From contig CAZQFV010000017.1 of NCBI GenBank assembly GCA_964592645.1, positions 306-64,305 of the forward strand: DNA of 64,000 nt, given 5' to 3'. The DNA is from an uncultured Chloroflexia bacterium. GTDB taxonomy: Bacteria; Chloroflexota; Chloroflexia; DTKN01. This document shows, one piece after another, positions 1 through 64,000 of this stretch; positions within the stretch are counted from its first letter, which is position 1, and each line of letters begins with the position of its first letter. The notes below the pieces were generated by a model. The model worked only from the letters and a program-made list of their open reading frames with translations. It searched no databases and was not told the DNA's origin. Made by a program: the position numbers and the translations under genes.

Positions 1-192
1 GGAAGCAGCGCGCACTGGGTGAACCATGCGGCGGGCTATCCGGGACGATTCGGATGGCAAGAGGGCTACGGGGCATTCTCGTTCAGCAAACGCTCGTTGG
101 CTGCGGTTGTGCGCTATGCCGTGGAACAGCGGCAGCGCCATGAAAGAGGCAAGTTGCTGCCGGAGATGGAGCGGATCGAGGCCGCGGAATGA
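1..192 (+). mobile_element. IS200/IS605-type (Y1, RAYT-like) transposase, C-terminal end only; the gene runs off the left edge
   Basis: Frame 1 is open from nt 1 to TGA 190-192 and reads ...GRFGWQEGYGAFSFSKRSLAAVVRYAVEQRQRHERGK... This resembles the conserved C-terminal 'WQ.GY.AFSVS...V..YI.NQ..HH' block of Y1 transposases. Only 63 codons are visible. Confidence 0.55.
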
Positions 193-366
193 GCCGACCG
201 ACCGCCGGAAGCTTGCCAGGTGCGCTCCAAAAGTTGTGGGCAGACAGTACGACGCCGGTTTCCCCACCTGGCCGGACTGGCGCTAGCCTCCGGCGGGTGC
301 GGGCCGGCGGGATTAGGCAGTCCCGGCAGCGCTGGCTGCCGTGCTGTAGGGCCAGGCCGACAAACC

Positions 367-516
367 GCCCGGGTTTTGCGCGGGGGCTCGTGGAACAACA
401 ATCGAGAGAACGGGCGTTCCGCGTACCGCAACAACGACAACCCCGAGAACGACAACGACAACGGGGGTTTTCGTTGTTGTTTAGCGGCCAATCGTTCTGC
501 GCCTGTGCGTGGATAG
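367..516 (+). pseudogene. Orphan 3' fragment of an FGE-sulfatase (SUMF1-like) domain gene
   Basis: The tail of ORF 220..516 reads RVLRGGSWNNNRENGRSAYRNNDNPENDNDNGGFRCCLAA, the canonical end of the FGE-sulfatase fold. Nothing upstream in that frame is FGE-like. The DNA is a close direct repeat of 3376-3500. Confidence 0.6.
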
Positions 517-752
517 CATACCCCGCCCCGCGGGGTGGCTATAGGGCCGGAATGTGGCCCATTCCCTTTGGGGATGGGCCGCGCGCGCCCCAGGAGAGAA
601 CGCCAGGCCTGGTCCTGCCGGCCCCCGTGGGCCGGCGAATATAGCCGCGGGCCCGGCCCCCTGTGGTAGGCCGCGCGCGGTTCGACGCTTGGGGCCGGGC
701 CCAACCAGAAGACGGCGCGCGGCCGGCGGCGTGAGCGTGAGGAGGACACCCG

Positions 753-3518
753 ATGACCGATCCCTATTCCCGCTACGAACAGGGCGTGGAGGAGCTGCTG
801 GCGCGCCTGGGGAAAGACCATCCCCAGTACGCCGCCGCCCTCGTCCAGCAGACCCGCCTCCTGGAGAACATCGCCTCTACCCGGCGCTACGGCCCGACCG
901 AGGAGCTGCGCCACGAGCGCGCCGAGGTCCTGGATCGCCTGCATGAGCTGGCGCTGGCGGCCGGCGCGCGGTCCTTCCTCGACCTGTGCCCGCCCGGCCC
1001 GCCGGAGGAGATCTCTCCCGCCGCCCTGCTCCCGGCCTACTACCGCGCCCTGGCCGCCGACTGCCGCCGGCTGCCCCTGGGCGTGGTGGCCCCCCGCTTT
1101 GTGGAGGCCGGCCCGGCGGACCGCGTGCCCCTGCCCGACGTCTACGTGGACCTGGACGTCCTGGCCCCGGCGCGCGAGGAGCAAGAGCGGGCCGGCAAAG
1201 CCTTCCTGGAACGGATGGCCCGCGGCGAGGGCCGCGAGCGCACCCCCCTCCTGGAGGCCATCGCCCACCCCCAGGTCACCCGCTTTGTGCTGTTGGGCGA
1301 CCCCGGCTCGGGCAAGACCACCTTTGTCAACTACCTGACCTACCTGCTGGCCGACGCCGCGGGCGCCGGCGGGGCGGCGCCGCTGCCGGCCGGCTCCCCC
1401 CTGGCCGGCCTCCTGCCGTTCCGCCTGGTGCTGCGCGAGGTGGGCGCCCGCTGCATCCCCGCCGCAGCGGCCCGGGGCGAAGCGCAGATGCTCTGGAACG
1501 CCCTCCGCGCCGACATCGCCGCCCGCCTGGGCGAGGAGGCCGCCCAAGCGCTCTTCCCCATGCTGCAGCAGCGCCTGCTGGGCGAGGGCGGCCTGGTGCT
1601 GCTGGACGGGCTGGACGAGGTGCCCGAGGCCGACCGGCGGCGACAGTGCCTACTGGAGGCGGTGGCCGACCTGGCCGGCCTGCTGCCGGCCGGCCGCAGC
1701 CGCGTCCTGGTCACGGCCCGGCCCTACGCCTACGCCGCGCCCCACTGGCGCCTGGCGGAATTCGCGACCCTGCTGCTGGCGCCCCTGGACGGGGCGCAGC
1801 AGGAACGCTTCATCGGGCGCTGGTACCAGGCCGTGCGCCCGGCGATGAAATGGGACGAGGCCACCGCTGCCGGGCGGGCCGGGCGGCTGCGGCAGGCGCT
1901 GGCCGAGCGGCCCTACCTGGCCGACCTGGCCAGCAGGCCGCTCCTCTTGACGCTGATGGCCACGCTGCACACCAGTTGGGGACAGCTCCCGGAGGACCGC
2001 GCCGACCTGTACGAGGAGACGGTCAAGCTGCTCCTCAGCCGCTGGCAGCGCGGCGGGGAAGCGCGTGGACCGGATGGCGAAGCGGTGCTCGATCCGGGCG
2101 TGGCCCGGGTGTTGGCGCTGGAGGAGGGCCGGGTGCGCCCGGCGCTGCACCGGTTGGCCTACACGGTGCACGAGCGCCAGCGGCAGAGCGGGGAGGCGGA
2201 GCGGCCGGCCGACATCGGCGCGGGCGAGGTGCTGGCCGCCTTTGCCCCGCTCCTGCCGGAGGACCTCAACCCGCGGCTGCTGGTGCGCTACCTGGAGACG
2301 CGGGCCGGCCTGCTCCTGGCCCGCGCCCCCGGGGTGTACGCCTTTCCGCACCGCTCCTTCCAGGAGTACCTGGCGGCCTGCTACCTGGCCGAGGAGACGG
2401 ACCTGGCCGCGGCGCTGCAGGAGCGCGTCTGGCAGGACCCGGCCTGGTGGCGGGAGGTCTTTTTGCTCGGCGTGGGCAAGGCCCGCCAGGGCGGACTGAG
2501 CTATGCCGTGCACGTGGTCAACACCCTGCTGCCCGAGGGGCCGGAAGAGGTGGCGGGGAAAAGCGCCACGCACTGGCAGGCGGCGGTGTTGGCCGGGCAG
2601 GCGCTGGCCGACCTGCGCTTTCCCGGCGTAGCCCAGGACAAGCCGCCCCTGCAAGCGGTGTTGAAGCGCGTCCAACGTTGGCTGGTGGCGCTGCTGGAGG
2701 CGCCCGCCGACCTGGCGCCGCGCGAGCGGGCCGCCGCCGGGGACGTGCTGGCCCTCCTGGGCGACCCACGCCCGGGCGTGGGGCTGGACGCGGCCGGCCT
2801 GCCGGACCTGGATTGGGTGGCGGTGCCGGCCGGCCCGTTTCGGATGGGGGATGATAGGAGCGGAGAAAGGGACGAGCGGCCGGCCCACGAGGTACACCTG
2901 CCGACCTTCCGCCTGGCCCGCTACCCGGTGACCAACGTCCAGTACGCCGCCTTTGCGCGGGCCACCGGGCGGATGTGGCGCGGGGCCGACTTTGCGCCGC
3001 GGCAGGCCCACCACCCGGCGGTCTATGTCACCTGGCACGACGCCGTAGCCTTTTGCGAGTGGCTGACGGCGCGCTGGCGCGAGGCCGGCCGGCTCGGGGC
3101 GGACGAGGTGGTGCGGCTGCCCACCGAGGCGGAGTGGGAAAGAGCCGCCCGGGGGACAGACGGGCGGGAATACCCTTGGGGAGAATGGGCCGCCGGCCGG
3201 GCCAACACCTTGGAGAGCGGGATCCACGCGACCAGCGCGGTCGGCTGTTTCGCCGCCTGGAACAGCCCTTGCGGCTGCGCCGACATGACCGGCAACGTCT
3301 GGGAGTGGTGCAGCAGCCTGTACAGGCCCTACCCGTACCGGGCGGACGATGGCCGGGAGAAGGCCGGGGCCGGCGGCAGCCGGGTTTTGCGCGGGGGCTC
3401 GTGGAGCGACACTCGAGAGGACGGGCGTTCCGCGTTCCGCGACAGCGACTTCCCCGGGCTCGACATCGACTTCGGGGGTTTTCGTTGTTGTTTAGCGGCC
3501 CGGCCGTTCTCTCCATAA
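753..3518 (+). CDS. STAND NTPase: N-terminal helical adaptor (EAD-like) + NACHT P-loop NTPase + helical repeats + C-terminal FGE-sulfatase domain
   Basis: 921-aa ORF. Walker A is RFVLLGDPGSGKTTFVNYL and Walker B is GGLVLLDGLDEV. The C-terminus has YPVTNVQYAAFARATG, VTWHDAVAFCEWL, RLPTEAEWERAARG and RVLRGGSW...GGFRCC, which is FGE-sulfatase. GAGGAGG lies 7 nt upstream of the ATG. Confidence 0.9.
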   Translation: MTDPYSRYEQGVEELLARLGKDHPQYAAALVQQTRLLENIASTRRYGPTEELRHERAEVLDRLHELALAAGARSFLDLCPPGPPEEISPAALLPAYYRALAADCRRLPLGVVAPRFVEAGPADRVPLPDVYVDLDVLAPAREEQERAGKAFLERMARGEGRERTPLLEAIAHPQVTRFVLLGDPGSGKTTFVNYLTYLLADAAGAGGAAPLPAGSPLAGLLPFRLVLREVGARCIPAAAARGEAQMLWNALRADIAARLGEEAAQALFPMLQQRLLGEGGLVLLDGLDEVPEADRRRQCLLEAVADLAGLLPAGRSRVLVTARPYAYAAPHWRLAEFATLLLAPLDGAQQERFIGRWYQAVRPAMKWDEATAAGRAGRLRQALAERPYLADLASRPLLLTLMATLHTSWGQLPEDRADLYEETVKLLLSRWQRGGEARGPDGEAVLDPGVARVLALEEGRVRPALHRLAYTVHERQRQSGEAERPADIGAGEVLAAFAPLLPEDLNPRLLVRYLETRAGLLLARAPGVYAFPHRSFQEYLAACYLAEETDLAAALQERVWQDPAWWREVFLLGVGKARQGGLSYAVHVVNTLLPEGPEEVAGKSATHWQAAVLAGQALADLRFPGVAQDKPPLQAVLKRVQRWLVALLEAPADLAPRERAAAGDVLALLGDPRPGVGLDAAGLPDLDWVAVPAGPFRMGDDRSGERDERPAHEVHLPTFRLARYPVTNVQYAAFARATGRMWRGADFAPRQAHHPAVYVTWHDAVAFCEWLTARWREAGRLGADEVVRLPTEAEWERAARGTDGREYPWGEWAAGRANTLESGIHATSAVGCFAAWNSPCGCADMTGNVWEWCSSLYRPYPYRADDGREKAGAGGSRVLRGGSWSDTREDGRSAFRDSDFPGLDIDFGGFRCCLAARPFSP

Positions 3519-3537
3519 TGCTGGTTGCTGGCTGCTG

Positions 3538-3566
3538 GGCCAATTCGGGCAGAGCCCGAATTGGCC
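3538..3566 (+). repeat. Perfect 13-bp-stem hairpin (GGCCAATTCGGGC aga GCCCGAATTGGCC)
   Basis: Read directly from the sequence, 20 nt after the NACHT stop codon. No T-run follows it. Confidence 0.8.
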
Positions 3567-3581
3567 TGCTGCGGGGGGAGT

Positions 3582-3609
3582 CCAGAGGGGGGCGAATGCC
3601 CCCCTCTGG
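3582..3609 (+). repeat. Perfect 12-bp-stem hairpin (CCAGAGGGGGGC gaat GCCCCCCTCTGG)
   Basis: Read directly. It is the second of three consecutive hairpins after the NACHT gene. Confidence 0.8.
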
Positions 3610-3610
3610 T

Positions 3611-3632
3611 GGCCGCGAAGCGGCCGATTTTT
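3611..3632 (+). terminator. Rho-independent terminator candidate
   Basis: GGCCGC-gaa-GCGGCC stem-loop followed immediately by GATTTTT. Confidence 0.6.
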
Positions 3633-3668
3633 GGAGGCTCCGCGGGAGGTAACGTTGCGAGGCGCGCG

Positions 3669-4334
3669 ATGACCGTCCAGATCGACGATGCCGGGTGGGG
3701 CTCCCTGGTCGGCTCCACCGTCATCGGGGCCTACCGCACCGAGACCGGGGAGTTTGCCTGCGTCGAGCTGCCGATGGCCTGTTTTCGCGGCGCGGCCTTT
3801 CGCCGCAAAGCCTATCTCGACGCCGTCGTCGCGGCCGTCCGCGAACTGGTGGAGCGGTTGGGCGTGGCGAAAAAGGAAACGGTGCAGGTCTGCTCCGGGT
3901 ACGTCCTGGAGCGGGCCCGGCAGTGGCTGCGCGGCCAGGGGTATCACGTCGAGGTCGGGCGCATCACCGGCCCGCTGCAGGAGCTGGTGGAGGCGGCCTT
4001 TGCCCAGACGCTGGAGCGCATCGGGTTCCATGGGCCGGCGGACGCCGCCCCCCATCCCGCCCGGGCCTTTTTCGCGGCGCTCACGTGGCTCAAAGGCGGC
4101 GACCCCACCGCCACGCGGGCCCGGCCGGAGCGGGAGCGCTGGGCCAAGACGGGGTGGCCCTCGTACCGCGCCTGGATTGGGCGGCGGGCAGATTCCGACC
4201 GCGCCGCAACCGCCGCGGGGCGCAGACCGAGAAGAGACTCCAAGCACGCGCCGCCGTCCCTGCGACAGGCTAAGGGCGATGCCTCGGCGGCACGGGGCCG
4301 CCCGCGCCGGCCCCGGCGCGGGGCGCAGCGTTAG
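3669..4334 (+). CDS. Hypothetical protein; the N-terminus carries an RNase HII-like 'IDDAGWGSLVG' motif and the tail is basic and Arg/Pro-rich
   Basis: ATG at 3669, 6 nt after GAGG. Reads MTVQIDDAGWGSLVGSTVIGAYRTETGEF... Lies between the NACHT and SIR2-CHAT genes. No confident family assignment by eye. Confidence 0.6.
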   Translation: MTVQIDDAGWGSLVGSTVIGAYRTETGEFACVELPMACFRGAAFRRKAYLDAVVAAVRELVERLGVAKKETVQVCSGYVLERARQWLRGQGYHVEVGRITGPLQELVEAAFAQTLERIGFHGPADAAPHPARAFFAALTWLKGGDPTATRARPERERWAKTGWPSYRAWIGRRADSDRAATAAGRRPRRDSKHAPPSLRQAKGDASAARGRPRRPRRGAQR

Positions 4335-4366
4335 CGGCCCGCGCCGGCCCGCCGGAGTCGGTACGG

Positions 4367-4512
4367 CGGAGGCGCGGAGAAAGGTCGGACGCCTCCGGCT
4401 ACGAGGTGCCAGCCCCGTTGGGGCTAAAACCAAGCCTGACGGTTCGGCTGTAGCCGCCGGCAGCGCCGGCGAAACGCAGGCCCGCAGGGCCTGCCATCTC
4501 GTAGCCGGAGGC
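4367..4512 (+). other. Highly structured GC-rich intergenic element (possible ncRNA, leader or REP-like unit)
   Basis: A 15-bp perfect inverted repeat (GCCTCCGGCTACGAG 4391-4405 / CTCGTAGCCGGAGGC 4498-4512) encloses three hairpins at 4411-4425, 4455-4471 and 4477-4493. An upstream CGGAGGCG (4367-4374) can pair instead with 4390-4397. Confidence 0.4.
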
Positions 4513-4636
4513 TTGCGAAACCCGGTCGGCTAAGATGACAAGCATGCGCCGCGATGCCGGGGGTGGGCGGCGGGGTCGGTTGGCGGCAGCCTCCGGCGGC
4601 GCCGGCCCCCAGCATAGCGCAAAGGAGCAAGACACG

Positions 4637-7132
4637 ATGGCGCAACACGACTACCAGGACTTGTACGACAAGCTCGCCCGCGGCCAACTGGCCCTCTTCC
4701 TCGGCGCCGACCTGCCACGGGCGGTCACCGGGCTGCCCGCGCGGGCCGAGCTGGCCCAGGGGCTGGCCGCGCGCCACGGGCTGGGCGCGGGCCTCTCGTG
4801 GGCCCAGGCCGCCCAGCGCGCCGCCCGCGGCGGGTTCGTCAACGACCTCATCCGCTACCTCGGCGACGAACTGGAGCCGCCGCGCCGCCGGCCGGCCCGC
4901 CTCCACGAGCTCATCGTCCGGCTCGGCGCGCCCGTCGTCCTCACCACCGCCTATGACGACCTGCTCAAGCTGGCCTATGAAAAGGCGGGAGTCGCCTTCA
5001 ACCATGTCGTGGACGATGCCGACGTGCCCTTTATCCAGGCCGGCCGGCCCACCCTGCTGCGCCTCTATGGGGCCCTCTCCCGACGAGGCAGCCTGGTCCT
5101 GACCGAGGACGACCAGTACGGCCTCCTGCGCGACCGGCGCAAGGAAGCGCTGCTTGGCGAGGTGCGCGGCGTGCTGGCCAAGCACACCATCCTCTTTCTC
5201 GGCTACGATCTGGCCGACCCCGACTTTCACTTTCTCTGGCGCGAGGTGCTGGAGCGGGCCGGCAAGTTCGCCCTGGGGGCCTACGCCGTCTGGCCGGGGC
5301 TGCCGGAGGGGGAGCGGCGGGTCTGGGAGGAGCGGCGGGTGCGGGTGATCGATGCAGAGCCGCTGGCCGTACTGGAGGCGTTGGTGGGGACGCGGCCGGC
5401 CCCGTCGCCGCCGGCGGCGACCCCCGCGGCCGCGCCCAAGTACGAGATTCACATCGGGCAAGGCACCGGCGTGGTGATCGGCGATGGCGCCCAGGTGAAC
5501 CAGCAGATCGGCGGCGAGGCCCCGCGAGCGGGACCGGCGGCGGTTCCCGCGGTTGGCGCCGGGCAAACGGGCCGTATGGACTACCCCCGCGGCTTTCAGA
5601 GATTGCAGGAGTATCTCGCTCAGACTGCGCCCGCCCGGATGGCCGAACTGGCGACGCTGGAGGAGCGCTTCCAGAAGAACGAACGCGCCGAACGGCTCTA
5701 TGGCGGCAGCGAGAATACCCGTCACGAGCGTTCGCAGATCATCCATGCCCTCAACGTGTTGGCGCTGGAGACCCTGGGGATCAGCTTCAACGACCTGTGC
5801 ATGGGAGTGCCGTATTCCGGCCGGCCGGCGGCAGCGCCGGGAACAATCGAGCCGTTGCCTACAACGGGGCCGGTACAGCAACCCGTGCCGGAGATCTCGG
5901 CCGCCCCGCGCATCCCCTTCCAACTACAGCTCACCCGGCGGGGCCAGCAGAAAGTGGAGGTCCGCGCCTTGCAGACCCCCCTGGGCGAGCCACACGCCGT
6001 AGTCCAGTTGCCCTACACCGAAGTCGAGTTGAGCGTCGTGCTCAAGGCGCTGCGGCTGCGGCAGTATACTCCGGAGACTTTTCCCGATGAGCAGCGCGAA
6101 ATCCTGGCGCAGTTGGGGTTCTTGCTGGCCGGCGACCAACTCGATCCGGCCATTTTGTGGCGTGTAGGGCAGACCCTGTACGACACCTTGATGGCGGGCG
6201 AGATCAATACGGCCTTTCAAATGGCCTTGAACCAAATCCCCGGCCAGGGGGTAGTTTCCCTGCAACTGCGCTTTGACGAGGACGCCGTCGAGTTGGCCCG
6301 CTACCCCTGGGAACTCCTCTACTGCCGACAGCCGCTGCTTCCCAGCGGGGCCGTCGAATTGACCCGCTATATCAGCTATGCCCAGGCGGCGTCTCCCCTG
6401 GGGGTCACTCCGCCCCTGCGCCTGCTGTACATCCAATCGCGCCCCAGGGGCGTCCCGACGCTCGCCAACACCGAGCAAAAGGTCGCCCGCCAAGCCCTGG
6501 CCCCACTCCAAGAAGAGGGACTGTTGCAGGTCGACACACTTCCCCGCCCCACCTTTGAAGGGCTGCTGGATTACCTGGAGTCCTATCCGGTCCACATCCT
6601 CCACTTTGACGGCCACGGGGTGTTTGCCCGCCGCTGTCCTGTATGCGGTGAGCTGAACGCCCCGACAGCAGAACGGTGCTGGGGGCAGAAGGGAGGCCGG
6701 GCCTGTGGCCGGCCGCTGGCCCAGATCGCTCCCCAGGGCTACCTGGCCTTCGTCGGTCCGGGGAGAAAGGTCGACCCGATCGGCAGCGTGGATCTGGCCA
6801 CGCTCCTGTCGCGCCGCGGGGTGCGCTTGGCCGTGCTCTCGGCCTGTTGGAGTGGGGCGGTGCGGGGCGAGACGCTGTTCGGCGGCGTGGCCCCGGCGCT
6901 GATCCAGGCCGGCCTGCCGGCCGTCGTCGCCACCCAACTGCCAATCGGCGTCGACGCGGCGGCCAGGTTCGCGCAGGGCTTCTACCGGGCCCTGTCGCGT
7001 TTCGAAACGCTTCCTGCTGCCGTCAACGCCGGGCGCATCCGTATTCTGAACACCCAAGAGTGGTTTATCCCCACCTTGTACCTGCGCAGCCAGGACAGCG
7101 AGGGTAGGCTCTTTGTCCGCCAAGGAGGGTAG
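4637..7132 (+). CDS. SIR2-like domain + helical adaptor (EAD-like) + CHAT (caspase-like) protease fusion protein
   Basis: ATG 4637 follows AAAGGAG (4621-4627). The N-terminus matches the SIR2_2 pattern: LALFLGADLP, VVLTTAYDDLL, LLRLYGAL, ILFLGYDLADPDF. The C-terminal CHAT dyad is HILHFDGHG (His) and RLAVLSACWSG (Cys). Confidence 0.9.
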   Translation: MAQHDYQDLYDKLARGQLALFLGADLPRAVTGLPARAELAQGLAARHGLGAGLSWAQAAQRAARGGFVNDLIRYLGDELEPPRRRPARLHELIVRLGAPVVLTTAYDDLLKLAYEKAGVAFNHVVDDADVPFIQAGRPTLLRLYGALSRRGSLVLTEDDQYGLLRDRRKEALLGEVRGVLAKHTILFLGYDLADPDFHFLWREVLERAGKFALGAYAVWPGLPEGERRVWEERRVRVIDAEPLAVLEALVGTRPAPSPPAATPAAAPKYEIHIGQGTGVVIGDGAQVNQQIGGEAPRAGPAAVPAVGAGQTGRMDYPRGFQRLQEYLAQTAPARMAELATLEERFQKNERAERLYGGSENTRHERSQIIHALNVLALETLGISFNDLCMGVPYSGRPAAAPGTIEPLPTTGPVQQPVPEISAAPRIPFQLQLTRRGQQKVEVRALQTPLGEPHAVVQLPYTEVELSVVLKALRLRQYTPETFPDEQREILAQLGFLLAGDQLDPAILWRVGQTLYDTLMAGEINTAFQMALNQIPGQGVVSLQLRFDEDAVELARYPWELLYCRQPLLPSGAVELTRYISYAQAASPLGVTPPLRLLYIQSRPRGVPTLANTEQKVARQALAPLQEEGLLQVDTLPRPTFEGLLDYLESYPVHILHFDGHGVFARRCPVCGELNAPTAERCWGQKGGRACGRPLAQIAPQGYLAFVGPGRKVDPIGSVDLATLLSRRGVRLAVLSACWSGAVRGETLFGGVAPALIQAGLPAVVATQLPIGVDAAARFAQGFYRALSRFETLPAAVNAGRIRILNTQEWFIPTLYLRSQDSEGRLFVRQGG

Positions 7133-7136
7133 AACG

Positions 7137-7496
7137 ATGGCGATTACGCTGCGGAAACTGATCGACCAGGTCCGGGATGAGCTCTTGTCCGCTCCCCAGG
7201 AACCCACGCCGGAGGCGCTGTACCCCTTTCTGTTTGTCGAGGAAGTCGAGTTGGAACTCAACGTGGCCATTACGGCGGGAGGCAAGGGCGGCGGCAAGGT
7301 CAGCATCCAGATTGTGGAGCTGGGTGGGGAGACCGCCTACTCCCGCGAGCAGACCCACCGGATCAAGGTCAAGATGACCCCGCTGCTGACCAAGGACGAG
7401 GTGCGCGCGCAGCTGCAGCAGGACAAAGGGGTGTGGGACCGTATCCAACACCTGGCCCTGGTCGCCGCGACGAAAGAGATTCCGCTCGCCGGATAG
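7137..7496 (+). CDS. trypco2 (trypsin-co-occurring domain 2) family protein
   Basis: ATG 7137 lies 7 nt after AAGGAGGG and 4 nt after the upstream stop. LYPFLFVEEVELELNVAITAGGKGGGKVSIQIVELGGETAYSREQTHRIKVKMTP fits the trypco2 signature (F.V.EVELEL.V....G..G......G......TH.IK..L.P). Confidence 0.8.
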   Translation: MAITLRKLIDQVRDELLSAPQEPTPEALYPFLFVEEVELELNVAITAGGKGGGKVSIQIVELGGETAYSREQTHRIKVKMTPLLTKDEVRAQLQQDKGVWDRIQHLALVAATKEIPLAG

Positions 7497-7533
7497 GGCG
7501 ACGCAGCGCTGGCGGCCCTATTCCCTCCCCGGT

Positions 7534-8052
7534 GTGGCCTACTGTGCCCGCTGCGGGGCTCCTCTTTACGGGCAGACGACCCGCGGGCGACGCTGCCTGT
7601 ACTGTTCACGCCGCCGCGACCACGGGAGGGGCCCGGCGCGGGGTGGTTGCGACCTGCCGGGGCTCCATGCTGACAAATGTGAGGCCGCAGGGGCCCGCCT
7701 GTTACAGTTGATCGAGATCCCCGCCGGGGACAAGGAGCAGATCCTGTCCGGGATCGACACCGCACCCCGTCGCAACGGTCCGACGCTGGCTTCGCTAAAG
7801 ATGCAGCGCATCAAGTTGCTCTTCAAGGAGGGAGACATAAGCCGTGAGGAATACCTGGCGGACAAGGCGCAGATTCAGGCCGAGATGGCCCGTGTATCTC
7901 CACCGACGAGTCCGGACCTGACCCGGGCGGCGGACATCCTCACCGACCTGGGCCGGGTGTGGTCCGAGGCTACCAGTGAGCGCACGCAGAAGGTTCTGCT
8001 CCGAGGGGTTTTTGAGGCCATCTTTTTCGATGGTGCAATGATCCCCGATTGA
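7534..8052 (+). pseudogene. Large serine recombinase, C-terminal fragment only (zinc-ribbon + coiled-coil part)
   Basis: YCARCGAPLYGQTTRGRRCLYCSRRRDHG...C then ...KLLFKEGDISREEYLADKAQIQAEMARV... matches the recombinase zinc-beta-ribbon and coiled-coil tail. The catalytic resolvase and recombinase domains are absent upstream. Adjacent to the 3' end of tRNA-Asp. Confidence 0.6.
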
Positions 8053-8113
8053 ACGCAGTGAGGCCCCAGGCGGCGATGCTGCCGTTCTGGGACCTCATCA
8101 AAAATCGCAGGTG

Positions 8114-8187
8114 CGGGGCCGAGGGGATTCGAACCCCCGATCTCAGCCTTGACAGGGCTGCATGTTAGGCCTCTACACCACGGCCCC
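8114..8187 (-). tRNA. tRNA-Asp (GTC)
   Basis: Hand-folded 74-nt cloverleaf. Acceptor GGGGCCG/CGGCCCC, anticodon stem CAGCC/GGCTG, loop CTGTCAA, T-arm GGGGG-TTCGAAT-CCCCT, discriminator G. CCA is not encoded. Confidence 0.9.
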
Positions 8188-8198
8188 ACGCGCCCACA

Positions 8199-8227
8199 AT
8201 GATACCACAGGTGCTGGGAGGTGTCAA
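8199..8227 (-). promoter_or_regulatory. Sigma-70-type promoter of tRNA-Asp
   Basis: On the minus strand: TTGACA, 17 nt, TATCAT. The -10 element ends 11 nt before the mature tRNA 5' end. Confidence 0.6.
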
Positions 8228-8476
8228 ATAGCCGGTAGCCCGCGCAGGGCGCCATCGCGCTCGAAACGGCACCGCCCCCGCAGCGATGTGACCTGTCCCC
8301 AGCCTCCCTCCCCCCTCTCGCGCCACGCGGCCAAAGCGGCCGGAGAATTGCGGGTCGTCGAGATGGCGACGCGGCGCGGTACCGAAGGCCGTCTTGCCGC
8401 CGGCGGCAGGAGCGATATAGAGGTGGACAGCCATCCCGCTTTCTCCTGGAATGTCCCGGCCGGCGCTGGGCGCGGT

Positions 8477-9688
8477 TCAGGGCCCGCCGACGACCTGCAG
8501 CGGGACCGGGGCAAAGGTCAGCAAAAAGATCACGAGCATGGCCACGGCCACGGCCACCTGCCAGGGCTTGAGGGCGGTCAGGTCGTCCAGGGGCACGGCC
8601 GGCCGGCGGCCGACGAGCAGGATCAGCGCCACCCAGAGGAGCCAGCCGATCCACAGGAGGCTCAGCAGGGCCAGGGCCAGGACGACGGCCCCGGTGATGT
8701 AGCGGGCGCTCCGCCCGAAGAGGGCGTAGGCGATGTGCCCGCCGTCCAGCGTGCCGGCGGGGACCAGGTTCAGGCCGGTGACCATCAGGCCGGCCCAGCC
8801 GGCGTAGGCGATCTGGTGGATGAAGACGTCGACGCCGGTGCCGGGCGGGCAGCCGCGCAGGGCGGCGTGCAGCAGCTCCCAGAAGGTTGCCGGGCCGGCC
8901 CCGCAGCGCGGCAGGAAGTAGCCGAAGTAGGCCGTCTTGATCAGGGCGTAGAGGAGCGAGTTGCCTTCCAGGATAAACATCTCGCCGGACGGCGAGGGCT
9001 GGACGGTGGAGAGCGACAGGCCCAGGATCAACGCCGGGATGGCCACGACCAGGCCGGCGACGGGGCCGGCCAGCCCCAGGGCCAGCAGGTGCCGGCGGTT
9101 CTGCGGCGGGGCCTTCATCTGGATAAAGGCCCCCATGGTGCCCAGCGGGGTGAACGGCAAGGGGATGAAGTAGGGCAGGGTGGCGGGGATGCCCAGCCGG
9201 CGGGAGACAATGTAGTGTCCCAGCTCGTGGGCCAGCAGGATGAGCATCAGCGTGACGGCAAAAGGCCAGCCCGACAGCACGTTCTGCAGGATGGGGCGCT
9301 CTGGAAGCCATTCCATCCCGGCGGTCATGGTGGAGACGACGGTGAGGGCGATCAGGACCAGCGCCAGGGCCACGCGCGGCTGCTGCATGGTCGGCAGCTC
9401 GCCGGGGACGGCCCGGATCACGGTGCGCCCTTCCTCCTCCCGGAAGAGGGGCGTGTAGCCGATGGTCTGGAAGCGCCCCCGCAGGATGGGGTAGGCCGCG
9501 GCGGTGTCCATGAGAAAGTGGCCGTAGAGGTGGACGACGCCGGGGTGATCGCGGTCGAGCAGGGCCTGGCCGATGGTAAAGACGCCGGCCACGGCCTCGT
9601 ACAGGGCGGAAGTGAGATCAGGCGTGGGCGCATTGGACTCGGACAAACGGGCCTCCTGGGTCGAAACGGCTCCTCTTGGTTGGGCCAA
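8477..9688 (-). CDS. Site-2 protease family (peptidase M50) membrane metalloprotease
   Basis: HELGHYIVSRRLG zinc motif within multiple hydrophobic helices. 403-aa ORF. Confidence 0.85.
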   Translation of the reverse strand: MAQPRGAVSTQEARLSESNAPTPDLTSALYEAVAGVFTIGQALLDRDHPGVVHLYGHFLMDTAAAYPILRGRFQTIGYTPLFREEEGRTVIRAVPGELPTMQQPRVALALVLIALTVVSTMTAGMEWLPERPILQNVLSGWPFAVTLMLILLAHELGHYIVSRRLGIPATLPYFIPLPFTPLGTMGAFIQMKAPPQNRRHLLALGLAGPVAGLVVAIPALILGLSLSTVQPSPSGEMFILEGNSLLYALIKTAYFGYFLPRCGAGPATFWELLHAALRGCPPGTGVDVFIHQIAYAGWAGLMVTGLNLVPAGTLDGGHIAYALFGRSARYITGAVVLALALLSLLWIGWLLWVALILLVGRRPAVPLDDLTALKPWQVAVAVAMLVIFLLTFAPVPLQVVGGP

Positions 9689-9753
9689 ACAAGTTTTCTT
9701 TGTGCCGTTGTGGTCGGCAAACAGCAGTTCTTTGCGCCTTCGTGGTTGGGTTC

Positions 9754-12288
9754 CTACTGCGGCGCGCCCACCCGGTAGATCTGCACCCCGGGCGCTTCAA
9801 AGACCAGCGTGCCCAGTTGGGCGAACTTGGCCAGGGACTCGGGCGGGTAGGCGGACAGCTCCTGGGAACCGATAAAGACATAAGAGACTTCATACTGCGC
9901 CAATAGCTGGCGGGCCTCGGCCGGGTTGTCGGTCTTGTAGATGCGCCTGGCGGCCTCGGCGCGGGGCGTGATCTCTGCCAGAGCCGCGGGCTGGCCGCCG
10001 CGCCACTGCAGTTCGTGGCCGTCCCAGCCGAGCAGGGTCGGCCGGCCGGTGGCGGCGGAGACCCGGCCGGCGTAGCCCCAGTCCGAGCCCACCGTTTCCA
10101 GGACGACGGCGTCGGGCGCGGCGTTGTCCTGCAGCCAGCGCACCCCGGCATAGTCGCCCGGGTAGCTCTGCTGCATGTAGGCCAGGCCGTCCAGGTTCCA
10201 GGGGCGCGCCTCGCGCAGCGCCATCTGCAGGGCGGCGCTGGGATAGACCAGCCCGCCGGCCAGGAGCAGAGCCAACGGCAGCGCCCAGGCCAGGCGCGGG
10301 AGGGAGCGCCGCAGGTGGGTGCGCAGCACCTCGCCCACGCTCCAGGCGCCGGCGATGGCCAGCATCATCCAGACCTGGTAGTAGAACTTGAAGACGGTGT
10401 TCATACGGCTCTCGAAGATGTCGCGCAGGTAGACCACCTCGCAGCCCCAGGCCAGGAGCAGGGCCAGCATGAGCAGGAGCAGGGCGAACGCTTCGGCCGG
10501 CCGGCTTTTGCCCAGCAGCCCCCAGCCCAGCACCAGCAGCGGCACGATCATCAGCAGCGGAAAGCCCAGCGCGATGGACAGGACGGCAAAGAGGCCGACG
10601 GCGACCCATTCCCAGGGGCGCACGCGGAGGCGCTTGGCGAAGGCGTGGCCGATGAACCAGGTGAGCGCCGGGTAGAGCGGCAGCCCTACGATCACCAGGA
10701 AGGTGTAGAGCGAGGTCTTGTCCCACAGCACCGGGCCGAGCGTCTGCAGCAGCTTGGAGAAGCCCGGCACTTTGGCCAGCGCGCCCAGGAGGGGCGTGGC
10801 CAATACTTCCGCCGGGACCTCCCGGCTGCCGACGAGCGAGCGAAAGGTGAGGTAAAAGGGCAGGTACAGGGCGATCGCCAGCCCGACGACGATGCCCAGG
10901 TCGCGCAGCAGCGCCAGGGTGTCCCGCCGGCTCCGGGGCTCCTGTGTGTCCTTGCGCCAGCGCCAGACCCAGGCGGCGATGTAGAGCAGCAGGTAGGTCG
11001 GAAAGTCCCAGGAGTTGGCCACGTAGAGGCTGCCCAGCACCATGGCGTTGAGCGCCAGGAAGAGCCACGACCAGCGGTCCGGGCGGTCGCCGGGCGCGCC
11101 CAGCCGGAACGCCGCCCGGCCGCGCTCCGGCGAGAGGACCAGGTTCAGGGCCATGGCCATGGCCAGCAGCGTCAGCGGCAGGCTCATCACATGGGGGTGC
11201 ATGTCGCCCAGGTAGAAGGAGAAAAAGGGGAACTCGGTGATGGCGTACGAACGTTGGACCTGCTCGGGGGTGACCAAGCGTCGCCAGCCCCATAGGGCCG
11301 CCCCGACCTGGCCGCGGGCCTGGATCTGCTGCACCGCTTCCCAGGTGGGCCGCTCGTCCCACAGCACCCGCGAGGGCCACCACCAATAGTCCTGCGATTG
11401 CCATGGCGGGCCGCCGACCTGGATGGTGTCCCAGACGCCGCCGAAATCGCCCCCGGTGTTGACGGCGTGGCCCAGGGAGACCGGCCCCGTGGCTCCCGCC
11501 AGGCGGGCCCGCAGGACGGTAGCCATCTCCCCGGCGTCCAGGGCCACGACCTGGGGGTTGCCGGCGATCGTCTCCAGGGCCCCGGCCTGGTTGCCCACGA
11601 ACATGGCCAGGACCAGGGCCAGCGCGCCGACAAACGCGGCGCGGCGGCGCGCGGCCGCCTCCATGGCCAACGTCAGGTTGTAGCCCAGGCTGAAGCAGCC
11701 GGTGGCGGCCAGGGCCAGGAGGGTGGCCAGGTTGAGGTTAAAGGCCAGGGAAGCGGGCAGCCCCGCAAGCAGGGCCAGCGAGGCGGCCGTAAAGTAGCCA
11801 AAGTAGTAGTAGTTGATGCTGTAGCCCGAGAGCCAGGGGTCCTGCGGGGGGAGCGCCTTGCTCTGCATGATGCCGTTGAGGAAGGCCAGGTCCATGGGCT
11901 GCTCGGTGTGCGAGAGGGCCGGCCCGCCCCAGGGGCCGTAGATGCGCAGCACGGCCCCGGCGAAGAGGAGAAGGGCAAAGAGCAGCTCGTAGAGCAGCAC
12001 CAGCCGCCAGCGCTCGCGCAGAAAGGCGCGGATCGAACGGTCTTTCCAGAAGACGATCCCCGAGAGGACGGCCACCGCGGCCAGGCACAGCACGAGCAGA
12101 CCGCGCCCATAGGAGGCCAGTTGCCACATGCCCAGGAACCAGGCCAGGAAGGCCGGCAGGAGGATGCCCAGCGCCCGGGCCAAGGGGTAGCCCCGGTCCG
12201 GCAGGTGCCGCAACAGCGCCAGCGTCAGCGGCAGGGCGATCAGGGTCAGGATCTCCAGGATGAACCACCATACGACCAGGGACAGCAT
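9754..12288 (-). CDS. DUF2298 / Chlor_Arch_YYY-domain polytopic membrane protein (GT-C-like)
   Basis: Many TM helices and the SGYSINYYYFGYF motif. The start was chosen at MLSLVVWW (12288), which has GAGGA upstream. The ORF extends to 12327. Confidence 0.85.
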   Translation of the reverse strand: MLSLVVWWFILEILTLIALPLTLALLRHLPDRGYPLARALGILLPAFLAWFLGMWQLASYGRGLLVLCLAAVAVLSGIVFWKDRSIRAFLRERWRLVLLYELLFALLLFAGAVLRIYGPWGGPALSHTEQPMDLAFLNGIMQSKALPPQDPWLSGYSINYYYFGYFTAASLALLAGLPASLAFNLNLATLLALAATGCFSLGYNLTLAMEAAARRRAAFVGALALVLAMFVGNQAGALETIAGNPQVVALDAGEMATVLRARLAGATGPVSLGHAVNTGGDFGGVWDTIQVGGPPWQSQDYWWWPSRVLWDERPTWEAVQQIQARGQVGAALWGWRRLVTPEQVQRSYAITEFPFFSFYLGDMHPHVMSLPLTLLAMAMALNLVLSPERGRAAFRLGAPGDRPDRWSWLFLALNAMVLGSLYVANSWDFPTYLLLYIAAWVWRWRKDTQEPRSRRDTLALLRDLGIVVGLAIALYLPFYLTFRSLVGSREVPAEVLATPLLGALAKVPGFSKLLQTLGPVLWDKTSLYTFLVIVGLPLYPALTWFIGHAFAKRLRVRPWEWVAVGLFAVLSIALGFPLLMIVPLLVLGWGLLGKSRPAEAFALLLLMLALLLAWGCEVVYLRDIFESRMNTVFKFYYQVWMMLAIAGAWSVGEVLRTHLRRSLPRLAWALPLALLLAGGLVYPSAALQMALREARPWNLDGLAYMQQSYPGDYAGVRWLQDNAAPDAVVLETVGSDWGYAGRVSAATGRPTLLGWDGHELQWRGGQPAALAEITPRAEAARRIYKTDNPAEARQLLAQYEVSYVFIGSQELSAYPPESLAKFAQLGTLVFEAPGVQIYRVGAPQ

Positions 12289-12490
12289 CGTGTAGATCCT
12301 CGGGAGAAAGGCGGCCGGACAGTTCACCGGCTCCTGCTTCCCGTCTCTTGTTTCCGCGCCATTGTACTACAGTCTGTTCCCCCCCGCAACATGCCAATTT
12401 GCATAATCGCCATGGTTGTAGTAAAATAGGCGCCATCGAGTGGGGCGGAAGCGTCCCACTCGTTCCGGGTATAGGCCCGGGAGGTGGGCG

Positions 12491-13018
12491 ATGATGCGCT
12501 ACAATGTGGCCACGCTCCTGCGCTCGCCCGTGGGGACGACGCGCGCCTACGAGATCGCCGAGGAAGAGTTCCAGGCCGACGATCTCCTGGTCAGGAGTCT
12601 GCGCGGCAAGGTGCTGCTGACTCGCTTGCGGGAAAACGTGCTGCTGCAGGGGGCGCTCGATGGCACGGTGACGCTGGAGTGCGGTCGCTGCCTGGAGCCC
12701 TACGAGCAGCCGCTGCACATGGAAATGGAGGTCGTGTTCCAGCCGAGCGTGGCGATCCTGACGGGTGAGCCGTTGCCGCCGCCGGAGGATGACAGCGTCT
12801 ATATGATCGATGGGCATCACATCGTCGATTTGGACGAGGCCGTGCGCGAACAGGTGCTGCTGAACCTGCCGATACGGCCGTTGTGCCGGCCGGACTGCGC
12901 CGGGCTGTGCCCCATCTGTGGCCAGAACCTGAACCTTGGCCCCTGTCCCGGGCACGGTGAACAGACGGACGAGCGGCTGGCCGTCCTGGCGGCGCTGCTC
13001 GAGCCCAAGAAAGAGTAG
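12491..13018 (+). CDS. yceD: YceD/DUF177 family protein
   Basis: CGRCLEP...CRPDCAGLCPICGQNLN cysteine pattern, and the position immediately upstream of rpmF. GGAGGTG precedes the ATG. Confidence 0.8.
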   Translation: MMRYNVATLLRSPVGTTRAYEIAEEEFQADDLLVRSLRGKVLLTRLRENVLLQGALDGTVTLECGRCLEPYEQPLHMEMEVVFQPSVAILTGEPLPPPEDDSVYMIDGHHIVDLDEAVREQVLLNLPIRPLCRPDCAGLCPICGQNLNLGPCPGHGEQTDERLAVLAALLEPKKE

Positions 13019-13038
13019 CTGAAAAGAGAGGTATGCTG

Positions 13039-13236
13039 ATGGGGGCTTTGCCAAAGAAAAGGATTTCGCGTCATCGGCGGGGTGGGCGCCGCAGCCACCA
13101 GGCGCTCAAGGCGCGTCAGATGGCGGTCTGCCCGCAGTGCGGCGACCTGACCCTGCCGCACAGCGTCTGTCGGTCCTGCGGCACCTACAAGGGCGCCCAG
13201 GTACTGAAGGTCAAAGAGGAGAAGAAAGGCAAGTAG
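13039..13236 (+). CDS. rpmF: 50S ribosomal protein L32
   Basis: MGALPKKRISRHRRGGRRSH...CPQCGDLTLPHSVCRSCGTYKG. An alternative ATG lies at 13033. Confidence 0.9.
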   Translation: MGALPKKRISRHRRGGRRSHQALKARQMAVCPQCGDLTLPHSVCRSCGTYKGAQVLKVKEEKKGK

Positions 13237-13377
13237 CGGGCAGGATATTTCCTGGCCCAGAAAAAGACAGGGGATCGCCGGTGATCTCCGCCTTTGAGCG
13301 CAAGCCAGGCAAGGTGGTACGATAGGCCGGCCCCCTGTCTTCTTCTATTTTTTCAAAAAGAACCTGGGGGGAATCGC

Positions 13378-14367
13378 ATGGCGCAGTACGCCGCCATCGC
13401 CGGCTGGGGCATGTATCTGCCGCAGCGGGTGTTGACCAACCAGGACCTGGAACGGATGGTGGACACCTCCGACGAGTGGATCCGCACCCGCACCGGCATC
13501 AGCGAACGACGGCTGCTGGACGAGGGCGAGGCGACCTCGAGCATGGCCATCCGCGCCGCCCGGCAGGCCCTGGAGCGGGCCGATCTCTCCCCCTTCTCCG
13601 TCGATCTAATCATTGTCGCCACCTCCACGCCCGACTATGCCTTCCCGGCGACGGCCTGCCTGGTGCAGGACGCCATCGGGGCCATCCATGCGGCCGCCTT
13701 CGACCTGGAGGCCGCCTGCTCGGGTTTTATCTATGCCCTCGCCGTGGGCACGAACCTGGTGCGCAGCGGCGCGTACCGGAACGTCCTGGTCATCGCCGCC
13801 GATACCCTCTCGCGCGTCACCAACTGGCAAGACCGCAACACCTGCATCCTGTTCGGCGACGGGGCGGGCGCGGTGGTGCTGCGGGCGACGACGCGGCGGC
13901 GCGGGTTGCTGGCCTGCACGCTGGGCGCCTACGGCGCCGGCCGCGATCTGATCATCCAGCCGGCCGGCGGCAGCGCCCGTCCGGCCACCGCCGAGACCGT
14001 GGCCACCGGCCAGCACTTTATCCACATGCAGGGCAACGAGGTCTTTCGCTTTGCCGTGCGCACCATGGGCCAGGCCGTCCAGGAGGTGCTGGAAAAGGCC
14101 GCGCTGCCGATCGCGGACGTGGCCCTCTTTGTGCCCCACCAGGCCAACCTGCGCATCATCGAGGCCCTGGCGGCGCGCTTGGAACTGCCCCGCGAGCGCG
14201 TCTGGGTCAATATCGATCGCTACGGCAACATGTCCGCGGCGACGGTGCCCGTGTCGATCTGCGAGGCGGCGGAGGCCGGCCGGCTCCACGACGGCGACCG
14301 CATCGTGGCCGTGGCCTTTGGCTCGGGCCTGACATGGGGGGCCGCGGTCATCGAGTGGGGGCTCTAG
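13378..14367 (+). CDS. fabH: 3-oxoacyl-ACP synthase III
   Basis: LTNQDLERMVDTSDEWIRTRTGISERR, active-site ...EAACSGF..., HQANLRII, GNMSAATVP. Confidence 0.92.
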   Translation: MAQYAAIAGWGMYLPQRVLTNQDLERMVDTSDEWIRTRTGISERRLLDEGEATSSMAIRAARQALERADLSPFSVDLIIVATSTPDYAFPATACLVQDAIGAIHAAAFDLEAACSGFIYALAVGTNLVRSGAYRNVLVIAADTLSRVTNWQDRNTCILFGDGAGAVVLRATTRRRGLLACTLGAYGAGRDLIIQPAGGSARPATAETVATGQHFIHMQGNEVFRFAVRTMGQAVQEVLEKAALPIADVALFVPHQANLRIIEALAARLELPRERVWVNIDRYGNMSAATVPVSICEAAEAGRLHDGDRIVAVAFGSGLTWGAAVIEWGL

Positions 14368-14397
14368 CGAGGACTCTTGCCAAGCAAGGAGGTATCG

Positions 14398-15360
14398 ATG
14401 CTCAGCGATTCGCCACCGACAGCCTGGCTCTTTCCCGGGCAGGGCTCGCAGGCGGTGGGCATGGGACGGGACCTGGCCGAGGCTTTCCCGGCGGTGGCCG
14501 CGCTGTACGCCCAGGCCGATGCCCTCCTGGGCGTGCCCCTTGCCGAGATCTGCTTTCGGGGGCCGGAAGAGGTGCTCACGCAGACGATCAACGCCCAGCC
14601 GGCCATCCTGACGACCAGCGTGGCCGTGCTGCTGGCCTTGGGCGGGCGGCTCGACGAGGCCGGCCGGCTGCTCCTGCCGGAGCGGCTGCCCTGCCCGGCG
14701 TTCGTGGCCGGCCACAGCCTGGGGGAGTACACCGCCCTGGTGGCCGCGGGCGCGTTGTCGTTCCCCGCTGCCCTGCGTCTGGTGCGCGAGCGCGGCCGGC
14801 TGATGGGCGAGGCCCGCGCCGGCACGATGGCCGCGGTCATGGGGCTGGAGGAGTCGGCGCTGGAGGAGGTCTGCCGCTCCTGCGGGCTGGACGAACCGCT
14901 GGTCATCGCCAACTACAACTGCCCCGGGCAGTTGGTGCTCAGCGGGGCCGGCGCGGCGGTGGAGCGGGCGCTGAACGCGTCCCGGGACAGGGGGGCCAAG
15001 CGGGTCGTGCCGCTGAAGGTCAGCGCCGCCTTTCACTCCCCGCTGATGGCCGAGGCGGCCCAGGGGCTGGCGCGCGCCATCGAGGCGGCCGAGTTTCTGC
15101 CGGCACGCATCCCCGTGGTGGCCAACAGCTCGGCCCGGACGATCAGCGCCCCATTGGAGGTCGGCGAGGAGCTGGTGGCCCAGGTCTGCGCGCCGGTCCG
15201 CTGGACGGCCGGCCTGCAGGCGATGTGGGCGCAGGGCGTGCGGCGCTTTGTCGAGATCGGCCCGGGCACGGTGTTGAGCGGCCTTGTGCGCCGGACCCTG
15301 CCCGAGGCCGAGACCCAGGCGCTGGGTACGCTCGCGCAGGTGCAATCGCTCTTGGGCTAA
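14398..15360 (+). CDS. fabD: Malonyl-CoA:ACP transacylase
   Basis: [12 protein letters not shown] and [10 protein letters not shown] motifs. AAGGAGG lies upstream. Confidence 0.92.
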
Positions 15361-15387
15361 AGGACTAAGCGGAGCGGAGGTGCGGCC

Positions 15388-16140
15388 ATGTGCCAGCGGT
15401 TTCGAGGCCGGGTAGCTATCGTGACGGGCTCCTCGCGGGGGATCGGCCGGGTGACGGCGTTGGCCCTGGGGCGCGAGGGAGCCGATGTGGTGGTCAATTA
15501 TAACCGCCAGGCGGAGGCGGCGCAGGAGGTCGTGCGGGAGATCGAGGCGGCCGGCGGCCGGGCCCGGGCGGTGCAGGCGGACGTGACGGACGCCGCGGCG
15601 GTGTCCCGCCTGGTCCAGGAGACGCTCGACAGCTTCGGACGGGTGGACATCCTGATCAACAACGCCGGCATCTCGCGCGACATGCTGATGATGCAGATGC
15701 AGGAGGCCGACTGGCGGGCGGTGATCGAGACGAACCTGAACTCGGCGTACCTCTGTTGCCAGGCGGTGCTGCGGCCGATGTTGAAGCAGCGCTACGGGCG
15801 CATTGTCAACGTGGCCTCCCTGGCCGGGATCTCGGGGAACGTGGGGCAGGCCAACTACGTGGCGGCCAAGGCCGGCCTGATCGGCTTCACCAAGGGCATG
15901 GCCCGGGAGGTGGCCACGCGCAACATCACCGTCAACGCCGTGGCCCCGGCCTTCTGCGAGACGGACCTGATCGAGCACATGCCGGCCCGCTATCGGCAGT
16001 GGGCCCTGGCCATCATCCCCATGAAGCGCTTCGCCCGCCCCGAAGAGGTCGCCGCCCCTATCCTCTTCCTGGCCTCGGAGGAGGCTTCCTATGTCAACGG
16101 CCATACCCTGGTGGTGGACGGCGGGATGGTCTGTCCTTAG
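15388..16140 (+). CDS. fabG: 3-oxoacyl-ACP reductase (SDR)
   Basis: [15 protein letters not shown], and YVAAKAG in the Y-x3-K position. Lies directly downstream of fabD. Confidence 0.88.
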
Positions 16141-16151
16141 GCGGTAGGCGG

Positions 16152-16628
16152 ATGATGCCCTACGAGGTCACGATCGAAAACCCCCTGGGCAGCACGGTGC
16201 GCACCATCTTCGATCCCGGTCGCGGCTGGGTGGAGACGGGCCCGACCTTTGACAGGCCGCTGCCGGCCGAGTACGGCTTTATCCTCGGCACCTACAACCC
16301 GGCCGACGGCGACCCGGCCGATGTGCTGGTCATCGGCTACGGGCCGACCTTCCCCGGCTGCTCCTACCGCGTGCGTTCCGTCGGCCTGCTCCTGCGGGCC
16401 GACGGCGATCACAAGGTGCTGGCCGTGCCCCACACCGCCGACTATATCTCGCCGCTGGTCGACCTGGGCGAGGTGGCCCCGGACCTCCTGGAGCGCATCG
16501 CCGACTGGTTCCGGCCGCACTTTGCGCTGCTGGGCTGGCGCGATGCCCTCTGGGCGCGGGAGTGGGTCGGCGCCTGCCGGGCGCTGGAAGGCGTGCTGCA
16601 GGCCAAGGAAAGCGGGCGCGGAGCATAG
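16152..16628 (+). CDS. ppa: Inorganic pyrophosphatase (family I)
   Basis: EYGFILGTYNPADGDPADVLVIG and DHKVLAVP motifs. About 158 aa. Confidence 0.8.
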   Translation: MMPYEVTIENPLGSTVRTIFDPGRGWVETGPTFDRPLPAEYGFILGTYNPADGDPADVLVIGYGPTFPGCSYRVRSVGLLLRADGDHKVLAVPHTADYISPLVDLGEVAPDLLERIADWFRPHFALLGWRDALWAREWVGACRALEGVLQAKESGRGA

Positions 16629-16694
16629 CTTCAGGGTCCGCCGCGCTGGAGCAAGTGGTTTATGAGATGACTTTAGTTGGCAGAGGAGGTCCCC

Positions 16695-17447
16695 ATGTGC
16701 GGAAGTCTCGAAGGCAGGGTAGCGCTGGTCACCGGGGCGGCGCGCGGCATCGGCCGGGCCATTGCCCAGCGGCTGGCGGCGATGGGTGCGGCGGTGGCGA
16801 TCAACGACCTGGCCCCCCAGGAGGCCATCGACGCCGTCGTCGCCGAGATCGTGGCGGCCGGCGGGAAGGCCGTCGGCGTCCGGGCCAATGTCACGGTCGC
16901 GGCAGAGGTGGCGGCAATGGTCGACCGGGTGGTGCAGGAGCTGGGCGATCTGCACATCCTGGTGAACAACGCCGGCATCACCCGCGATATGCTCCTGATG
17001 CGCCTGAGCGAGGAGGATTGGGACGCCGTCCTGACGACCAACCTCAAGGGCGCTTTCCTCTGCACCAAGGCGGCGGTGCGGCCGATGATGAAGGCCCGCT
17101 GGGGCCGCATCGTCAACCTCTCCTCGGTGGTCGGTCTGGCGGGGAACGCCGGCCAGGCCAACTACGCGGCGGCCAAGGCCGGCCTGATCGGTCTGACCCG
17201 CAGCGCCGCCCGGGAGCTCGGTTCGCGCGGCATCACGGCCAATGCCGTCGCCCCCGGCTTTATCCTCACCGACATGACGGCCCGGCTGCCGGACAAGATC
17301 AAGGAGGAGGCCCAGGCCCAGACGCCGGCCGGCCGTCTGGGGACGCCCGAAGACGTCGCCGCGGCGGTGGCCTTTCTCTGCTCGCCGGAGGCCGAGTTCA
17401 TCACCGGGCAGGTGTTGAGCGTGGATGGGGGGATGGTGATGCGGTAA
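16695..17447 (+). CDS. SDR-family oxidoreductase, FabG-like paralog
   Basis: VTGAARGIGRA, NNAGI, YAAAKAG. GAGGAGG lies 5 nt upstream of ATG 16695. Confidence 0.85.
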   Translation: MCGSLEGRVALVTGAARGIGRAIAQRLAAMGAAVAINDLAPQEAIDAVVAEIVAAGGKAVGVRANVTVAAEVAAMVDRVVQELGDLHILVNNAGITRDMLLMRLSEEDWDAVLTTNLKGAFLCTKAAVRPMMKARWGRIVNLSSVVGLAGNAGQANYAAAKAGLIGLTRSAARELGSRGITANAVAPGFILTDMTARLPDKIKEEAQAQTPAGRLGTPEDVAAAVAFLCSPEAEFITGQVLSVDGGMVMR

Positions 17448-18699
17448 CGGGCTCCGGCCAGGGCTCGCGCACCGCCAGGCCCAGCGCCTCTCGCACCTCG
17501 GCCACGACAAAGAACGACCCGCAGGCGCAGACCAGCCCTTCCGCCCCGGCCCAGGCGCGGGCCCGCCGCAGGGCCTGGGATACCTGGGGAACCACCTCGC
17601 AGGGGACGCCGCGGGCGGACCACAGCCGCGCCAGCAGCGCCGGGTCGACGGCGCGGTGGTGCCGGGCTTGGGATAGGATGGCCCCATCGCAGCGGGGGGC
17701 CAGAGCGGCGGCGATGCCCTCTAGGTCCTTGTCGGCGGAGCAGCCCAGGAGCAGGATGCGGGGGCGGGCGGTCCACTGATGGTCCAGGGCGGCGGCCAGC
17801 GCCGCGGCGGCGGCGGGGTTGTGGGCGGCGTCGACCAGGGTGAGCGGCCGGCCGGCGACGACCTCCAGGCGTCCCGGCCAGTGGACCTGGGCCAGCCCGC
17901 GGCGCAGCGCTTCACCGCCGATGTTCCAGCCCACCTGCTGCAGCGCCTGCGCGGCGGCCCAGGCCAGGCCGGCGTTGACCGCCTGGTGGAGGCCGGGGAG
18001 TCCCGGGATCGGCATATCGGCGGGGGAGCTCCAGCGCAGCACTGCGCCCACCGTGCGGCAGTGTTCGGCGATGACCGTTTGCGCGGCCGGCTCCTGCGGC
18101 GCGCTGATGGCAATCCCGCCGGGGGGGACGGCGCCGGCCTTTTCGGCGGCGATCGCCGGCAGGGTGGCGCCGAGGTAGGCCTGGTGGTCCAGGGCGATGG
18201 GGGTGAGCAGGGTCAGGAGGGGGGACAGGGCGTGGGTGGCGTCGCTGCGTCCGCCCATGCCGGCCTCGACGATGGCGATGTCCGTACCGCGTTGGGCAAA
18301 GTGGGCCATCGCCAGGGCGGTGAGGCCCTCGAAGAGGGTGGCGGGGCCCAGGTCGTCCCACTCCAGGCTTTTCAGCAGCAGGGGTTGGAGGGCGCGCAGG
18401 GCGGCCCGAAAGGCCATCCGGGAGATCGGCGCGCCGTCGACCTGGATGCGCTCCCGTGGGCTGTGCAGGTGCGGCGAGGTAAAGAGCCCGACCCGGTAGC
18501 CGGCGCACTGCAGCACGGAGGCCAACATCGCCGCCGTGGACCCTTTGCCCTTGGTGCCGATCACGCGGACGAGGGGCCGCTTTCGGTCGGGAGCCCCGAG
18601 CAGGTCGAGGAGCCGGCGGGCCCGGTGGGGGCTATCCTGGGGATGGCGCGGAAAGGCTTCTTTGCGCCGGGCATAGCGCTGCAGGTAGGCAGGTAGCAT
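17401..18699 (-). CDS. folC: Folylpolyglutamate synthase / dihydrofolate synthase
   Basis: VIGTKGKGSTAAMLASVL P-loop, SPHLHSPRERI, Mur-ligase-like C-terminus. The start is at MLPAYLQRY. The longer 823-aa ORF is an upstream read-through artefact. Confidence 0.85.
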   Translation of the reverse strand: MLPAYLQRYARRKEAFPRHPQDSPHRARRLLDLLGAPDRKRPLVRVIGTKGKGSTAAMLASVLQCAGYRVGLFTSPHLHSPRERIQVDGAPISRMAFRAALRALQPLLLKSLEWDDLGPATLFEGLTALAMAHFAQRGTDIAIVEAGMGGRSDATHALSPLLTLLTPIALDHQAYLGATLPAIAAEKAGAVPPGGIAISAPQEPAAQTVIAEHCRTVGAVLRWSSPADMPIPGLPGLHQAVNAGLAWAAAQALQQVGWNIGGEALRRGLAQVHWPGRLEVVAGRPLTLVDAAHNPAAAAALAAALDHQWTARPRILLLGCSADKDLEGIAAALAPRCDGAILSQARHHRAVDPALLARLWSARGVPCEVVPQVSQALRRARAWAGAEGLVCACGSFFVVAEVREALGLAVREPWPEPVTASPSPHPRSTPAR

Positions 18700-18710
18700 G
18701 GGGGCGCCCG

Positions 18711-19994
18711 CTAGAGCGGCTCCGTCGCGTACGCCCGCCGCCATTGCTCCAGGGCGCCGGCCGGCCCGCTCAAGGTGGCCCCGATCGGCCGGCCCTGGGC
18801 CAGCACATAGTAGGGCACGTTGTGGGCCGTCAGCTCTGCCTTGACGCCGGACAGGTCGTACCATCCGCCGAACGAGGCCCCGTCGACCAGGATGACGGTC
18901 GCGTAGATGCCGCTGTAGAGCAGGTCGCGCAGCCCGGTGCGCACCCATTCGGCGTCGGTGGAGGGCGTCAGGATGACCAGGCTGGTCTGCAGGCCGAAAC
19001 GGTTGGCCTCGGCTGCCAGGACCTGGGCCAGCGGCGTCCGGCCCTGGGCCCGCAGGACGGCCAGGCTTTCCAGGATATGGTAGAACTGCCGCGGCTCGCG
19101 CTCCGGCGGGATGACCTCGCGATACTGTCCGTAGGCCACCAGGCCGGTGTTGCGGCGCTGGTGCAGGACAAAGTAGTTGGCCAATGAGGCCGCGGCCGTG
19201 ACCAGGTACTCCTCGGTCGATTCGGGGGAACGCACCTCCCTTTCCGGATGCTCCTCGCTCTTGGCGCGGTCGGTGATGCTCTGGTGCACGCCGCGCTGCA
19301 TGTCCAGGACGAGCCACAGGTCGGCCGTGGGGTCCAGCTCGAACTCCTTGACGATCAGCCGCTGCTGGCGCGCCGTCGAGGGCCAATGGATGCGGTTGAA
19401 GCTGTCGCCCGGGGCGTATTCGCGGGCCCCGGCGACGTTGGGCGTGGTGTGGTGGGTGCGCCGGCGCGTGGAGGTGCCCCCCGGCAGCTCGGCGGCCGGC
19501 AGCGCAAAGTCGTGGATGTCCTCGGTCGCCGGATAGACCAGGATCTCGTCCGTGGTGGGCAGGCGCTTTTGGAAGTGAAAGAGGCTCAGGGGGTCGCTCG
19601 TGCGGATCAGGATCGGCCCCAGGTGATATTTGCCGCGCAATGGGCAGATGGTGCGCACGCGCGTGTGGCGCGAACCCTTCCCGGAGACGGGGGTGACGAA
19701 CCGCGGCTCGTGGTTGGGCATATCGGAGATGTCTTCCACCTCGACCCACAGTTTGGGCCAGATGCTGCTGTTGCGCACCAGCAGGTGTTCCTCCAGCGGC
19801 CGGCCCACCTGGGTGCGCGTGTTCAGCAGCTCCCGCACGGCGTCGATGCCGCGCAGGTTGATCCAGGCCCACAGGTACGAAGCGACGAGCGTGCCGGACA
19901 GGATATAGAACAGGTGAAAGAGCAGGGGGTGTCCCGTTCCCTGCGCGACGACAAAGACGGCCGCCGTCAGGAGAAAGAGCAGCGCCGCGCGCAT
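18711..19994 (-). CDS. DUF58 domain protein
   Basis: N-terminal TM helices and AREYAPGDSFNRIHWPSTARQQRLIVKEFE, the DUF58 core. Confidence 0.85.
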   Translation of the reverse strand: MRAALLFLLTAAVFVVAQGTGHPLLFHLFYILSGTLVASYLWAWINLRGIDAVRELLNTRTQVGRPLEEHLLVRNSSIWPKLWVEVEDISDMPNHEPRFVTPVSGKGSRHTRVRTICPLRGKYHLGPILIRTSDPLSLFHFQKRLPTTDEILVYPATEDIHDFALPAAELPGGTSTRRRTHHTTPNVAGAREYAPGDSFNRIHWPSTARQQRLIVKEFELDPTADLWLVLDMQRGVHQSITDRAKSEEHPEREVRSPESTEEYLVTAAASLANYFVLHQRRNTGLVAYGQYREVIPPEREPRQFYHILESLAVLRAQGRTPLAQVLAAEANRFGLQTSLVILTPSTDAEWVRTGLRDLLYSGIYATVILVDGASFGGWYDLSGVKAELTAHNVPYYVLAQGRPIGATLSGPAGALEQWRRAYATEPL

Positions 19995-19996
19995 CG

Positions 19997-21763
19997 TCAG
20001 TTGCCCCTTTCTATGGGCACGGTGATGATGACCGCCGTGCCCTTGCCGGGCGCCGAGCGGATCTCGGTGCGCCCGCCGACAAGTTGGGCGCGTTCATGCA
20101 TATTCAACAGCCCGAAGCTGCCCCGTTTCTCGTAGCTTGCCTTGACCTTCTCCAGGTCGAACCCCACGCCGTCGTCTTGTACGGACGCCACCAGGTCGCC
20201 GCCCTGCTGCGCCAGGCGCAGCCAGATGTTCTTGGCTTTGGCATGCTTGCGGGCGTTGTTGACCGCCTCCTGCATGATGGTGAACACTGTGGTCTCGGCC
20301 TTGGGGTCGAGGCGGCGGTTGAAGCTGCCCGTGTCGAGGTGGACGCGCGGCTCCTCGGTTTCGGGAAAGCGCTGGGCATACTGTTCCAGGGTGGGCACGA
20401 GCCCCTTGGTCTCCAGGATGATGGGGCGCAGCTCAAAGAGCATGGTGCGTACGTCCCAGGCCGTCTTGCGGGCCAAGTTCTGCAAAGAATCCAGCTCGGA
20501 GATCGCCTGGGTGGAGCGGCTCTCGGCCAGCAGCCGCTTGATGAACTCGACGTTCATGGCGATGGCGGCCAACGACTGTGCCGGGCCGTCGTGCAGGTCG
20601 CGGGAGAGCTCCTTGCGCACATTCTCCTCGGCGCTGATGATCTTGTCGCGTTCCTCGCGCAGGTCCTGGTACAGTTGGGCGTTCTGGATGGCGATCGTGG
20701 CGAAATGGGAGAGAGCCGTCAGTTGTGAGAGGTCGGTCTCGTCGTAGGCGTCCTCGTTCAGCGAGCCGATGACGATGACGCCATAGTTGCGCAGGCCCAC
20801 CCGCAGGGGCACGCACAGCCCGGAGCGGCACTTCTGCAAGGCCGTGACCTGCTGCAGCTCGGCGTCTCGCCCCAGGTGCTGGATGATGAGCGGGTCGGCC
20901 GTCGCCAGACAGGTGGAGAGTGCGCCGCCGACCAGGTTGATTTCCCGCTGTTGCTCGACGCGCTGCCCGTTCGAGGCCGCCAGGAAGAGCGACTCCGGGG
21001 AGGCAGAGAGCAGGACGACGCCGGTCGCAAAGTCCAGCAGGCGGCGGCAGCCTTGCAGCACCCCTTCCAGGACACGCTGGTAGCTCATGGTGACGCTCAA
21101 GGTGCGCGACATCTCGTAGAACACCTGGGCGCGCGCGCTGGCGGCGTTGTGCTGCTCCCGGAGCTGCTCGATGCGCTCTTCGTAGCGGTGGATGTCCTGC
21201 TTGGCCGGGAGGGCGATCTGCTCCGCCAGGAGGCCGCCGATCGTGCCGAGGGTCAGGATCATTCCGCCGAGGGCGGCGAGTTGGGGCGGGTCGAGCCCGG
21301 CAGTTTTGGCGAACACATCGCGCATCACCAAGAGGATATACCCGGCAAGGGCGGCCATATTGAGCCCCAACCCGGAGGAAAAGCCCAGTCGCACGCTGAT
21401 GGCTACGACGGGGATCAGGACGATGGGCAGCAGCGGGCTGGTGGCCCCGCCGCTCAGGAAGAGCACGCCCAGGACGAGCAGGATGTCCAGCGCCAGGGTC
21501 ACCTGGGGCCAGGCGGTCAGCAGCCACCGCCTCCACAGGAATAGGGTCTCGACCAAGATCAATGCGCCGTAGGCATACAGGGCGTAGCGGATCGGCAGGA
21601 TCTGTTGCGCCGGCAGCGGGGAAAGCCAGGTTTGGAGCAGAAGGGCGGCGGCCAGCAGACTGCGCATAGCCAGAAGGGTCCAATCGGCCCGTGTCGGGTG
21701 AAGCGGTTTTGCTTCGCCGGGACCGGGGGCTTCGGCCATCGCTCCTCGTGGTTGTTCATCCAT
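19997..21763 (-). CDS. Membrane sensor histidine kinase (TM region + GAF + HisKA_3 + HATPase)
   Basis: ELSRDLHDGPAQSLAA phospho-His box and NNARKHAKAK...DDGVGFD ATPase motifs. Hydrophobic N-terminus. Confidence 0.85.
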   Translation of the reverse strand: MDEQPRGAMAEAPGPGEAKPLHPTRADWTLLAMRSLLAAALLLQTWLSPLPAQQILPIRYALYAYGALILVETLFLWRRWLLTAWPQVTLALDILLVLGVLFLSGGATSPLLPIVLIPVVAISVRLGFSSGLGLNMAALAGYILLVMRDVFAKTAGLDPPQLAALGGMILTLGTIGGLLAEQIALPAKQDIHRYEERIEQLREQHNAASARAQVFYEMSRTLSVTMSYQRVLEGVLQGCRRLLDFATGVVLLSASPESLFLAASNGQRVEQQREINLVGGALSTCLATADPLIIQHLGRDAELQQVTALQKCRSGLCVPLRVGLRNYGVIVIGSLNEDAYDETDLSQLTALSHFATIAIQNAQLYQDLREERDKIISAEENVRKELSRDLHDGPAQSLAAIAMNVEFIKRLLAESRSTQAISELDSLQNLARKTAWDVRTMLFELRPIILETKGLVPTLEQYAQRFPETEEPRVHLDTGSFNRRLDPKAETTVFTIMQEAVNNARKHAKAKNIWLRLAQQGGDLVASVQDDGVGFDLEKVKASYEKRGSFGLLNMHERAQLVGGRTEIRSAPGKGTAVIITVPIERGN

Positions 21764-21820
21764 GCTTGGGCCTCCAGGCCAGGGCCGGCCGCGGACCTGC
21801 GGGCGGTTGCCTGGCGCGGA

Positions 21821-22498
21821 TTAGAGTTCTTCCCGGCTTCTGGGGTCGGCCGGCTGGTCCGGCGCATATCCCCAGTGCTGGATCAGGGCCTGCCGGATCG
21901 TGGCCACGGCGCCGGCCTGCTCTTGCCACTGCAGGGCGCGCTGCAGGGCATCGGCGCCGCCAAGGCGGTCCAGCAGGCGGCGGTGCATGGCGGCCTCGGC
22001 GCGGACCTGCCGGGTGATCTCGGCAATGTCCTCCATCCGCGCGCCCCAGGCCAGCAGCTTGGCCACGGCCCGGGCCAGCGGCAGCGCCGCCGGCGGCAGC
22101 AGCCCTTCGCTGGAGGCCAGCAGCCCCAGGCGCTCCATCTGGGCCACCTGTTCGGCAGTCAGGCCGGCCTCCTCGGCGAAGCGCGATCGAAAGAGCCCGC
22201 CCCCCTCTGCCCGGCTGCCGCCCTCGCCCGCGGGCGCGGGCGCCGGGGCGCCATAGGTGGAGGGCGCAAAGGGGGCGGGCGGCATCAGGCCCATTTCCAC
22301 CAGGCGCTGGCGGATGGCGGGAATGCCCAGGCGTTCCTTCTTCAGGTGCTGGATCAGCCGCAGGCGCTGCACATAGGATTCGTCGAACTCGCCATACTTG
22401 CCCCGCATGGTGGGCATGGGCAGCAGGCCTTGCTCGATGTAGAAGCGGACGGTCCGTACCGTCACCCCGCTCCGCGCCGCCAGTTCACCGATGCGCAT
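21821..22498 (-). CDS. MerR-family transcriptional regulator
   Basis: MRIGELAARSGVTVRTVRFYIEQGLL HTH. AGGAG lies upstream of ATG 22498. Confidence 0.85.
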   Translation of the reverse strand: MRIGELAARSGVTVRTVRFYIEQGLLPMPTMRGKYGEFDESYVQRLRLIQHLKKERLGIPAIRQRLVEMGLMPPAPFAPSTYGAPAPAPAGEGGSRAEGGGLFRSRFAEEAGLTAEQVAQMERLGLLASSEGLLPPAALPLARAVAKLLAWGARMEDIAEITRQVRAEAAMHRRLLDRLGGADALQRALQWQEQAGAVATIRQALIQHWGYAPDQPADPRSREEL

Positions 22499-23193
22499 AA
22501 GCCTTCTCCTTTGAGGGGAGGACCTCCCCATCCAGCAGGTGGACCTGGTGCGTGGCAATGGCCGTGAATCGGGAGTCGTGCGAGACCATGAGCACCATTT
22601 TCCCCCGTCTGTGCACTGCCGCGAGCAGGGAGATCGCCTGTTGCCCGGAGCTGCTGTCCAGGTTCCCGGTCGGCTCGTCGGCCGCGATGAGCAGCGGATC
22701 GTGCGCCAGGGCGCGGGCCAGGGCCACGCGCTGTTGCTCGCCTCCCGAGAGCTGGGCCGGCAGGTGGCCGGCCCGGGCCGCCATGCCGACTTCCTCCAGG
22801 GCGTTCAGCGCCCGCTTCCGGCGCTCTCCGGATGGCAGCGCCGGCCGCAGCTCCAGACAGTTGCACGTTCTCCAGCGCGGTCAGGGTCGGGAAGAGCTGA
22901 AAGAACTGAAAGACGATGCCCACGTATTGCCCGCGCCACCGCGCCGGGGCTTCCTCGTCCATCCGGTCCAGCCGCCAGCCGCCAACCCAGACCTCCCCGC
23001 TGCTGGGACGGTCGATGCCGGTCAGGATGTTCAGCAGGGTCGTCTTGCCGCTGCCGGAGGGGCCCACGATCGCCACAAAGGCCCCTTGCGGCAGGTCCAG
23101 GTCTACCTCGCGTAGCGCTATGCACGAGGCCCCGCCCTGGGAAAAGGCTTTGCTGGCCCCGCGCAGCGCGATCCAACCACGTTCACGTTCCAC
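22485..23193 (-). pseudogene. ABC transporter ATP-binding protein (LolD/MacB-type), frameshifted
   Basis: Walker [13 protein letters not shown] and ...TALENVQL lie in one frame (23193 to about 22860). [48 protein letters not shown]...[12 protein letters not shown] lies in another. The junction is at about 22851-22863. Confidence 0.7.
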
Positions 23194-23436
23194 GGCCGGC
23201 CCTCGCCCGGTCCAACTACCGTACCAGGGGCATTATAGCCGAAAGGCCGGCCGGCGTCAATAAGGTTTCCTCCGAAAACCTGCCATAGTTACCACAAAGC
23301 CGAAGGCGCCAAGGCCAGGAAGAATAGTAGGAGGGGTTTTCGGGGAGTGTTCGCCGGTTGCTCAGGCGCGCCCTATCATGTATAATAGGGGTGTGCCACT
23401 TTGCCGCCTGGCCAATTCACCAGAAGGAGAAACGGG

Positions 23437-24795
23437 ATGCGCTACTTGATCGTGGGCAACGGCGTCGCCGGCACCAAGGCCGCGGAGACCATCCGTAAGC
23501 GCGATGCGCAGGGAGAGATCGTCTTGCTGTCGGCGGAACCGGTGCCGTTCTACCGCCGGCCGGCGCTGGTGGATCACATGCTCGCCGGCGGCCCGCTGGA
23601 GGGGCTCCTGGGGCATGCGCGGTCCTTCTACGAGACCCACCGCATCGACCTGCGTTTGGAGACCGTCGCCGCGGGGCTGGACCCCCGGGCGCACCGGCTG
23701 ACCCTTGCCGGCGGCGAGACGCTGGAATATGACCGCCTGCTCCTGGCCGTGGGCGTCGACCTGCCGCCGGGTTGGCTGCCCGGGTCGGACCTGGCCGGCG
23801 TCTTCACGCTGCGCAGCCTGGCCGACGCGCGGCGGCTGCAGCAGGCCGTCAAGCGCTGCGGCCGGGCTGTTGTCCTGGGCGAGGGGGTCACCGGGCTGGA
23901 GATGCTCCGGGCCTTGCGCGCTTCCGGGCTAGAGGTTGTCTATCTCCTGGAGGGGGCGCGCTTCTGGGAGGCCGCACTCAGCCCCGCGGCCTCGGAGCTG
24001 GTCGAGCAGCGCTTGCGCAGCGTCGGGATCGACGTGCGGCCGGCCCAGGAGGTCGTGGCTTTCGAGGGCCACGGGGGGCGGGTGCGGGCGGTGTTGGTCA
24101 GGGGCGGCGGGCGCATTCCGGCCGACCTGGTGGGAGTTGCCGCGGGGTTTCTGCCCCCCGTGGATTGGGCGGTGGCGGCCGGGTTGGAAGCGCCGAAGCG
24201 TATCGCGGTGGACGACTTTTTGTCCACGAATCTGCCCGATGTCTATGCGGCCGGCGACGCGGTGCGCCTGGCCGACGAGGCGCGCTCCTTCGGCTGGCTG
24301 CGCGCCTGGCACCAGGGCGTGGTGGCCGGGGTCAACATGAGCGGCGGGCAGGCCCCCTTCCAGCGGCGCACCGTCTCGCTGTCCTCGCGGGCCTTTGGCC
24401 TGCCGATCCTGGTGCTGGGCGATACGAACCCGCGCGGCCGGCAGGTCCGCCGCCTCAGCGGCGACTTTCCCCAGGATGGCGTGCACAAGGAAATCGTCCT
24501 CGACGAGGCCGGCCGGATTATCGGCGCGCTGCTGGTCGGCGAGGTCAGCGAGGCTTCGGCGTTGGAGGCGCTGGTGCGCCGGCGCCTACCCTACGACCAG
24601 GTCGATGCCGAATTCAAGCGGCGGCTCTTCGACCTGCGCTACTGGGCGGCCGCGGGGGCCGAGGTCCTCTGCCCGGTGTGCAAGTTCCTGGTGCAGGTGG
24701 GCGAAGAGGAACTGCGCCAGCGACGGGTCACTTGCCCGATCTGCGGCGCCGAGTTCGTGCTGCGGCAGGCGGGGAACCGCATCGAGGTCGGTTAG
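23437..24795 (+). CDS. FAD/NAD(P)-dependent pyridine-nucleotide-disulfide-type oxidoreductase with a C-terminal zinc ribbon
   Basis: MRYLIVGNGVAGTKAAE dinucleotide fold, a second fold VVLGEGVTGLEM, YAAGDAV, and a C-terminal CPVC...CPICG. Confidence 0.8.
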   Translation: MRYLIVGNGVAGTKAAETIRKRDAQGEIVLLSAEPVPFYRRPALVDHMLAGGPLEGLLGHARSFYETHRIDLRLETVAAGLDPRAHRLTLAGGETLEYDRLLLAVGVDLPPGWLPGSDLAGVFTLRSLADARRLQQAVKRCGRAVVLGEGVTGLEMLRALRASGLEVVYLLEGARFWEAALSPAASELVEQRLRSVGIDVRPAQEVVAFEGHGGRVRAVLVRGGGRIPADLVGVAAGFLPPVDWAVAAGLEAPKRIAVDDFLSTNLPDVYAAGDAVRLADEARSFGWLRAWHQGVVAGVNMSGGQAPFQRRTVSLSSRAFGLPILVLGDTNPRGRQVRRLSGDFPQDGVHKEIVLDEAGRIIGALLVGEVSEASALEALVRRRLPYDQVDAEFKRRLFDLRYWAAAGAEVLCPVCKFLVQVGEEELRQRRVTCPICGAEFVLRQAGNRIEVG

Positions 24796-24809
24796 CAAGG
24801 AGTGACGCC

Positions 24810-25736
24810 TTGGCCGTGTGGGTCGTCGGCAACCTCTTGAGCGTCGCCAACCCGGATTTTGCCCACGCCCTGCAGGCGCGCAACCCGGCTATGGTGGAGG
24901 AGCTGGTGCTCCGGCAGGTCCAGGGCGGCGTGGGCGGGCTGTTGCTGGACCTGGGGCCGGAATCCGGCGGCCAGGCGGCGGCGTTGAACTGGCTGCTGCA
25001 GGTGGTCCAGGGCGCGGCCATGGTCCCCTTGGTCGTGCGCACCGCCGATGCCGGGGCGCTGTCGCAGCTTGCCGCGCGGGTGCGTTCCCCCTGGACGGTT
25101 GACCTGACGGCCTCCACGGTCCGGGATTGGCGGCCCTTCCTGGAGGTTGCCCGGGCGCATAGCGCGGCGATCATCCTGCCGGCGGCGCCGGGCGGGCAGC
25201 CGGCCGACGGCCCCGGCCGGGCCCGCTACGTGGCCCGGCAGTTGCTTCCATGGGCCCTGGAGGCCGGGATCGCCGCCGACAAGCTGTTCATCGACATCTG
25301 TCCGTCCTCCGTGGCCGGCGGCCAGGCCCAACTCCCGGCGGCGATCGCGATGATGCTGCTCCTGCGCCAGGCGCTGCAGCAGCCGCCGCGGCTGGTGGTG
25401 CACCTGGCCGATGTCTCTGCCGGGGCGGCCCCGTCCGTCCAACGCCCCCTCCAACGGGCCTACCTGGCCATGGTCCTTTTCGCGGGGGCGGCGGCGGTGG
25501 TGGTGGACCCGGTGGACGAGCCAACCCGGCGGTACTTGCGGCTGATCGAGCAGCGCGACGGCTCGACGCCCATGGGCCGGTTGCTGTTGCGGCTGGGGCA
25601 GGCGGTGCATGAGGGGCGCGGCCTGCGGCCGGACGAGGCCGACCCCCAGGACCCCGAACAGGCCGTCCTCTTTAGCGCGGTGAGTGTCCTGCGGGGGGAG
25701 GTGGCCTATTCCGAAGGCTATATCCTGGGCCGGTGA
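24810..25736 (+). CDS. Pterin-binding (DHPS/MeTr-like) domain protein, putative
   Basis: TTG 24810 lies 7 nt after AAGGAG. VVGNLLSVANP...QVQGGVGGLLLDLGP resembles the start of the pterin-binding barrel. Only the last third of track ORF 23772..25736 looks like coding sequence. Confidence 0.5.
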   Translation: MAVWVVGNLLSVANPDFAHALQARNPAMVEELVLRQVQGGVGGLLLDLGPESGGQAAALNWLLQVVQGAAMVPLVVRTADAGALSQLAARVRSPWTVDLTASTVRDWRPFLEVARAHSAAIILPAAPGGQPADGPGRARYVARQLLPWALEAGIAADKLFIDICPSSVAGGQAQLPAAIAMMLLLRQALQQPPRLVVHLADVSAGAAPSVQRPLQRAYLAMVLFAGAAAVVVDPVDEPTRRYLRLIEQRDGSTPMGRLLLRLGQAVHEGRGLRPDEADPQDPEQAVLFSAVSVLRGEVAYSEGYILGR

Positions 25737-25813
25737 TGGGCCGTGGAGGGTAGAGAGCGAGGAGCGGAGCTGGAAACTGGAAACAGAACTGGAGGCTGAA
25801 CTAGGAGGCAACT

Positions 25814-26341
25814 GTGAGCGAAGGAGCGACAACGTTGGTGGCAATCCTGACCCAGGCCATGCAGTTGGAGCGCGACGGCCACGCCTTTTACCTGGCCGCG
25901 GCCGAGCAGACGCGCTCGGAGGCCGGCCGCCGGATGTTCCTCAGCCTGGCCCGGGACGAGCTGCACCACCTGAGCATCCTGGACGGCGTCTACCGCAGGT
26001 GGCTCGGCCAGGGCGCCTGGCCCTCGCCCGCGGAGCTGTCCCTGGAGGGGCCGCGGCGTTGGCCCGTCTTCCCGCCGCCGGAGAAGGCGGCCGATGTCGT
26101 GCCGGCGCGCACCGGCGAGCTGGATGCCCTGCGCCAGGGCATCGCCGCCGAAGAGTCTTCCATCGCCCTCTATCGCCAGGGGCTGGAGGGCGCGACGGCT
26201 CCCGAGGCGCAGCAGCTCTACGGCTACCTGGTGGAGCAGGAGGAAGGCCATCGCACCATCCTCCAGGGGGAGTACGATCACCTGACGAACACCGGCTTCT
26301 GGTTCGATATCCCCGAGTTCAGCATGGAGGCGCCGGAATAG
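25814..26341 (+). CDS. Rubrerythrin/ferritin-like diiron domain protein
   Basis: Four E/ExxH-type helices: QLERDGHAFY, ARDELHHL, AAEESSIALY, EQEEGHRT. The GTG start lies 5 nt after AGGAGG. Confidence 0.75.
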   Translation: MSEGATTLVAILTQAMQLERDGHAFYLAAAEQTRSEAGRRMFLSLARDELHHLSILDGVYRRWLGQGAWPSPAELSLEGPRRWPVFPPPEKAADVVPARTGELDALRQGIAAEESSIALYRQGLEGATAPEAQQLYGYLVEQEEGHRTILQGEYDHLTNTGFWFDIPEFSMEAPE

Positions 26342-26343
26342 CT

Positions 26344-26862
26344 ATGGATGTGACCGTCTACACCACTCCCACCTGACCGCACTGCGTCACGGCGAAGAAG
26401 TTTCTTTCGCAGCGTGGGGTTGCGTTTCGCGAGGTGGATGTCAGTCGGGACCGGGACGCGGCGCTGGAGATGATCCGACGCTCGGGGCAGATGGGCGTGC
26501 CGGTGATCGCGGTGGACGACGAGGTGATAATCGGTTTCGACCGGGCGCGGCTGGAGGAGGTGTTGGCGCGCAAGCGCCGGCCGCGGCGCTCGCTGGGGGC
26601 CAAGGTGGCCGGCGCGCAGTCCATCGCCCGCCGGCACCACATCGTCCTGCCGCCGGGGGCTTATGTGGGCGGCGTGGCCGTGGGCTCGCCGGCCGATCGC
26701 GCCGGCCTGCGCGAGGGCGACGTGATCGTGGCCCTGGACGGCGTCCCGGTGCAGGGGGCCGCCGACTTGGAGCGGGCCCTGCAGTCCCTGGCGCCGGGGA
26801 AAGCCTGTGACATTGTCTGGTGGCGCAGTGGGCGCGAGATGCGCGGCCGGGTGGAGTTCTGA
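26344..26862 (+). CDS. Glutaredoxin-like (YruB/NrdH-type) + PDZ fusion; in-frame TGA (26374-26376) at the first Cys of the CxxC motif, a candidate selenocysteine
   Basis: MDVTVYTTPT-[TGA]-PHCVTAKKFLSQRGVAFREVDV...MGVPVIAVDDEVIIGF is a complete Grx fold if TGA is decoded. The downstream PDZ reads GSPADRAGLREGDVIVALDG. ATG, TGA and ORF 26434..26862 share one frame. Confidence 0.55.
26387..26417 (+). promoter_or_regulatory. Candidate bacterial SECIS hairpin
   Basis: UCACGGCGAAG / loop AAGUUUC / UUUCGC(AG)CGUGG gives 11 bp with a 2-nt bulge. It starts 10 nt after the UGA, and the apical loop contains GU. Confidence 0.4.
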
Positions 26863-26874
26863 GCGGAGGGAACG

Positions 26875-27246
26875 GTGATTACGGCAATCGACCTGCTGGC
26901 GCACTTGGAGTCCAAGATCGAGGCGACGCTCGCCGCCGGCGAGGGGATGACGGAGGGGCTGCGCGAGCTGGGCAGGATGGTCCGGGAAATTGCCGAGGCC
27001 GCGCTGGTGCGCGGCGACGACGTGACGTTGGGCGAGGCCCGCCGGCTGGCGGCCAGGCTGGGGCCTTTTTTTGCCGCCGCTCTCCCGCCCGGGAGGGCGG
27101 AGCCGGCGTCCGTGGCGCGGCGCCGGGTGCGGACGTGTCCCCGCTGCGGGCAGCGCTTCCGCCGGCCGGCCGGCCGGCTGGAGGGGATGGGGCTGCTGCT
27201 CTGCGAGGACTGCACGGCAGAGTTGCTGGCCGGGATTCGCCTGTAG
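26875..27246 (+). CDS. Hypothetical protein with a C-terminal CxxC...CxxC zinc-ribbon-like motif
   Basis: The GTG start lies 4 nt after GGAGGG. CPRCGQRF...LCEDC. No family recognised. Confidence 0.5.
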   Translation: MITAIDLLAHLESKIEATLAAGEGMTEGLRELGRMVREIAEAALVRGDDVTLGEARRLAARLGPFFAAALPPGRAEPASVARRRVRTCPRCGQRFRRPAGRLEGMGLLLCEDCTAELLAGIRL

Positions 27247-27317
27247 GGGTCTGCGCCTGCGCCGCCCGGATCGCCTGGGTCTGGACCACGGCGCTAGTTC
27301 CAGCGTGAGGGTCGAAC

Positions 27318-28382
27318 TTGCCATCCTGGCTACCGCTCCTCCTGGCGTTTGCCGTCTCCTTTCTCCTGTCGCTGGCCCTGACCCCGCCGGCCCGGCGGCT
27401 GGGGGAGCGCGGCGGCTGGTTCCGGCTTCCCGGCGGCCGGCACTTGCAGAAGCAGCCCATTGCGCGCAGCGGCGGCATCGCCCTGGCGCTGGCGACCACG
27501 GCGGCGCTGTTGCTGCTCCTGGTGCTGCCGATCCCCCGGCCGGCCGGCGAGGCGGTGCGGGTGGGGCTGCTGATCGGCGGTCCGCTCCTGATGTTTGCCC
27601 TGGTCCTGCGCGACGACATCCGCGAGATGGCTCCCTGGGCGAAGCTGGTGTTGCAGATCGCCGCGGCGGCGGTGGCCATCGTCCCCTGGTTCTTGGGGCC
27701 CGCTCTCGATCCGCCGCCCGGTCTGGTCATCACCCAGGTCCAGTGGCCCCTGGGGGGGACGATCTACCTGCCCCTGGTCGTGGCGGTTCTCTTCTCCTTC
27801 TTCTGGATCGTGGGCATGATGAATACGGTCAACTGGCTGGACGGGCTGGACGGCCTGGCGGCGGGGGTGGTGGCCATTGCCGCGTTGCTGCTCTTTGTCC
27901 ACACGCTGCGGCTGGGGCAGTACAGCCTGGCGCCGCTGCCGCTGGCGTTGGCCGGGGCCTGCCTGGGCTTTTTGCCCTACAACTTTCACCCGGCGCGGGT
28001 CTTTATGGGCGATTCGGGGGCCCTTTTCCTGGGCTACAGTCTGGCCATCCTCTCGATCATCGGCGGGGCCAAGATCGCCACGGCGCTGCTGGTGTTGGGC
28101 GTGCCGATCTTGGATGTGGCCTGGGTGATCGTCTTTCGCCTATCGCGCGGGCGCTCCCCACTGCAGGCCGACCGCGGCCACCTGCACCATCGGCTGTTGG
28201 ACCTGGGACTGTCGCCGGTGCAGATCGTGGTCCTGTTCTACGGCTTCTGTGCCGGGTTTGGGCTGTTGGCCCTGCTGCTGCCCAGCGCGCTGCACAAGCT
28301 CATCGCGCTGGTCGCGATGGCCCTGGGCATCGGGGCGCTGTTGTGGTGGCTGGCGCGGCGGGACCTGGATAGGAAACGATAG
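27318..28382 (+). CDS. Glycosyltransferase family 4 (MraY/WecA-type polyprenyl-phosphate sugar-1-phosphate transferase)
   Basis: Polytopic membrane protein with the NTVNWLDGLDGLAAG motif and FMGDSGALFLG. Confidence 0.85.
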   Translation: MPSWLPLLLAFAVSFLLSLALTPPARRLGERGGWFRLPGGRHLQKQPIARSGGIALALATTAALLLLLVLPIPRPAGEAVRVGLLIGGPLLMFALVLRDDIREMAPWAKLVLQIAAAAVAIVPWFLGPALDPPPGLVITQVQWPLGGTIYLPLVVAVLFSFFWIVGMMNTVNWLDGLDGLAAGVVAIAALLLFVHTLRLGQYSLAPLPLALAGACLGFLPYNFHPARVFMGDSGALFLGYSLAILSIIGGAKIATALLVLGVPILDVAWVIVFRLSRGRSPLQADRGHLHHRLLDLGLSPVQIVVLFYGFCAGFGLLALLLPSALHKLIALVAMALGIGALLWWLARRDLDRKR

Positions 28383-28391
28383 GAGGCGAGC

Positions 28392-28820
28392 ATGATCCAA
28401 GCAGCGCAGCTCCAGTTGGGGCGGGCCTTCTTCGGGCGGCTGCCGGCCGAGGGGGACATTGTCGGCGCGTTGACCGAGTTCTGCCGGCAGCAGGGCATCC
28501 ACGCCGGGTGGCTCTCAGCCATCGGGACGGTGCGCCGGGCGGAGGTGGGCTATTTCGACCATGAGCGGGGCGAGTACCGGCATATCGCGGTGGCACAGTT
28601 TATGGAGATCGTCTCCTGCCAGGGGAACGTTTCCCTGAAGGACGGGGCCCCCTTTGTGCACCTGCACGTCGTCCTTTCCGGGCCGGAGGGCCAGACGGTG
28701 GCCGGCCACCTTTTCGAAAGCACGGTCTTTGTGGGCGAGTTCTACCTGCAGGAGGTGACGGGGGCGGAGCTGGTGCGCCGGCCCGATGCCGCGAGCAGGC
28801 TCTCCCTGTGGGATCTGTAG
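28392..28820 (+). CDS. PPC (DUF296) domain protein
   Basis: GDIVGALTEFCRQQGIHAGWLSAIGTV..., GNVSLKDGAPFVHLHVVLSG, GHLFESTV. AGGAGG lies 5 nt upstream. Confidence 0.75.
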   Translation: MIQAAQLQLGRAFFGRLPAEGDIVGALTEFCRQQGIHAGWLSAIGTVRRAEVGYFDHERGEYRHIAVAQFMEIVSCQGNVSLKDGAPFVHLHVVLSGPEGQTVAGHLFESTVFVGEFYLQEVTGAELVRRPDAASRLSLWDL

Positions 28821-28872
28821 ACCGAGGGCGGCGAGCCGGAAGCCGAAGGCTGCCCCGCTCCTTTCGCCCAAC

Positions 28873-28901
28873 TTGACGATGCGCGGAAATGGCGATATAA
28901 T
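28873..28901 (+). promoter_or_regulatory. Near-consensus sigma-70 promoter of tRNA-Asn
   Basis: TTGACG (28873-28878), 17-nt spacer, TATAAT (28896-28901). The tRNA starts at 28915. Confidence 0.7.
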
Positions 28902-28914
28902 ACCCTTGCGCCGT

Positions 28915-28987
28915 TTCCCGGTAGCTCAATCGGCAGAGCGGCTGACTGTTAATCAGTAGGTTGGTGGTTCGAGTCCACCCCGGGAAG
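28915..28987 (+). tRNA. tRNA-Asn (GTT)
   Basis: Hand-folded 73-nt cloverleaf. Acceptor TTCCCGG/CCGGGAA, D-arm GCTC/GAGC, anticodon loop CTGTTAA, T-arm GGTGG-TTCGAGT-CCACC, discriminator G. No encoded CCA. Confidence 0.9.
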
Positions 28988-29117
28988 CTCAAGCCAGTTC
29001 GTTGCTGGCCGTATTTCGGTTTTCCGGGGTAGATGTCGCCGACAGCATCGCCGCCGGTCCCGGTTCGTTCGGGCCGGCGGTTGCGTTTTGTCCGCGAGCT
29101 TTGCGGGGCGAGGCAGC

Positions 29118-29359
29118 GATGGCCGAACAGCCCCTGACCTTTCGCCGGGCCGTGCAGTGCGACGGCTTTTCCGCCGAGCAGCTCAGGGAGCGGGGATTCG
29201 TAGCAGAAAGGCCTGGTCCAGACCGTCGTCCGCCGGCAAGCCCCGGGGGACCTGCCCTTTGCCGAGGCGCTGCATGCCGCACGTCTCGGCCTCTGGCGGG
29301 CCATCCTGGGCTACGACCCCGTGCGAGGCCTGGCGTTCTCCACCTACGCCTGGCCGATA
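29118..29359 (+). pseudogene. Sigma-70-family sigma factor fragment (region 2-like), frameshifted
   Basis: Frame 2 reads GDLPFAEALHAARLGLWRAILGYDPVRGLAFSTYAWPI, compared with the sigma region 2 pattern G..GL..A...FDP.RG..FSTYA...I. The N-terminal part lies in another frame and the gene is not intact. Confidence 0.4.
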
Positions 29360-29394
29360 CCCAGTACCCGCCGCCGCAGTGTCCCTATCTCGAC

Positions 29395-29685
29395 TCGCCG
29401 CGGGGGCTCTTGCTCAATATCGGGGAGCGCTTCGCCGATGGCTCGATCCGCCTGGTCCGCGACGAGGTCGTCGAAAGTCCCGCCTGGGAGCAACTCTATC
29501 ACCGCGGGCGCAATGCGGTGGAGGGGCGGAACGCGAAACGGGAGCAGTGGGACCAGAAACGCTTGCCGGTCTATGGCCCGGAACGGGGCAAGTCCTATGC
29601 CTTCTTGAGCGACGTGTGGGACAATCTGACAACGTTGGCCCGGCTCGTGCGAGAAGCCACGGCCGCGACCGGCTATCGATGTTGA
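29395..29685 (+). pseudogene. DDE transposase (IS4/IS5-like) C-terminal remnant
   Basis: ...WEQLYHRGRNAVEGRNAKREQWDQKRLPVYGPERGKSYAFLSDVWDNLTTLARLVRE resembles the Y-x2-R-x3-E ... K tail of DDE_Tnp_1-type transposases. No intact N-terminal catalytic region is present. Confidence 0.45.
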
Positions 29686-30025
29686 ACCGGGGTGCAAGGG
29701 AGTTCCGGCCCCGCGCTTCTGGGGGCCCGCTTCCGTCTGCCCACCGTACGGTTCATCACCCCGCAAACGGCCCTCCGACCGCTTGGAGCTCCACATCGGG
29801 CGTTGTTTTGCTCCTGAACCGCAGTGTTACCCATTCCGTGTCGGGTGGGGGTCCCCTTCTGCTTCGTTTTGGGGCGGATTGAGGAGAGCCTCTCGGCCAT
29901 CCACCTTTTCCGCCTTCAGCGCAATGGCCTCGCGCAGCAGCGCCGTGACATCGCAGGCGAACCGCACCGCGCCGCGGGTCTTGCCGGCTTCGATGACAGA
30001 GGGGACGCTAAACAAGTACGCTGGA

Positions 30026-31423
30026 TTATTTCCCTATCCAGATCACCCGTTCGTAGCGGTCTACATAGCCCGGCTTCAGGCTTTCATCGTTGACCAGGAT
30101 GTCGAATTCCTCTTCACCGGCAAGCGCCTCCTTGAGCGCCTTCCCCAGGGCGCGCAGGATCTCGACATCCTGCGGGTTTACCCTTCCCTGTGTCTTCTCA
30201 GTGATGACGGCCGGGAGCACGTTCCACAAATCCCCGCCGCTGTACTCCGCCCCCTTGCCGGCGATACATCCCTCTCGATCGGGCAATTCCGCGCTGCAGT
30301 AAATGCCTCCTGGAATGTGGTAGCCGGCGGGGATGACGATCGCCAAGGCAGCCCTGGTTTTCGAGGGCGTGTGGGTGCGGGCGTAGTGGTTGAGATGTTT
30401 GGCAAGCGCGATGACCTCTTCTGTGGTCAGTGTACCATCGGCATGATTGGCCCAGAAGAAAAAGTAGGTGGCTCCTCTCTCGTACAGTTCTTCCAGAATC
30501 ATCTCTCGCAAGTGGGGCGGGGTCCCGAGATACACCCCATAACCCCAGGTTTTGCCAAAATGATCAGAAGCGCCCCGCTCGAAGGCGGCAATGAGGCGGA
30601 CATAGTTTTCGGGCGTTTCGGGGATGCCGGTGTCGAACGACGCATTGAAGAAATGAATCTGTTGCAGGAAAAAGCCGCCGAGACCTTCTACCCAAAAGCC
30701 ATCTGAACCGGCCTCCAAATCGTACCAGGCGAGGGACTCGAAGGTGTTGGCAGTGGGGAGAGGGGTGTTTCGCTCCTGCCCGCCACTCATTGGGCTGCGC
30801 CTTTCTTCTGTCAGCAATCTTGCCACGTACCGCACGTAGAACTCGGAGGCGGTGCGAACATCAGAAGCGCCGGTAAAGGTTTCATCGGGGAAATAGGCGT
30901 AAGGCTCATCCAGCCATATAGCTCCACTGGTAAAATTTTCGTCCTCCGGCGGCTGCGGGCATGCCGTCATCAGTTCGTTGTTCTTGTAGGTGGGAATGCT
31001 GTGATAGTACCTGATGCCATAAGGCTTGACGGCCGTAACGAATGCGCAGCGCAGCTCATACTGCCGTCGCATGTCCTTGGCCATGAACTCGATCGGTGCC
31101 GAGATTTCATTGATCCCTGCCTCAATCAAGGCAGGCAGTTGGCTGAAGTCAAAATCGCCGAATTGTGTCACCCCATCCGCATCTACGCCGAGAACCTGCC
31201 GGGGTGCGAAGGTGGCCAGGATGAGTTGGCGTGAGGTCTTGGTAGGCTGTTGTGGTTGTGGCGGAGAAGGCGCGGTAGTCGGAGAGACACAGCCGCTGAG
31301 CAGCAAAACAATAATCCAAACCAGGGGCAGTGTAAGATTGTATGGTGCCCGGGCACGGTATCGCGCATATTGCTCGCCAAAACTTTGCGCAAATGTTCCT
31401 CTTCTGTCAGCACCCCATTTCAT
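30026..31423 (-). CDS. Hypothetical lipoprotein
   Basis: Lipobox VLLLSGC followed by a Pro/Thr-rich linker. AT-richer codon usage than the flanks. The ORF extends to 31495, so the start is uncertain. No family recognised. Confidence 0.7.
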   Translation of the reverse strand: MKWGADRRGTFAQSFGEQYARYRARAPYNLTLPLVWIIVLLLSGCVSPTTAPSPPQPQQPTKTSRQLILATFAPRQVLGVDADGVTQFGDFDFSQLPALIEAGINEISAPIEFMAKDMRRQYELRCAFVTAVKPYGIRYYHSIPTYKNNELMTACPQPPEDENFTSGAIWLDEPYAYFPDETFTGASDVRTASEFYVRYVARLLTEERRSPMSGGQERNTPLPTANTFESLAWYDLEAGSDGFWVEGLGGFFLQQIHFFNASFDTGIPETPENYVRLIAAFERGASDHFGKTWGYGVYLGTPPHLREMILEELYERGATYFFFWANHADGTLTTEEVIALAKHLNHYARTHTPSKTRAALAIVIPAGYHIPGGIYCSAELPDREGCIAGKGAEYSGGDLWNVLPAVITEKTQGRVNPQDVEILRALGKALKEALAGEEEFDILVNDESLKPGYVDRYERVIWIGK

Positions 31424-31505
31424 CTTCCACCTCTTGCGAAGTAACCATCGAGCCTCGATCCTCGCGACCTTTAGCCGTCCAACGGTCGGGTTCATCGTTT
31501 ATCTC

Positions 31506-32984
31506 TTAGCTCAAACCGTTCTCCCGCAATAGTTTGGTGATGCTCTCAGAGCGTCTTCCAGTCGCGAAGTCTAGCAAGCCGCGTTCGGGTAGGGGTTTAC
31601 CGTCCCAATTTCTACCGGCCGGCACGCGATAATGGATATCGGCACCGCGTTGGATGAGCATTTGGGTCATACGTAACAAGCCGCCGCTAACAGAAAACAC
31701 CAATGGTGTCCAACCCCTCAGGCCGATATGAGTGCCAAACCCACCATGGACGGCATTCACATCGGCTCCTTCCGAAATGAGCCAGTTTGCCATATCGTAG
31801 TAATTATTCTGGACGGCCACCATCAGCGGGGTGTATCCAAAGCCGTCGGGTTCATTGGGATCGTTGCCGGCTTCCAGTAGAAATTCGGCCACTGGTAGAT
31901 GCCCTTTCCCAACCGCCAGATGGAAAGCGGTCCGTCCATCGCTCGCGCCCCCGGTAAGCGTGGTGAGCCTGGCGTGAATATCTGCGCCCTGGCTGACCAA
32001 GTAGCGCACCATTTCGAGATGCCCCGAACCGGCGGCAGTGATAAGCGGTGTCCCGCCAAAATGATCAGGGGCATCGATGTTTGCACCCCGCCGGATCAGT
32101 TCTTTCGCCAGGGGCAGACAGCCGTGGTTGGCCGCCCACCACAAGGCAGTTTGGCCGCGCCGAGGGTGGAATTCCCCCTTCAGGTCGCAGCGAGCAAAGT
32201 GGATATCTGCGCCTCGCTCGATCAGGAGTTTGGCGATATCGCAATGCCCCAACAGGGCTGACAGGACCAGGGCCGAACAACCATAGTACTCGCCGCCTTT
32301 CACAACTGCATTGATATCTGCTCCATCGTTCAATGCCTTTTCGACAGCGGATATGTTGTTCAGGGCGACTCCAAGCAGCAAGCACCGGCTAGGAGAGGCT
32401 GAGGGCGATATCTCGAAAGCAGGGCGGGCTTGTGGTTTTGGCGGCCGGAATGGCTCGGCTTGCAAGCCATGAGCGCTAAGGACTGCCCTAACATCTCTTG
32501 CCAGCAGGTCTGGGTTGTTTATATAGTCCATGAAGCGGTCATAACGCTCGTCCACAAACCCCAAGGCGATCGCTTGCGCACCCCGAGTTTGCTCGTCACT
32601 CGGATCGAATGGCACCCGTAGAAAATCGAGCATCAACTTGGGTAGGTCGGGGTGATATTGGTCTTGCAGGAGTTCAACGATCGCCCGTTTCTTCGGCCAA
32701 TCATGCTCGCGCCAATATTTCCTCATAAGGTATGGAACGACTTGTTTCGTGACCTGATCCCGGGCCGCCTCTATCTGCTGGGGGTTACCGGACCGAATGA
32801 TTCTCCCAAGCCGCCAGCGCCTTGTATTCAGCCAGCAATAGGCCGGTATGGCTACCAACGCAACGAAAATCAAACCGAGAAACAGCGTATTTGGGGAGAG
32901 GAGGACCGACAATTTCCGACTCGCTTTCTGCTGCCGGTAGGCTCGCATTACTCCTGGGGCAAAAGTGGCTCCAGTACGGCCCAC
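31506..32984 (-). CDS. Membrane-anchored ankyrin-repeat protein
   Basis: One N-terminal TM helix (LFLGLIFVALVAIPAYCWL), then at least 6 ANK units, for example GQTALWWAANHGCLPLAKELIRRGANIDAPD and GGTPLITAAGSGHLEMVRYLVSQGADIH. Confidence 0.85.
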   Translation of the reverse strand: MGRTGATFAPGVMRAYRQQKASRKLSVLLSPNTLFLGLIFVALVAIPAYCWLNTRRWRLGRIIRSGNPQQIEAARDQVTKQVVPYLMRKYWREHDWPKKRAIVELLQDQYHPDLPKLMLDFLRVPFDPSDEQTRGAQAIALGFVDERYDRFMDYINNPDLLARDVRAVLSAHGLQAEPFRPPKPQARPAFEISPSASPSRCLLLGVALNNISAVEKALNDGADINAVVKGGEYYGCSALVLSALLGHCDIAKLLIERGADIHFARCDLKGEFHPRRGQTALWWAANHGCLPLAKELIRRGANIDAPDHFGGTPLITAAGSGHLEMVRYLVSQGADIHARLTTLTGGASDGRTAFHLAVGKGHLPVAEFLLEAGNDPNEPDGFGYTPLMVAVQNNYYDMANWLISEGADVNAVHGGFGTHIGLRGWTPLVFSVSGGLLRMTQMLIQRGADIHYRVPAGRNWDGKPLPERGLLDFATGRRSESITKLLRENGLS

Positions 32985-33461
32985 CCTTCATCTGTTAGAT
33001 CCATTGCTCACCTCGATCATCGTGGTGAGCATAGTATTATACACCATCTTACGGATCTATGAGATGACTTCTAATACAATGCCGTATAGAAGATATTGCG
33101 GGAGCGTGACACCATTATACAAAAAAGGATTGCCCATGTCAATATGGAAGCGGTAGTGACCGGTGGACTTTCGGAAAAAGTCGCAGGGGATTCTCCGTCC
33201 CCTGCCTTCTCCGGTGCTCAGACAGCCGGTGCTCGGATCGGCGCCTGATCGCCCTCCTCTCGCAGGTAGGCGGTCAGCGTCGTGTCCGCGCTTGCCCAAA
33301 ATTGCCCCCGATGGCCGAAACCCTGGCCTGTCCCCTGCCGGTGCCGGCCGATGCAGCCCTGACCCCACGCCCTTCTCGTGGAGGCGCAGCCCGTGTAGCG
33401 CCCCATCTGGGGCGAGATTCCCCTTTGCCTTCCGTTTTGGGCAATCACCGGCGCCGGTGAG

Positions 33462-33491
33462 CTGGCAAGAGGGGCCGCCCTGTGATATAAT
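33462..33491 (+). promoter_or_regulatory. Candidate promoter of the defence operon, with an extended -10
   Basis: CTGGCA, 18 nt, TGaTATAAT (TATAAT at 33486-33491), about 160 nt upstream of the SNF2 start. Confidence 0.35.
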
Positions 33492-33648
33492 GCGCAACAA
33501 GAAACAAAAACCCCGCGGCTTCGACGGAGCCCGGGGCACGGCCAAGGCGGGCGGCGCCCTGACAGATACTCTAACACCTGCCCGCCGACGGCAAGTTGGG
33601 CGGGCCTGCACGTGGGGGCCGTTACTGCACCCGGCGAGGGGATCTACT

Positions 33649-36600
33649 GTGACCGTCTTGGAGTGCCTTCAGCCCGGCGTCCGCCTCTATGACCGCCGCC
33701 TGGGGCGAGACCGCCAACTGCACCAGGTCGAACTCTATGGTCGCGTCGCCTTCCTGAGTTTCCTCGACCCGCAAACCGGAGCCGTTGACCGCCAGCCGTT
33801 CCCCCTGGACGAGATCGAGACTCGCTTCGAAGTGCCGGCGGCCGGCGGGGCGCTGTTCCACGGCGATCCCGAGGTCGTCCGGCTGATTGCCGAAGCCTAC
33901 CGCCTGCAACACGCCTACCTGTTCAACCCGGTTTTTGCCACCGAAACGTCCCTGATCGACCTGTTGCCCCACCAGTTGGCGGCGGTGTACGGCGTGCCGG
34001 CCGCCGACAACGGACCCGCCGGGCACCCCGGCCTCCTGGACCACCCCCGCCTGCGCTTCCTCCTGGCCGACGACGCCGGAGCCGGCAAGACGATCATGGC
34101 CGGCCTCTACATCCGCGAGATGCTCCTGCGCCACGCCGTGCAGCGCGTGCTCATCGTTTCCCCCGCCGGCCTGGTGGACAACTGGGAAAGGGAATTGCGC
34201 CGCTTCTTTGGGCTGCGCTTCCGCCCCATTGTGGGCAGCGACCTGGACGAGACCCACCGTCCCTTTGACGACCCCCGCTATAACCTGGCGTTGATCAGTG
34301 TGGACACCCTGGCCCGCGAACGGATGCGCGAGGCCTGCGGCGCGGCCCCGCCCTACGACCTGGTCATCTTCGACGAGGCCCATAAGCTCTCCGCCTGGCG
34401 CGAAAGCGACCTGAGCGAGCGCAAGACGCTCCGCTACCAGGCGGCCGAGGTCGTTGCCCGGCAGGGGCGCCACCTGTTGCTGATGACCGCCACGCCGCAC
34501 ATGGGCCACGACGAGCCCTACTACTTTCTCTGGCGGCTGCTCGATCCGGAGCTGTTCTCCACGGCGAGCGCCGTCCAGGAGTCGACACAGGCCCGGCGTC
34601 GCCACTATATGCTCCGGCGGATGAAGGAGGAGATGGTCCGCTTCAACGGAACACCTCTCTTTCCGCCGCGTCAGAGCGACACCGTCGAGTACCCCCTCGG
34701 CCCGGAGGAATGGAACCTCTACGAACAAGTCACCCACTATTGCCAAACCCACTACGGTCGAGCTCGGCAGCGCAACCGCGGCGCGGCCGGCCTGGCCATG
34801 AGCATCTTGCAGCGCCGCCTGGCCTCGTCCACCCTGGCCCTGTGCAAGTCGTTGGAGCGCCGACAGGAGAAACTGGCCGGCCAGCTGCGCGACCTGGAGG
34901 CCGGCCTGCTGCAACGCGAAGAATGGGAAGCCCGCCAGCGCGCGCTCCCCGACCACGATTTGCGCGACGAAAAGACGGCCGACGAAGAGGAACCGGTTGC
35001 AGGGCAGGAAGAAGGGGACCGGCAGGACGAAGAGGTTGCCGGGGCCACGGATGCTATCGGCGTGGAGGAACTGCGGGCGGAGCTGGCCGAGGTGGGGCAG
35101 CTCGCCCGCCTGGCCCGCGAGGTCCACGGTCTGGAGCAAGAGTCCAAGTTCGAGCGGCTGTGGGAGGCGCTGGAAGAATACCCCGACATCAAGGTGCTGG
35201 TCTTTACCGAGTACCGCGACACGCTCGAGTTCCTGCTGGGCCGCCTGGAGGGCAAGGGACTCACCGGCAAGGTGGCCTCCATCCACGGCGGGATGGACCG
35301 GCGCGCGCGAGGGGAACAGATCGCCCGCTTCCGCGACCCGGCCGGCGCCCGCATCATGGTGGCCACCGATGCGGCCGGCGAGGGCATCAACCTGCAGTTC
35401 TGTTGGCTGCTGATCAACTATGACATCCCCTGGAACCCGGCCCGCCTGGAGCAGCGCATGGGCCGCGTGCACCGCTACAAGCAGGAACACCGCGTCCTGC
35501 TCCTGAACGTCGTCGCGGCCCAGACGCGCGAGGGCACGGTGCTAAAGGTCCTGCTGGACAAGCTGGAGGCTATCCGCCGCGAGCTCGAGTCCGACAAGGT
35601 CTTTGATGTCATCGGCCAGCAGTTCAGCGGCCGGCCGCTGCAGGACCTGATCTTTGAGGCGGTTGTGGAAGGCAAGAAAGAGGAAGCCGTCCGCGAAATC
35701 GAGCGCACCCTATCGGTCGAGCAGGTCCGCCGCAACCTGGAACAGCAGCGCCTCAAGGTCGAGGTGTCCCCCGTGCGGGCCGTGCTGAAAGTCCTGCAGC
35801 AGCAGCGCGAGGTCGCCGAGGTGCGGCGGATGCTGCCGGCCTATGTCCGGCGCTTCTTCGAGTTGGCCGCGCCGCGGATTGGCTTGGGCATCCGGGGGGA
35901 CATCGCCGCACTCTTCTCCTTGGACCCCTGTCCGGACAGTGTCCGGCGGGCGCTCGATACGTACCCCGTCGAGATCCGCGACCGCCTGACCTTTGCGCGT
36001 GACCTGGCCGTGCCTGACATTGTTGGGGATCCCCGGGCAATCTATCTGTACCCGGGCGAGCCGGTGTTCGCGGCGGTCATGGACCTCTTCCTGGGGCACT
36101 ACGAGCCGGAAGCCGCGCGGGGGGCCGTGTACCTGGACGGGGACACCGCCGAACCCTACCTGTTCTACCTCGGCAAGGCGTCGGTCCTGCGCGTGCCGGA
36201 AGCGGCCGGGGAAGAGCCGGAAGTGGTCGCGGAGCACGTCGTGGGGGTCCGCCGCTATGCCGACGGCCGGCTGGAGCAGGCCCCCGCCCATCTGCTGATG
36301 ACCATGCTGGAGCCGGACCCGGACGTGACAGCGGAGGCGGCACTGCCCGCGGAGTTGGTTCAGTTGGCCGGCCAGCGTGGGCCGGTCGAAGCCTTCCTGG
36401 TCGAGCAGTTGGGGCTGCCGGCGCTGAAGGAGCAGCGCGCCGCCGAAGAAGCCCGCCTGCCGGAGCAGCGCCGCAACCTGCTGGTGGCCTACAACCTGCG
36501 CACGGCCGAGCTGCTGTGCCGGCGCGCCCTGCTCAAGGAGCGGGTCGAACGGGGCATCCCGGCGGCCGGCACCAAGCTGCGCGAGTGCGAAGAGGAACTG

Positions 36601-37113
36601 GCCGACCTGGACCGCCGCCGGCGCGAGAGGGAGGCCCATCTGCTCAACGCCCCGGAGCGGCTGCAGGTGGGGCCGGTCAGCCTCTACGTCCAGGCGCTGG
36701 TGCTGCCGGTGCCGCCGGAAGAGGCCGAGCGCCGCCGCGACGCGCAGGCCCAGGAGATCGCCCTGGCCCTGGTGCGCCGGCGCGAGGAGGCCGCCGGGAG
36801 CGTGGTGGAGGATGTCTCCGCGCCGCACCTCAAGGCCGGGTTCGACCTGAAGGTGCTGCGGGCCGACGGCTCGATCCGCTACGTCGAGGTCAAGGGCCGC
36901 CGCGGCCGGCCGGCCGTCGAGCTGACGGCCAACGAGTGGGCCACCGCCGCCAACCACCCCGATCGCTACTGGCTCTACGTGGTCTATGACTGCGAGACCA
37001 CGCCGACGCTCTACCAGGTGCCCGACCCCTTCGGCCGGCTGCTGGCCCGGCAGACCGGGGCGGTGCGGATCAACGCCGGCGAGGTGATGAATGCGGCGGC
37101 ACTCCTCTCTTGA
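33649..37113 (+). CDS. SNF2-family helicase with C-terminal DUF3883 (restriction-endonuclease-like) domain
   Basis: Helicase motifs LLADDAGAGKTIMAG (I), VIFDEAHKL (II), LLMTATPHMG (III) and YDIPWNPARLEQRMGRVHRYKQ (VI). The C-terminus GFDLKVLRADGSIRYVEVKGRRG...LTANEWATA...YWLYVVYD matches the DUF3883 pattern. The GTG 33649 start is provisional. The upstream part of the track ORF is Pro/Arg-rich junk. Confidence 0.85.
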   Translation: MTVLECLQPGVRLYDRRLGRDRQLHQVELYGRVAFLSFLDPQTGAVDRQPFPLDEIETRFEVPAAGGALFHGDPEVVRLIAEAYRLQHAYLFNPVFATETSLIDLLPHQLAAVYGVPAADNGPAGHPGLLDHPRLRFLLADDAGAGKTIMAGLYIREMLLRHAVQRVLIVSPAGLVDNWERELRRFFGLRFRPIVGSDLDETHRPFDDPRYNLALISVDTLARERMREACGAAPPYDLVIFDEAHKLSAWRESDLSERKTLRYQAAEVVARQGRHLLLMTATPHMGHDEPYYFLWRLLDPELFSTASAVQESTQARRRHYMLRRMKEEMVRFNGTPLFPPRQSDTVEYPLGPEEWNLYEQVTHYCQTHYGRARQRNRGAAGLAMSILQRRLASSTLALCKSLERRQEKLAGQLRDLEAGLLQREEWEARQRALPDHDLRDEKTADEEEPVAGQEEGDRQDEEVAGATDAIGVEELRAELAEVGQLARLAREVHGLEQESKFERLWEALEEYPDIKVLVFTEYRDTLEFLLGRLEGKGLTGKVASIHGGMDRRARGEQIARFRDPAGARIMVATDAAGEGINLQFCWLLINYDIPWNPARLEQRMGRVHRYKQEHRVLLLNVVAAQTREGTVLKVLLDKLEAIRRELESDKVFDVIGQQFSGRPLQDLIFEAVVEGKKEEAVREIERTLSVEQVRRNLEQQRLKVEVSPVRAVLKVLQQQREVAEVRRMLPAYVRRFFELAAPRIGLGIRGDIAALFSLDPCPDSVRRALDTYPVEIRDRLTFARDLAVPDIVGDPRAIYLYPGEPVFAAVMDLFLGHYEPEAARGAVYLDGDTAEPYLFYLGKASVLRVPEAAGEEPEVVAEHVVGVRRYADGRLEQAPAHLLMTMLEPDPDVTAEAALPAELVQLAGQRGPVEAFLVEQLGLPALKEQRAAEEARLPEQRRNLLVAYNLRTAELLCRRALLKERVERGIPAAGTKLRECEEELADLDRRRREREAHLLNAPERLQVGPVSLYVQALVLPVPPEEAERRRDAQAQEIALALVRRREEAAGSVVEDVSAPHLKAGFDLKVLRADGSIRYVEVKGRRGRPAVELTANEWATAANHPDRYWLYVVYDCETTPTLYQVPDPFGRLLARQTGAVRINAGEVMNAAALLS

Positions 37114-37186
37114 AAGCGGTGGGGGATAACAGGGCGTCATAGTGTAGTTTGACCAAGTAACCCGCCTATCCTCAAGGAGAATGTCA

Positions 37187-38449
37187 ATGATTGTGCAACT
37201 GGAGGCCCTCAATTACCTCTGTCTCCGCCATATCCGCCAGGGGCTGGCCCCGTTCCAGGTCCTGGTCGGCCCCAATGCTAGCGGCAAATCCACTTTTCTG
37301 GACATAGTGGGGTTCCTCGCCGATATCGTCCGTGAGAAAGAGGGGGTCGCCGCCGCCGTAGCAAACCGTGTGCCTGATGTCCGCGATCTGGTATGGATGC
37401 GCCGGAGCGACGCTTTCGAGCTGGTCATGGAAGCGACGGTACCGGATACGCTTCGACAGCGTAAGAACGGAGCCCACAGCCGCGTGCGCTACGAGGTGCG
37501 CGTTGGCCTCCATCCGGGGAGCGGTGAAATCAACCTGCTCGTGGAAACGCTCTGGCTGCGCCCGGAACCGCAGCCGGAGGGGAAACCCATCCAGCCTACT
37601 CTCTTCCCGGCTCCTCCATCCCCGCCGGCGACTATCGTTCGTGTTCCCCGCCGGCGGGCGCCGGCCGGCTGGCGGATGGTGCTACGCAAAGTACCCGAGT
37701 CCGGCAACGACTACTTCCGCTCCGAGACTTCCGATTGGAACAACCTCTTTCGCCTGGGACCGCGCCGTTCGGCCCTGGCAAACCTGCCGGAAGATGAGGA
37801 AAAGTTCCCATCAGCCATCTGGTTCCGCCGCCTACTCCTGGAGGGAGTACAGCGGTTGACGCTGAACAGCAAGATGCTGCGCCAACCCAGTCCACCCGCC
37901 AGCCCACGCCGCTTCCTGCCCGACGGGTCCAACCTCCCTTGGGTCGTCAAGAATATGGAGGACAAGGCTCCCGACCGACTGCAAGAATGGATCCGGCACG
38001 TGCGTACGGCGTTGCCCGATCTGCGCGGCATCCGAACCGTGGAGCGCGAAGAGGATCGCCATCGCTACATCGTCCTGGACTATGAGACCGATCTGCACGC
38101 CTGCTCCTGGCAGGTGTCCGACGGCACGCTGCGCATGCTGGCCCTGACCGTCCTGGCCTACATCCCTGACCTGGGGGGCGTTTACCTGGTCGAGGAGCCG
38201 GAAAACGGCATCCATCCGCGGGCGGTGGAGACGGTGTTCCAGTCCTTGTCCTCTGTCTACGGAGCCCAAGTCCTGTTGGCCACGCACTCGCCCGTCTTGT
38301 TGAGCCTGGCGGCGCCGGACCAAGTGTTGTGCTTCGCCCGCTATGAGGGCGCTACGGACATCGTGCGCGGTTCGGAGCACCCGCGCCTGAGCGAGTGGCG
38401 CGGCGAAACCGACCTGGGTACCCTCTTTGCCAGCGGAGTGTTGGGATGA
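37187..38449 (+). CDS. ABC/SMC-type AAA ATPase (AAA_15/21-like), copy 1
   Basis: Walker A VLVGPNASGKSTFLD, signature-like SDGTLRMLAL, Walker B VYLVEEPENGIHP, LLATHSP. Confidence 0.85.
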   Translation: MIVQLEALNYLCLRHIRQGLAPFQVLVGPNASGKSTFLDIVGFLADIVREKEGVAAAVANRVPDVRDLVWMRRSDAFELVMEATVPDTLRQRKNGAHSRVRYEVRVGLHPGSGEINLLVETLWLRPEPQPEGKPIQPTLFPAPPSPPATIVRVPRRRAPAGWRMVLRKVPESGNDYFRSETSDWNNLFRLGPRRSALANLPEDEEKFPSAIWFRRLLLEGVQRLTLNSKMLRQPSPPASPRRFLPDGSNLPWVVKNMEDKAPDRLQEWIRHVRTALPDLRGIRTVEREEDRHRYIVLDYETDLHACSWQVSDGTLRMLALTVLAYIPDLGGVYLVEEPENGIHPRAVETVFQSLSSVYGAQVLLATHSPVLLSLAAPDQVLCFARYEGATDIVRGSEHPRLSEWRGETDLGTLFASGVLG

Positions 38450-39060
38450 AAGACCTGATCGTTCTCGCGGCCGATAAGAACATCGAGTACGCCGTCCGCG
38501 GTCTGCTGGAACGCTCCGCCGACCTGGGGATTCACCCGCCCGAGTCCGAAGTGATCGTTCACCCCCGACGGGACCCCGGCTGTTTCAATGAGGCGCCCGA
38601 CTTCCTGCGGCCATGGACGCGCCAGTTTCGGCACACGCTTGTCTTGTTCGATTACGCCGGCTGCGGATGTGAGCACAGGCTGGAGGCGGACACCGTTGCT
38701 GATGACCTGCTAGGGCGACTGGCCCGCAACGGCTGGGATAACCGGGGGGAGGTAGTTGTCCTGAATCCGGAACTCGAAGCCTGGGTATGGAGTAGCCGGC
38801 CCTATGTGGACGTCTGTCTGGGCTGGGCCGGCCGGCAACCCCCGTTACGGGAATGGCTGGCCCAAAGCGGATTCTGGCCACCCAATGCGCCCAAGCCTCC
38901 CGATCCCAAGGGCGCCATGGAGGCCGCCCTGCGCCAGGTGCGGAAGCCGCGCTCCTCGGCCATCTACCTGAACCTGGCCCGGCAGGCGACCTTGGGCGGC
39001 CACACCGAACGCGGCTTTGTGCGCTTCGCACAGGCTTTGCAAAGGTGGTTCCCCCGATGA
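38446..39060 (+). CDS. Small partner protein, a divergent DUF4276/Toprim-like paralog (hypothetical)
   Basis: ATGA start/stop overlap with the ATPase. Collinear with 42980..43579: LIVLAADKNIEYAVRGLLER vs VIVPIVEGQGEVEAVPILLRR; VLFDYAGCG vs LLLDAEEDC; ELEAWVW vs KYECWFV. Confidence 0.6.
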   Translation: MKDLIVLAADKNIEYAVRGLLERSADLGIHPPESEVIVHPRRDPGCFNEAPDFLRPWTRQFRHTLVLFDYAGCGCEHRLEADTVADDLLGRLARNGWDNRGEVVVLNPELEAWVWSSRPYVDVCLGWAGRQPPLREWLAQSGFWPPNAPKPPDPKGAMEAALRQVRKPRSSAIYLNLARQATLGGHTERGFVRFAQALQRWFPR

Positions 39061-41789
39061 CCTATCGTCTCATCGAGCAAGCCTTTCCACTCAAAAAGGT
39101 CTCGGCCGACTCCAAGCATGAGAAGAACGTCCGCCACGGCCACATCTCCACGCTGCACATCTGGCCGGCCCGCCGGCCGTTGGCCGCCTGCCGCGCCGCG
39201 CTCATCGCCGCGCTGCTGCCCGACCCCGGCGACGAGGCCGGCCGGGCCGAGCTGTGCCGCAAGATCGGGCGCATCACCCGCTGGGGCACGGAGGACGGGC
39301 CGGAACTGGAGTTCTTCCGCCGCGAGATCCGCCGGGCCTACGGCGGGCGCGCCCCGCGCGTGCTGGACCCCTTTGCCGGCGGCGGGGCCATCCCCCTGGA
39401 GGCCATGCGCCTGGGCTGCGAGGTGGTGGCCAACGACTATAACCCGGTGGCGTGGTTCATCCTGAAGTGTACGCTCGAGTTCCCCCAAAGGCTGGCGGGG
39501 AAGAAGTGGCCGTTGCCCGAATCACAGGGGCCGGGGACAAGGGACAACGGACAAGGGGGGCCGACCCAGATGAGGTTTGGGGATGCGGGCGCCGCCGAGG
39601 GCGACCTGGCCGCCCACGTGCGCTACTGGGGCCACTGGGTGCTGGAGCACGCCCGGAAGGAGCTGGCCCCCTACTATCCCACGGTGGACGGCCGGCCCAC
39701 CGTGGCCTACCTCTGGGCGCGCACCGTCCCCTGCCCCGACCCGGCCTGCGGGGCCGAGGTGCCGCTGCTGAAGACGCTGTGGTTGTGCAAGAAGGAGGGC
39801 AAGCGCCGGGCGCTGCGCCTGGTGCCCGACCCGGCACACCATCGCGTCGGTTTCGAGGTCTGGACCCCCGGCCCCAAGGACGAGGTGCCCGCAGGCACGA
39901 TGGCCGGGGCCAAGTGCCGCTGCCCGGTCTGCGGCACGGCGATTACCACCGACTACATCAAGCAGCGCGGGCACGAGGGCCAACTGGGGGCGCGGATGAC
40001 GGCCGTGGTGGTGGAGACCGGGCGAGGCAAGGAGTACCGCCTGCCGACGGCAGAGGAAGAGCAGGCCGCCCGGCGCGCGGCCGAGGCGCTCCCCTCCGCC
40101 GCGGCGCAGATTCCCTACGGCCTGCCGGCGGAGCCGCTGCCCGAGAGTGGGACATCCGGCGCCGGACGCGCATTCACGATCCCCCTCTACGGCTTCCGCA
40201 CCTGGGCCGACCTCTTCACCCCGCGGCAGTTGCTGGCGCTGGGCACCTTTGTCCGTTGGACCCGCCTGGCGCGGGAGGAGATGCGCCGGCTGGGGTATCC
40301 CGAGGAAAAGGTGGAAGCAGTGGAGGCATACCTGGCCAGTATCGGAGACAAGTGTGCGGACTACGGCTCATCTCTCGCCAGGTGGGAAAATGGTGGTGAG
40401 TTCATTGCTCCTACATTTCAACGTTTTGCTCTAGCCATGCTGTGGGATTTCGCCGAAACAAACCCGTTGCGTTCCGTATCTGGCTCGTTTGAGAATCACC
40501 TTGACTGGACAGTGCGCTACATAGAACATGCCCTTGCGGCTACGGAGAGAGGTGGAAACCTTACCATCGCGCAGCAATCGGCGACCCAATCTCTTGATTG
40601 CCTTGCGGATGCGGTCGTCACCGATCCACCCTACTACGACGCCATCCCCTATGCCGACCTTTCGGACTTTTTCTACGTCTGGCTGCGCCGCGCCGTCGGC
40701 GACCGGTATCCGGAGAACTTTGCCACACCCACCACGTGTAAGGCCGATGAGTTGGTGCAACAGCACAAGGACGGCCGGGCAGGGCGCAAGGGCAAAGAGG
40801 AATACGAGGCGGGCATGGCCGAGGCATTCCGCCGCGTCTGGGAATCGTTGGCGCCCGACGGGCGCATGGTCGTCGTCTTTGCCCACAAGGACCCCGAGGC
40901 CTGGGAGACGCTGGTCACGGCCATGGTCGGGGCCGGGTTCACCGTGACCGCTTCCTGGCCTATTGACACAGAACGAGGAAGCAGGGTGCGAGCACATGGC
41001 AGTGCCGCTCTGGCCTCCTCCATCTGGATGGTCTGCCGCAAGCGGCCCGAGGGGGCCGGGGTGGGCCGCTACGCCGCGGTGCGCAAGGCCATGCAGGAGC
41101 GCATCACCGAGCGGCTGCGCTACTTCTGGGACGCCGGCATCGGCGGGGCCGACTTTGTCTGGGCGGCGGTGGGGCCGGCGCTGGAGTCGTACTCGGCCTA
41201 CGACGAGGTGCGCCGGTTGGACGGCACGCCCTTTACCGTGGGCGAGTTCCTGCGCGAGGTGCGCCGGCTGGTGGCCGATTTCGCCCTGGGGCGCATCCTG
41301 AGAGGGCACTCCACCGAGGGCCTGGACGAGTGGACGCGCTACTACCTGATCCACCGCAGCACCTTTGGGCTGGAAGCGGCCCCGGTGGGCGAGTGCATCC
41401 TGCTTTCGCAGGGCTACGGCCTGGACCTGAACGAGCTGCGCGGGCCGCGGGGCTTTCTCGTCAGAGCGGTCGGCAGCGACCTGCGGCTGGCCGCCTGGGA
41501 AGAACGTGTCCGGGATGATTTGGGCGAACCCCATCCTAGTGGCGGCCTGCCGCTGGTGGATGTCCTGCACCGGCTGATGCGGCTGTGGGAGGGCGGGCAG
41601 TTGGACGCCCTCAACACCTACGCGGCCGGCAAGGGCCTGCCGCAGAACGATCTCTTCTGGGCCGTGGCCCAGGCCGTGCTGGAGATGGCCGGGGTTAGGA
41701 GCAAGGAGCGGACGCTGCTGGAGGCGGTGGTGGCATGGGGGCGGGGTGGCCGAGTCCATGAGGTTGTCCAACTGGAGTTGCCCGGTTAA
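39057..41789 (+). CDS. DUF1156-type DNA methyltransferase (N6-A/N4-C class) with an internal zinc ribbon
   Basis: The N-terminus LIEQAFPLKKVSADSKHEKNVRHGHISTLHIWPARRP is the DUF1156 hallmark. VLDPFAGGGAIPLEA is the SAM motif I. VVTDPPYYD is motif IV (DPPY at 40623-40634). CPDPACG...CRCPVCG is the zinc ribbon. ATGA overlap with the upstream gene. Confidence 0.85.
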   Translation: MTYRLIEQAFPLKKVSADSKHEKNVRHGHISTLHIWPARRPLAACRAALIAALLPDPGDEAGRAELCRKIGRITRWGTEDGPELEFFRREIRRAYGGRAPRVLDPFAGGGAIPLEAMRLGCEVVANDYNPVAWFILKCTLEFPQRLAGKKWPLPESQGPGTRDNGQGGPTQMRFGDAGAAEGDLAAHVRYWGHWVLEHARKELAPYYPTVDGRPTVAYLWARTVPCPDPACGAEVPLLKTLWLCKKEGKRRALRLVPDPAHHRVGFEVWTPGPKDEVPAGTMAGAKCRCPVCGTAITTDYIKQRGHEGQLGARMTAVVVETGRGKEYRLPTAEEEQAARRAAEALPSAAAQIPYGLPAEPLPESGTSGAGRAFTIPLYGFRTWADLFTPRQLLALGTFVRWTRLAREEMRRLGYPEEKVEAVEAYLASIGDKCADYGSSLARWENGGEFIAPTFQRFALAMLWDFAETNPLRSVSGSFENHLDWTVRYIEHALAATERGGNLTIAQQSATQSLDCLADAVVTDPPYYDAIPYADLSDFFYVWLRRAVGDRYPENFATPTTCKADELVQQHKDGRAGRKGKEEYEAGMAEAFRRVWESLAPDGRMVVVFAHKDPEAWETLVTAMVGAGFTVTASWPIDTERGSRVRAHGSAALASSIWMVCRKRPEGAGVGRYAAVRKAMQERITERLRYFWDAGIGGADFVWAAVGPALESYSAYDEVRRLDGTPFTVGEFLREVRRLVADFALGRILRGHSTEGLDEWTRYYLIHRSTFGLEAAPVGECILLSQGYGLDLNELRGPRGFLVRAVGSDLRLAAWEERVRDDLGEPHPSGGLPLVDVLHRLMRLWEGGQLDALNTYAAGKGLPQNDLFWAVAQAVLEMAGVRSKERTLLEAVVAWGRGGRVHEVVQLELPG

Positions 41790-41798
41790 GGAGGACCT

Positions 41799-42983
41799 AT
41801 GATTACCGAGGTGCAGATCAAGAACTACCGCAGTCTGGCCCAAGTAGTTGTTAACCTCGAACGGCTTACGATCCTCGTCGGCCCCAACGGGGCAGGCAAG
41901 AGCAACTTTGTGGACGCACTGCGCTTTGTTGCCGACGCGCTCAGCACGACGCTGGAACTTGCCCTCAAGCAACGCGGCGGTATCAACGCCGTCCGGCGGC
42001 GCTCCAAGGGACATCCCACCCACTTTGGCCTGCGTGTCCGCATGGACTGGGGGCGAGGGGACGGAGCCGTGTACTCGTTCAAGATCTCGGCATTGCCGCG
42101 GGGCGATTTCGCCGTGAGCCAAGAGATGGGACATATCTGGGGGCCCAAGGCAGTTCCGGCCCACCAGTTTTCGGTCAGAGATGGCGTGCTGACGACAAAC
42201 ATAAAGGGTTTGCGGCCCAAGATCGAAAGAGATCGCCTGGCCTTGACCGTTCTGTCCGCTACCGAGGAGGTGCGCCCTCTCTATGACTCGCTTACTCAGA
42301 TGCGTTTCTACTCGCTGGTGCCTGACCGCATCCGCGAGCTACAGGAACCCGATCCTGGGCAGGCGCTGAAGCGCGACGGAAGCAATGCCGCAGCCGTCCT
42401 GCGGGAGATCAGGAAGCACTCGCCGCAGGACTATGAGCGTGTCTGTCGTCTGCTGAGCAAGGTCGTTCCAGGCACGACCGGCGCGGAATACCTGTCTGCG
42501 GGACCAAAAGAAACGTTGCAGTTTCGACAAGACGTGGGCGACGCCAACCCGTGGTCGTTTGAGGCCCTCAATATGTCCGATGGGACGTTGCGCGTTCTTG
42601 GCGTCCTGCTGGCTGTCTATCAGACGCCTACTCCCCCCTTCATTGCCATTGAGGAACCCGAATCCACCATCCATCCGGCGGCCGCAGAGGTTTTGGTGAA
42701 CATATTTTCTGAGGCTTGCACCCGCTCGCAGATATTGATTACAACCCATAGCCCGGACATCCTCGACAGCAGAGAACTCCAGGACAATCAGATACGGGCC
42801 GTGGAGTACCAAAATGGAAGGACAACGATCAGCCCCCTAGGGCCGGTGTCACGGGAAGCCATCCGAAAGAATCTCTACACGCCCGGCGAGCTGCTCCGCA
42901 TGGGCGAACTGGAGCCGGACCGTGAGGTCGGCGCGCGGTTGGGTCAGCAGCTATCCTTGTTTGGCTGGAAGGTGAAACCATGA
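41799..42983 (+). CDS. ABC/SMC-type AAA ATPase (AAA_15/21-like), copy 2
   Basis: Walker A ILVGPNGAGKSNFVD, SDGTLRVLGV, Walker B FIAIEEPESTIHP, LITTHSP. Clear paralog of 37187..38449. AAGGAGGA lies upstream. Confidence 0.85.
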   Translation: MITEVQIKNYRSLAQVVVNLERLTILVGPNGAGKSNFVDALRFVADALSTTLELALKQRGGINAVRRRSKGHPTHFGLRVRMDWGRGDGAVYSFKISALPRGDFAVSQEMGHIWGPKAVPAHQFSVRDGVLTTNIKGLRPKIERDRLALTVLSATEEVRPLYDSLTQMRFYSLVPDRIRELQEPDPGQALKRDGSNAAAVLREIRKHSPQDYERVCRLLSKVVPGTTGAEYLSAGPKETLQFRQDVGDANPWSFEALNMSDGTLRVLGVLLAVYQTPTPPFIAIEEPESTIHPAAAEVLVNIFSEACTRSQILITTHSPDILDSRELQDNQIRAVEYQNGRTTISPLGPVSREAIRKNLYTPGELLRMGELEPDREVGARLGQQLSLFGWKVKP

Positions 42984-43579
42984 ATCCGGTCATTGTCCCA
43001 ATAGTGGAGGGCCAGGGCGAGGTTGAGGCCGTCCCCATCCTGCTTCGCCGAATCCTCCACTCCTGGGAAGCCTTCGCCTGCGACATCAGGCGGCCAATAC
43101 GTGTCAAGCGCCAGCGAGTGGTCAAACCTGGCGAATTGGAGCGCGTACTTGAACTGGCTGCCATGCAGCCTGGATGCCGGGCTGTTCTGCTCTTGCTCGA
43201 CGCGGAGGAAGACTGCCCGGCCATTCTAGGACCGGCCCTCCTTGAGCGGGCGCAAAAGGCAAGACCTGACATTCCGTGCCGGGTTGTGCTGGCCAAAGCA
43301 AAGTATGAGTGCTGGTTTGTCGGCAGTATCGAATCGCTGCGAGGGCAGTGTGGGATTCGAGCCGACGCAGCAGCACCGGACTCGCCCGAGGAAATGAAGG
43401 GGGCCAAGGCCTGGCTGACCCAACACATGGAGCATAGGCGAACCTACCAGGAAGTAGATGATCAGCCCCCGTTGACCGCGAGTTTCGACATAGAACTGGC
43501 TCAGCGGTCTTGCCCTTCTTTTGACAAGCTGCTACGCGATCTTCGGGACCTGCAGACCCTGCTGTCTGAGGAGCAATGA
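42980..43579 (+). CDS. DUF4276 family (Toprim-like) protein
   Basis: MNPVIVPIVEGQGEVEAVPILLRR, LLLLDAEEDCP, AKAKYECWF. This is the acidic E...DxE/D pattern I associate with DUF4276. ATGA overlap with the ATPase stop. Confidence 0.7.
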   Translation: MNPVIVPIVEGQGEVEAVPILLRRILHSWEAFACDIRRPIRVKRQRVVKPGELERVLELAAMQPGCRAVLLLLDAEEDCPAILGPALLERAQKARPDIPCRVVLAKAKYECWFVGSIESLRGQCGIRADAAAPDSPEEMKGAKAWLTQHMEHRRTYQEVDDQPPLTASFDIELAQRSCPSFDKLLRDLRDLQTLLSEEQ

Positions 43580-43580
43580 G

Positions 43581-46500
43581 ATGTCCGTATTCATGTGGCA
43601 CCACCTCTGTACCCTCCGCGACGACGTTCGCGCCGGCCGGCTCACCCTGGACGAGTTCGCCGCCGACCTGAACGGCGTGCGCACCGGCGAATCGCCGCCC
43701 GTCTACCGCGAAGCGACGATGTTCTTCTCGCGCACCTACCCGACCTACCGCATGAAACAACTGGTGCGCGATGTCCTCCTGCGGCTGGCCGGCCGGGGAG
43801 GCAAACCCGTGCAGCAGCTCCAGGTGGCCTACGGCGGCGGCAAGACGCACACCCTGATCACCCTGCTGCACCTGGCCGAGCAGGGGCCGGGTCTGGCCGA
43901 CCACCCGACGGTGCAAGAGTTCTTCACCTTTGCCGGCCTGCCCCATCCACCCCGCGCCCGCGTGGCCCTGCTTCCCCTGGACAAGTTCGACGTCAAGGAA
44001 GGGCTGGAAGTCTGCGGCCCCGCCGGGCAACCCCGCCGCGTGCGCACCCTCTGGGGCGCCCTGGCCCATCAACTGGCCGGGGACGCCGGCTACGCCCGGC
44101 TGAAAAGCCACGACGAGGAGTTCACCGTCCCGGCCGAGCCGCTGCTGGTGGACCTGCTGCGCGCGCCGTTGCACGAGGGCCTGGGCGCGCTGGTGCTGGT
44201 GGACGAGGCCGTCTGGTACTACCGCAACCTGGTGCTGGCCAACCCCCGCGCCTTTGGCGCGCTCAAGGATTTCTACCAGGTGCTCACCCAGGCTGTGGCC
44301 AAGGTCGAACATGCCGCATTGGTGGCCGCGCTCGTCGCTTCCAAGGTTGAGGCCAACGACCATACGGGCATCCAGTGCCTCGGCGCGCTGGAGGACATCT
44401 TTGGCCGCATCGCCGAACCGGTGGAGCCGGTGACGCGCGAGGACGTGGCCGAGGTGCTGCGGCGCCGCCTGTTCGAGAGTGTCGCGGGCGAGGCCGAACG
44501 CCGGCCGGTGGTCGATGCGGTGATGGCCGCGATGCAGCGACTGCCGCTGCGCGACGCCCAGCGCGACCAGGCGGCCTACCACCGGATGATGGAAAGCTAC
44601 CCCTTTCACCCCGACCTGGTCGAGGTGCTCTACCAGAAGTGGACCCAGTATGACGGCTTTCAGCGCACCCGCGGCGCCCTGCGCCTGCTCGCCTATGCCC
44701 TGCGCGAGACGGCCGGCCACGACCCCTCGCCGCTGATCGGCCCCTGGGCGCTGCTCAACCCGGAGGGTCCCTCTCTCTCTCCGGCCCTGAACGAGCTGGT
44801 GCCCATCTGCCAGGAGCGCGAAAAATGGGGGCCCATCCTCACGGGCGAGCTGGCCAAGGCCCGCGAGGTTCAGGCCGGCCTGCCCACGCTGCCGCACCGG
44901 GAGATGGAGCAGGCGGTCGTCGCCACCTTCCTGCACTCGCACCCGCCGGGGCAGCGCGCGTCGCCTTCGGAGCTGCTGGCGCTGCTGGCCCACCCCGAGG
45001 GGGACCCGGCCGCGCTCGAGGAGGGGCTGCGCAAGTGGCGCGGTATCTCGTGGTTCCTGGTCGAGGACCCGCAGGTGTGGCGGCTGAGCACGCACCCCAA
45101 TCTCAACCACATCCAGGCCCGGGCCCTGGAGTCATTGAACGAACCGGACGTCGAGGCCGAGCTGCGCAGGCGCATCGCCGCCGTCCCCGCGCTGCGCGAG
45201 GCCGACGCGGGCGTCGCGGTGCATATCCTGCCCAAATCCCCGGCCGATGTCCCGGACAACCTGGAACTGCGCTACCTGGTGCTGGGACCGGAGTGCGCCG
45301 TCGAGCCGGGCAAGGCGTTGCCGGCCGAGGTCGAAGCCTACTTCGACCAGGTCACCGGCCCGCAGAACCCGCGTATCTACCGCAACAACGTCATTGCCCT
45401 GGTGCCGGAAGCGTCGCGGATGGCCGGCCTGCGCAACCGGGTGCGCGAGTACCTGGCCTGGGACCGCGTGGAGAACGTGGCCGAGTACCGCCAGGCGCTG
45501 ACCGAGCAGCAGCGGCGCGAGTTGGTTCAGCGCAAGGGCGCCGTGGCCGGCAGCTTGCCCGAGTCGGCGGTAGCGGCATACAACCTGCTGGTGGCCGTCG
45601 ACGAGAGCGGCAAGGTGGGCCTGTCGACGCTCCGCCACGCCGGCGCGACGGCCTTTGACCGCATCAAGGCAACGCTCGCGGAAGAGGAGCGTATCATCGT
45701 CAACACCGTGGACCCCGACCTGCTCCTGCCGGGGAGTTACCTGGACCTGTGGCGGGAGGGGGAAGAGAGCAAGCGCGTCCCCGACCTGATGGCCGCCTTT
45801 GGGCAGTTTCACCGCCTGCCGCGCCTGCTGCGCCCCGACGTGCTCTACGAATCGCTGCGGCGCGGCGTGCGCGAGGGCACGCTGGTCCTGCGGCTGGTCC
45901 GCGGCGATGGCTCCATGCGCACCTACTGGCGCACCCTCCCCGACGAGGACACCCTGCGCCGGCCCGACCTGGAGCTACAGTCATCCGGCCGGGCCACCTT
46001 GCACAATCTGGAGCCTGAGCTGTTGTCGCCGCAGAAGGTCGAGGCCCTCTGGCCGCTTCCGACGGGGCCCGCGACTTTGGAAGACTGGCGCGCTTGCTTT
46101 GACGGTGTGCGTCTCCCCCGCCTACGGGATGCCGGCGTCCTGGACGAAGCCCTGCGCGCCGCGGTTTGCCGGGGTTTGCTCATGGCCCGCCTGGGCCGGG
46201 CCTCCTACTTCCGCGAGGCCCTGCCGGAGGGGCAACTCGCGGGTACGCTGGAGTTGCTGGCCCCGCCGCGGCCCATTCGCGGCGCCGACCTGACCCCCCA
46301 GGCCATGCCGGAGGTTTGGGTGGGAGGACAGACCACCGCCCAGCGATTGATGGAAGCCATATCCGCGGAGCGCGGCTATCCCATACCCTGGACTCTCCTC
46401 CAGGACGGGATTGAGGATGCTTTGCGGCTGCACCTTCTGGCGCGTTCCGCGGATAGCGGCCCCTGGCCCTGTTCGCCGGGCGCGGCCGGCGAGGTCGTGT

Positions 46501-46958
46501 TCCGGGTAGTCGAGGAGATCCACCTGACCGTGGACACGATCATTGCCGCGCTGCCCTACGCCGAGAGTGAAACCCCAACGCTGCGCGCGCTGAAAGAGGC
46601 AGTCGAGATGCAGATTCTGGGCAAACCGGTTCCCGAGGACCAGTTCATCGGCGTCGTCCGGGAAGCCCTGAACCGGCGCGCGCTGCAGGCGGTTGACCTG
46701 CCCGTGCAGCAACTGACGCTCTCGACACGGGTCCGCCGCCCGCCGGTGGCCCTGGTCGCCGACGCCACGCTGAGCGCGGCCGAGGTGCAGCGGCTGGCCG
46801 AGATCGCCGCGCAGTTGCTCTCCATCGCGCCCGGGCTGGAGTTCACCTTCCGGGTTGTGCTGACGGCGGAAGGGGAGCCGCCTGACGAGCAGGTATCCGA
46901 AGGGCTCAACGACGCCCTGGAGAAGGTCAAGGCCGGCTGGCGGTTCTCCGGTTCATGA
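43581..46958 (+). CDS. DUF499-type large P-loop ATPase
   Basis: The N-terminus LRDDVRAGRLTLDEFAADLNGV...FFSRTYPTYRMKQLVRDVLLRLAG....QLQVAYGGGKTHTLITLLHL (Walker A) and LVLVDE (Walker B) fit the DUF499 layout. The start lies 1 nt after the upstream stop. Confidence 0.8.
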   Translation: MSVFMWHHLCTLRDDVRAGRLTLDEFAADLNGVRTGESPPVYREATMFFSRTYPTYRMKQLVRDVLLRLAGRGGKPVQQLQVAYGGGKTHTLITLLHLAEQGPGLADHPTVQEFFTFAGLPHPPRARVALLPLDKFDVKEGLEVCGPAGQPRRVRTLWGALAHQLAGDAGYARLKSHDEEFTVPAEPLLVDLLRAPLHEGLGALVLVDEAVWYYRNLVLANPRAFGALKDFYQVLTQAVAKVEHAALVAALVASKVEANDHTGIQCLGALEDIFGRIAEPVEPVTREDVAEVLRRRLFESVAGEAERRPVVDAVMAAMQRLPLRDAQRDQAAYHRMMESYPFHPDLVEVLYQKWTQYDGFQRTRGALRLLAYALRETAGHDPSPLIGPWALLNPEGPSLSPALNELVPICQEREKWGPILTGELAKAREVQAGLPTLPHREMEQAVVATFLHSHPPGQRASPSELLALLAHPEGDPAALEEGLRKWRGISWFLVEDPQVWRLSTHPNLNHIQARALESLNEPDVEAELRRRIAAVPALREADAGVAVHILPKSPADVPDNLELRYLVLGPECAVEPGKALPAEVEAYFDQVTGPQNPRIYRNNVIALVPEASRMAGLRNRVREYLAWDRVENVAEYRQALTEQQRRELVQRKGAVAGSLPESAVAAYNLLVAVDESGKVGLSTLRHAGATAFDRIKATLAEEERIIVNTVDPDLLLPGSYLDLWREGEESKRVPDLMAAFGQFHRLPRLLRPDVLYESLRRGVREGTLVLRLVRGDGSMRTYWRTLPDEDTLRRPDLELQSSGRATLHNLEPELLSPQKVEALWPLPTGPATLEDWRACFDGVRLPRLRDAGVLDEALRAAVCRGLLMARLGRASYFREALPEGQLAGTLELLAPPRPIRGADLTPQAMPEVWVGGQTTAQRLMEAISAERGYPIPWTLLQDGIEDALRLHLLARSADSGPWPCSPGAAGEVVFRVVEEIHLTVDTIIAALPYAESETPTLRALKEAVEMQILGKPVPEDQFIGVVREALNRRALQAVDLPVQQLTLSTRVRRPPVALVADATLSAAEVQRLAEIAAQLLSIAPGLEFTFRVVLTAEGEPPDEQVSEGLNDALEKVKAGWRFSGS

Positions 46959-47060
46959 GCTGATGCCCACTATCGCTTCCGGCGAGTACAAACCACTGCG
47001 CATTATCCAGAAGGGTGAGCACGTCAGACGACAGGAGCGCAAGTACGGTTCGCTCCTCCC

Positions 47061-48020
47061 TCACCCCTGCCTGCTACGGATGTACGGCGATTGCCGGACG
47101 ATGTACCGGCGTGCCAGGGGAGAGAGGAGCCGCAACATGGGTCGCTGCCAGCGCTTACGGAAGGCAAGCTGGGCCAGGTAATCGGAGAAAGTATACCGCT
47201 GGTATTGTAGCAGGCGCTGGCTCTCGCGTGTGTCCATCCAGCCACCACCCTGCCGGGCCACCGGGCTAAAGGCCTCTGCCGGCAACCGCCCCAGTCCCAA
47301 CGCCTCCAGGGTACGATTGATCATCTCGCCGTAGTAGACCTGGCAGGCCGGCCCTCCACCGATCATCCAGATCCGCCCCCAGGCCGCAGCGCAGGGCAGG
47401 CAGTTGGCAATGGCCAGGGCCGCGTCGCGAGGATGCAGGTATTCCTGGCGGGCATCCGGCGGCAGGTCGAAGATAACCGGATCCAACCGGCCGACCGGTT
47501 CCGGCGGCAGCACCGATCCGAAGCGCAAGATACACCAGGTCAGCCCGGAGGCGCGCACCATCTCCTCCACGGCGATCTTGTGCTCGTTATAGTGGTTCAG
47601 CGCCTGAAGGGGGCTTTCGGGTGTCAGCAACCCCGTCAGGCCACGGGTGTCGCCGTGAACCGAGTAACTGGAAGCGAAGAGGAGCCGGACGGGGTTTTTC
47701 TGCCCCTGCAGCGCGGCGATGAGGTGTTGCGACCCGTTCACGTTGGCGGCGCGGGCCAGGTCCGGCGACCGTTCGCTCTGCGGCGGCAACACAAAGGCCA
47801 GGTGTACCACGGCCTCTTGACCGTCCACCGCCCGGGCGACATCGTCCGGCCGGCGGATATCTCCCCAGAGCACCTCAACCGCGCCGCCGTACTGTGCCGC
47901 CGTGCGGCGGGTGGCCGGCGCGGGCCGGTCGAAGGCGCGGACGGTGTGCCCTTGCGCCAAGAGTTCGTGTAGGGTGGCCGTGCCGATGTTTCCAAACGCT
48001 CCGGTAACGAGCACCCGCAT
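47061..48020 (-). CDS. NAD-dependent epimerase/dehydratase family protein
   Basis: MRVLVTGAFGNIGTATLHELL Rossmann motif and YNEHK in the Y-x3-K position. AAGGAG lies upstream of ATG 48020. The ORF extension to 48266 was rejected. Confidence 0.85.
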   Translation of the reverse strand: MRVLVTGAFGNIGTATLHELLAQGHTVRAFDRPAPATRRTAAQYGGAVEVLWGDIRRPDDVARAVDGQEAVVHLAFVLPPQSERSPDLARAANVNGSQHLIAALQGQKNPVRLLFASSYSVHGDTRGLTGLLTPESPLQALNHYNEHKIAVEEMVRASGLTWCILRFGSVLPPEPVGRLDPVIFDLPPDARQEYLHPRDAALAIANCLPCAAAWGRIWMIGGGPACQVYYGEMINRTLEALGLGRLPAEAFSPVARQGGGWMDTRESQRLLQYQRYTFSDYLAQLAFRKRWQRPMLRLLSPLARRYIVRQSPYIRSRQG

Positions 48021-48054
48021 CGGCCTGCTCCTTGGAACCAACCCGTTCTGCTCT

Positions 48055-49719
48055 CTATAGCCGGTACTGCTCCACAACCTTGTACAGTTGGTCGGCCAGG
48101 CGGTGCAGATCTCCCGCCGCCCGCTCCGACTGCTGTGTGCTTGCCAGGCTCTGCGCCATCGCCTGCTGGATGTTGTGCATAGCCACGGCCATCTGCTCCA
48201 TCCCCGTCGTCTGCTGGGTAGCAGCCGCGGCAATCCCGGTCGAAACCTGCACCGATTCGACCACACTTTCCGCCAGTTGGCGGATCACCTCCCCGGCCTG
48301 GCTGGCTTGCCGCATACCGGCGTCGGCACCCTTGATGCCTTCTTCGGTGGCCATCACGGCGGCGTTGACGCCGCGCTGGATTTCGGTGAGCAGATCGCGC
48401 ACCTGGACCGTAGCCGCGCGGCTCTGTTCGGCCAAGGCGCGCACCTCCGTTGCCACCACGGCAAATCCCCTGCCGGCCTCGCCGGCCCGCGCCGCCTCCA
48501 CGGCAGCGTTCAGCGCGAGCATGTTGCTCTGACTGGCGATGTCGCCGACCGCGGCAATGATCTGTCCGATGGCTTGGGTATGCTCGGAAAGATCCAGAAT
48601 GTTGTGGGCGATCGTTTCGACCTTGTGCCGTACTTCCTGCATGCGGCCGACCGTATCGGCGACGGCCTGCTGGCCGGCCTGGGCAGATGCCGTGGTCCGT
48701 TCGGCCTGCTCGGTCACGCGCTGGGCACGCTGGGCGGTCTGCTCGGCGATGGCGCGGACCTCGTCGATCGTGCTGGAGGCCTGGGCGATGGCGGCAGACT
48801 GCTCGCTGGCGCCGGAGGCCTGCTGGGTGGTGGCGGCCAGGATTTCGGCCGAGGCCGAGGTCAGATTGGTCGCGGCGTCGCGGATGCGCGCGGTCATGCG
48901 CTGCAGACTGGCCACCGTCTCGTTCAGCGAGCGGGCCAAGATGCCCAGTGGCTCGTCTGCGCCTTCTTCCGCGTCCTCCAGGTGCAGGCGGCCGGCCAGG
49001 TTGCCTTGCGCCACTTCGGTCATGAAAGCGCCGTACCGCTCCACGGCCCGGCGTAGCGCAGCGTTGCGCTGCTCCAGGGCCGCCCGGATGCCCTGCAGTT
49101 CCCGGCTGCTCTCGGTCAGGGCCTTCTCGTTGTGCCGGGCCCGCTCCAGCGCCCGGCGCAGGTTGCCGGTGGCGACGTTGAGAACAACCGCCGAAACCAG
49201 AACATAGATGCACAGGGAGGCCCAGGTGGACAGCAGCGTATCCAGCCCAATCGGCTTCGGTAGGAGGCCCTGGCTGTGGGCGGCCACCAGGGCCAGTTCG
49301 GTCAGGACGCTCAGGCCGGCAAAGATGAAGCCGCCGCGCCCTCCCAGCAGGAGGCCGCCGATGACGGTGACGACGACAAACCCGTATACCGAGGAACCTT
49401 GTACACCGCTGAAGATGACCGTGACCGCCGTCATGAATGCCCACAATACGATCAGAAAGATGGCACTGGCAGCGCCAACGTAGCCAAGCCGCGCCAGGGC
49501 CAGGGTACCCACTCCGACGACGAGCAAAATGCTCACCAGGGGCAAGGAGTATTGCGGGTTGGTCCAGGTAGCCAGGGCAAAGATGGCGTAGATGACAAGG
49601 ATCGTCAGCAAGGCCAACTGCATAGGGTAGAAGAGGGCGGCGGCGCGAGTCTTGTCCTCATCCTCCTCAAAAACCGGCGCCGTCAGGAGGCGTCGGATGC
49701 GGGTAAACCATTTTCTCAT
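48055..49719 (-). CDS. Methyl-accepting chemotaxis protein (multi-TM + HAMP + MA domain)
   Basis: Highly conserved signalling hairpin ...[40 protein letters not shown]... and an N-terminal hydrophobic region. Confidence 0.9.
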
Positions 49720-49736
49720 CGTCTTTCTCCTCCTTG

Positions 49737-49794
49737 GAGCCTATCCGAAAACCTCGGCGGCCCGAAAGGGGACCACAGGTTTTCGGATAGGCTC
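49737..49794 (-). repeat. 18-bp perfect inverted repeat (hairpin) between the CHAT stop and the MCP RBS
   Basis: GAGCCTATCCGAAAACCT (49737-49754), a 22-nt loop, then AGGTTTTCGGATAGGCTC (49777-49794). No U-run follows on the transcribed strand. Confidence 0.75.
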
Positions 49795-49839
49795 AGTCCG
49801 AATTGCCGTTCGCGGTCCTGTTTACCTCGAGGCCCTTCT

Positions 49840-51930
49840 CTAAACCACCACCCGCGCATTGGGGTGCCCATAGACACTGTAGGCCAACCATGTGGGGTCG
49901 CCCGCCTCCCGCGCCGCCAGCCGGCCGGCCCGCACCGCCGCCGCCAGCGCCTCCCCCGCCAACAGCCGCTCGTAGAACGCCCGCGCAAAGTCCAGCGCCG
50001 GCCCGTCGGTCACCGACCACAGGGGGGCGATGAACAGCCCGGCCCCGGCGCTGATCAGCCGGTTGGTCCAGCCGCCGATGCGCGTCAGCCCCCACCCTTG
50101 CCGGCCGGCGTGACAGGCGTTGAAAACGAATCCGGGACGCTTCTGCCGAATGTGCCGCTCAATTGCCGGTCCGACGATCGCTTCGGGAGCCAAGGGCTGC
50201 AGGTCTTGCAGCCAGATGGCCGAGTCGGCGTCGGGCGCGGTGGGGTAAAAGTTGCCGTGCGCGGCCACGTGCAGCCAGTCGTAGCCGCCCTGCTTCAACA
50301 GGCCGATCACGTTGGGCCATGTGGGCGGCAGAGGGCTCACATCGCTCACCCTATGTCGCGCAATGAGTTCCCCCAGCACTTGGCGCTCCACCTGGGCGGC
50401 CGGCAGGTCGGAGTCGGTCGGCGCCAGGCAGGCCAGGGTCTCCAAGGTCAAACGGACGGGTGGAGCCTCATGGCCGTTGCCCCGGGCATCGCGGCGCAGC
50501 CACCGGGTCAGCCCCATGGTCAGACACCAGGGCGTCTCGTCCTCCCAATCCTCGTCGTAGGGCCAGACCAACTCCCAGGGGATGTAGGGTTCGTCGGAGA
50601 TGATGAGCAGGCTCTTGTCGCGCCAGGCGGCGCGTTCCGCGGCATAGACCGTCTTGAGCTCCTGGGGAATCAGGTTCTTCCAGAGGTTCTGTCCGAGTTC
50701 CTGGAGGCGCGCGTCGGCCGTTTCGGGCGGCACAACGCGCTGCTTGCCTACGACGGCCGCGACCGTCGGATCCAACCGTTCGGCCAGTACGGTCAGGATG
50801 TCATAGAGGCGCGTCGTCTGGGCATCCAGATCGCCCTCTAGGTAAACGGGGGCAAAGGTGCGCCCGGCCTCGCCGGCCCGGCGCAGGGTAAAGACCAGGG
50901 CCGGCTGCTGCCGGAAACGCTCGTAGGTGATGGCGAGCTCCAGGTCCGGCGGCGCTGCGCCGGGCTCGATGCGCACAGCCTGGGCCAGTTTGGATTCGGT
51001 GGTCTCGCTGACCTCGTAGGGGGTGACCTCGACCGGTACGCTGGCCGTGCCCATGCGGTTACCGTTTTGGAAGAAATCGAGGTTGACGCGGGTGGGGCCG
51101 ACTTCCCGCGGACGCAAGTAAAAGACGAGGGGGGGACTATCCGTGTCCGGAGGGAGGGTAACCTCTTGTTCCGGTGCGTTTAGGAGGTCAAAAGCCGGGG
51201 CTTCGATCCGCACGGCGACCGCCGTGTCCCGCTGCAGGGCTAACGTTTCGGCGGCGGCGCTGCGCTCAGGTGGGGAAAGCGTTAGCTGGACGACCACGGC
51301 GATGCGCGGAGTCTCCACCCACACCCGGCGCGGGCAGGTGATGTCGGTGTAGCGGGTGACGGTGGCCGCGGCGGCCCTTTCCCCCGCGATCAGCCGGTCC
51401 AGGATGGGCGGAGCGCCGCGGATGAGGAGGCCTCGGGCGCGCTCGGCCGGGGGCCGGCCGTCGAGCGCCTGGCGGGCGGCTACCGCCCGCTCCTGCGCTT
51501 GCCGGGCCTGCTCCTGGGCCTGCCGCAGCGCGCCCTCCAGCCCCTGCGCGAGGGCGGTTGGCAGTAGTTCCCGGGGCGCCCCCGGCAGCCCTTCTGCAAC
51601 CCATTCGTCTTGCCACGCCGCGCCCAGCCGCTCGCGCAGCGCGCCCACCAGCCCGGCGGCCTGCTCTCGATCCTGCTCCGTGGTCGTCCCCCGGGCCGGG
51701 GAAAAGAGCAGGGGCGGCGTCTCGCCGGGGCGGTAGAGCAGCAGCGGGGCGTCGGCCATCGCCTGGTGGCCACAGTGCGGGCAGGGCAGGGCGTGTAACG
51801 ACCCGCTGCGGATGCGCTCGAGCAGGTCCGGCCGCTCGGCGGTGTCCACGATTAGCCAGACCTCGGTCCGGAATTGCTGCTTGCACCGGGGACAGGTCCA
51901 TTCGACTTCCTGGGATAGGCTATGGGCCAT
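49840..51930 (-). CDS. CpXC-type zinc-ribbon + CHAT (caspase-like) domain protein
   Basis: N-terminal CPRC...CPHC. The C-terminal CHAT dyad is WLHVAAHGNF (His) and FVFNACHAGRQ (Cys). AAGGAG lies upstream. Confidence 0.85.
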   Translation of the reverse strand: MAHSLSQEVEWTCPRCKQQFRTEVWLIVDTAERPDLLERIRSGSLHALPCPHCGHQAMADAPLLLYRPGETPPLLFSPARGTTTEQDREQAAGLVGALRERLGAAWQDEWVAEGLPGAPRELLPTALAQGLEGALRQAQEQARQAQERAVAARQALDGRPPAERARGLLIRGAPPILDRLIAGERAAAATVTRYTDITCPRRVWVETPRIAVVVQLTLSPPERSAAAETLALQRDTAVAVRIEAPAFDLLNAPEQEVTLPPDTDSPPLVFYLRPREVGPTRVNLDFFQNGNRMGTASVPVEVTPYEVSETTESKLAQAVRIEPGAAPPDLELAITYERFRQQPALVFTLRRAGEAGRTFAPVYLEGDLDAQTTRLYDILTVLAERLDPTVAAVVGKQRVVPPETADARLQELGQNLWKNLIPQELKTVYAAERAAWRDKSLLIISDEPYIPWELVWPYDEDWEDETPWCLTMGLTRWLRRDARGNGHEAPPVRLTLETLACLAPTDSDLPAAQVERQVLGELIARHRVSDVSPLPPTWPNVIGLLKQGGYDWLHVAAHGNFYPTAPDADSAIWLQDLQPLAPEAIVGPAIERHIRQKRPGFVFNACHAGRQGWGLTRIGGWTNRLISAGAGLFIAPLWSVTDGPALDFARAFYERLLAGEALAAAVRAGRLAAREAGDPTWLAYSVYGHPNARVVV

Positions 51931-51999
51931 CGCCGCCCTCCTTGTTGGCAGGATGGGGTTTTGGGGGTATTATACCACAAGTCACCACCTTCGCTTTGA

Positions 52000-52935
52000 C
52001 TATGCCGCCAGGCGAGCGCCGAGTTGCCCGGCGGTAATACCCGACCGGAACCGGTCTTTGAGCCAGACCGGGAGATTGCGTTGATGTTCGGCCTGAATCG
52101 CGCGACGGGCATCGCCCCAGGCGATGTGCTCTCCCGGCCGCTCGGCCTGGAGGCCGGCCCGCTGCCTGTCCGGGAAGTAGGCCGGGCAGGACACCGGCGT
52201 CCAGAAGCGCACGATGGCGGCGGCGCTCATCACCTGGTAGTGGTCGCTGCCCGGCAGGTCTTGGTAGTCCTCGAAGAGCGTCTCGATGTCCCGGCGCGCC
52301 GCCAGGATGTCGATCACGGTCTGGGCGTCGGCGTCGATCAGGGTGCTGCTCTGCTTCTCCCCGCCGGAGAGCAAAAAGGTCTCCCGGTCGCGGAGGTGAG
52401 AAATCCCCAGGCGCTCGAGCGCCTCGTCCACCCGCCGGCGAATCTCGGGCCGCGGCAGGCCCAGGTTCTCCAGCCCGAAGGCCACCTCGGCGACGACGCG
52501 CGCGCCCAGGATCTGGCGCTCGGGATCCTGCAGGACCGTGCCGACCAACTGGGATACGCGGGCCAGGGGAAGGCCGGCCGGGTCCTGGCCGTGAAGGGAG
52601 ATGCGCCCGGTGAGCTCGCCCTTGTAGCTGCGCGGGATCAGGCCGTTGATGCAGCGGATCAACGTGGTCTTGCCGCAGCCGCTGGCGCCCGCGAGGAGCA
52701 CGAGCTCGCCCGGTGCCAGGGTCAACGAGATATCGTGGATGGCCGGCCCGGGGCGATCGCGGTAGCGAAAGGTCAGCCCCTCGATGGACAGCAGCGCCTT
52801 GTCCGGTGTCTGTGGCAAGAACGCCTCCTGGCGAGGGTGGCCCAGATCAGGTCCTGGAACAGGCCGCAGCTCACGCTCAGTATACCGCAAAGGGTGCCGA
52901 AAGGCAACCTGCACGCGCCAAAGGGGGCGAGGCAT
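52000..52935 (-). pseudogene. ECF/cobalt-type ABC ATPase truncated after the signature motif and fused to unrelated sequence
   Basis: LAGASGCGKTTL (Walker A), Q-loop VLQDPE and LSGGEKQ are present. No Walker B or H-loop follows. From about nt 52350 downward the frame reads unrelated sequence (SSTLIDADAQTVIDIL...). Confidence 0.5.
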
Positions 52936-53056
52936 CTGCCCATGCCGACCCCTGGAGCTGCTGCGCTATGCGATGGGCGGCGTATCGAACGCCGCGGCCG
53001 GCCGCCTTGCCCTGGCAGCGGCCCTGTTGCCCCTGCCGGCGGACGCCGCCCGCTCC

Positions 53057-53653
53057 CTACGAAGCCGCCTCGATGCCCAGCCGGAACGCCGCCCGGTTCA
53101 CCTCCTGGGCCTTGGCCGGCACCTGCGCCAGCAGCGCCTCTTCCAGGGCCTGTTCGGAGAGCGGCAATGTGCCGCTGCCCCACAGCGCCCCCAGCAGGAC
53201 CACGTTCTCCGTGCGGGCGTCGCCGGCCTGCAGCGCCAGCCCAGGCCCGTCGAAGAGGATCACCCGTCCGGCCACGCTCCGCAGGCCGGCCACGACCTCC
53301 TCCTCGTGGACATAGGCGCGCTCGCGGCGCGACACGGCGATCGTCTCCGAGGGGGGATGCATGATGCGGCTGGAGGAGATCACCAGTCCCCCCGGCTTCA
53401 GGAACTCGATGTAGCGCAGCGCCTCCAGCAGCTCCATGGCCGCGATTACGTCCGCCCCGCCGATGGGGATGATCGGGCTGAGCGCCTCCGCGCCGATCCG
53501 CAGGTGGGTGACGATCGAGCCCGAGCGCTGCGAGAGGCCGTGCAGCTCGCCGGTCTTCACGGGCAGCCCCTGCCGCGCGCAGGCCAGCCCGATGATGTTC
53601 GAGAGCATCACGGCCCCCTGGCCGCCGACGCCGGGCATGATGAGGCTGATCAT
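53057..53653 (-). CDS. iorB: Indolepyruvate:ferredoxin oxidoreductase, beta subunit
   Basis: MISLIMPGVGGQGAVMLSNIIG...GELHGLSQRSGS. ATGA overlap with the iorA stop. Confidence 0.85.
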   Translation of the reverse strand: MISLIMPGVGGQGAVMLSNIIGLACARQGLPVKTGELHGLSQRSGSIVTHLRIGAEALSPIIPIGGADVIAAMELLEALRYIEFLKPGGLVISSSRIMHPPSETIAVSRRERAYVHEEEVVAGLRSVAGRVILFDGPGLALQAGDARTENVVLLGALWGSGTLPLSEQALEEALLAQVPAKAQEVNRAAFRLGIEAAS

Positions 53654-55593
53654 CGGGTTTCCCCCTTTTTCTTGTGCGACGGGGCCGTGCAGAGGATATC
53701 GTCCCCCTCCACGCACCCCCCTGTGCGGTGGATCACGTCGTAGGGACAGATCTGGGCGCAGGTGCCGCAGCCGTTGCACAGCGTCGGGTCGATGCGCGAG
53801 GAGCGGTCGTCCTCGTCCATGCGGATGGCCGGGCAATAGAACATGCGCATACAGGTGTGGCACTTGTGGCAGGTCTCCTTGTTCACGAAGTAGGGCGCCG
53901 TGGCCTCGCCGCGCTTGCGCTTCAGACGGTCGTTGTACAGGGCGCAGGGGCCGCGCGAGATCAGCACCCGCACCCCCGTGCCCGCCAGCGCCTGTCGGAT
54001 GGCCTCGGTGGTCTCGGCCACGCGGAAAGCGTTCGTCAGCACCGGCTCCACGCCCAGCCCGCGCACCACCTGCTCGATCTCGATGCGCACGCCATCCTCC
54101 GGCGAGCCCATGGCAAAGTCCGAACCGGGGTGCGACTGTTGGCCGGTCATCGCCGTCACCCGGTTGTCCAACAGGATGAGCAGCAGGTTGTGCCGGTTGT
54201 GGATGGCGTTGATCAGGCCGGGGAGGCCGGCGTGGAAAAAGGTGGAGTCGCCCATGAGCGCCACGACGGTGTCGTTCAGCCCGACCTCATGTCCCGCCGC
54301 CAGGCCCAGCGAGGCTCCCATGCAGATCAGCGAGTCGCCCATGTTGAACGGCGGCAGGATGGTCATCGAGTAGCAGCCGATATCGTCGTCGAGCACGACC
54401 GGCTTGCGGAGAGTGGCCTTCTGGTAGGCATAGAGGGTGGCGCGGTGCGGGCAGCCGGCGCAAAAGGTCGGGGCGCGGGCCGGCAGGATCTCCTTGGCCT
54501 GGTCGGCGGTCGCCAGGTGGGCATCGTAGTCGAAGGAGGGCGGCCGACCCAGGATGCCGGCCAGCGCCCTCTCCGCCAGCGGCACGCTGTACTCCAGCGC
54601 CTCCGAAAAGTGCCCGCTGCGCTTCCCCAGGACCTGCAGCGCCGGCTGGACCTCCTTGGAGATCTCGCGCACCGCCTTCTCGATGTAGGGCGAGAGCTCC
54701 TCCAGGACGACGACGCTCTCCAACTCCCGGACGAAGGCGGCGATCTTGTTCTCCGGCAGCGGGTAGAGCGTGCCCAGGCGCAGCAGCGGCAGTTGCACGC
54801 CCAGGCGCAGCATCGCCTCGCGGGCGTAGACGGCCGGGATGCCGGCCGCGATGATTCCCACCCGCCCCTGGCCCTCGTACAGGATGTTCCAGGGGGCCTC
54901 CTCCATCTCCGGGACCAGGGCGGCGATCCGCTCCAACAGTTTGGCCTTGAAGGCCCGCGCCGTCGGCCCGACGCAGGCATAGCTGCGCCCCACGGCCGAC
55001 CAGTCGTTCTTCGGTCGGGGGACCCTTTCCAGCCGGCCGAGGCGCACCAGCCCGGACTGGTGGTTCACGCGGGTAGTGGTGCGGATGATCACGGGGGTGC
55101 CGTGCCGTTCGGAGAGGTCCAGCGCCCACTTGACCATCTCGTAGGCTTCCTGCGGACCGTCCGGCTCGATCATCGGCACGTAGGCGGCGGGGGCATAGAG
55201 CCGGCCGTCCTGCTCGTTCTGCGAGGAGTGGGCAAAGGGATCGTCGGCGGCGACGACGACCAGGCCGGCCCGGACGCCGGTGTAGGCCAGGGTGAAGAGG
55301 GCGTCGGCGGCGACGTTCAGCCCCACCGACTTCATCGAGGTCAAGGCGCGCAGGCCGGCCATCGAGGCGCCGGCCACTCCCTCCAGGGCCACCATCTCGT
55401 TCGTGGCGATCTCCGCCCAGACCCCGGCCTTTGGACCGTAGGCCACCATCGCCTCCAGGATCTCGCTGGTCGGCGAGCCGGGATAAAACGAGGCGTACTG
55501 CACGCCGGCCTCGAGCGCCGCCCGGACGATCGCTTCGTTGGTCATCATAAAGGCGACGGCGGGTTCGGGATCGAGGATCGCTTCCAGGGTCAT
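53650..55593 (-). CDS. iorA: Indolepyruvate:ferredoxin oxidoreductase, alpha subunit
   Basis: TPP-binding MGDSTFFHAG, a C-terminal 2x[4Fe-4S] region CHKCHTC...CNGCGTCAQICP, and an N-terminal pyruvate-flavodoxin-oxidoreductase-like domain. GGAGG lies upstream of ATG 55593. Confidence 0.88.
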   Translation of the reverse strand: MTLEAILDPEPAVAFMMTNEAIVRAALEAGVQYASFYPGSPTSEILEAMVAYGPKAGVWAEIATNEMVALEGVAGASMAGLRALTSMKSVGLNVAADALFTLAYTGVRAGLVVVAADDPFAHSSQNEQDGRLYAPAAYVPMIEPDGPQEAYEMVKWALDLSERHGTPVIIRTTTRVNHQSGLVRLGRLERVPRPKNDWSAVGRSYACVGPTARAFKAKLLERIAALVPEMEEAPWNILYEGQGRVGIIAAGIPAVYAREAMLRLGVQLPLLRLGTLYPLPENKIAAFVRELESVVVLEELSPYIEKAVREISKEVQPALQVLGKRSGHFSEALEYSVPLAERALAGILGRPPSFDYDAHLATADQAKEILPARAPTFCAGCPHRATLYAYQKATLRKPVVLDDDIGCYSMTILPPFNMGDSLICMGASLGLAAGHEVGLNDTVVALMGDSTFFHAGLPGLINAIHNRHNLLLILLDNRVTAMTGQQSHPGSDFAMGSPEDGVRIEIEQVVRGLGVEPVLTNAFRVAETTEAIRQALAGTGVRVLISRGPCALYNDRLKRKRGEATAPYFVNKETCHKCHTCMRMFYCPAIRMDEDDRSSRIDPTLCNGCGTCAQICPYDVIHRTGGCVEGDDILCTAPSHKKKGETR

Positions 55594-55729
55594 CTGGACC
55601 TCCAAGTGCGCGAATGGCCCGCTGCCCGGGCTGAATGGGTAACAGCGACCGGCCCTGTCGTGCGGGCCGGCCGCGAATTCCCGGTGCCCTATCTGGTGCC
55701 CCGCCGACAGGCAGTGCCTCCGGCAGGGC

Positions 55730-56134
55730 TCACACTCCCGCCAGCACGTCTTCCTCCAGGATGGCCAGGACCTCGGTGGCGATGCGCCGCATATCCATAA
55801 AGACCAGGCCCAGCTTGGCGTTCTCGTTGGCCAGGGTCACCAGGATGGCCTGGTTGCCCACAGAGGTCATAAAAACGTACCCCGTCCCTTCCCCCTCGAC
55901 ATAGATCTGCTTGACCTTGCCCTCCAACAGCTCGTTGGCGATACGCTCGCCCAGGGTGAGCACGGCCGCGGCCATAGCGCCGATCTGCTGTTCGTCGGTG
56001 CCGTCGGGCAGGGCGGAAGCCAGCACCAGCCCTTCCGGGCTGACAATGGCCGAGGCCTCGATGTTGGGGGTCAGCCCCTGCATCTGGCGCAGCAGCCCGC
56101 CTAGTCTTCGGATGCGATTATCGACGCTAACCAT
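55730..56134 (-). CDS. Roadblock/LC7 (MglB-like) domain protein
   Basis: 134 aa. ...IEASAIVSPEGLVLAS.....IGAMAAAVLTLGERI......YVEGEGTGYVFMTSVG..AILVTLAN is the typical Robl_LC7 pattern. AGGAGGG RBS. Confidence 0.8.
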   Translation of the reverse strand: MVSVDNRIRRLGGLLRQMQGLTPNIEASAIVSPEGLVLASALPDGTDEQQIGAMAAAVLTLGERIANELLEGKVKQIYVEGEGTGYVFMTSVGNQAILVTLANENAKLGLVFMDMRRIATEVLAILEEDVLAGV

Positions 56135-56943
56135 CTGAGTGCCCTCCTGATGAATGAACTGCCGGCGCGAGTTCGCTCGCGGCCGGGCTGTATGCTCAGA
56201 TCTGCCATCACCGCCGGCAGGGGCTCGGCAACGATCGGGGCCGTCTCTGCGGCCGGGGCCGGGGTGGCGACCGCCAGCGGTGGCTCAACGATGGCCATCA
56301 CGTCCCGTTCCAGCGTCAGCAGTTCGGCCTCGACCTCCTCGATGTGGCCCAGGTCCCGGCCGTTCCAGGAGCGGTCCAGCCTGGCGCGGATGGCGGCGAC
56401 CCGCTCCGGGAAGTAGCCCAGGTTCAGCGAGTCCAGCTTTTGCCGCAGGTGGACCAGGCGTTCCCGGGGGATGTCGGCCGCCCGGCCCTCGCTGGTCAGC
56501 CGCCGCAGCCGCTCGATGGCCGGCGTGGCGGCGACCCACTCCTCCGCGCCCAGGGGCGTCACTCCCACCACCTTGCCGACATGCTCCTCGATCTGCAGGA
56601 CGTCGTGCAGCACCAGGGCCAGGTTGGCCTCGGCGGCGGCGACCGCCAGCAGGATGACCTCGCGGCCCACGGCGCGCAGGATGACATACCCGCCATCGCC
56701 CTCCACATAGACCTGGCGCATCTCCCCTTCGAGCTGCTCCAGGGCGATGCGGCGCCCCAGCAGGGCGGCCGGCGCGGCCATGGCGGCGATGCTCTCGGGC
56801 TCCACTCCCGCCGGCAGGACTGCCGCCCATAGCTGCCCACCAGGGCTGACCAGCGCCAAAGCCGTGAGGTGCGGGCGCCGTTGGATGGCCTGCGACAGCA
56901 AGTCCTCCAGGTGTTTCGGCTGCGCCACTTGCTCCGTTGACAT
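56101..56943 (-). CDS. Roadblock/LC7 domain protein with a long C-terminal extension
   Basis: LTALALVSPGGQLWAAVLP...IAAMAAPAALLGRRI...VYVEGDGGYVILRAVGREVILLAVA, then about 170 extra residues. Its end overlaps the next gene by 34 nt. Confidence 0.75.
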   Translation of the reverse strand: MSTEQVAQPKHLEDLLSQAIQRRPHLTALALVSPGGQLWAAVLPAGVEPESIAAMAAPAALLGRRIALEQLEGEMRQVYVEGDGGYVILRAVGREVILLAVAAAEANLALVLHDVLQIEEHVGKVVGVTPLGAEEWVAATPAIERLRRLTSEGRAADIPRERLVHLRQKLDSLNLGYFPERVAAIRARLDRSWNGRDLGHIEEVEAELLTLERDVMAIVEPPLAVATPAPAAETAPIVAEPLPAVMADLSIQPGRERTRAGSSFIRRALRWLASIIASED

Positions 56944-57031
56944 GCTCGACTCTCCCATTAGGTGTTCCACAACGCCACGATCGCTGTCTGGGCGCATTAT
57001 ACCAGAAATCCTCACATTTTGCTGCGCCCGA

Positions 57032-57622
57032 TTAGGTATAGGACTGCTGGGGCCGCGGCAGTGGACCGCCGACGGGGTCCGCAGTCAGGTAGGTCACGAT
57101 GGTCTCCAGGACGGCGCGGACGCTGGCGGCGTCCTGGGCGACGCAGTGCAGCGGCGGCAGCAGGGCGACGGCGCGGCCTTGTTCCCCAGGGAGGACCAGG
57201 CGAAGCCGCCGGCCGATCTCCTGGGGCGAAAGGGCGCCGGCCAGGTCTTGTTTGTTGGCGATCACAAAGATCGGGACATTGTGGGTCCGCGCGGCAAAGA
57301 AATCGACCATGCCGGCGGCATCGTCCAGGCTTTGGGGATCCTGGCTGTCCACCAGCAACAGGATGCCATGGCACTCGATGATCAGCATTTCCCACAGGAA
57401 GGCGAAGCGGCTCTGCCCGGGCGTCCCGTACAGGTGCAGCGTGACCCCGTCGCGCAGCGTGACGCGCCCAAAGTCCAACGCCACGGTCGTCTGCTCTTTG
57501 ACATGCCGACACGAGTCGGTGTTGACGTCGGTGTTCACGCCGCGGATCTCGTTCACGGCGCGGATAAAGGCCGTCTTGCCGGCGTTGAATGGACCGGTGA
57601 TTACCACCTTGAACGTGGTCAT
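57032..57622 (-). CDS. Small Ras-like GTPase (MglA/COG2229-type)
   Basis: G1 ITGPFNAGKTAF, G3 LYGTPGQ, G4 ANKQD. ATGA overlap with the upstream membrane-protein stop. Confidence 0.85.
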   Translation of the reverse strand: MTTFKVVITGPFNAGKTAFIRAVNEIRGVNTDVNTDSCRHVKEQTTVALDFGRVTLRDGVTLHLYGTPGQSRFAFLWEMLIIECHGILLLVDSQDPQSLDDAAGMVDFFAARTHNVPIFVIANKQDLAGALSPQEIGRRLRLVLPGEQGRAVALLPPLHCVAQDAASVRAVLETIVTYLTADPVGGPLPRPQQSYT

Positions 57623-60072
57623 GCGTTGTTCTCCTGGGAAGGGCGCTGGGGCCGGCGGATCAGCGTCGGGACGATCAGGAAGCTGTTGGCCAGCAGGCCG
57701 GCCCCGAGGGCCAGCCCGACGGCCGTCAGCGTGGGCACGCCGCTGACGGCCAGGGTCAGCGGCGGCAGGGCCAGCGCCAGGTCCTCGACGGCCGGCGCCC
57801 GCCCGATCATCAGGCGCCCCGCGCTCAGGGCCACCAGGGCCACGGCGGCCAGCGCCAGGGCCCCGGTGTCGATCTGCCGCAGCACGGCTGCGGCGACGCC
57901 CAGGCCGGCCGCGGCGCTCAGAATGGCTCCCAGCGCCACCAGCAGTGTCGGGCCCAGGCGGGATAGGGTGCCCCATGCGGCCAACGCCACGGCGACGACG
58001 GCCAGGGCCGCGCCGCGGAGCAGCAGGTCGTTCAGCGCGTGGGCCCGCAGCGCCGCGGCGGTGGTGGACGCGCCGCTCCAGGCCACGGCGCTCTTGACCA
58101 GGGGGCCGCTGCGCAGCCGCTCCGCAACGTCGGCATAGAGGGACTCGACCTCGTCCAGGGTGCGCCGGTCGTAGGGATCGCCCGTCGGGACAAGGGTCAG
58201 ATTGAGCACATTGTTCCGGGCCAGGGACTCACCCCCGCCGGCCGTGGCCGTGACCCATAGCCCCTCGATGTGCCGCAGCTCTTGCCCCAAGGCGGCGATA
58301 TCGGCAGCCATCGCCGCCAGCGCGTCCGCGGAGTTGCCCAGTTGGGCCCGGGCCTGGGCCAGCGTTTCTACTCCCGCGGCGTTGGCCGGGTTGTTCGCCA
58401 GCGCCACGGTCTGCGTGACCGCCTCGCGGAGCGTGTCGGAGGCAGCCTGTAGCTCGGTCACGGCCGATCCCAGCGTGTCCGGCAGCATGCGCAGCGTCGG
58501 CACATGGTCGATACGCGAGGCCACCTCTGGAAACTCGACCGGGATGCGGGCCAGGGCCGCGTTGGCGCCGATCAGGCTGCTCTGCGCCTGCTCCAGGCGA
58601 GCGGCGGCATCGCCCAGGGACAACTGCAGGGGGTCGACATTGGGGATCAGGTCCAACTCGGCCAGGTCTCCGCTCACCTGCGACAGCGCGCCGGACCGGT
58701 TGGTCAGCTCGTTGGTGAGGCTTATCGCGCGGGACTGTAGCCGGGTCAGGACCGGCCGGAGGGTGGCCGAGATCTCGCTGCTGGCCGAGAGCTGCCGCAG
58801 GGCGGCGTCCCCTTCGACGGCGGCCAGGGCCGGCCGCGCCCGCAGGTCGGCGACCAGGCTCTGCAGCTCGGCGATGGTCGCCGGGGTAAAGTTGGACTCT
58901 GCGGCCTGGATCGACATGCGCAGGGGCAGGAGCCGGCCGGGGGCCACCGGGTCGTCCGCGGCGGCGCCGGATGAGAGCAGCAGCCGGTAGCCGGCGGCGG
59001 CGTCCGCGCGCGGGGCCACGCTGTCGATCGGATGCGCGGTGGGGATGAGCCACAGGAACCCGGCGATGGGCAGCAGGGCCAGCAGCAGGCGGACCCAGGG
59101 CCGCAGCACCTTGCCGGGGGATGGCTGGAGCCGCGGCCGGGGAGACAGCAGGGCGGCCAGGGCGGGCGACGCGCTCAGGCTGACGGCGCCCGCCACGAGC
59201 AGCCCCGTCAGGATAGCGGCCCCGGCGCGGTAGTCGAACAGGAACCCGGCCAGCCCGACGATGGCTACAAAGGCCTGCACCAGCGTCATCTCGCCCGCCA
59301 TCACCAGGATGCTCTGCAGGGGAGAGGCGGTGTCGCCCGGCGCGGCCGTCTCGCGTTCGCCCTCCGGGGCGCTTTCCGCCAGGTTGCGTGGGGTAAAGGG
59401 CGTGCGGCTCGTGAACGGAGTGGCCACGACCAGGCGCGCCGCGCCCGCCCCGGCCAGGCCGGCGCTGATCGCGGTGGCCAGGGCCGTGGGCAGGGCGGGC
59501 GCCACCAGTGCGGCGAGCGCGCCGGTCACGGCGCCGGCGATGCCCGCGCTGATGACGACGACGGCCTTGTGCCCCACCCCAAACCGGCCCGGCAGGGTCG
59601 CCAGCGCCGTGAGGGCGACGATGCTCATCAGCACCCACGGCCGGCTCTGCTGCCAAGCGTCGACCGAGTCTTGGGCCAGGGCCGCCGCCCCGGTCACGTG
59701 GCTCTCCAGTCCGGGCGGTCCCCCCTGCAGCCGGGCGCGCAGCAGGGGAATCTCTCCTTCCGGCACCATGGCGGCGAGGACCGCCGTTGCCCCGGAGCGC
59801 GAGACGGAAGACTCGATCGACCGGTCGGCAGCGGCGGGGTCGGCGGCGATCTTGGCGATCTCGGCTTGGTCGTCCGGGGTGAGCCCATCGGGGCGGTGAA
59901 AGACGAGCAGCGTGGGCTCCGCCGCCGGGCCCAAGGTGCGCAGCAGGTTGTTCTCGGCGGCCCCGGCGGACCATGCGGGCAGTTGAGGGCGGGGCGAGAA
60001 AAAGATCGCCAGGACGAGCAGGAGCAACCAGACGATCACGATGACCAGGGGACGCCATTGACGGAGCATCAT
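57619..60072 (-). CDS. MMPL-like large membrane protein with a central helical extracytoplasmic region
   Basis: An N-terminal TM helix, then a soluble domain, then two Ala/Gly/Leu-rich TM bundles. A roughly 330-aa alpha-helical insert separates the bundles. The functional call is tentative. Confidence 0.6.
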   Translation of the reverse strand: MMLRQWRPLVIVIVWLLLLVLAIFFSPRPQLPAWSAGAAENNLLRTLGPAAEPTLLVFHRPDGLTPDDQAEIAKIAADPAAADRSIESSVSRSGATAVLAAMVPEGEIPLLRARLQGGPPGLESHVTGAAALAQDSVDAWQQSRPWVLMSIVALTALATLPGRFGVGHKAVVVISAGIAGAVTGALAALVAPALPTALATAISAGLAGAGAARLVVATPFTSRTPFTPRNLAESAPEGERETAAPGDTASPLQSILVMAGEMTLVQAFVAIVGLAGFLFDYRAGAAILTGLLVAGAVSLSASPALAALLSPRPRLQPSPGKVLRPWVRLLLALLPIAGFLWLIPTAHPIDSVAPRADAAAGYRLLLSSGAAADDPVAPGRLLPLRMSIQAAESNFTPATIAELQSLVADLRARPALAAVEGDAALRQLSASSEISATLRPVLTRLQSRAISLTNELTNRSGALSQVSGDLAELDLIPNVDPLQLSLGDAAARLEQAQSSLIGANAALARIPVEFPEVASRIDHVPTLRMLPDTLGSAVTELQAASDTLREAVTQTVALANNPANAAGVETLAQARAQLGNSADALAAMAADIAALGQELRHIEGLWVTATAGGGESLARNNVLNLTLVPTGDPYDRRTLDEVESLYADVAERLRSGPLVKSAVAWSGASTTAAALRAHALNDLLLRGAALAVVAVALAAWGTLSRLGPTLLVALGAILSAAAGLGVAAAVLRQIDTGALALAAVALVALSAGRLMIGRAPAVEDLALALPPLTLAVSGVPTLTAVGLALGAGLLANSFLIVPTLIRRPQRPSQENNA

Positions 60073-60076
60073 CGGG

Positions 60077-61396
60077 TTAGTTGCTCCCTGCGCTGCGCGA
60101 TACCCACAGCCCATAGAGGGACAGGGTGGCGCCGGAGGCGCGGTCGTCTTCCCAGACGATCAGGAAGCGGGCCGATTCGCTTCCCTGGCCGGCGACGATA
60201 GCCGGCGAGTACTGGTTGTGGCGCTCCGCGACCAGGGCCAGGTTTGTGCCCAGGGGGCGTCCGCTGGACGAGAGCCATTGGCCGTAAATGTCCGCGCCGC
60301 GCTTCTCCAGGTTGCGCAGGTCCTCCCAGACGATCAGGTAGGTGCCGTCCGGGGCAACCGCGACCACCGGTTTGTACTGCGCGGGGCTCTCCAATGAAAT
60401 ATAGATTTTGCCGCCCAGGGGCTGGCCGGCCGGGGAGATGCGGCGGGCGCTGATGTCGTCGTCCCACACGACCAGGTACTCCTGGCTGATTGGGTTGAAC
60501 GCGACCACGGGCGAGTATTGGTAATCCGAGGCCACGGCCACGGCAATCTCGTCGCCCACGGTGTTGCCGGCGGCAGCATCGACGATCCGCCCTACCACGT
60601 CGGTAAAGAACACGGCCGCCTTGCGATTGTCCTGCCACGCTACCAGGCATTGCGGCCGGGCGGTCTCGCATGCCGCCGTGGGGATGAACTGCCCTCCCGA
60701 AGCCGTGCTGACGGCAAACTCCTTCCCCAGGGGCTGTTTTCCGCCGCCCAGCGAACTCGCGCCGTATGTCGGCACGAGCCGGGCGTAGATATCGGGTTCG
60801 CCCGCGGCGCGCCCATCCTGCCAGACGACGAGATAGCCGTCGGCCGCGGCCACATAGGCGGCAGTGGGCCGCAGCTGCTCCCCGGCGGCGGCGGCCAGGG
60901 CAAAGGCCGCGCCCAGGGGCTGCCCCTTGGCATCCAGGTAGCAGGCATAGATGTCGGCGGTCGTGTCTCCCTGGTTTTGCCAAACGACCAGGTACCCGCC
61001 ATGCTCGGGGTCGGCGGCGACAAAGGGCAGGGTCTGATCTCCTGGGCCGTCGGCGATCACTTGTATCTTGCCAGGCGTAACCCCGTCTGCGCCCAGCCGT
61101 AGCCCAAAGACGCCCATCCCGGCGGTGCCGCGGCTGTACCACACGATCATCCCGTCGGCGGCGACGGATGGGCGGTAGAGGTCGGTCGCTCCCATGGCGA
61201 TCGATATCTCGCGGTCCTGCGCCGGAGGCAGGTGCAGGGGTTCCTTGATCTCGACGCCGGGGTCGGGATACTCCAGCCGTCCCCCATCCGCGGCGCGATT
61301 GGTCCCGGTAAGCTTGCCGGCCGCGCCGGTCGCGCCGGGCATGAGGAGGAACAAGCACAGTCCGGTGAGCAGCAAGTGGCCAAACCGCATCTTCAT
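60077..61396 (-). CDS. Secreted repeat protein (about 7 units of a 'YLVVW.D....DIY' blade-like repeat)
   Basis: Signal peptide MKMRFGHLLLTGLCLFLLMPGATGAAG. Repeats include GYLVVWQNQGDTTADIYA, GYLVVWQDGRAAGEPDIYA, EYLVVWDDDI, TYLIVWEDLRNLEKRGADIYG and RFLIVWEDDR. Confidence 0.75.
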   Translation of the reverse strand: MKMRFGHLLLTGLCLFLLMPGATGAAGKLTGTNRAADGGRLEYPDPGVEIKEPLHLPPAQDREISIAMGATDLYRPSVAADGMIVWYSRGTAGMGVFGLRLGADGVTPGKIQVIADGPGDQTLPFVAADPEHGGYLVVWQNQGDTTADIYACYLDAKGQPLGAAFALAAAAGEQLRPTAAYVAAADGYLVVWQDGRAAGEPDIYARLVPTYGASSLGGGKQPLGKEFAVSTASGGQFIPTAACETARPQCLVAWQDNRKAAVFFTDVVGRIVDAAAGNTVGDEIAVAVASDYQYSPVVAFNPISQEYLVVWDDDISARRISPAGQPLGGKIYISLESPAQYKPVVAVAPDGTYLIVWEDLRNLEKRGADIYGQWLSSSGRPLGTNLALVAERHNQYSPAIVAGQGSESARFLIVWEDDRASGATLSLYGLWVSRSAGSN

Positions 61397-61410
61397 CGGG
61401 TTTCCCCTTG

Positions 61411-64000
61411 TCATTTCGGCTCTACGGGAAGAAGGCTGAAGAGCGCCGCGTTGCATACAGCGCATCTTCCCTTGACCGCACGATGGCCGTCGGGCATGGT
61501 GAACTCGTGCTTGCCCACGAGGGAGCGATAGGTATGGCAGTTGAGGCAATAGACTTTCTGTCCCTCGCCTGCAGCCTGGTCCTCGGGGGCTTCACGGCGG
61601 CTCGCGGCGCGCTGCTCCGTGAGCAGGCGGCTGGCGCGCAGCTCCGCGGTCAACTGGGCAATCTGGGCCCGCGCGCTGTCGAGCTCTGACGAGAGCCGCC
61701 CCAGGGCGGCTTGGGCTGGTTCCTGCTCCTGGCGGAGGCGCTCGACCTCGGCCAGCAGTTGGCTGCGCTCCGCGGCCAGGTGCTCGGCAGCGGCGGCCGC
61801 CAAGCTCTGGCTGGAAGCCAACTTGGCGGCCTGCTGGCGGAGGGACTGCAGGTCGGCGGTCGCCTGGGCATGCTGTGTCCGGACGGCCCCCAGCTCCGCG
61901 GCGAGCCGGCCGATGGTGGCCTGGGCCTCGGCCTGGGAGGTGGCCTGCTGTAGGCGCAGCTGTTCGATCTTGGCCAGCAGTTGGCTGCGCTCGGCGGCGA
62001 ACTGCTCGGCGCCGGCCGCGGCCCTGGTTTGTCCGGAAGCCTGGTCGGCGGCTCGCTGGCGCGCGGCCTGGAGGTCGTTGGTTAGCTGGGCGATCTGGAA
62101 ACGGGCGGCCTGGAGTTCGGCGGATGAGCGCTCGGCGGCAGACTGCGCTTCCCGCAGGGCCGCGTCCCGCTCGGAGCGGAGCTGCTCGACCTGGGCGGCC
62201 ATCCGGCCGCGTTCGTCCGCCCATTGCTCGGCGGCCGCCGCGGCTTGGTCCTTGGCCGCGGCCAGGTTCGCGATCTGTTCCCGTGCGGCCTGCAAGTCGG
62301 CGGCAAGCTCCGCTTCCCGGTCCCGGGCACCCTGGAGTTCTGTCACCAGGCGCTCGACGGCGGCCTGGTTCTCTTGCTGGGCGGCCGCCTGCTCCGACCG
62401 GAGGCGCTCGGCCTCCACCAGCAGCAGGTTTCGTTCGCCCACCAGGTTCTCGGTTGTGGCCGCGGCCTTGGTCTGCTGGGTGCTCAGGTCGGCAATCTGG
62501 CGGTGGGCGGAGGCGAGTTCCGTGGTGAGTCGCCCCACCTGGTCCCGCGCGGCGGACAGTTCGGCCATAAGTTGGCCGGTCGTCGCCTGGGCCTCCTGCT
62601 CTGCCGTGGCCCCTTTGTCCTGCAGCAGCGCCATATTGGCCAGGAGTTGGTCCCTCTCGGCGGCGAGTTGTTTGGCGGCGGCCGCGGCCGACTCCTGGGC
62701 GGCGGTGAGTTCGGAGACGCGGGTGAGGCTGTCGTCCAGGTCGGCCGTCAACTGGGCAATGGCCGCCTGGGCGGTCTCGAGTTCGGCGGCGAGCCGGCCG
62801 CCCTCGGCCTGGGCCGCGGACCGCGCGGCGTCCAGGTCGGCTTGCAGTTCCGCGATGCGGGCCTGGAGTTGCTCTCTTTCGGCCTCGCTTGCCTCCCGGC
62901 CGGCGGTGAGCTCGGAGAGGCGCGCGCGGCTGTCGTCCAGGTCGGCCGTCAACTGGGCAATGGCCGCCTGGGCGGCGTCGAGCTCGGCGGCGAGCCGGCC
63001 GCCCTCGGCCTGGGCCGCGGACCGCGCGGCGTCCAGGTCGGCTTGCAGCTCCGCGATGCGGGCCTGCAGTTGCTCTCTTTCGGCGGCGGCTTGCGCGGCG
63101 GCGGCCTGCGCGGCGGCGGCCACGGCCGCCTCCCGGTCGGCGGTCAGCTCGGCGACATGCTGCTGCTCTTTTTGCAGGTCGGCGGACATTTGGGCGATCT
63201 GCGCCCGGACGCGCTCGAGCTCCGCCGTCAGTTCCTCCTGGCGGGCCTGGGCGGCTTGCTGCGCCGCGGTCCCCTCTTCCCGCAACAGTTCTATTTTAGC
63301 CAGCAGTTGGGCCCGCTCGGCGCTGAGCCGTTCGGCGGTCACCGCGGCCTCGCTCTGGTTGGCGACCAGGTCGGCTATCCGCTGCTGGGCCGTCTGCAGA
63401 TCGCTGGCCAGTTGATCGATCTGCGCCTGGGCGGCCGTCAGCTCGGCGGTGCGCGCGTCCAGCTTGCCCTGCACCTGTTGAAGGGCCGCGGCATGCTCGG
63501 CGCGCGCCCGTGCCAGTTGATCCTGCGACGCCAGTTGGTCCTGGGCGTTTTGGGCGCGCAGTTGCTCGATCTCGGCCTGGAGCTGGTCGCACTCGGCCAT
63601 GGCCCTGTCTGCGGCGGCCTGGGCCTGCGTTGCCGCGGCCCGGGCCTGCAGTATGGCCTGGTTCTCCGCCTCGACGATGCGGACGAACGTCTGTCGCGCC
63701 GCCAGGGCCTGTGGGGTGAGCTGCTGGGCGACAAGGCCGTCGGCCTCGCCCGGGGTGATGCCCATGCCGGAAAGCAGTTGGTCCAGTTCCTCTATAGTAG
63801 GATGCTCGCTGCGCAGGCGGAGGGGATTGAGCTTGCGCCCGGCGGTGGCGGGCACGTCGGTCAGGATGTTGCCGCGCACAAAGCCGCCGGGTTCGACGCG
63901 CAGGCTCTGTGAGCGGATATAGCCCCAGACCCGGCCGTTGGCCCCCACTTCGACATGCTTGGCGCAGATGCTGCCGATGACGGCGCCATAGACGATGACG
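61411..64000 (-). CDS. Bactofilin-domain + roughly 700-aa coiled coil + C-terminal zinc-ribbon protein; partial, the 5' end lies beyond the window
   Basis: The frame stays open to nt 64000. It reads ...VIVYGAVIGSICAKHVEVGANGRVWGYIRSQSLRVEPGGFVRGNI (bactofilin-like beta-helix repeats). Long Q/A/E/L heptad-rich sequence follows, ending in CLNCH...CAVC. Confidence 0.8.
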   Translation of the reverse strand, partial: VIVYGAVIGSICAKHVEVGANGRVWGYIRSQSLRVEPGGFVRGNILTDVPATAGRKLNPLRLRSEHPTIEELDQLLSGMGITPGEADGLVAQQLTPQALAARQTFVRIVEAENQAILQARAAATQAQAAADRAMAECDQLQAEIEQLRAQNAQDQLASQDQLARARAEHAAALQQVQGKLDARTAELTAAQAQIDQLASDLQTAQQRIADLVANQSEAAVTAERLSAERAQLLAKIELLREEGTAAQQAAQARQEELTAELERVRAQIAQMSADLQKEQQHVAELTADREAAVAAAAQAAAAQAAAEREQLQARIAELQADLDAARSAAQAEGGRLAAELDAAQAAIAQLTADLDDSRARLSELTAGREASEAEREQLQARIAELQADLDAARSAAQAEGGRLAAELETAQAAIAQLTADLDDSLTRVSELTAAQESAAAAAKQLAAERDQLLANMALLQDKGATAEQEAQATTGQLMAELSAARDQVGRLTTELASAHRQIADLSTQQTKAAATTENLVGERNLLLVEAERLRSEQAAAQQENQAAVERLVTELQGARDREAELAADLQAAREQIANLAAAKDQAAAAAEQWADERGRMAAQVEQLRSERDAALREAQSAAERSSAELQAARFQIAQLTNDLQAARQRAADQASGQTRAAAGAEQFAAERSQLLAKIEQLRLQQATSQAEAQATIGRLAAELGAVRTQHAQATADLQSLRQQAAKLASSQSLAAAAAEHLAAERSQLLAEVERLRQEQEPAQAALGRLSSELDSARAQIAQLTAELRASRLLTEQRAASRREAPEDQAAGEGQKVYCLNCHTYRSLVGKHEFTMPDGHRAVKGRCAVCNAALFSLLPVEPK
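62690..63095 (-). repeat. Tandem 201-bp (67-codon) near-identical duplication inside the coiled-coil gene
   Basis: AEREQLQARIAELQADLDAARSAAQAEGGRLAAEL[D/E][A/T]AQAAIAQLTADLDDS... occurs twice back to back. The DNA anchor GTCGTCCAGGTCGGCCGTCAACTGGGCAATGGCCGCCTGGGCGG starts at 62731 and again at 62932. Confidence 0.85.

Follow-up and report, generated by a model that had tools for sequence, protein, structure and literature searches.

The locus at the start of the 64-kb window (the whole stretch of DNA analyzed here) probably encodes an NLR-like sensor diversified by a diversity-generating retroelement (DGR) and paired with a protease-activated pore toxin; it is carried by what is left of an integrative element next to a tRNA-Asp gene. 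Its four genes are gene 1, the sensor/switch (positions 753 to 3518; 921 amino acids [aa]; features are on the + strand unless marked otherwise); gene 2, whose product has an RNase HII-like fold (3669 to 4334); gene 3, the recruited protease (4637 to 7132; open reading frame [ORF] 4535 to 7132, probable start at 4637); and gene 4, encoding a Trypco2/Pepco protein (7137 to 7496; 119 aa). Pfam profile searches recovered NACHT, FGE-sulfatase, SIR2_2, CHAT, and Trypco2 domains, all of them where a sequence-only reading of this DNA had placed them. Together with an adaptor common to genes 1 and 3, these matches bear out the central proposal of that reading, a STAND-NTPase conflict module in which an adaptor provides the link to Trypco2 and a CHAT protease. 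The adjacencies of CHAT with Trypco2 and of STAND genes with effector genes also recur in other genomes. In PADLOC v2, gene 3 has weak domain-level matches only, and no model of a catalogued defense system matches genes 1, 2, or 4. Matches to NCBIfam were below threshold, and genes 1 and 4 were not recognized there as parts of a catalogued defense system. There is computational precedent: DGR-linked STAND-FGE sensors with EAD-coupled effectors are already described in silico (PMC8195603, PMC10907252). New here are the dead SIR2 module and the unclassified adaptor.

A retroelement rewrote the ligand-binding tip of gene 1, copying a template repeat (TR) into the 3′ end of the gene with mutation of adenine-templated positions alone. 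The TR (369 to 489) is noncoding, with many AAC codons and 28 adenines in all; the variable repeat (VR; 3380 to 3500) covers 41 codons at the end of gene 1 (aa 876 to 916 of 921). Over 121 nucleotides (nt), the two repeats are 88% identical, and each of the 15 mismatches falls at a TR adenine (15/15; P = 7 × 10−12), with 15/28 TR adenines substituted in the VR. Adenine-templated sites aside, TR and VR are the same across all 121 nt, a point in favor of recent homing. By codon position, nine changes lie at position 2, six at position 1, and none at position 3; every substitution alters the amino acid, and 12 residues on the C-type-lectin/FGE ligand-binding surface are recoded (TR, NNNRENGRSAYRNNDNPENDNDN; VR, SDTREDGRSAFRDSDFPGLDIDF). 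The first 37 codons of the VR fall within the Pfam FGE-sulfatase match (nt 2811 to 3488; aa 687 to 912; E = 1 × 10−52), a domain with the FGE/C-type-lectin fold. Since this domain carries the VR, its proposed role as a ligand sensor is now more strongly supported than when it was first guessed. The sequence-only reading missed this repeat pair and also missed that the SIR2-like domain of gene 3 has lost its catalytic residues.

The same adenine-only pattern was found in related loci with the order target(VR)-RT-Avd-TR-target(VR) (mismatches at adenine sites, 14/14 and 13/13 in locus L036 and 19/20 in locus L003). Five segments of cyanobacterial plasmids match the TR itself at 76 to 81% identity; the segment from Anabaena sp. 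90 (78% identity), the sole one with a DGR visible in its annotation, lies just downstream of avd-RT. Beyond the VR of gene 1 are several inverted repeats (3538 to 3626): a perfect 13-bp hairpin with a 3-nt loop (3538-3550/3554-3566), which begins 38 nt past the VR; a perfect 12-bp hairpin (3582-3593/3598-3609), which begins 82 nt past it; and a terminator-like stem (3610 to 3626) followed by a T-run. These repeats are candidates for a role in target recognition by the DGR, in termination of gene 1 transcription, or in both, and they could equally be terminators. Given the terminator-like hairpin at 3610 to 3626, gene 1 may be transcribed separately.

This organization resembles that of the DGR-linked STAND-FGS/CLec sensors (Kaur et al. 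2021, PMC8195603; Doré et al. 2024, PMC10907252, clade 5D loci), which likewise combine an N-terminal EAD, a NACHT/nSTAND core, and a C-terminal FGE/CLec domain with a VR. Those loci also have a TR with adenine-only differences and a neighboring gene that joins the same EAD to a peptidase. Related DGR loci, whose hosts are multicellular or filamentous, also include Trypco2 and CHAT (PMC8195603, PMC10907252). In contrast to these loci, the 64-kb window contains no RT or Avd (tblastn, with both L003 proteins as queries), the EAD has no Pfam match, and the effector adds a dead SIR2 module, of which term searches of the main text of the two papers found no mention.

Between its adaptor and its FGE domain, gene 1 has a NACHT NTPase (nt 1284 to 1826; aa 178 to 358; PF05729, score 30.6 bits, cutoff 26.7) in which both Walker motifs are intact (Walker A, GDPGSGKTT, with Lys K188 at nt 1314; Walker B, LLDGLDEV). 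Homologs of gene 1 number more than 2274 and align over ~90% of the protein but not over its first ~10%. Other NACHT-FGE proteins do not have this N terminus: among the 120 homologs listed, nearly all align with just ~90% of the query, and direct reading of six showed a different sequence at the N terminus. Like the single-chain Avs and bNACHT proteins, gene 1 belongs to a tripartite arrangement of effector/adaptor, STAND NTPase, and C-terminal sensor, for which ligand-induced oligomerization is presumed. Unlike them, it has a retroelement-diversified lectin fold as its sensor in place of TPR-like repeats, it would recruit its effector in trans, and it matches no PADLOC model.

The N-terminal adaptor that had been proposed for gene 1 is real: residues 8 to 91 (nt 774 to 1025) match residues ~316 to 399 of gene 3 (nt 5576 to 5833; BLASTP E = 1 × 10−9). 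The common domain is helical, spans ~75 residues, and is predicted to form a three-helix bundle. Neither copy matched a named EAD or bDLD family in Pfam, even at E ≤ 10; the models searched included at least EAD7, EAD8, and bDLD1, which do match relatives, but elsewhere along the protein. The adaptor family comprises 1303 representative clusters, and its fusion partners include SIR2, TIR, caspase, PNP, CHAT, NACHT-FGE, AAA_35, kinase, and trypsin domains. At the related locus L009, the EAD stands at the head of a multi-TM protein that adjoins SIR2-EAD-CHAT and Trypco2 genes. The domain is thus found on an NTPase, on the neighboring effector, and on diverse effectors elsewhere, the pattern by which EAD-coupled conflict systems are recognized (Kaur et al. 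2020).

The CHAT caspase-like protease of gene 3 (nt 6161 to 7063; PF12770, E = 8 × 10−28) retains its catalytic dyad. H660 (nt 6614, in HFDGHG) and C737 (nt 6845, in LSAC), the His and Cys singled out from the sequence earlier, are invariant in nine homologs. As in other CHAT or caspase-like defense proteases (type III CRISPR SAVED-CHAT, EACC1-caspase, and bacterial gasdermin proteases), the His-Cys CHAT enzyme should switch on a downstream toxin by cutting it at a specific site. It differs from them in that activation is proposed to come from a STAND sensor via adaptors, not from cyclic oligoadenylate, and in a conserved four-Cys zinc ribbon (nt 6635 to 6706) inserted between the catalytic His and Cys.

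The likely substrate lies next door. The ATG of gene 4 (PF19631, E = 4 × 10−20; 72.4 bits against a cutoff of 24.2) is 4 nt past the gene 3 stop codon, and Trypco2 adjoins CHAT in the same orientation in 16/16 metagenomic loci in which Trypco2 was detected, as well as in L003, L006, and L009. In an alignment of three distinct sequences, N-terminal residues I3, L5, L8, I9, Q11, V12, and E15 to L17 are invariant, as are central strand-like segments; by analogy with SsPepco, these may correspond to a helix and a β-core. A 37-residue stretch follows the Trypco2 domain, the final ~20 residues of which are poorly conserved. A Pepco (Trypco1/Trypco2) homolog was found experimentally to be a beta-barrel toxin that is activated by protease cleavage at its C terminus and acts in phage-triggered cell death, the cleavage having been demonstrated for a serine-protease partner only and not for CHAT; FGE-type sensors are listed among Pepco partners (Evans et al. 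2025, bioRxiv 10.1101/2025.11.14.688446). Gene 4 is like those modules in being a protein of ~117 to 119 aa encoded directly beside a protease, in an N-terminal conservation that fits an amphipathic helix, and in having a C-terminal tail past the Trypco2 domain. In the Pepco case studied, however, trypsin-like Avs4 cuts after Ile97, whereas here the protease is a CHAT cysteine enzyme on a polypeptide separate from the STAND sensor. On this analogy, the predicted product of gene 4 is a pore-forming toxin, latent until its C-terminal tail is cut, and CHAT probably licenses it. Trypco2 had been taken for a mere partner; homology to the studied Pepco instead suggests that it is probably the killing effector and CHAT its activator.

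Gene 2, in contrast, does not hold its place as a module component. It is a real conserved gene (motif QIDDAGWG), but it has no Pfam match, nor does any of its homologs have a Pfam domain (0/70). Foldseek with the AF2 model (pLDDT 91.6) returned an RNase H-like fold, with RNase HII 1i39 as the top global match (TM 0.60). The family resides in the backbones of conjugative and integrative elements: distant homologs adjoin ParB/TraI/TraE/TrbI genes or integrase/SSB/Prim-Pol genes, and gene 2 is absent from L003-type loci, which are more distant carriers of the system. We conclude that it is probably a mobile-element backbone passenger and not a core defense part.

The surroundings likewise bear traces of mobile elements. 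Directly upstream of the TR, where related DGR loci have avd, is the C-terminal end of an IS200/IS605-type tnpA-like gene (1 to 192; tblastn to an annotated tnpA, E = 4 × 10−5), a 63-aa fragment with no Pfam match; this gene is context, outside the system. Downstream of gene 4 is a C-terminal fragment of a large serine integrase (7534 to 8052; Pfam Zn_ribbon_recom; PHROG 95, profile positions 376 to 556 of 651) comprising the zinc ribbon and coiled coil. It is a remnant of the integrative element that brought the locus, and its truncation indicates that the island is decaying. Next to it is tRNA-Asp(GTC) (8113 to 8187, − strand; ARAGORN; Rfam tRNA, 64 bits), which confirms the tRNA link suggested for the island and is the probable integration site of the element.

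Homology and the "EAD principle" suggest how these parts could work together. An invader (or non-self) molecule would bind the variable FGE tip and release NTP-dependent NACHT oligomerization; the clustered N-terminal adaptors would then recruit gene 3 through homotypic adaptor contacts, and induced proximity would activate the CHAT protease. CHAT would cut the C-terminal tail of the cotranslated Trypco2/Pepco protein, the preformed beta-barrel would become a membrane pore, and the infected cell would die. The features on which this scheme builds, namely, DGR copying, the gene 1/gene 3 adaptor, the intact CHAT dyad and Walker motifs, and the SIR2 residue loss, are read straight from the sequence.

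A different output was proposed earlier, with gene 3 as a dual abortive-infection effector combining SIR2 NAD+ depletion with CHAT proteolysis and with Trypco2 and gene 2 as accessories. The SIR2-like module (nt 4637 to 5416) is a significant match to Pfam SIR2_2 (E = 2 × 10−20) and has its fold in common with SIR2 NADase effectors (ThsA, DSR1/DSR2, KomC, and SIR2-HerA; similarity to DSR2, E = 5 × 10−9). Consistent with that proposal, PADLOC gave weak matches to the ThsA, DSR1/2, and LmuA SIR2 profiles, and the fold and the motifs TEDD and LGY.L.D are kept under purifying selection. However, alignment with DSR2, ThsA, and KomC revealed GAD in place of GAG (the loop of ThsA and KomC), TTAYD in place of TTNYD, and LYG in place of (K)xHG. 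The Gly of the NAD loop is lost, and the catalytic Asn and His (DSR2 N133 and H171, both required for DSR2 NADase activity) are Ala and Tyr. This A/Y state was found in 41/53 family members and is fixed in the clade; the top-scoring deposited chain for the query, 8wfn, has Ala at both DSR2 positions, and gene 3 has Gln in place of the neighboring His of the EDDHY motif. The accessory role assigned to gene 2 also sits poorly with its membership in mobile-element backbones. Because the SIR2 part is without catalytic residues, an NAD-burning second weapon appears unlikely, and we regard the dual-effector proposal as a whole as very improbable.

The same architecture might also serve a purpose other than antiviral defense, such as kin/non-kin discrimination or cell death during the development of a filamentous Chloroflexota host, like fungal NLR heterokaryon incompatibility. 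Doré et al. raised this alternative for DGR-diversified STAND sensors (PMC10907252), and it would fit both the 22 genome-collection loci, all Chloroflexota save one (Polyangia), and a weak NCBIfam match to the heterocyst cell-division CHAT protease HetF. We nevertheless consider it unlikely, given that a mobile-element remnant at a tRNA and a mosaic of rapidly exchanged modules are typical of defense islands, that the partners TIR, PNP, Mrr, caspase, and trypsin are the usual anti-invader set, and that the Pepco homolog examined experimentally acts in cell death set off by phage. There is likewise only a small chance that the locus is a decaying relic in which the DGR is dead (RT lost and cassette interrupted by an IS), the island is immobilized, and the genes are leftovers that no longer cooperate. 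The missing RT and Avd, the tnpA-like gene upstream of the TR, the truncated integrase, and a 400-nt insertion that separates genes 2 and 3 relative to L006 all point that way. Yet none of the four ORFs is broken and their catalytic motifs are complete, TR and VR have stayed identical outside adenine-templated sites, and the order gene 3-gene 4-integrase fragment was assembled independently from other samples too. Among the related loci scanned, an RT was detected near FGE genes in L003/L039, L036, and L064 only, and Kaur et al. 2021 (PMC8195603) place it "elsewhere in the genome" for such systems. With neither RT nor Avd in 64 kb and a tnpA-like gene at the expected avd site, the DGR could be remote, interrupted, or extinct, and present-day diversification is only putative.

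We thus favor a DGR-diversified sensor that triggers a protease-activated pore toxin, in which the dead SIR2 module is most likely a second docking or oligomerization module, as suggested by the co-distribution of domains. At ~11 independent loci, SIR2-effector genes adjoin SIR2-nSTAND(-FGE) genes, and in related loci the dead SIR2 is fused to many different and unrelated effectors and to neighboring STAND sensors. Because it is fused to both, its distribution is adaptor-like, in contrast to that of the SIR2 NADase effectors. A docking role would let one protease-pore cassette answer SIR2-nSTAND-FGE sensors such as those that adjoin its homologs. More tentatively, the SIR2 fold may have been stripped of NAD chemistry to become a homotypic adaptor, an enzyme-derived "effector-associated domain," leaving gene 3 with two docking modules and one CHAT-Pepco cassette to be triggered by two retroelement-diversified sensor classes, the EAD-NACHT-FGE class of this locus and a SIR2-nSTAND-FGE class elsewhere in the genome. 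If this possibility is true, filamentous Chloroflexota would possess a network of immune receptors that is wired combinatorially and diversifies somatically.

As the sequence-only reading had proposed, four co-oriented genes lie at 753 to 3518 (gene 1), 3669 to 4334 (gene 2), 4637 to 7132 (gene 3) and 7137 to 7496 (gene 4) of the window, and Pfam profile searches recovered every domain it had assigned to them (NACHT, FGE-sulfatase, SIR2_2, CHAT and Trypco2). Gene 1 encodes a 921-aa sensor whose NACHT domain (aa 178 to 358) scores 30.6 bits (threshold 26.7) and whose C terminus holds an FGE-sulfatase domain (aa 687 to 912; E = 1e-52); its NTPase motifs are intact (Walker A, GDPGSGKTT, with lysine K188 at nt 1314; Walker B, LLDGLDEV). 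The open reading frame of gene 3 spans 4535 to 7132, with the start at 4637 backed by homologs, and encodes SIR2_2 (E = 2e-20) and CHAT (E = 8e-28) domains. The protease motif is likewise intact: the CHAT His (nt 6614) and Cys (nt 6845) singled out earlier are H660 and C737, both invariant in 9 of 9 homologs. Gene 4 encodes Trypco2 (E = 4e-20) and, again as first read, starts 4 nt beyond the gene 3 stop. Gene 2 had no match in Pfam, genes 2 and 4 fell into no PHROGs family, and Rfam returned only a tRNA over 1 to 9000. A defence-system scan (PADLOC, NCBIfam) gave no system-level match.

A direct repeat of 121 nt connects the region upstream of gene 1 (369 to 489) with the last 41 codons of the gene (3380 to 3500). 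There are 15 mismatches between the copies; 15/15 are adenines in the upstream copy (28 adenines in 121 nt; hypergeometric P = 7e-12), and each falls on the first or second position of a gene 1 codon. Translated, the upstream repeat gives an Asn-rich template (NNNRENGRSAYRNNDNPENDNDN), and its gene 1 counterpart reads SDTREDGRSAFRDSDFPGLDIDF. Adenine-only differences between repeats are the hallmark of mutagenic retrohoming by diversity-generating retroelements (DGRs). On this pattern, 369 to 489 is the template repeat (TR) and 3380 to 3500 the variable repeat (VR), placed inside the C-type-lectin/FGE fold. Two perfect hairpins lie downstream of the VR. The sequence-only reading had overlooked the DGR signature.

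Canonical DGR cassettes surround close homologs of gene 1. In related locus L036 the order is NACHT-FGE, RT, bAvd, TR, NACHT-FGE, with VR differences from the TR at adenines in 14/14 and 13/13 cases; in L003 it is SIR2-nSTAND1-FGE, RT, bAvd, TR, with 19/20 differences at adenines. The window TR is placed as in these cassettes, just upstream of the STAND-FGE gene. It is 76 to 81% identical to cyanobacterial plasmid segments, and the TR-like segment of Anabaena sp. 90 pANA02 comes directly after annotated avd and RNA-directed DNA polymerase genes, with two FGE-family genes adjoining. Directly upstream of the window TR, at the site of avd in related loci, the open reading frame ending at 192 is not avd but the C terminus of an IS200/IS605 tnpA-like gene, a fragment that may reflect insertion of an IS into the DGR cassette. 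Neither RT nor Avd was detectable by tblastn within the 64-kb window, and the exact 76-nt TR pattern had 0 matches in JGI metagenomes. Given the adenine-only TR/VR differences and the lack of RT and Avd in these 64 kb, we conclude that homing into gene 1, and with it adenine-specific rewriting of the sensor tip, is evident from the repeats as a past event; this evidence does not extend to present activity. L036, the closest canonical cassette, also encodes a ternary-complex-associated domain 2 (TCAD2) protein (17021 to 17524 of that locus) right after its second NACHT-FGE DGR target, which hints that other downstream partners exist for the NACHT-FGE sensor family.

Genes 1 and 3 have an adaptor in common: aa 8 to 91 of gene 1 align with aa ~316 to 399 of gene 3 (36% identity; E = 1e-9). 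This helical domain is predicted to form a three-helix bundle of a generic kind (pLDDT 88). Foldseek found no significant neighbour in the PDB, with no Death-domain structure among the matches, and no Pfam model matched even at E ≤ 10. A profile search returned 1303 representative clusters; fusion partners in 50 longer members were SIR2_2 (11), TIR (10), AAA_35 (6), caspase (5), PNP (5), FGE, CHAT and NACHT (2 each), plus kinase, trypsin, EAD7, EAD8 and bDLD1. By the definition of Kaur et al., an effector-associated domain (EAD) has one copy on an NTPase and recurs on a range of effectors (PMC7159879). Because the helical domain sits on both sensor and effector and has varied fusion partners, it is, judged by sequence and distribution, an EAD in the published sense, yet it is not among the EADs named in Pfam. 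More than 2274 NACHT-FGE homologs of gene 1 were found at E ≤ 1e-10; nearly all of the best 120 align over ~90% of the protein, leaving the N-terminal ~10% uncovered, and in 6/6 homologs read directly the N terminus differs from that of gene 1. The gene 1 adaptor therefore looks specific to the pairing with gene 3. In related locus L009, the helical EAD heads a multi-pass membrane protein (3523 to 4539 of that locus) encoded right after SIR2-EAD-EAD7-CHAT and Trypco2; this protein may be another effector, one that acts at the membrane and is recruited through the same adaptor. One EAD-family protein (P0247; 893 aa) carries four tandem copies of the domain together with TPR repeats, which would suit a hub or scaffold of the family.

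The sequence-only reading took gene 3 for a dual effector, NADase and protease in one. Among solved structures, DSR2 is most similar to the gene 3 SIR2 domain; the top-scoring deposited chain, 8wfn, carries Ala at both catalytic positions. The DSR2 motifs ITTNYD (N133) and LLKVHG (H171) correspond to TTAYD and LRLYG in gene 3, and the GAG NAD-binding loop of ThsA and KomC aligns with GAD-LP. The Ala/Tyr state occurs in 41/53 SIR2-domain relatives, with Asn/His kept by one outlier only. Rescue of SIR2 catalysis by the conserved, nearby EDDHY-motif His was rejected for this protein, the residue being Gln in gene 3. With these residues lost (GAG to GAD, catalytic Asn to Ala, His to Tyr, EDDHY His to Gln), the NAD-consuming half of the proposed effector is unsupported, and the domain is, on its predicted active site, dead as a canonical NADase. 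GADL, TTAYD and LYG are invariant in the nine closest gene 3 homologs, indicating purifying selection for some non-NADase role.

In relatives of this SIR2 domain (~45 to 55% identity across its length), the fusion partner is CHAT, caspase, trypsin, TIR, Mrr-type nuclease, nucleoside phosphorylase, WD40 or AAA_35, and more divergent copies form the N terminus of nSTAND1(-HEAT)-FGE sensors. In ~11 independent loci (L003/L039, L012, L014, L016, L017, L025, L026, L040, L042, L046 and L052), genes for a SIR2-effector and a SIR2-nSTAND(-FGE) protein are no more than a few kilobases apart. This spread of the SIR2 domain over NTPases and diverse effectors is precisely the pattern by which Kaur et al. 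define EADs (PMC7159879). Relatives also carry a known adaptor (EAD7, EAD8 or bDLD1) between SIR2 and effector, at the position of the helical EAD in gene 3. From this co-distribution, we infer that the dead SIR2 domain may be a docking or oligomerisation module.

Trypco2 adjoins the CHAT gene in the same orientation in the window, in two assemblies made independently for this organism (L001 and L002), and in related loci L003, L006 and L009. Counted from domain coordinates, the two are adjoining and co-oriented in 16/16 metagenomic loci with detectable Trypco2 (5 downstream and 11 upstream of CHAT). [quoted passage not shown] Gene 4 encodes a protein of the same size as Pepco (119 versus 117 aa). 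Across three distinct aligned sequences, I3, L5, L8, I9, Q11, V12 and E15 to L17 do not vary, which fits the SsPepco amphipathic helix, and the last ~20 residues of the C-terminal tail are poorly conserved. The adjacency, the preprint and these features together make it likely that CHAT licenses Trypco2 and that Trypco2 kills. Between the CHAT His and Cys, gene 3 also has an invariant, zinc-ribbon-like CxxC...C...C insert (aa 667 to 690; 6635 to 6706) with a weak match to Pfam DUF7577. A second CHAT protein of unrelated architecture is encoded at 49840 to 51930 (minus strand; 696 aa; CHAT E = 5.5e-18), with an N-terminal CpXC zinc-ribbon domain (Pfam; E = 1.3e-14).

The gene 2 family comprises 70 homologs of ~195 aa with the motif QIDDAGWG, and its AF2 model (pLDDT 91.6) has an RNase H-like fold whose best global match is archaeal RNase HII (TM 0.60). 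Distant members are flanked by ParB on one side and TraI/TraE/TrbI genes on the other, or have integrase, SSB, ALP and Prim-Pol genes around them; both neighbourhoods are mobile-element backbones. The exact gene 2 protein matched 0.9-kb contigs only, and the exact gene 1 protein matched no record. A role for gene 2 in clearing the RNA template, as an accessory of the DGR, was rejected as the main reading, because the family occurs in conjugative/integrative backbones without DGRs and gene 2 is absent from more distant loci with the same system. We treat gene 2 as a passenger of an element integrated at tRNA-Asp (8113 to 8187, minus strand); between gene 4 and this tRNA lies the C-terminal part only of a large serine integrase (Zn_ribbon_recom; PHROG 95 profile positions 376 to 556 of 651). 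A near-consensus sigma-70-type promoter (8199 to 8227, minus strand; TTGACA, 17-nt spacer, TATCAT, extended TG) is found just upstream of the tRNA.

When 3599 to 7486 was compared with L006, an uncultured Chloroflexia contig, DNA identity was 97.6% in gene 2, 87.6% in the SIR2 domain and 68% across EAD-CHAT-Trypco2, a mosaic gradient suggestive of exchange of the effector end by recombination. Between genes 2 and 3, ~400 nt (4186 to 4592) are missing from the otherwise collinear L006, which has 38 nt there. This segment contains a 32-nt inverted repeat (4385 to 4416 and 4487 to 4518), has no second copy in the window, and supplies an Arg-rich C-terminal tail of gene 2 unlike its L006 counterpart; it could be a short insertion element or else a structured RNA. 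The organism is present in samples such as ERR4539748, ERR4519286, ERR4515097 and ERR4539745. Logan contigs assembled independently for this organism (L001, L002, L032 and L033) end near ~3598 and ~4495 to 4524 and never include gene 1. These breaks lie on either side of gene 2, near the inserted segment and the VR with its hairpins, and are compatible with population heterogeneity or repeats while being evidence of neither.

We propose that a ligand bound at the variable lectin tip would drive NACHT oligomerisation, that the EADs would then bring in the gene 3 protein, and that proximity would turn on CHAT, which would cut the Trypco2 tail and so release a membrane pore leading to cell death. 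We think it unlikely that the locus is instead a decayed relic, a reading on which both the lack of RT and Avd in the window and the intact NTPase and protease motifs bear. The dual effector of the sequence-only reading keeps its protease half and lacks a supported NADase half, and we regard it as very unlikely. We also consider it improbable that this locus serves kin recognition or development. Computational work by Kaur et al. in 2021 had already described STAND-FGS sensors that are EAD-coupled and have DGRs associated with them (PMC8195603). STAND-CLec "antigen sensors" that DGRs diversify in multicellular bacteria were reported by Doré et al. in 2024, who note Trypco2 and CHAT at loci of this type (PMC10907252).

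Protease-Pepco logic now has experimental support (bioRxiv 10.1101/2025.11.14.688446), and, given these prior STAND-FGS/DGR and Pepco descriptions, the locus is an instance of a known, computationally described class. New here are the SIR2 module as a putative pseudoenzyme with an adaptor-like distribution, a widespread adaptor domain matched by no Pfam model, and the arrangement of sensor, CHAT and Pepco in trans. The helical EAD is a widespread adaptor (~1300 representative clusters) outside Pfam coverage. SIR2-like domains of the gene 3 kind form a large clade without catalytic machinery that defence-annotation pipelines would call NADases, and this bears on annotation and on how enzymes turn into scaffolds. 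To our knowledge, invader recognition by DGR-diversified STAND sensors has been shown experimentally for no such system yet. If the model of a diversified sensor acting through CHAT on Trypco2 is true, the locus would be a tractable test case for such recognition, and would unite in one compact locus three ideas hitherto studied apart: DGR-targeted hypermutation of an immune receptor, NLR-type, apoptosome-like assembly via adaptors, and protease-licensed pore formation with a logic like that of gasdermin or perforin.

Follow-up and report, generated by a model that had tools for sequence, protein, structure and literature searches.

Why would a NACHT protein and a SIR2-CHAT protein, encoded by two genes of one strand that lie 1.1 kb apart, carry the same small helical module? 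The question arises from a stretch of 64,000 nucleotides (the window) of an uncultured Chloroflexia bacterium (GCA_964592645.1 CAZQFV010000017.1:306-64305). A sequence-only reading of this DNA had noticed two related segments, at nt 774-989 and nt 5582-5800, and had proposed that they serve homotypic, Death-domain-like recruitment and that the two genes are functionally coupled. The translations quoted for both segments were found to be exact, and both segments are in frame within ORFs 753..3518 and 4535..7132.

The first gene (753..3518, plus strand; ORF, Pfam) encodes a putative sensor of 921 aa with the arrangement module (subtype A)-NACHT-FGE-sulfatase/C-type-lectin-fold and has a GC3 of 0.91. 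Module copy 1 (774..989, plus strand; translation, HMM, AF2) corresponds to aa 8-79 of this protein. In Pfam searches the NACHT domain (PF05729, aa 178-358) scored 30.6 bits with a cut-off of 26.7, and the FGE-sulfatase domain was found at aa 687-912 with an E value of 1e-52. An exact-sequence look-up returned no identical sequence on record for the sensor protein.

The second gene encodes the effector, SIR2_2-module (subtype B)-CHAT protease. In the long ORF 4535..7132, Pfam placed SIR2_2 at aa 134-272 (E 2e-20) and CHAT at aa 543-843 (E 8e-28). Module copy 2 (5582..5800, plus strand; translation, HMM) spans aa 350-422 in the same numbering and therefore lies between the SIR2 and CHAT domains, as had been claimed, with Pro/Ala/Gly-rich linkers on both sides. 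The start at 4535 assumed earlier had to be revised. An AAGGAG ribosome-binding site is present upstream of the ATG at 4637, where the public gene call P0158 also starts the effector, and this ATG is the most likely start; the gene then extends over 4637..7132 (plus strand; Pfam, RBS, public gene call) and its product has 831 aa. Only 4 nt past the effector stop follows a Trypco2-domain gene of 119 aa (7137..7496, plus strand), which was recognized by way of the product with PF19631 in locus L026, 100% identical to positions 4495-11221 of the window. This gene was absent from the sequence-only reading. A Trypco2 gene is also found 3' of SIR2-module-CHAT genes in L028, L029 and L030.

Both module segments are helical and rich in Arg, Glu and Leu. 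When they were compared alone by BLASTP, 26 of 73 positions were identical (36%) with one gap and an E value of 2e-11, and in the full-length comparison of sensor and effector the module was the only significant alignment (E 4e-08). A Smith-Waterman alignment of copy 1 with copy 2 scored 101, compared to 25.3 ± 5.0 for shuffled sequences (z = 15); the shuffle maximum was 55 and none of 5000 shuffles reached the observed score. Together with the 1201 clusters described below and the compositional adjustment of the BLASTP value, these results refute a similarity by chance or amino-acid composition, to which we assign practically no probability. The comparison with shuffled sequences, which had been named beforehand as a possible refutation, thus sustained the claim that one and the same module is present in both proteins. 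A six-frame HMM scan of the 64 kb revealed just these two copies.

Word-indexed homology searching turned out to be insensitive here, giving 0 matches for the two window copies and only 12 short proteins when used with a 60-sequence module alignment, so that an exhaustive HMMER search was required. With the module as query, the latter yielded at least 1201 representative clusters (clustered at 50% identity) at E<=1e-3 and 610 at E<=1e-10. Pfam and NCBIfam returned no meaningful match for the isolated window segments, and neither collection provided a match of the module to a catalytic family. The module, about 75-85 aa in length, is a genuine, widespread, non-catalytic domain family; it has no Pfam or NCBIfam model and is thus new and uncatalogued.

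For copy 1 (sensor aa 1-86) an AF2 model with a pLDDT of 94 predicted a three-helix bundle, with helices at aa 6-19, 26-46 and 50-69 plus one short turn. The best Foldseek match of the module was a de novo designed helical protein (E 0.4); no PDB match of any kind reached E<=0.001, and the 50 matches listed included no Death-fold or CARD domain. No solved or viral structural relative was found, and a subtype-A search of viral contigs gave no match. A Death-like fold was rejected, since three helices were modelled and not a six-helix bundle. The designation "Death-domain-like" therefore holds as a functional analogy but not for the fold.

The family comprises two subtypes, A and B. Their homology is clear (hhalign probability 99.8%, E 1.5e-30), and they have in common the near-invariant polar residues R35, N39, G47, R56, N64, S74, F75 and C79 (sensor numbering). 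Copy 1 scored 115 bits with the subtype-A HMM versus 55 with the subtype-B HMM, copy 2 129 bits with subtype B versus 76 with subtype A. A-type modules are N-terminal in proteins that combine NACHT, NB-ARC or AAA_16 with TPR or HEAT repeats, and B-type modules are carried by SIR2-CHAT, SIR2-caspase, TIR, CHAT, trypsin and PNP effectors; Ser/Thr kinase is also among the signalling domains fused to the module. On these profile scores and architectures, the window copies can be attributed to the subfamilies A (on sensors) and B (on effectors), both of them old. They share 30-36% identity with one another, and each shares 55-60% with copies from other organisms; the window partner ranks near the bottom of the similarity lists (137th and 146th of 163). 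By this measure, each has closer relatives elsewhere than in the window. The identity of A and B within a locus (38.8%) was not above that between loci (42.1%), and there is thus no sign of locus-specific co-evolution. The term "homotypic" is appropriate at the family level but not for the two copies as members of different subfamilies.

The contexts of the module are varied. In 135 of 164 cases the copy is terminal (109 N-terminal, 26 C-terminal) and in 29 it is internal. Tandem arrays have up to 4 copies per chain, as in the proteins of 2-4 modules P0001, P0002, P0003 and P0005; other proteins are of the module-only or EAD-module type (P0007, P0076, L005), and some members fuse the module to EAD7, EAD8 or EAD1. 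Many B copies are found inside single proteins that already combine an NTPase of the AAA_35 type with caspase or CHAT, where B must have a role that does not involve a separately encoded partner. In the homologous SIR2-x-CHAT/caspase effectors P0190 and P0187 the position of the module is occupied by EAD7, and both domains are present in P0162.

If the module connects sensors to effectors, pairs should recur in other loci, a check that had also been suggested beforehand. The subtype-B search provided 7 loci from genomes and 12 from metagenomes. In four independent loci beside the window, a sensor or signalling protein with one copy lies 0-5 kb from a caspase-type effector with another: an A-STAND protein adjoins a B-caspase in L007, a B-caspase adjoins an A-AAA_16 protein in L033, 5 kb separate an A-FGE-sulfatase from a B-caspase in L004, and in L015/L016 a SIR2-B-caspase adjoins a module-Ser/Thr kinase. 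Co-occurrence was thus confirmed for these four loci, but about half of the informative B-type effector loci, counted among those with usable flanks only, are unpaired, with no second copy within ~10 kb (L001, L017/28/29, L031, L032 and L024). In L028 the effector lies directly 3' of a STAND NTPase that has no module. L025 has several module copies in a fragmented state; it and L024 are frameshift-ridden assemblies, to which we give little weight.

A second line of evidence on the sensor concerns diversification. A 121-nt direct repeat links the left end of the window to the sensor gene at its 3' end: the template repeat (TR) of a diversity-generating retroelement (DGR) at 369..489 (plus strand) and the variable repeat (VR) at 3380..3500 (plus strand), the latter lying within the final ~45 codons of the domain of FGE-sulfatase/CLec type. 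TR and VR are 88% identical in direct orientation. All 15 mismatches fall on TR adenines, of which there are 28 in the 121 nt, with A>T in 7 cases, A>G in 6 and A>C in 2. From this substitution pattern the C-terminal lectin-fold domain of the sensor is assigned as a DGR target, a status that does not appear in the sequence-only reading. A tblastn search with the DGR reverse transcriptase (RT) and Avd carried by L028 found neither in the window, and the window does not contain a complete DGR element with RT and Avd near the TR. As the TR is located 369 nt from the left edge of the window, the RT may lie outside it. For the ORF at this end (1-189) a PDB sequence search was without match; it may represent the C-terminus of an IS200-like transposase, a guess that we do not put forward as a claim.

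The region between the two module genes had been described as containing a terminator and another gene, and both are real. Just past the sensor stop and the VR, a terminator scan and RNA folding identified three strong hairpins (3530..3635, plus strand); the last one (3610-3626) precedes a T-run and resembles a terminator. The minimum free energy of the hairpin region is −90.8 kcal/mol (z = −4.97), and none of 200 shuffled sequences folded as stably. The first hairpins may represent DGR target-site structures. The intervening ORF (3669..4334, plus strand; ATG start, GC3 0.84) encodes 221 aa with no match in Pfam or among PDB sequences, and its single-sequence AF2 model (pLDDT 45) was unusable. 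Its N-terminus may resemble the "DEAG" motif of RNase HII, a resemblance on which we base no claim. A terminator-like hairpin and an unrelated-looking ORF between the two genes speak against bridging. Among the other module loci a homologue of the 221-aa protein was found only in L030, where a protein 97-98% identical to it is encoded upstream of a diverged effector. This effector is a mosaic when compared to that of the window, with 87% identity in SIR2, 56% in the module and 64% in CHAT, and the locus is therefore a recombination hotspot. On the right the island is delimited by a tRNA-Asp gene (8113..8187, minus strand; tRNA call), past which follow genes for Peptidase_M50, DUF2298 and YceD.

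Pfam identifies no effector domain in the sensor and neither a sensor domain nor an NTPase in the effector, and the two proteins are therefore complementary. We favour, with somewhat more confidence than doubt, the explanation that the module is an adaptor of the EAD kind that links the sensor, the effector and the Trypco2 partner of one conflict (anti-invader) system. The sensor consists of the NACHT NTPase flanked by an A-type module and a lectin-fold (FGE-sulfatase) domain, and the effector carries its B-type module between SIR2 and the CHAT protease, with the small Trypco2 partner gene alongside. The ligand-binding tip of the sensor is hypermutated by the DGR, as the sequence shows. Going by what is known of STAND/NLR proteins, binding of a ligand to the lectin-fold domain would then induce NTP-dependent oligomerization of NACHT and so gather the N-terminal A modules. 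The clustered A modules could bind the B module of the effector, held on flexible linkers, and the CHAT protease and the SIR2 NADase concentrated in this way would be activated by proximity, with cell death or a growth stop as the probable outcome. What the analysis establishes is the homology of the two copies, the fold prediction, their architectures and gene neighbourhoods, and the DGR signature; binding of A to B and the activation steps are what we infer.

Several observations would also fit a module that acts in cis, by self-association or gating within each protein and with no sensor-effector bridge. B copies are common in single-chain proteins of the arrangement AAA_35-(SIR2)-B-caspase/CHAT, which do without a partner, a second copy is missing nearby in about half of the B-effector loci, A and B show no locus-specific co-variation, and tandem arrays occur in one chain. 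We nevertheless consider this explanation unlikely. The catalytic domains that carry the module are very diverse and unrelated, and module-only and EAD-module proteins exist as well, which makes gating of one specific domain hard to argue; EAD7 substitutes for it at the same position, pairs of sensor and effector recur in independent loci, and action in cis would leave the window sensor with no output domain. The missing co-evolution of A and B would equally agree with docking of both copies on a third component, be it a hub protein, a host factor or a small ligand. The near-invariant polar residues fit a binding site better than plain helical packing, and the proteins with 2-4 modules could serve as hubs. 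Such a hub gene is not present in the window, however, where just two module copies were found and neither the 221-aa intervening protein nor the Trypco2 protein has a module, and the adjacent two-gene pairs in L007, L033 and L015 suggest a two-partner system. A third component is for these reasons quite improbable.

The arrangement of the genes bears on whether they belong together at all. The terminator-like structure and the additional ORF between them, the mosaic L030 effector beside a nearly unchanged intervening gene at a recombination hotspot, and the tRNA gene adjoining the island would all be expected if independent defence genes had collected in one island and the sharing of the module reflected domain mobility instead of coupling. 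Against this, neither protein is a complete system alone, the only two copies in 64 kb are encoded by closely spaced genes of the same strand, and the sensor-side/effector-side pairing recurs in four other loci; independence of the two genes is, in our view, very improbable.

Coming back to an adaptor that bridges sensor and effector, the A/B split may have a wider meaning. Two subfamilies that diverged anciently and are conserved across lineages could constitute a heterotypic code in which A marks sensors (STAND NTPases and lectin-fold proteins), B marks SIR2/caspase/CHAT effectors and recruitment takes place in trans throughout the genome. We regard this as a speculative extension that is rather doubtful at present. 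Under such a code, the lack of locus-by-locus A-B co-evolution would mean that any A-sensor could recruit any B-effector, and recruitment in trans would explain the single-copy loci. A DGR-hypermutated repertoire of receptors would then feed a shared pool of killers, a wiring nearer to vertebrate receptor/adaptor networks than to the one-locus, one-pair picture of EADs. In any case the split allows one to ask whether adaptor wiring is pairwise within loci or a genome-wide network. If A and B do bind, the locus would be a compact bacterial analogue of the inflammasome, with a hypermutable NLR-like receptor, a pair of 75-residue adaptors and a dual NADase/protease effector. As the module family is large and has escaped both Pfam and NCBIfam, annotation at present misses many of the links between sensors and effectors in defence islands of the Chloroflexota type.

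The closest known class is that of the effector-associated domains (EADs), which are small, non-enzymatic, usually all-alpha and biased towards protein termini (Kaur et al., eLife 2020, PMC7159879; eLife 2021, PMC8195603). As a principle, they connect a sensor with a STAND NTPase to effectors encoded by other genes (PMC7159879, PMC8195603), and the EAD-STAND-FGS architecture with separate EAD-effectors has been explicitly described (PMC8195603). The module likewise is small, alpha-helical and non-enzymatic, mostly terminal (N-terminal in the window sensor), distributed over NACHT, NB-ARC, AAA_16 and FGE-sulfatase proteins on one side and diverse effectors on the other, often accompanied by a second copy in the same locus (about half of the informative loci), and combined with other EADs. 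It differs in that the effector copy of the window is internal, between two catalytic domains, and in the relationship of the locus-mates. Published EADs encoded by neighbouring genes resemble one another more than they resemble other copies (PMC7159879, PMC8195603), whereas the window copies show no locus-specific similarity. In the papers cited here, homotypic binding of EADs is itself a prediction (PMC7159879, PMC8195603, 10.1101/2023.09.22.558884).

Comparison with the described EAD families, which the sequence-only reading had recommended, identified none of them: neither window copy matched any Pfam EAD model, and hhalign against EAD7, EAD8 and EAD11 was negative. EAD7 was matched in 10 of 86 member proteins but is a separate, co-occurring domain; with five EAD7 and two EAD8 sequences the hhalign probability stayed below 1%, and both domains occupy regions apart from the module in member proteins. 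The nearest sequence model, as far as profile matches tell, is Pfam EAD11 (PF19964). Sub-threshold matches to it were obtained for 12 of 60 module-only sequences (best 23.2 bits, E 7e-5, cut-off 26), all in one register (module 3-63 on profile 15-75 of 80), and consensus sequences scored 18-19 bits (18.3 for subtype A) or had no match, as was the case for subtype B; the window copies had no match at E<=10. An identity with EAD11 was rejected, as no sequence reached the 26-bit gathering threshold and hhalign was negative with one true EAD11 (from the C-terminal end of a COR protein of Haliscomenobacter, plasmid NC_015511, 29.1 bits to PF19964). This leaves only the sub-threshold HMM matches as a link, and a distant relationship may exist. 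The conserved C-terminal SFNDLC motif of the module also lies outside the aligned part.

Adaptor-mediated activation of effectors in bacteria is known experimentally from the CARD-like domains of gasdermin systems (Wein et al., PMC10312443). With these and with the Death-fold adaptors CARD, PYD and DD of animal inflammasomes and apoptosomes, the module would share the proposed logic in which a small helical domain common to both recruits a caspase-like protease to an NLR-type NTPase; it differs by its three helices and has no sequence link to them. The DGR signature of the sensor agrees with published "antigen sensor" systems that combine a DGR, EAD-STAND-CLec and an EAD-protease (PMC8195603; bioRxiv 10.1101/2023.09.22.558884), such as the DGR6 locus, in which EAD8 is shared with a nearby protease, and whose hosts include filamentous Chloroflexi (Dore et al., bioRxiv 10.1101/2023.09.22.558884). 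The window has in common with them a STAND NTPase with the VR in its C-terminal FGE/CLec domain, an adaptor common to the sensor and a nearby protease, and Trypco2 and CHAT nearby. It is different in the adaptor family, which is not EAD8, in the double SIR2 + CHAT effector, and in that RT and Avd are not within the window. As the general principle has already been published, a specialist would gain only incrementally from this locus, unless the heterotypic code proves right. In summary, the features compared here assign to the module most of the EAD hallmarks, and thereby make it a known kind of adaptor in a known type of system.

Both module segments lie in frame within long open reading frames of high GC3, and the peptides quoted in the sequence-only reading are exact translations of nt 774-989 in the sensor gene (753..3518, +) and nt 5582-5800 in the effector gene (4637..7132, +). 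In the sensor, Pfam placed NACHT at aa 178-358 and FGE-sulfatase at aa 687-912. In an 865-aa reading of the effector, SIR2_2 was found at aa 134-272 and CHAT at aa 543-843; the second copy (aa 350-422) is therefore located between SIR2 and CHAT, as had been proposed, and is flanked by Pro/Ala/Gly-rich linkers. ATG 4637, with AAGGAG upstream, is almost certainly the effector start codon and gives the 831-aa product of the public gene calls. The direct alignment claimed for the two segments was reproduced by BLASTP (36% identity, one gap, E 2e-11 for the segments alone), and between the full-length proteins the module was the sole significant alignment (E 4e-08). Shuffling both sequences 5000 times gave local-alignment scores of 25.3 +/- 5.0 (maximum 55), against 101 for the real pair (z=15), and chance similarity of the two copies is excluded. 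The presence of a shared module in sensor and effector is confirmed. A six-frame HMM scan of the 64-kb window detected no third copy.

With a profile built from the two window copies, HMMER was run exhaustively against 1.84 billion representative proteins; 1201 clusters passed a threshold of E<=1e-3 and 610 passed E<=1e-10. The best 150 proteins contained 164 copies (109 N-terminal, 26 C-terminal and 29 internal), and nine of them carried 2-4 copies in tandem. Near-invariant positions, in sensor numbering, were G11, L15, R35, N39, G47, R56, L63, N64, S74, F75, L78 and C79, with which the anchors listed earlier as shared by the two copies coincide. AlphaFold2 modelled the module alone, from a 60-sequence alignment, as a compact three-helix bundle (helices 6-19, 26-46 and 50-69, pLDDT 94). 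Foldseek found no significant relative of this model among solved or predicted viral structures, and the description "Death-domain-like" did not hold as to fold, no Death, CARD or PYD match being present in that set. Tandem copies, 2-4 in number, make up most of P0001, P0002, P0003, P0005, P0024 and P0032, with TPR repeats ahead of the four copies in P0001; these are possible hub or scaffold proteins.

Clustering of 166 copies yielded subtype A (116 copies, including that of the sensor) and subtype B (30, including that of the effector), with 16 others outside both; the two subtypes are clearly homologous (hhalign E 1.5e-30). Each window copy was 55-60% identical to copies in other organisms and 30-36% identical to its neighbour, which ranked 137th and 146th of 163 in the respective similarity lists. 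A-type copies were N-terminal on NACHT, NB-ARC and AAA_16 proteins, with a few on effectors. The B architectures comprised SIR2-B-CHAT and SIR2-B-caspase, AAA_35-(SIR2)-B-caspase/CHAT, B-TIR and TIR-SIR2-B, B-CHAT, as well as B-EAD8-trypsin and B-EAD8-PNP.

Pfam annotation of 86 longer member proteins gave as recurrent partners the STAND NTPases AAA_16, NACHT, NB-ARC and nSTAND1, the TPR and HEAT repeats, the effector or sensor domains TIR, SIR2_2, Peptidase_C14 and FGE-sulfatase, and the conflict-system domains TCAD9 and EAD7. EAD7, EAD8 and EAD1 occupied regions of member proteins separate from the module, and profile-profile comparison detected no similarity between the module and any of the three. 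In SIR2-x-CHAT/caspase homologues of the effector, x was the module in some, EAD7 in others and both in one. EAD7 took the module position in the SIR2-x-CHAT/caspase/PNP homologues P0190, P0187, P0162 and P0199, P0162 being the one with both. This replacement is a natural adaptor swap, and the module behaves as do the effector-associated domains (EADs) defined by Kaur et al.

At a cut-off as permissive as E<=10, neither window copy matched a model in Pfam or NCBIfam. Sub-threshold EAD11 (PF19964) matches in a single register occurred in 12 of 60 module-only sequences, in which every other family recurred at most twice; the subtype-A consensus scored 18.3 bits and the subtype-B consensus gave no score. 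As a genuine EAD11 we used the C-terminus of a Haliscomenobacter LRR-GTPase-COR protein from the Kaur 2021 supplement, which scores 29.1 bits to PF19964. Membership in EAD11 was rejected, since the best module sequence reached 23.2 bits, below the Pfam cut-off of 26, and hhalign of the module family against the Haliscomenobacter sequence detected no similarity. We accordingly regard the module as a family of EAD type that is not catalogued and lies outside EAD11 by the Pfam criterion; it may be distant kin of EAD11.

At the sensor gene, a 121-nt repeat is present at 369-489, 5' of the gene, and at 3380-3500, the last ~45 codons of the FGE-sulfatase/lectin-fold domain. The two differ at 15 positions, each an adenine in the upstream copy; this pattern is the hallmark of a diversity-generating retroelement (DGR), with 369-489 as template and 3380-3500 as variable repeat. 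The ligand-binding tip of the sensor is thus hypermutated, in the manner published for STAND-CLec "antigen sensors" (PMC8195603; bioRxiv 10.1101/2023.09.22.558884). No reverse transcriptase or Avd gene was found within the window, the template repeat lying near its left edge. Directly 3' of the variable repeat and the sensor stop, three unusually stable hairpins (3530-3635, +; stems of 14, 12 and 6 bp; z=-5 versus shuffles) were detected. A T-run follows the last one, to which the terminator-like look is confined; the first hairpins may be DGR target-site structures rather than terminators.

Between sensor and effector, a 221-aa ORF (3669-4334, +) received no family, PDB or structure assignment from Pfam, PDB sequence search and a structure model. 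A 119-aa Trypco2 gene (7137-7496, +) begins 4 nt after the effector stop and is kept 3' of SIR2-B-CHAT genes in three other contexts (L026/27, L028/29 and L030). In L030, a related MAG contig, the intervening protein (113-697) shares 97% identity with that of the window (98% between the nucleotide sequences), and the effector is a mosaic with 87% identity in SIR2, 56% in the module and 64% in CHAT; nucleotide similarity stops at about window position 5398. This mosaic beside a near-identical gene therefore points to recombination within the effector gene. On the right, tRNA-Asp (8113-8187) bounds the island, together with housekeeping genes. At the left edge, 1-189 (+) is the 3' end of an ORF (...GYGAFSFSKRSLAAVVRYAVEQRQRHE...) with a tentative resemblance to IS200/Y1-transposase C-termini; a PDB sequence search gave no match to it.

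Elsewhere in the window, the region 28915-33000 has tRNA-Asn (28915-28988) and after it a low-GC stretch (0.56-0.60 versus ~0.70), with an ankyrin-repeat-like ORF (31506-32984, -) and a 489-aa ORF (30026-31495, -), which looks like a horizontally acquired island. Directly after it, a 1316-aa ORF (33163-37113, +) with helicase-like motifs read by eye (e.g. FDEAHKL) may be a further defence-type gene. A 300-nt direct repeat of 72% identity (15644-15943 and 16951-17250) falls in neighbouring plus-strand ORFs (15361-16140 and 16677-17447), probably paralogous genes. Two interleaved repeat families of 68 and 90 nt, spaced mostly 222 or 444 nt apart, and a 201-nt tandem duplication (92% identity) occupy 61600-63650, within a long ORF on the minus strand (61411-63999) reaching the window end; the product would be a repetitive protein, probably a coiled coil.

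B-type loci were collected from genomes, metagenomes and exact-protein look-ups, and all six frames of each were searched with the family HMM; all seven genome-derived ones were from Chloroflexota (Anaerolineae, Caldilineaceae). A B-caspase gene was next to an A-AAA_16 STAND gene in L007 and to an A-AAA_16 gene in L033, and lay 5 kb from an A-FGE-sulfatase gene in L004. In L015/L016 the gene next to SIR2-B-caspase encoded a module-Ser/Thr kinase, and L025, a fragmented locus, held several copies. Clean cases with A on the sensor and B on the effector number four, window included; an A partner in four or five cases is statistically unremarkable alone, because A is the majority type. In L028, SIR2-B-CHAT and Trypco2 directly follow a SIR2-like-nSTAND1-HEAT NTPase without the module. 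At L028 1516-6199, a SIR2-nSTAND1-HEAT-FGE-sulfatase gene precedes DGR reverse transcriptase and bAvd genes, which adjoin a second STAND gene and a SIR2-B-CHAT and Trypco2 pair. The system of the window is thereby seen in L028 in a more complete form, although none of the NTPases there carries the module.

The reading that we regard as best supported is that of a sensor-effector adaptor, which as a whole we consider somewhat probable; the observations behind it are the homology of the copies, the predicted fold, the domain architectures, the recurrence of the neighbourhoods and the DGR signature. From them we infer A-B binding, oligomerisation-driven activation and a cell outcome. Ligand binding would oligomerise the DGR-diversified A-NACHT-lectin sensor and cluster its N-terminal A modules; these would dock onto the B module, which linkers tether within SIR2-B-CHAT, and proximity would activate the protease and/or the NADase, Trypco2 playing an accessory part.

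Many B copies lie inside proteins that have an AAA_35 NTPase of their own, and action of the module in cis, by self-association or regulation, is an unlikely though not negligible reading. Co-occurrence of the module elsewhere was borne out in part, with two module-bearing genes in L007, L033, L004 and L015/L016 and a single copy within the available sequence of L001, L017/L028/L029, L031, L032 and L024; that sensor and effector are merely co-located in a defence island seems to us improbable. Docking of both copies onto a common third partner is scarcely more probable. A genome-wide heterotypic A/B code going beyond the sensor-effector adaptor is doubtful.

Compared with known systems, the new elements are an adaptor family that has no curated model although it numbers at least 1201 clusters, its division into one subfamily on the sensor side and another on the effector side, and locus-mates without locus-specific similarity. 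Published EADs tend to be the closest relatives of their locus-mates (Kaur et al.), whereas A-B identity was no higher within loci (38.8%) than between them (42.1%), and this tendency is therefore not upheld for the module. The system type itself is already published, with an EAD-STAND-FGS sensor, a DGR, an EAD-linked protease/NADase effector and Trypco2. Kaur et al. described the EAD-STAND-FGS architecture, with EAD-effectors encoded by separate genes, and noted that it is often linked to DGRs (PMC8195603); for effector activation through adaptors in bacteria, CARD-like domains provide an experimental precedent (PMC10312443).

Follow-up and report, generated by a model that had tools for sequence, protein, structure and literature searches.

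The seven closely packed genes at positions 33649 to 46958 of the window (the whole 64,000-nucleotide stretch analyzed here, from an uncultured Chloroflexia bacterium) raise the question of which system they encode, and whether the two gene pairs lying between the three large genes are working parts of that system or guests within it. The locus probably encodes an intact Hma anti-phage system, in which two independently acquired and largely autonomous ABC ATPase/TOPRIM cassettes share one promoter with the core genes. The features of the locus are as follows:

33142-33114, minus strand: predicted promoter, a perfect consensus match and identified by that match only, in the divergent spacer
33462-33491, plus strand: candidate promoter-like site in the same spacer, CTGGCA-18-TATAAT with an upstream TG, a consensus match only
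33649-37113, plus strand: g1 (hmaA), GTG start, 1154 aa
37187-38449, plus strand: g2 (cassette 1, gene A), alternative start at 37181
38446-39060, plus strand: g3 (cassette 1, gene B)
39057-41789, plus strand: g4 (hmaB)
41799-42983, plus strand: g5 (cassette 2, gene A)
42980-43579, plus strand: g6 (cassette 2, gene B)
43581-46958, plus strand: g7 (hmaC)

The ORF calls on the window thus give the order hmaA, two genes, hmaB, two genes, hmaC on a single strand. The three ATGA overlaps (38446-38449, 39057-39060 and 42980-42983), the 1-nt gap between g6 and g7 (43580) and the 9-nt gap between g4 and g5 (41790-41798, containing AAGGAGG) are exactly as described in the initial annotation; g1 and g2 are separated by a spacer of 67 nt. 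Boxes resembling Shine-Dalgarno (SD) sequences precede each of the seven starts, the candidate promoter lies about 160 nt upstream of hmaA, and no convincing plus-strand terminator was found inside the operon. The single strand, the overlaps and gaps of no more than 9 nt, the SD-like boxes, the one upstream promoter-like site and the lack of an internal terminator together support a predicted single transcript, which would end with hmaC, since the following gene (47061-48266) is convergent. The overlapping stop and start codons support the co-transcription and translational coupling that had been proposed for the seven genes, but not the stoichiometric assembly of seven proteins that had been proposed along with them. 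The operon lies just beyond a tRNA-Asn gene and a stretch of pseudogene-like debris.

Two of the starts called for closer consideration. The g1 frame is open in the 5' direction as far as 33163, yet the promoter-like site falls within this extension, and homologues and gene calls measure 1154 aa, so that 33649 is the right start. For g2, the AAGGAG box lies 1 nt from the first ATG (37181) and 7 nt from the second (37187), gene callers chose the 420-aa form on four independent contigs, and the alignment with the homologue in the closest related locus (L081) begins at 37187, so that the second ATG is the more likely start. All seven are real genes rather than chance ORFs, as indicated by Pfam scores above the gathering thresholds for all but g3 and by the 313 homologues of the latter. 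They are full-length compared to their homologues, without frameshifts, and the predicted catalytic motifs are intact throughout the operon.

By sequence, the triad g1/g4/g7 is HmaA/HmaB/HmaC, the core of Hma, the Type-1 DUF499-centred BREX-related system. HmaA matches its PADLOC model over residues 57-1131 (2.9e-181), along with Pfam Helicase_C (6.5e-25), SNF2-rel_dom (1.4e-12) and NOV_C (5.5e-19). Its helicase motifs are present (GAGKT at 144, DEAH at 242), and its C-terminus carries a predicted nuclease of the NOV_C/DUF3883 PD-(D/E)xK type, whose residues D1066, E1080-V-K1082 and E1096 match those altered in the defence-dead quadruple mutant of Halomonas HmaA. HmaB combines an N-terminal DUF1156 domain (Pfam 4e-20) with a predicted N6-adenine-type DNA methyltransferase (PADLOC HmaB 2.7e-146, DUF1156_MTase 2.8e-46), in which motif I (D-x-FAGGG, 104-110) and motif IV (DPPY, 523-526) are separated by an insert of about 400 aa; in an alignment of 25 HmaB homologues, FAGGG and DPPY are invariant. 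HmaC is a predicted ORC/Cdc6-type AAA+ ATPase of the DUF499 family (Pfam 2.6e-25, PADLOC DUF499 2.2e-25, PADLOC HmaC 4e-110 over residues 1-764), with a GGGKT P-loop near residue 87 and an LVLVDE Walker B motif at 204. The PADLOC rule for Hma calls for one strand, a single copy of each gene and at most three embedded genes per gap; here hmaA, hmaB and hmaC occur once each on the same strand, with two embedded genes in each gap.

The pair in the hmaB-hmaC gap, g5-g6, is assigned by sequence to HEC-01, a published "Hma-embedded candidate". The predicted OLD-family ABC ATPase g5 (GPNGAGKS, SDG, EEPE and THS motifs) matches HEC-01A over its full length (1.7e-134), as well as Pfam AAA_21 (1.1e-30), AAA_15 (5.7e-22) and SMC_N (1.1e-15), and it has sequence matches to PtuA, OLD and GajA in the PDB. 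Its partner g6 matches HEC-01B (7.8e-65) and Pfam DUF4276 (7.1e-14; 52.9 bits, cut-off 30.2), and is a putative TOPRIM-type nuclease with an N-terminal VEGQGE motif, LLLLDAEED and E-C-W.

The pair in the hmaA-hmaB gap is more divergent. The g2 protein is also a predicted OLD-family ABC ATPase (GPNASGKS, SDG signature, EEPE Walker B, THS H-loop; Pfam AAA_21 1.7e-34), yet its PADLOC match to HEC-01A is moderate (6.5e-44), followed by AriA (9.8e-35) and mad3 (5.5e-28), and its resemblance to g5 (29% identity) is limited to the N-terminus with the P-loop and to the C-terminal half. Pfam gives g3 no match of its own, and hhalign detects no significant similarity between g3 and g6. Family membership and fold nevertheless suggest that g3 is a divergent DUF4276/TOPRIM-like putative nuclease: of its 41 aligned relatives, 7 match DUF4276, one relative carries the UniRef name DUF4276 family protein, and PADLOC matches g3 to mad4 (4.4e-6), whereas its match to HEC-01B reaches no better than E 0.0083. 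Its AlphaFold2 model (pLDDT 94.8) has as its top two Foldseek matches in the PDB the Toprim regions of OLD nucleases (6nk8 and 6njv), with probabilities of 0.99 and 0.97 and a TM score of 0.49, at weak E-values of 1e-2. Its conserved acidic residues are D10, E14, D43, D69, E109 and E111. The distinct subfamily to which g3 belongs comprises at least 313 proteins (313 homologues at E <= 1e-3), and g3 has diverged too far to be recognized by the models of HEC-01B and of DUF4276 in Pfam. The domains proposed in the initial annotation (SNF2 with DUF3883/NOV_C, DUF1156 with DPPY, DUF499, two AAA_21/AAA_15 ATPases and DUF4276) are thus borne out by Pfam, PADLOC and motifs, as are its two ATPase-Toprim-like pairs, which are Toprim-type putative nuclease modules, g3 being so placed by its family and its model.

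Comparison of gene neighbourhoods revealed which of the genes form the conserved core. The A-B-C order is constant in all 54 complete related Hma loci, while the gaps between the hma genes range from overlaps up to 7.7 kb and their contents vary, with inserts in the A-B gap of 43 loci, in the B-C gap of 34 and in neither gap of 7. Most of these loci have no ABC ATPase at all. Where one occurs, it may sit in the A-B or the B-C gap, upstream of hmaA (L004, L014 and L034) or downstream of hmaC (L045), and only the present locus and L058 have one in both gaps. In the closest relative, L081, the core is 73-77% identical and the g2-g3 pair is present, yet g5-g6 is absent; at its B-C junction only the first 16 codons of an ABC ATPase of a different type remain. 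The 5' end of hmaB is duplicated in L081. Cassette types and positions vary, being swapped or lost, among close relatives. The GC3 of the core genes (0.84-0.88) also differs from that of g2/g3 (0.77) and of g5/g6 (0.71 and 0.66, respectively). The comparisons speak for the two ATPase/TOPRIM pairs being separable cassettes. Within the window, as in L081-L083 and in L089, a locus which is visibly fragmented, the g2-g3 lineage lies between hmaA and hmaB. The closest relatives of g3 (57-65% identity) are encoded on the contigs that also carry the closest relatives of HmaB, and the lineage has therefore been stably associated with this Hma clade; such an association is also compatible with functional integration. 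Pairs of the g2-g3 type are further found in Cystobacter fuscus (L088) and in L090 and L091, where they stand alone with unrelated genes around them.

The association of g2-g3 with the clade is part of the case for the most serious alternative, namely an integrated seven-protein machine in which both pairs serve Hma as obligate subunits, whether effectors or sensors, and read HmaB methylation or guard HmaC/HmaB. This reading, which we consider unlikely, also draws on the single strand and on the ATGA overlaps at the boundaries between cassettes and core. It may further appeal to MADS, where mad3 and mad4, the genes matched by g2 and g3, are both required for resistance and where losing mad3 alleviates the lethal effect of a mad5 deletion, and to the suggestion that some embedded modules may require system-encoded inputs (PMC12839542). 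Against it stand the seven complete loci without inserts and the majority that lack an ABC ATPase, the differing position and type of the cassettes in close relatives, with one lost from L081 and a stub left behind, the standalone pairs in three unrelated genomes, the GC3 of the cassettes, unlike that of the core, and the capacity of Halomonas HmaA to defend alone. A decaying, non-functional relic is a far less probable reading: the debris before the operon and the fragmentation of L089 are the observations in its favor, while seven full-length ORFs without frameshifts, with intact catalytic motifs and SD boxes, oppose it.

The two remaining alternatives concern the identity of the core, and each has scarcely any probability. 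The initial annotation had supposed that the triad may be related to MADS, which is likewise a multi-gene operon with a methylase, and a MADS variant would account for the matches of g2 and g3 to mad3 and mad4 and of g4 to mad2 (4.4e-10). For the three large proteins, however, the Hma models outscore the MADS models by at least 100 orders of magnitude, the resemblance to mad3/mad4 being limited to g2/g3. In addition, the kinase and the specificity subunit are absent, and MAD6, MAD7 and MAD8, which are mandatory in the detection model of the MADS authors, have no counterpart, which already contradicts this reading; the mad6-8 models match nothing in the complete PADLOC lists of g3, g4, g6 and g7 and are not among the best 25 PADLOC matches of g1, g2 and g5. 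Another BREX-family or DISARM-type system (Type-2 BR/MANTIS, BREX type 3 or DISARM) mis-scored as Hma is suggested by genuinely homologous families, which supply the next-best PADLOC matches: DrmD (4e-110), BrxHII (5e-85) and PLD_Helicase (1.6e-28) for g1, PglX (3e-11) for g4 and BrxC (6e-3) for g7. For all three proteins, the Hma models are nonetheless far ahead and match at full length; PglZ, the DrmA/B/C set, DUF3780/MtsB and the HKD/PLD domain are all absent, and the C-terminal NOV_C PD-(D/E)xK nuclease is the signature of Type-1 BR.

In the preferred reading, an intact Hma system carrying two largely autonomous cassettes, what has been shown is which genes are present, that their motifs are intact, to which families they belong and that the cassettes are modular among related loci. 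For its biochemical steps and for the defence phenotype, we infer from characterized relatives throughout. One cassette of the HEC-01 or mad3-mad4 type occupies each gap, and a single promoter, located upstream of hmaA, would drive all seven genes. By homology to Halomonas HmaA and MANTIS, HmaB would methylate adenines of the host DNA within a short sequence motif, while the AAA+ ATPase HmaC may load or license HmaB on DNA and report unmodified sites. The SNF2 motor HmaA would then translocate, and its PD-(D/E)xK domain would nick or cleave unmodified incoming DNA. For the cassettes, the analogy to PARIS, OLD and Gabija suggests that the variable insert domain particular to each ABC ATPase may detect a trigger of phage origin, upon which the ATPase would release or activate its TOPRIM nuclease partner, so that the cassettes would serve as largely autonomous second-line defences using the Hma transcript.

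The mechanism of such loci had been considered essentially unknown in the initial annotation, a view which is now outdated. In Halomonas, defence against T4 was shown to depend on the HmaA nickase, the quadruple mutation of nuclease residues in HmaA abolished defence, and the sister system MANTIS was dissected biochemically, revealing ATPase-loaded hemimethylation and helicase-nuclease restriction (10.64898/2026.09.23.753747). HmaA alone was sufficient for T4 defence in Halomonas, and T4 grown in HmaB-overexpressing cells did not escape, so that methylation-based discrimination between self and non-self is not yet demonstrated for Type-1 systems. One HEC-01 representative was tested in E. coli and protected against none of the phages tried. 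There is a small chance that the pairs are wired to the Hma chassis rather than being passengers. The g2-g3 lineage, having co-diversified with its Hma clade, could, for example, monitor HmaB or HmaC and fire when these are blocked by a phage anti-restriction protein, or else rely on the methyl mark of HmaB in the way that mad3/mad4 do in MADS. If so, the two-pair locus would be a natural three-layer immune circuit on one transcript, and the duplicated hmaB 5' end and ATPase stub of L081 would mark recombination-based cassette exchange, with the hma genes as flanking homology.

Among known systems, Hma (Payne et al. 2021, PMC8565338; Payne et al. 2024 preprint, 10.1101/2024.01.29.577857; Liu et al. 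2024, PMC11232893) shares with the locus its three proteins, their order and strand, the full-length PADLOC matches and the embedding of genes between the hma genes, yet the Halomonas example carries Septu and an AAA_21 pair, while here an ABC ATPase/TOPRIM cassette lies in each gap. The embedding noted in the initial annotation is real but not peculiar to this variant, being a published hallmark of Hma: embedded genes occur in 62.7-66.5% of published Hma systems (62.7% among 1,485 systems), and the ABC ATPase + TOPRIM combination (HEC-01) falls in the commonest class of them. Type-1 BR (Rakesh and Krishnan 2026, PMC12839542) is Hma under another name, with the same DUF499 AAA+ ATPase, DUF1156 N6-MTase and Swi2/Snf2 helicase with an active C-terminal PD-(D/E)xK REase, and its loci contain OLD-ABC + TOPRIM dyads termed "backup effectors"; HmaC here has no N-terminal HEPN domain, whereas about 56% of Type-1 taxa have one on this ATPase. 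As in HEC-01, the ATPase gene of each cassette comes first and overlaps by 4 nt the gene for the small TOPRIM or TOPRIM-like protein; g5-g6 are strong members over their full length, while g3 lies beyond the HEC-01B and Pfam DUF4276 models.

A DUF499 ATPase, an adenine MTase of the DUF1156 type and an SF2 helicase-nuclease, all homologous to those here, are also present in MANTIS (Gao_RL, Type-2 BR; Shaw et al. 2026 preprint), and PADLOC models match g7 (DUF499), g4 (DUF1156_MTase) and g1 (PLD_Helicase). With an MTase loaded by the ATPase, hemimethylation at asymmetric sites and restriction by a motor-nuclease, MANTIS is the best available mechanistic template for this locus; it is a Type-2 system with another nuclease (HKD) and an extra MtsB. 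Pfam scans of the seven proteins found neither DUF3780/3870 nor HKD/PLD domains, and membership in MANTIS was rejected, as MtsB (DUF3780/3870) is missing and the nuclease is a C-terminal PD-(D/E)xK domain (NOV_C) instead of the N-terminal HKD/PLD domain of MANTIS. MADS (Maestri et al. 2024; 10.1101/2023.03.30.534895) likewise has an ABC ATPase and DUF4276-like pair, mad3/mad4, in a methylase operon; this pair is accessory in the MADS model, and the large proteins here belong to other families. In PARIS (AriA/AriB), OLD nucleases and Gabija GajA, an OLD-family ABC ATPase is likewise combined with a Toprim nuclease, and g2/g5 match models of AriA, Old and GajA as well as chains in the PDB, AriA being a secondary match. 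In OLD and GajA, however, the Toprim domain is fused, whereas here it is a separate protein, and the partner is of the DUF4276 type rather than the DUF4435 of AriB; neither g3 nor g6 matches DUF4435/AriB in Pfam or PADLOC, and membership in PARIS was rejected for lack of such a partner. The locus is a good example of an already described type of system, and not a new kind.

The seven genes at 33649-46958 most likely form an intact Hma (Helicase, Methylase, ATPase) system, i.e. a Type-1 DUF499-centred BREX-related (BR) system, with two cassettes embedded in it, as judged from the identity of the components and from their architecture. Hma was named in 2021, with 1,638 loci in 26 phyla (PMC8565338). 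The core genes are hmaA (g1), hmaB (g4) and hmaC (g7); one cassette (g2-g3) occupies the hmaA-hmaB gap and the other (g5-g6) the hmaB-hmaC gap.

Features of the operon and its upstream spacer (genes from the ORF listing and direct translation)
33142-33114, - strand: promoter-like site, perfect TTGACA-17-TATAAT, facing the ankyrin gene
33462-33491, + strand: promoter-like site, CTGGCA-18-TATAAT with upstream TG, facing hmaA
33649-37113, + strand: g1, hmaA
37181 or 37187 to 38449, + strand: g2, ABC ATPase
38446-39060, + strand: g3, small protein
39057-41789, + strand: g4, hmaB
41799-42983, + strand: g5, ABC ATPase
42980-43579, + strand: g6, DUF4276 protein
43581-46958, + strand: g7, hmaC

The core assignment is carried by both Pfam and PADLOC-DB. 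The g1 protein combines SNF2-rel_dom, Helicase_C and NOV_C (PF13020, former DUF3883) and has HmaA as its best model (2.9e-181); g4 contains DUF1156 with sub-threshold MTase matches (HmaB, 2.7e-146), and g7 contains DUF499 (HmaC, 4e-110). Pfam thereby confirms the domains that the initial annotation had named, namely SNF2, DUF3883 (NOV_C), DUF1156, DUF499, AAA_21/AAA_15 and DUF4276. Key motifs are intact in all three core proteins: GAGKT144, DEAH242 and the nuclease residues D1066, E1080-V-K1082 and E1096 in HmaA; FAGGG106 and DPPY523, each invariant across 25 homologues, in HmaB; and the GGGKT P-loop and LVLVDE204 in HmaC. PDB sequence searches returned no solved relatives of HmaB (single sequence and 25-sequence profile) or of HmaC.

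The operon structure proposed initially also holds, and the junctions of g1 to g7, comprising three ATGA overlaps, a 9-nt gap and a 1-nt gap, are exactly those described at that stage. The 9-nt gap between g4 and g5 contains AAGGAGG, and the g1-g2 spacer measures 67 nt. The start of g2 is probably 37187 rather than 37181, in view of the Shine-Dalgarno spacing, the alignment with its homologue in L081 (JGI 3300022548, Ga0212092_1000182) and the gene calls of 420 aa on four independent short contigs with identical genes. The frame of g1 is open upstream to 33163, yet the long ORF was rejected as coding and the start at 33649 retained, since the promoter-like site at 33462-33491 lies within the extension and the homologues have 1154 aa. 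Both divergent promoter-like sites are situated in the spacer 32984-33649. No convincing + strand terminator was found inside the operon, and the gene following g7, an epimerase (47061-48266), is convergent to it.

The embedded ATPases belong to the AAA_21/AAA_15 families (g2) and to AAA_21, AAA_15 and SMC_N (g5), and both retain the Walker A motif, the SDG signature, the EEPE Walker B and the THS H-loop. Their 29% identity is confined to the P-loop N-terminus and the C-terminal half, and the middle inserts are unrelated. In PADLOC-DB, g5 and its DUF4276 partner g6 match HEC-01A (1.7e-134) and HEC-01B (7.8e-65), the two parts of an Hma-embedded candidate composed of an ABC ATPase and a TOPRIM protein; g2 matches HEC-01A (6.5e-44) as well as AriA (9.8e-35) and mad3 (5.5e-28).

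The remaining small protein, g3, has no match in a Pfam scan, and its single PADLOC-DB match is mad4 (4.4e-6). Its homologues number 313 at E <= 1e-3; one of them, from Cystobacter fuscus, bears the name "DUF4276 family protein", and precomputed PF14103 matches exist for several others; DUF4276 is also matched by 7 of the 41 aligned family members (best E 4.3e-6). An AlphaFold2 model based on the 41-member alignment (pLDDT 94.8, pTM 0.90) has as its top two PDB folds the Toprim-containing C-terminal regions of the OLD nucleases 6nk8 and 6njv from Burkholderia and Xanthomonas, with probabilities of 0.99 and 0.97 and a TM of ~0.49, but a weak E-value (1e-2). Direct comparison of g3 with g6 gave no significant similarity by BLASTP or by hhalign with the g3 family profile, and their relationship thus rests on family and fold evidence. 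Acidic residues are conserved at corresponding places (D10, E14, D69 and E109/E111 in g3; E10, E14, D74 and E109 in g6). By family and predicted fold, g3 is a putative divergent DUF4276/TOPRIM-like protein, such that both small proteins can be viewed as candidate Toprim-type partners of the ABC ATPases that precede them, as had been guessed at the outset. A DUF4276/TOPRIM-like fold would thereby be assigned to a family of more than 300 unannotated proteins.

A pattern scan with the HmaB alignment, taking one genome per species and labelling by tblastn and jackhmmer, yielded 80 loci. Searches of these by jackhmmer and hmmsearch, run with g3 and with the profile of its family, detected no g3 relatives; the genomic contexts of g3 were obtained instead from contigs encoding its relatives. 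The order hmaA-hmaB-hmaC is invariant across related loci. Of the 54 complete loci, counting the window, inserts of >400 nt occur in the hmaA-hmaB gap in 43, in the hmaB-hmaC gap in 34, in both in 30 and in neither in 7. ABC ATPases occupy the former gap at 10 loci and the latter at 11, and only the window and a Dehalococcoidia MAG (L058) have one in both. Double ABC-ATPase/TOPRIM embedding is a relatively rare configuration. Another locus, L009, bears two tandem ATPase+DUF4276 pairs in the hmaB-hmaC gap, and relatives of g2 or g5/g6 are also located upstream of hmaA (L004, L014, L034) or downstream of hmaC (L045).

The closest Hma relatives of the locus are found in Anaerolineae/Chloroflexota MAGs, a kinship which may reflect horizontal transfer. 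The nearest with long context (L081/L082/L083), whose core proteins are 73-77% identical to those of the window, display the order hmaA, MazE, PIN, a 57-aa DUF1156 fragment, ABC ATPase (76% to g2), g3-like protein (65% to g3), hmaB and hmaC, and are devoid of g5-g6. Pairs of the g2-g3 type always overlap by 4 nt; they are embedded in the hmaA-hmaB gap in L089, as in the window, and stand alone amid unrelated genes in Cystobacter fuscus (L088), L090 and L091. L089 (Candidatus Roseilinea sp., BPHV01000004.1) is a decaying relative, in which hmaB and hmaC are fragmented, with a DUF433/DUF5615 toxin-antitoxin-like pair between them. In the window, GC3 is 0.88, 0.84 and 0.88 for hmaA, hmaB and hmaC, 0.77 for both g2 and g3, 0.71 for g5 and 0.66 for g6. 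Taken with these GC3 values, the gene-neighbourhood comparison shows that the three core genes are conserved, whereas the two cassettes are separable and entered the locus at different times, g5-g6 more recently.

The L081 contig preserves apparent traces of such gain and loss between conserved hma genes. A 57-aa ORF just 5' of its embedded ATPase gene (L081:8584-8757) repeats approximately the first 40 residues of the HmaB of the same contig (compare L081:10609-10740) and is 92% identical over 37 aa to the N-terminus of the window HmaB (39066-39176). Such a duplication of the hmaB 5' end, situated at the edge of the cassette, resembles a scar left when the cassette was inserted by recombination. 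At the hmaB-hmaC junction, a 53-aa ORF (L081:13404-13565) starts with MITKLSVRAFKGLREF, the N-terminal sequence of the ABC ATPase type that L001-L003 and L009 carry at this junction, and continues into two palindromes, e.g. GCCTCGTGCCCACGCTCAGCGTGGGCACGAGGC; it is consequently read as a 16-codon ATPase stub left by a lost cassette, whose place a small repeat element may have taken. In the same gap of other loci (L058:14400-15020, L073:14373-14738, L080:14430-15011 and L078:15902-16465), the ATPase partners have VLVIPEDFRNDQYILKPL as a common N-terminus. No link to g3 or g6 emerged from jackhmmer, but their pattern, in which acidic residues come after a strand, suggests a third DUF4276/TOPRIM-like subfamily.

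The operon begins ~4.7 kb downstream of a tRNA-Asn gene, in a neighbourhood with the following features.

Features surrounding the operon in the window
741-3518, + strand: NACHT + FGE-sulfatase-domain protein, 925 aa
4505-7132, + strand: SIR2_2 + CHAT fusion protein, 875 aa
8113-8187, - strand: tRNA-Asp, adjoining the NACHT and SIR2_2 genes
28915-28988, + strand: tRNA-Asn
30026-31495, - strand: 489-aa protein of no family, low-GC (0.56) pair
31506-32984, - strand: 492-aa ankyrin-repeat membrane protein, low-GC (0.56) pair, PADLOC PDC-M72A (6e-33)
49840-51930, - strand: CpXC zinc-finger + CHAT protease-domain protein, 696 aa, 3 kb downstream of hmaC

GC content in the window is 66-73%, with dips to 56-60% at 30-34 kb and ~62% at 42-44 kb. 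Pseudogene-like debris follows the tRNA-Asn at 29.0-29.7 kb and includes sigma-70-like and transposase-like pieces that lie in different reading frames. Only the fall in GC and this debris point to an island integrated at tRNA-Asn; neither a direct repeat (>=11 nt) of the tRNA 3' end nor an integrase was found in the window. The flanks are ordinary chromosomal genes (fatty-acid synthesis, histidine kinase, chemoreceptor, and a TPP-dependent oxidoreductase with 4Fe-4S ferredoxin domains). The NACHT + FGE-sulfatase and SIR2_2 + CHAT architectures are typical of STAND or caspase-like conflict systems. The CpXC + CHAT protein, likewise of conflict type, has no PADLOC match, and in L081, too, a TPR + CHAT protein adjoins the Hma locus.

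The initial annotation considered the mechanism essentially unknown, yet biochemistry is published for two systems. In Halomonas, HmaA alone protects against T4; a quadruple D/E-x-K/E nuclease mutant lost defence fully, its C-terminal fragment lost most nickase activity, and HmaB overexpression did not enable T4 escape (PMC11232893). In MANTIS, the renamed Gao_RL and a Type-2 BR sister system dissected in a September 2026 preprint, the DUF499 AAA+ ATPase and a small co-factor load the methyltransferase, asymmetric 6-bp sites are hemimethylated and a helicase-HKD nuclease restricts unmodified DNA (10.64898/2026.09.23.753747). Gene content, motifs, family membership and modularity are observed. 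The specificity of methylation, the part played by HmaC, the triggers of the cassettes and any phenotype are proposed by analogy with Halomonas HmaA, MANTIS and PARIS/OLD/Gabija, and each biochemical step is less certain than the identity and architecture of the locus. By this analogy, HmaB would mark host adenines, HmaC would load or license HmaB and signal unmodified sites, and HmaA would translocate and then nick or cleave foreign DNA. Sharing the core transcript, the two OLD-type ABC ATPase/TOPRIM dyads would act as a second line of defence, largely autonomous and differing in their sensor inserts; the whole would be an RM-like core with two riders. Three points qualify this model: methylation-dependent escape was absent in Halomonas, the HEC-01 representative assayed showed no activity, and MANTIS has a different nuclease as well as MtsB.

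In the main rival reading, the dyads are instead functionally integrated with Hma, like mad3 and mad4, which are accessory in the MADS detection model yet needed for resistance (10.1101/2023.03.30.534895). The g2-g3 lineage is stably associated with the Hma clade of the window, which favours this reading, but such integration is improbable given that the cassettes vary among loci, that g2-g3-type pairs occur stand-alone and that the cassettes differ in GC3. It is similarly doubtful that the dyads are coupled to the Hma chassis and that recombination in the conserved hma genes serves to exchange them. Published work lists OLD-ABC + TOPRIM dyads as "backup effectors" of BREX and BR loci, with at least 1,242 taxa represented (PMC12839542).

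Embedding, which had seemed unusual at first, occurs in 62.7% of 1,485 Hma systems according to a 2024 preprint of the same group that named Hma; the commonest embedded family comprises diverse ABC ATPases paired with TOPRIM (HEC-01), NERD or PIN, in 96.7% of cases the embedded genes run in the same direction as the host system, and the one HEC-01 representative tested protected against none of the coliphages tried (10.1101/2024.01.29.577857). Insertions are likewise reported in ~66.5% of hma loci, including an AAA_21 gene with an unannotated partner between hmaB and hmaC (PMC11232893). Membership in MADS, MANTIS/Type-2 BR, BREX type 3, DISARM and PARIS was rejected, as defining components are missing. 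The suspected link to MADS, a separate eight-gene system whose detection model requires MAD6-8 (10.1101/2023.03.30.534895), is thus abandoned, and MANTIS differs from the present locus in its nuclease (HKD) and in having MtsB. The seven-gene, two-cassette operon would offer a convenient construct for studying module dependence, Type-1 methylation self-discrimination and the HEC-01 trigger. Many equivalent loci are already catalogued, and the locus is a clean and fully intact instance of an architecture already published, that of Hma / Type-1 BR systems with embedded HEC-01-type cassettes.
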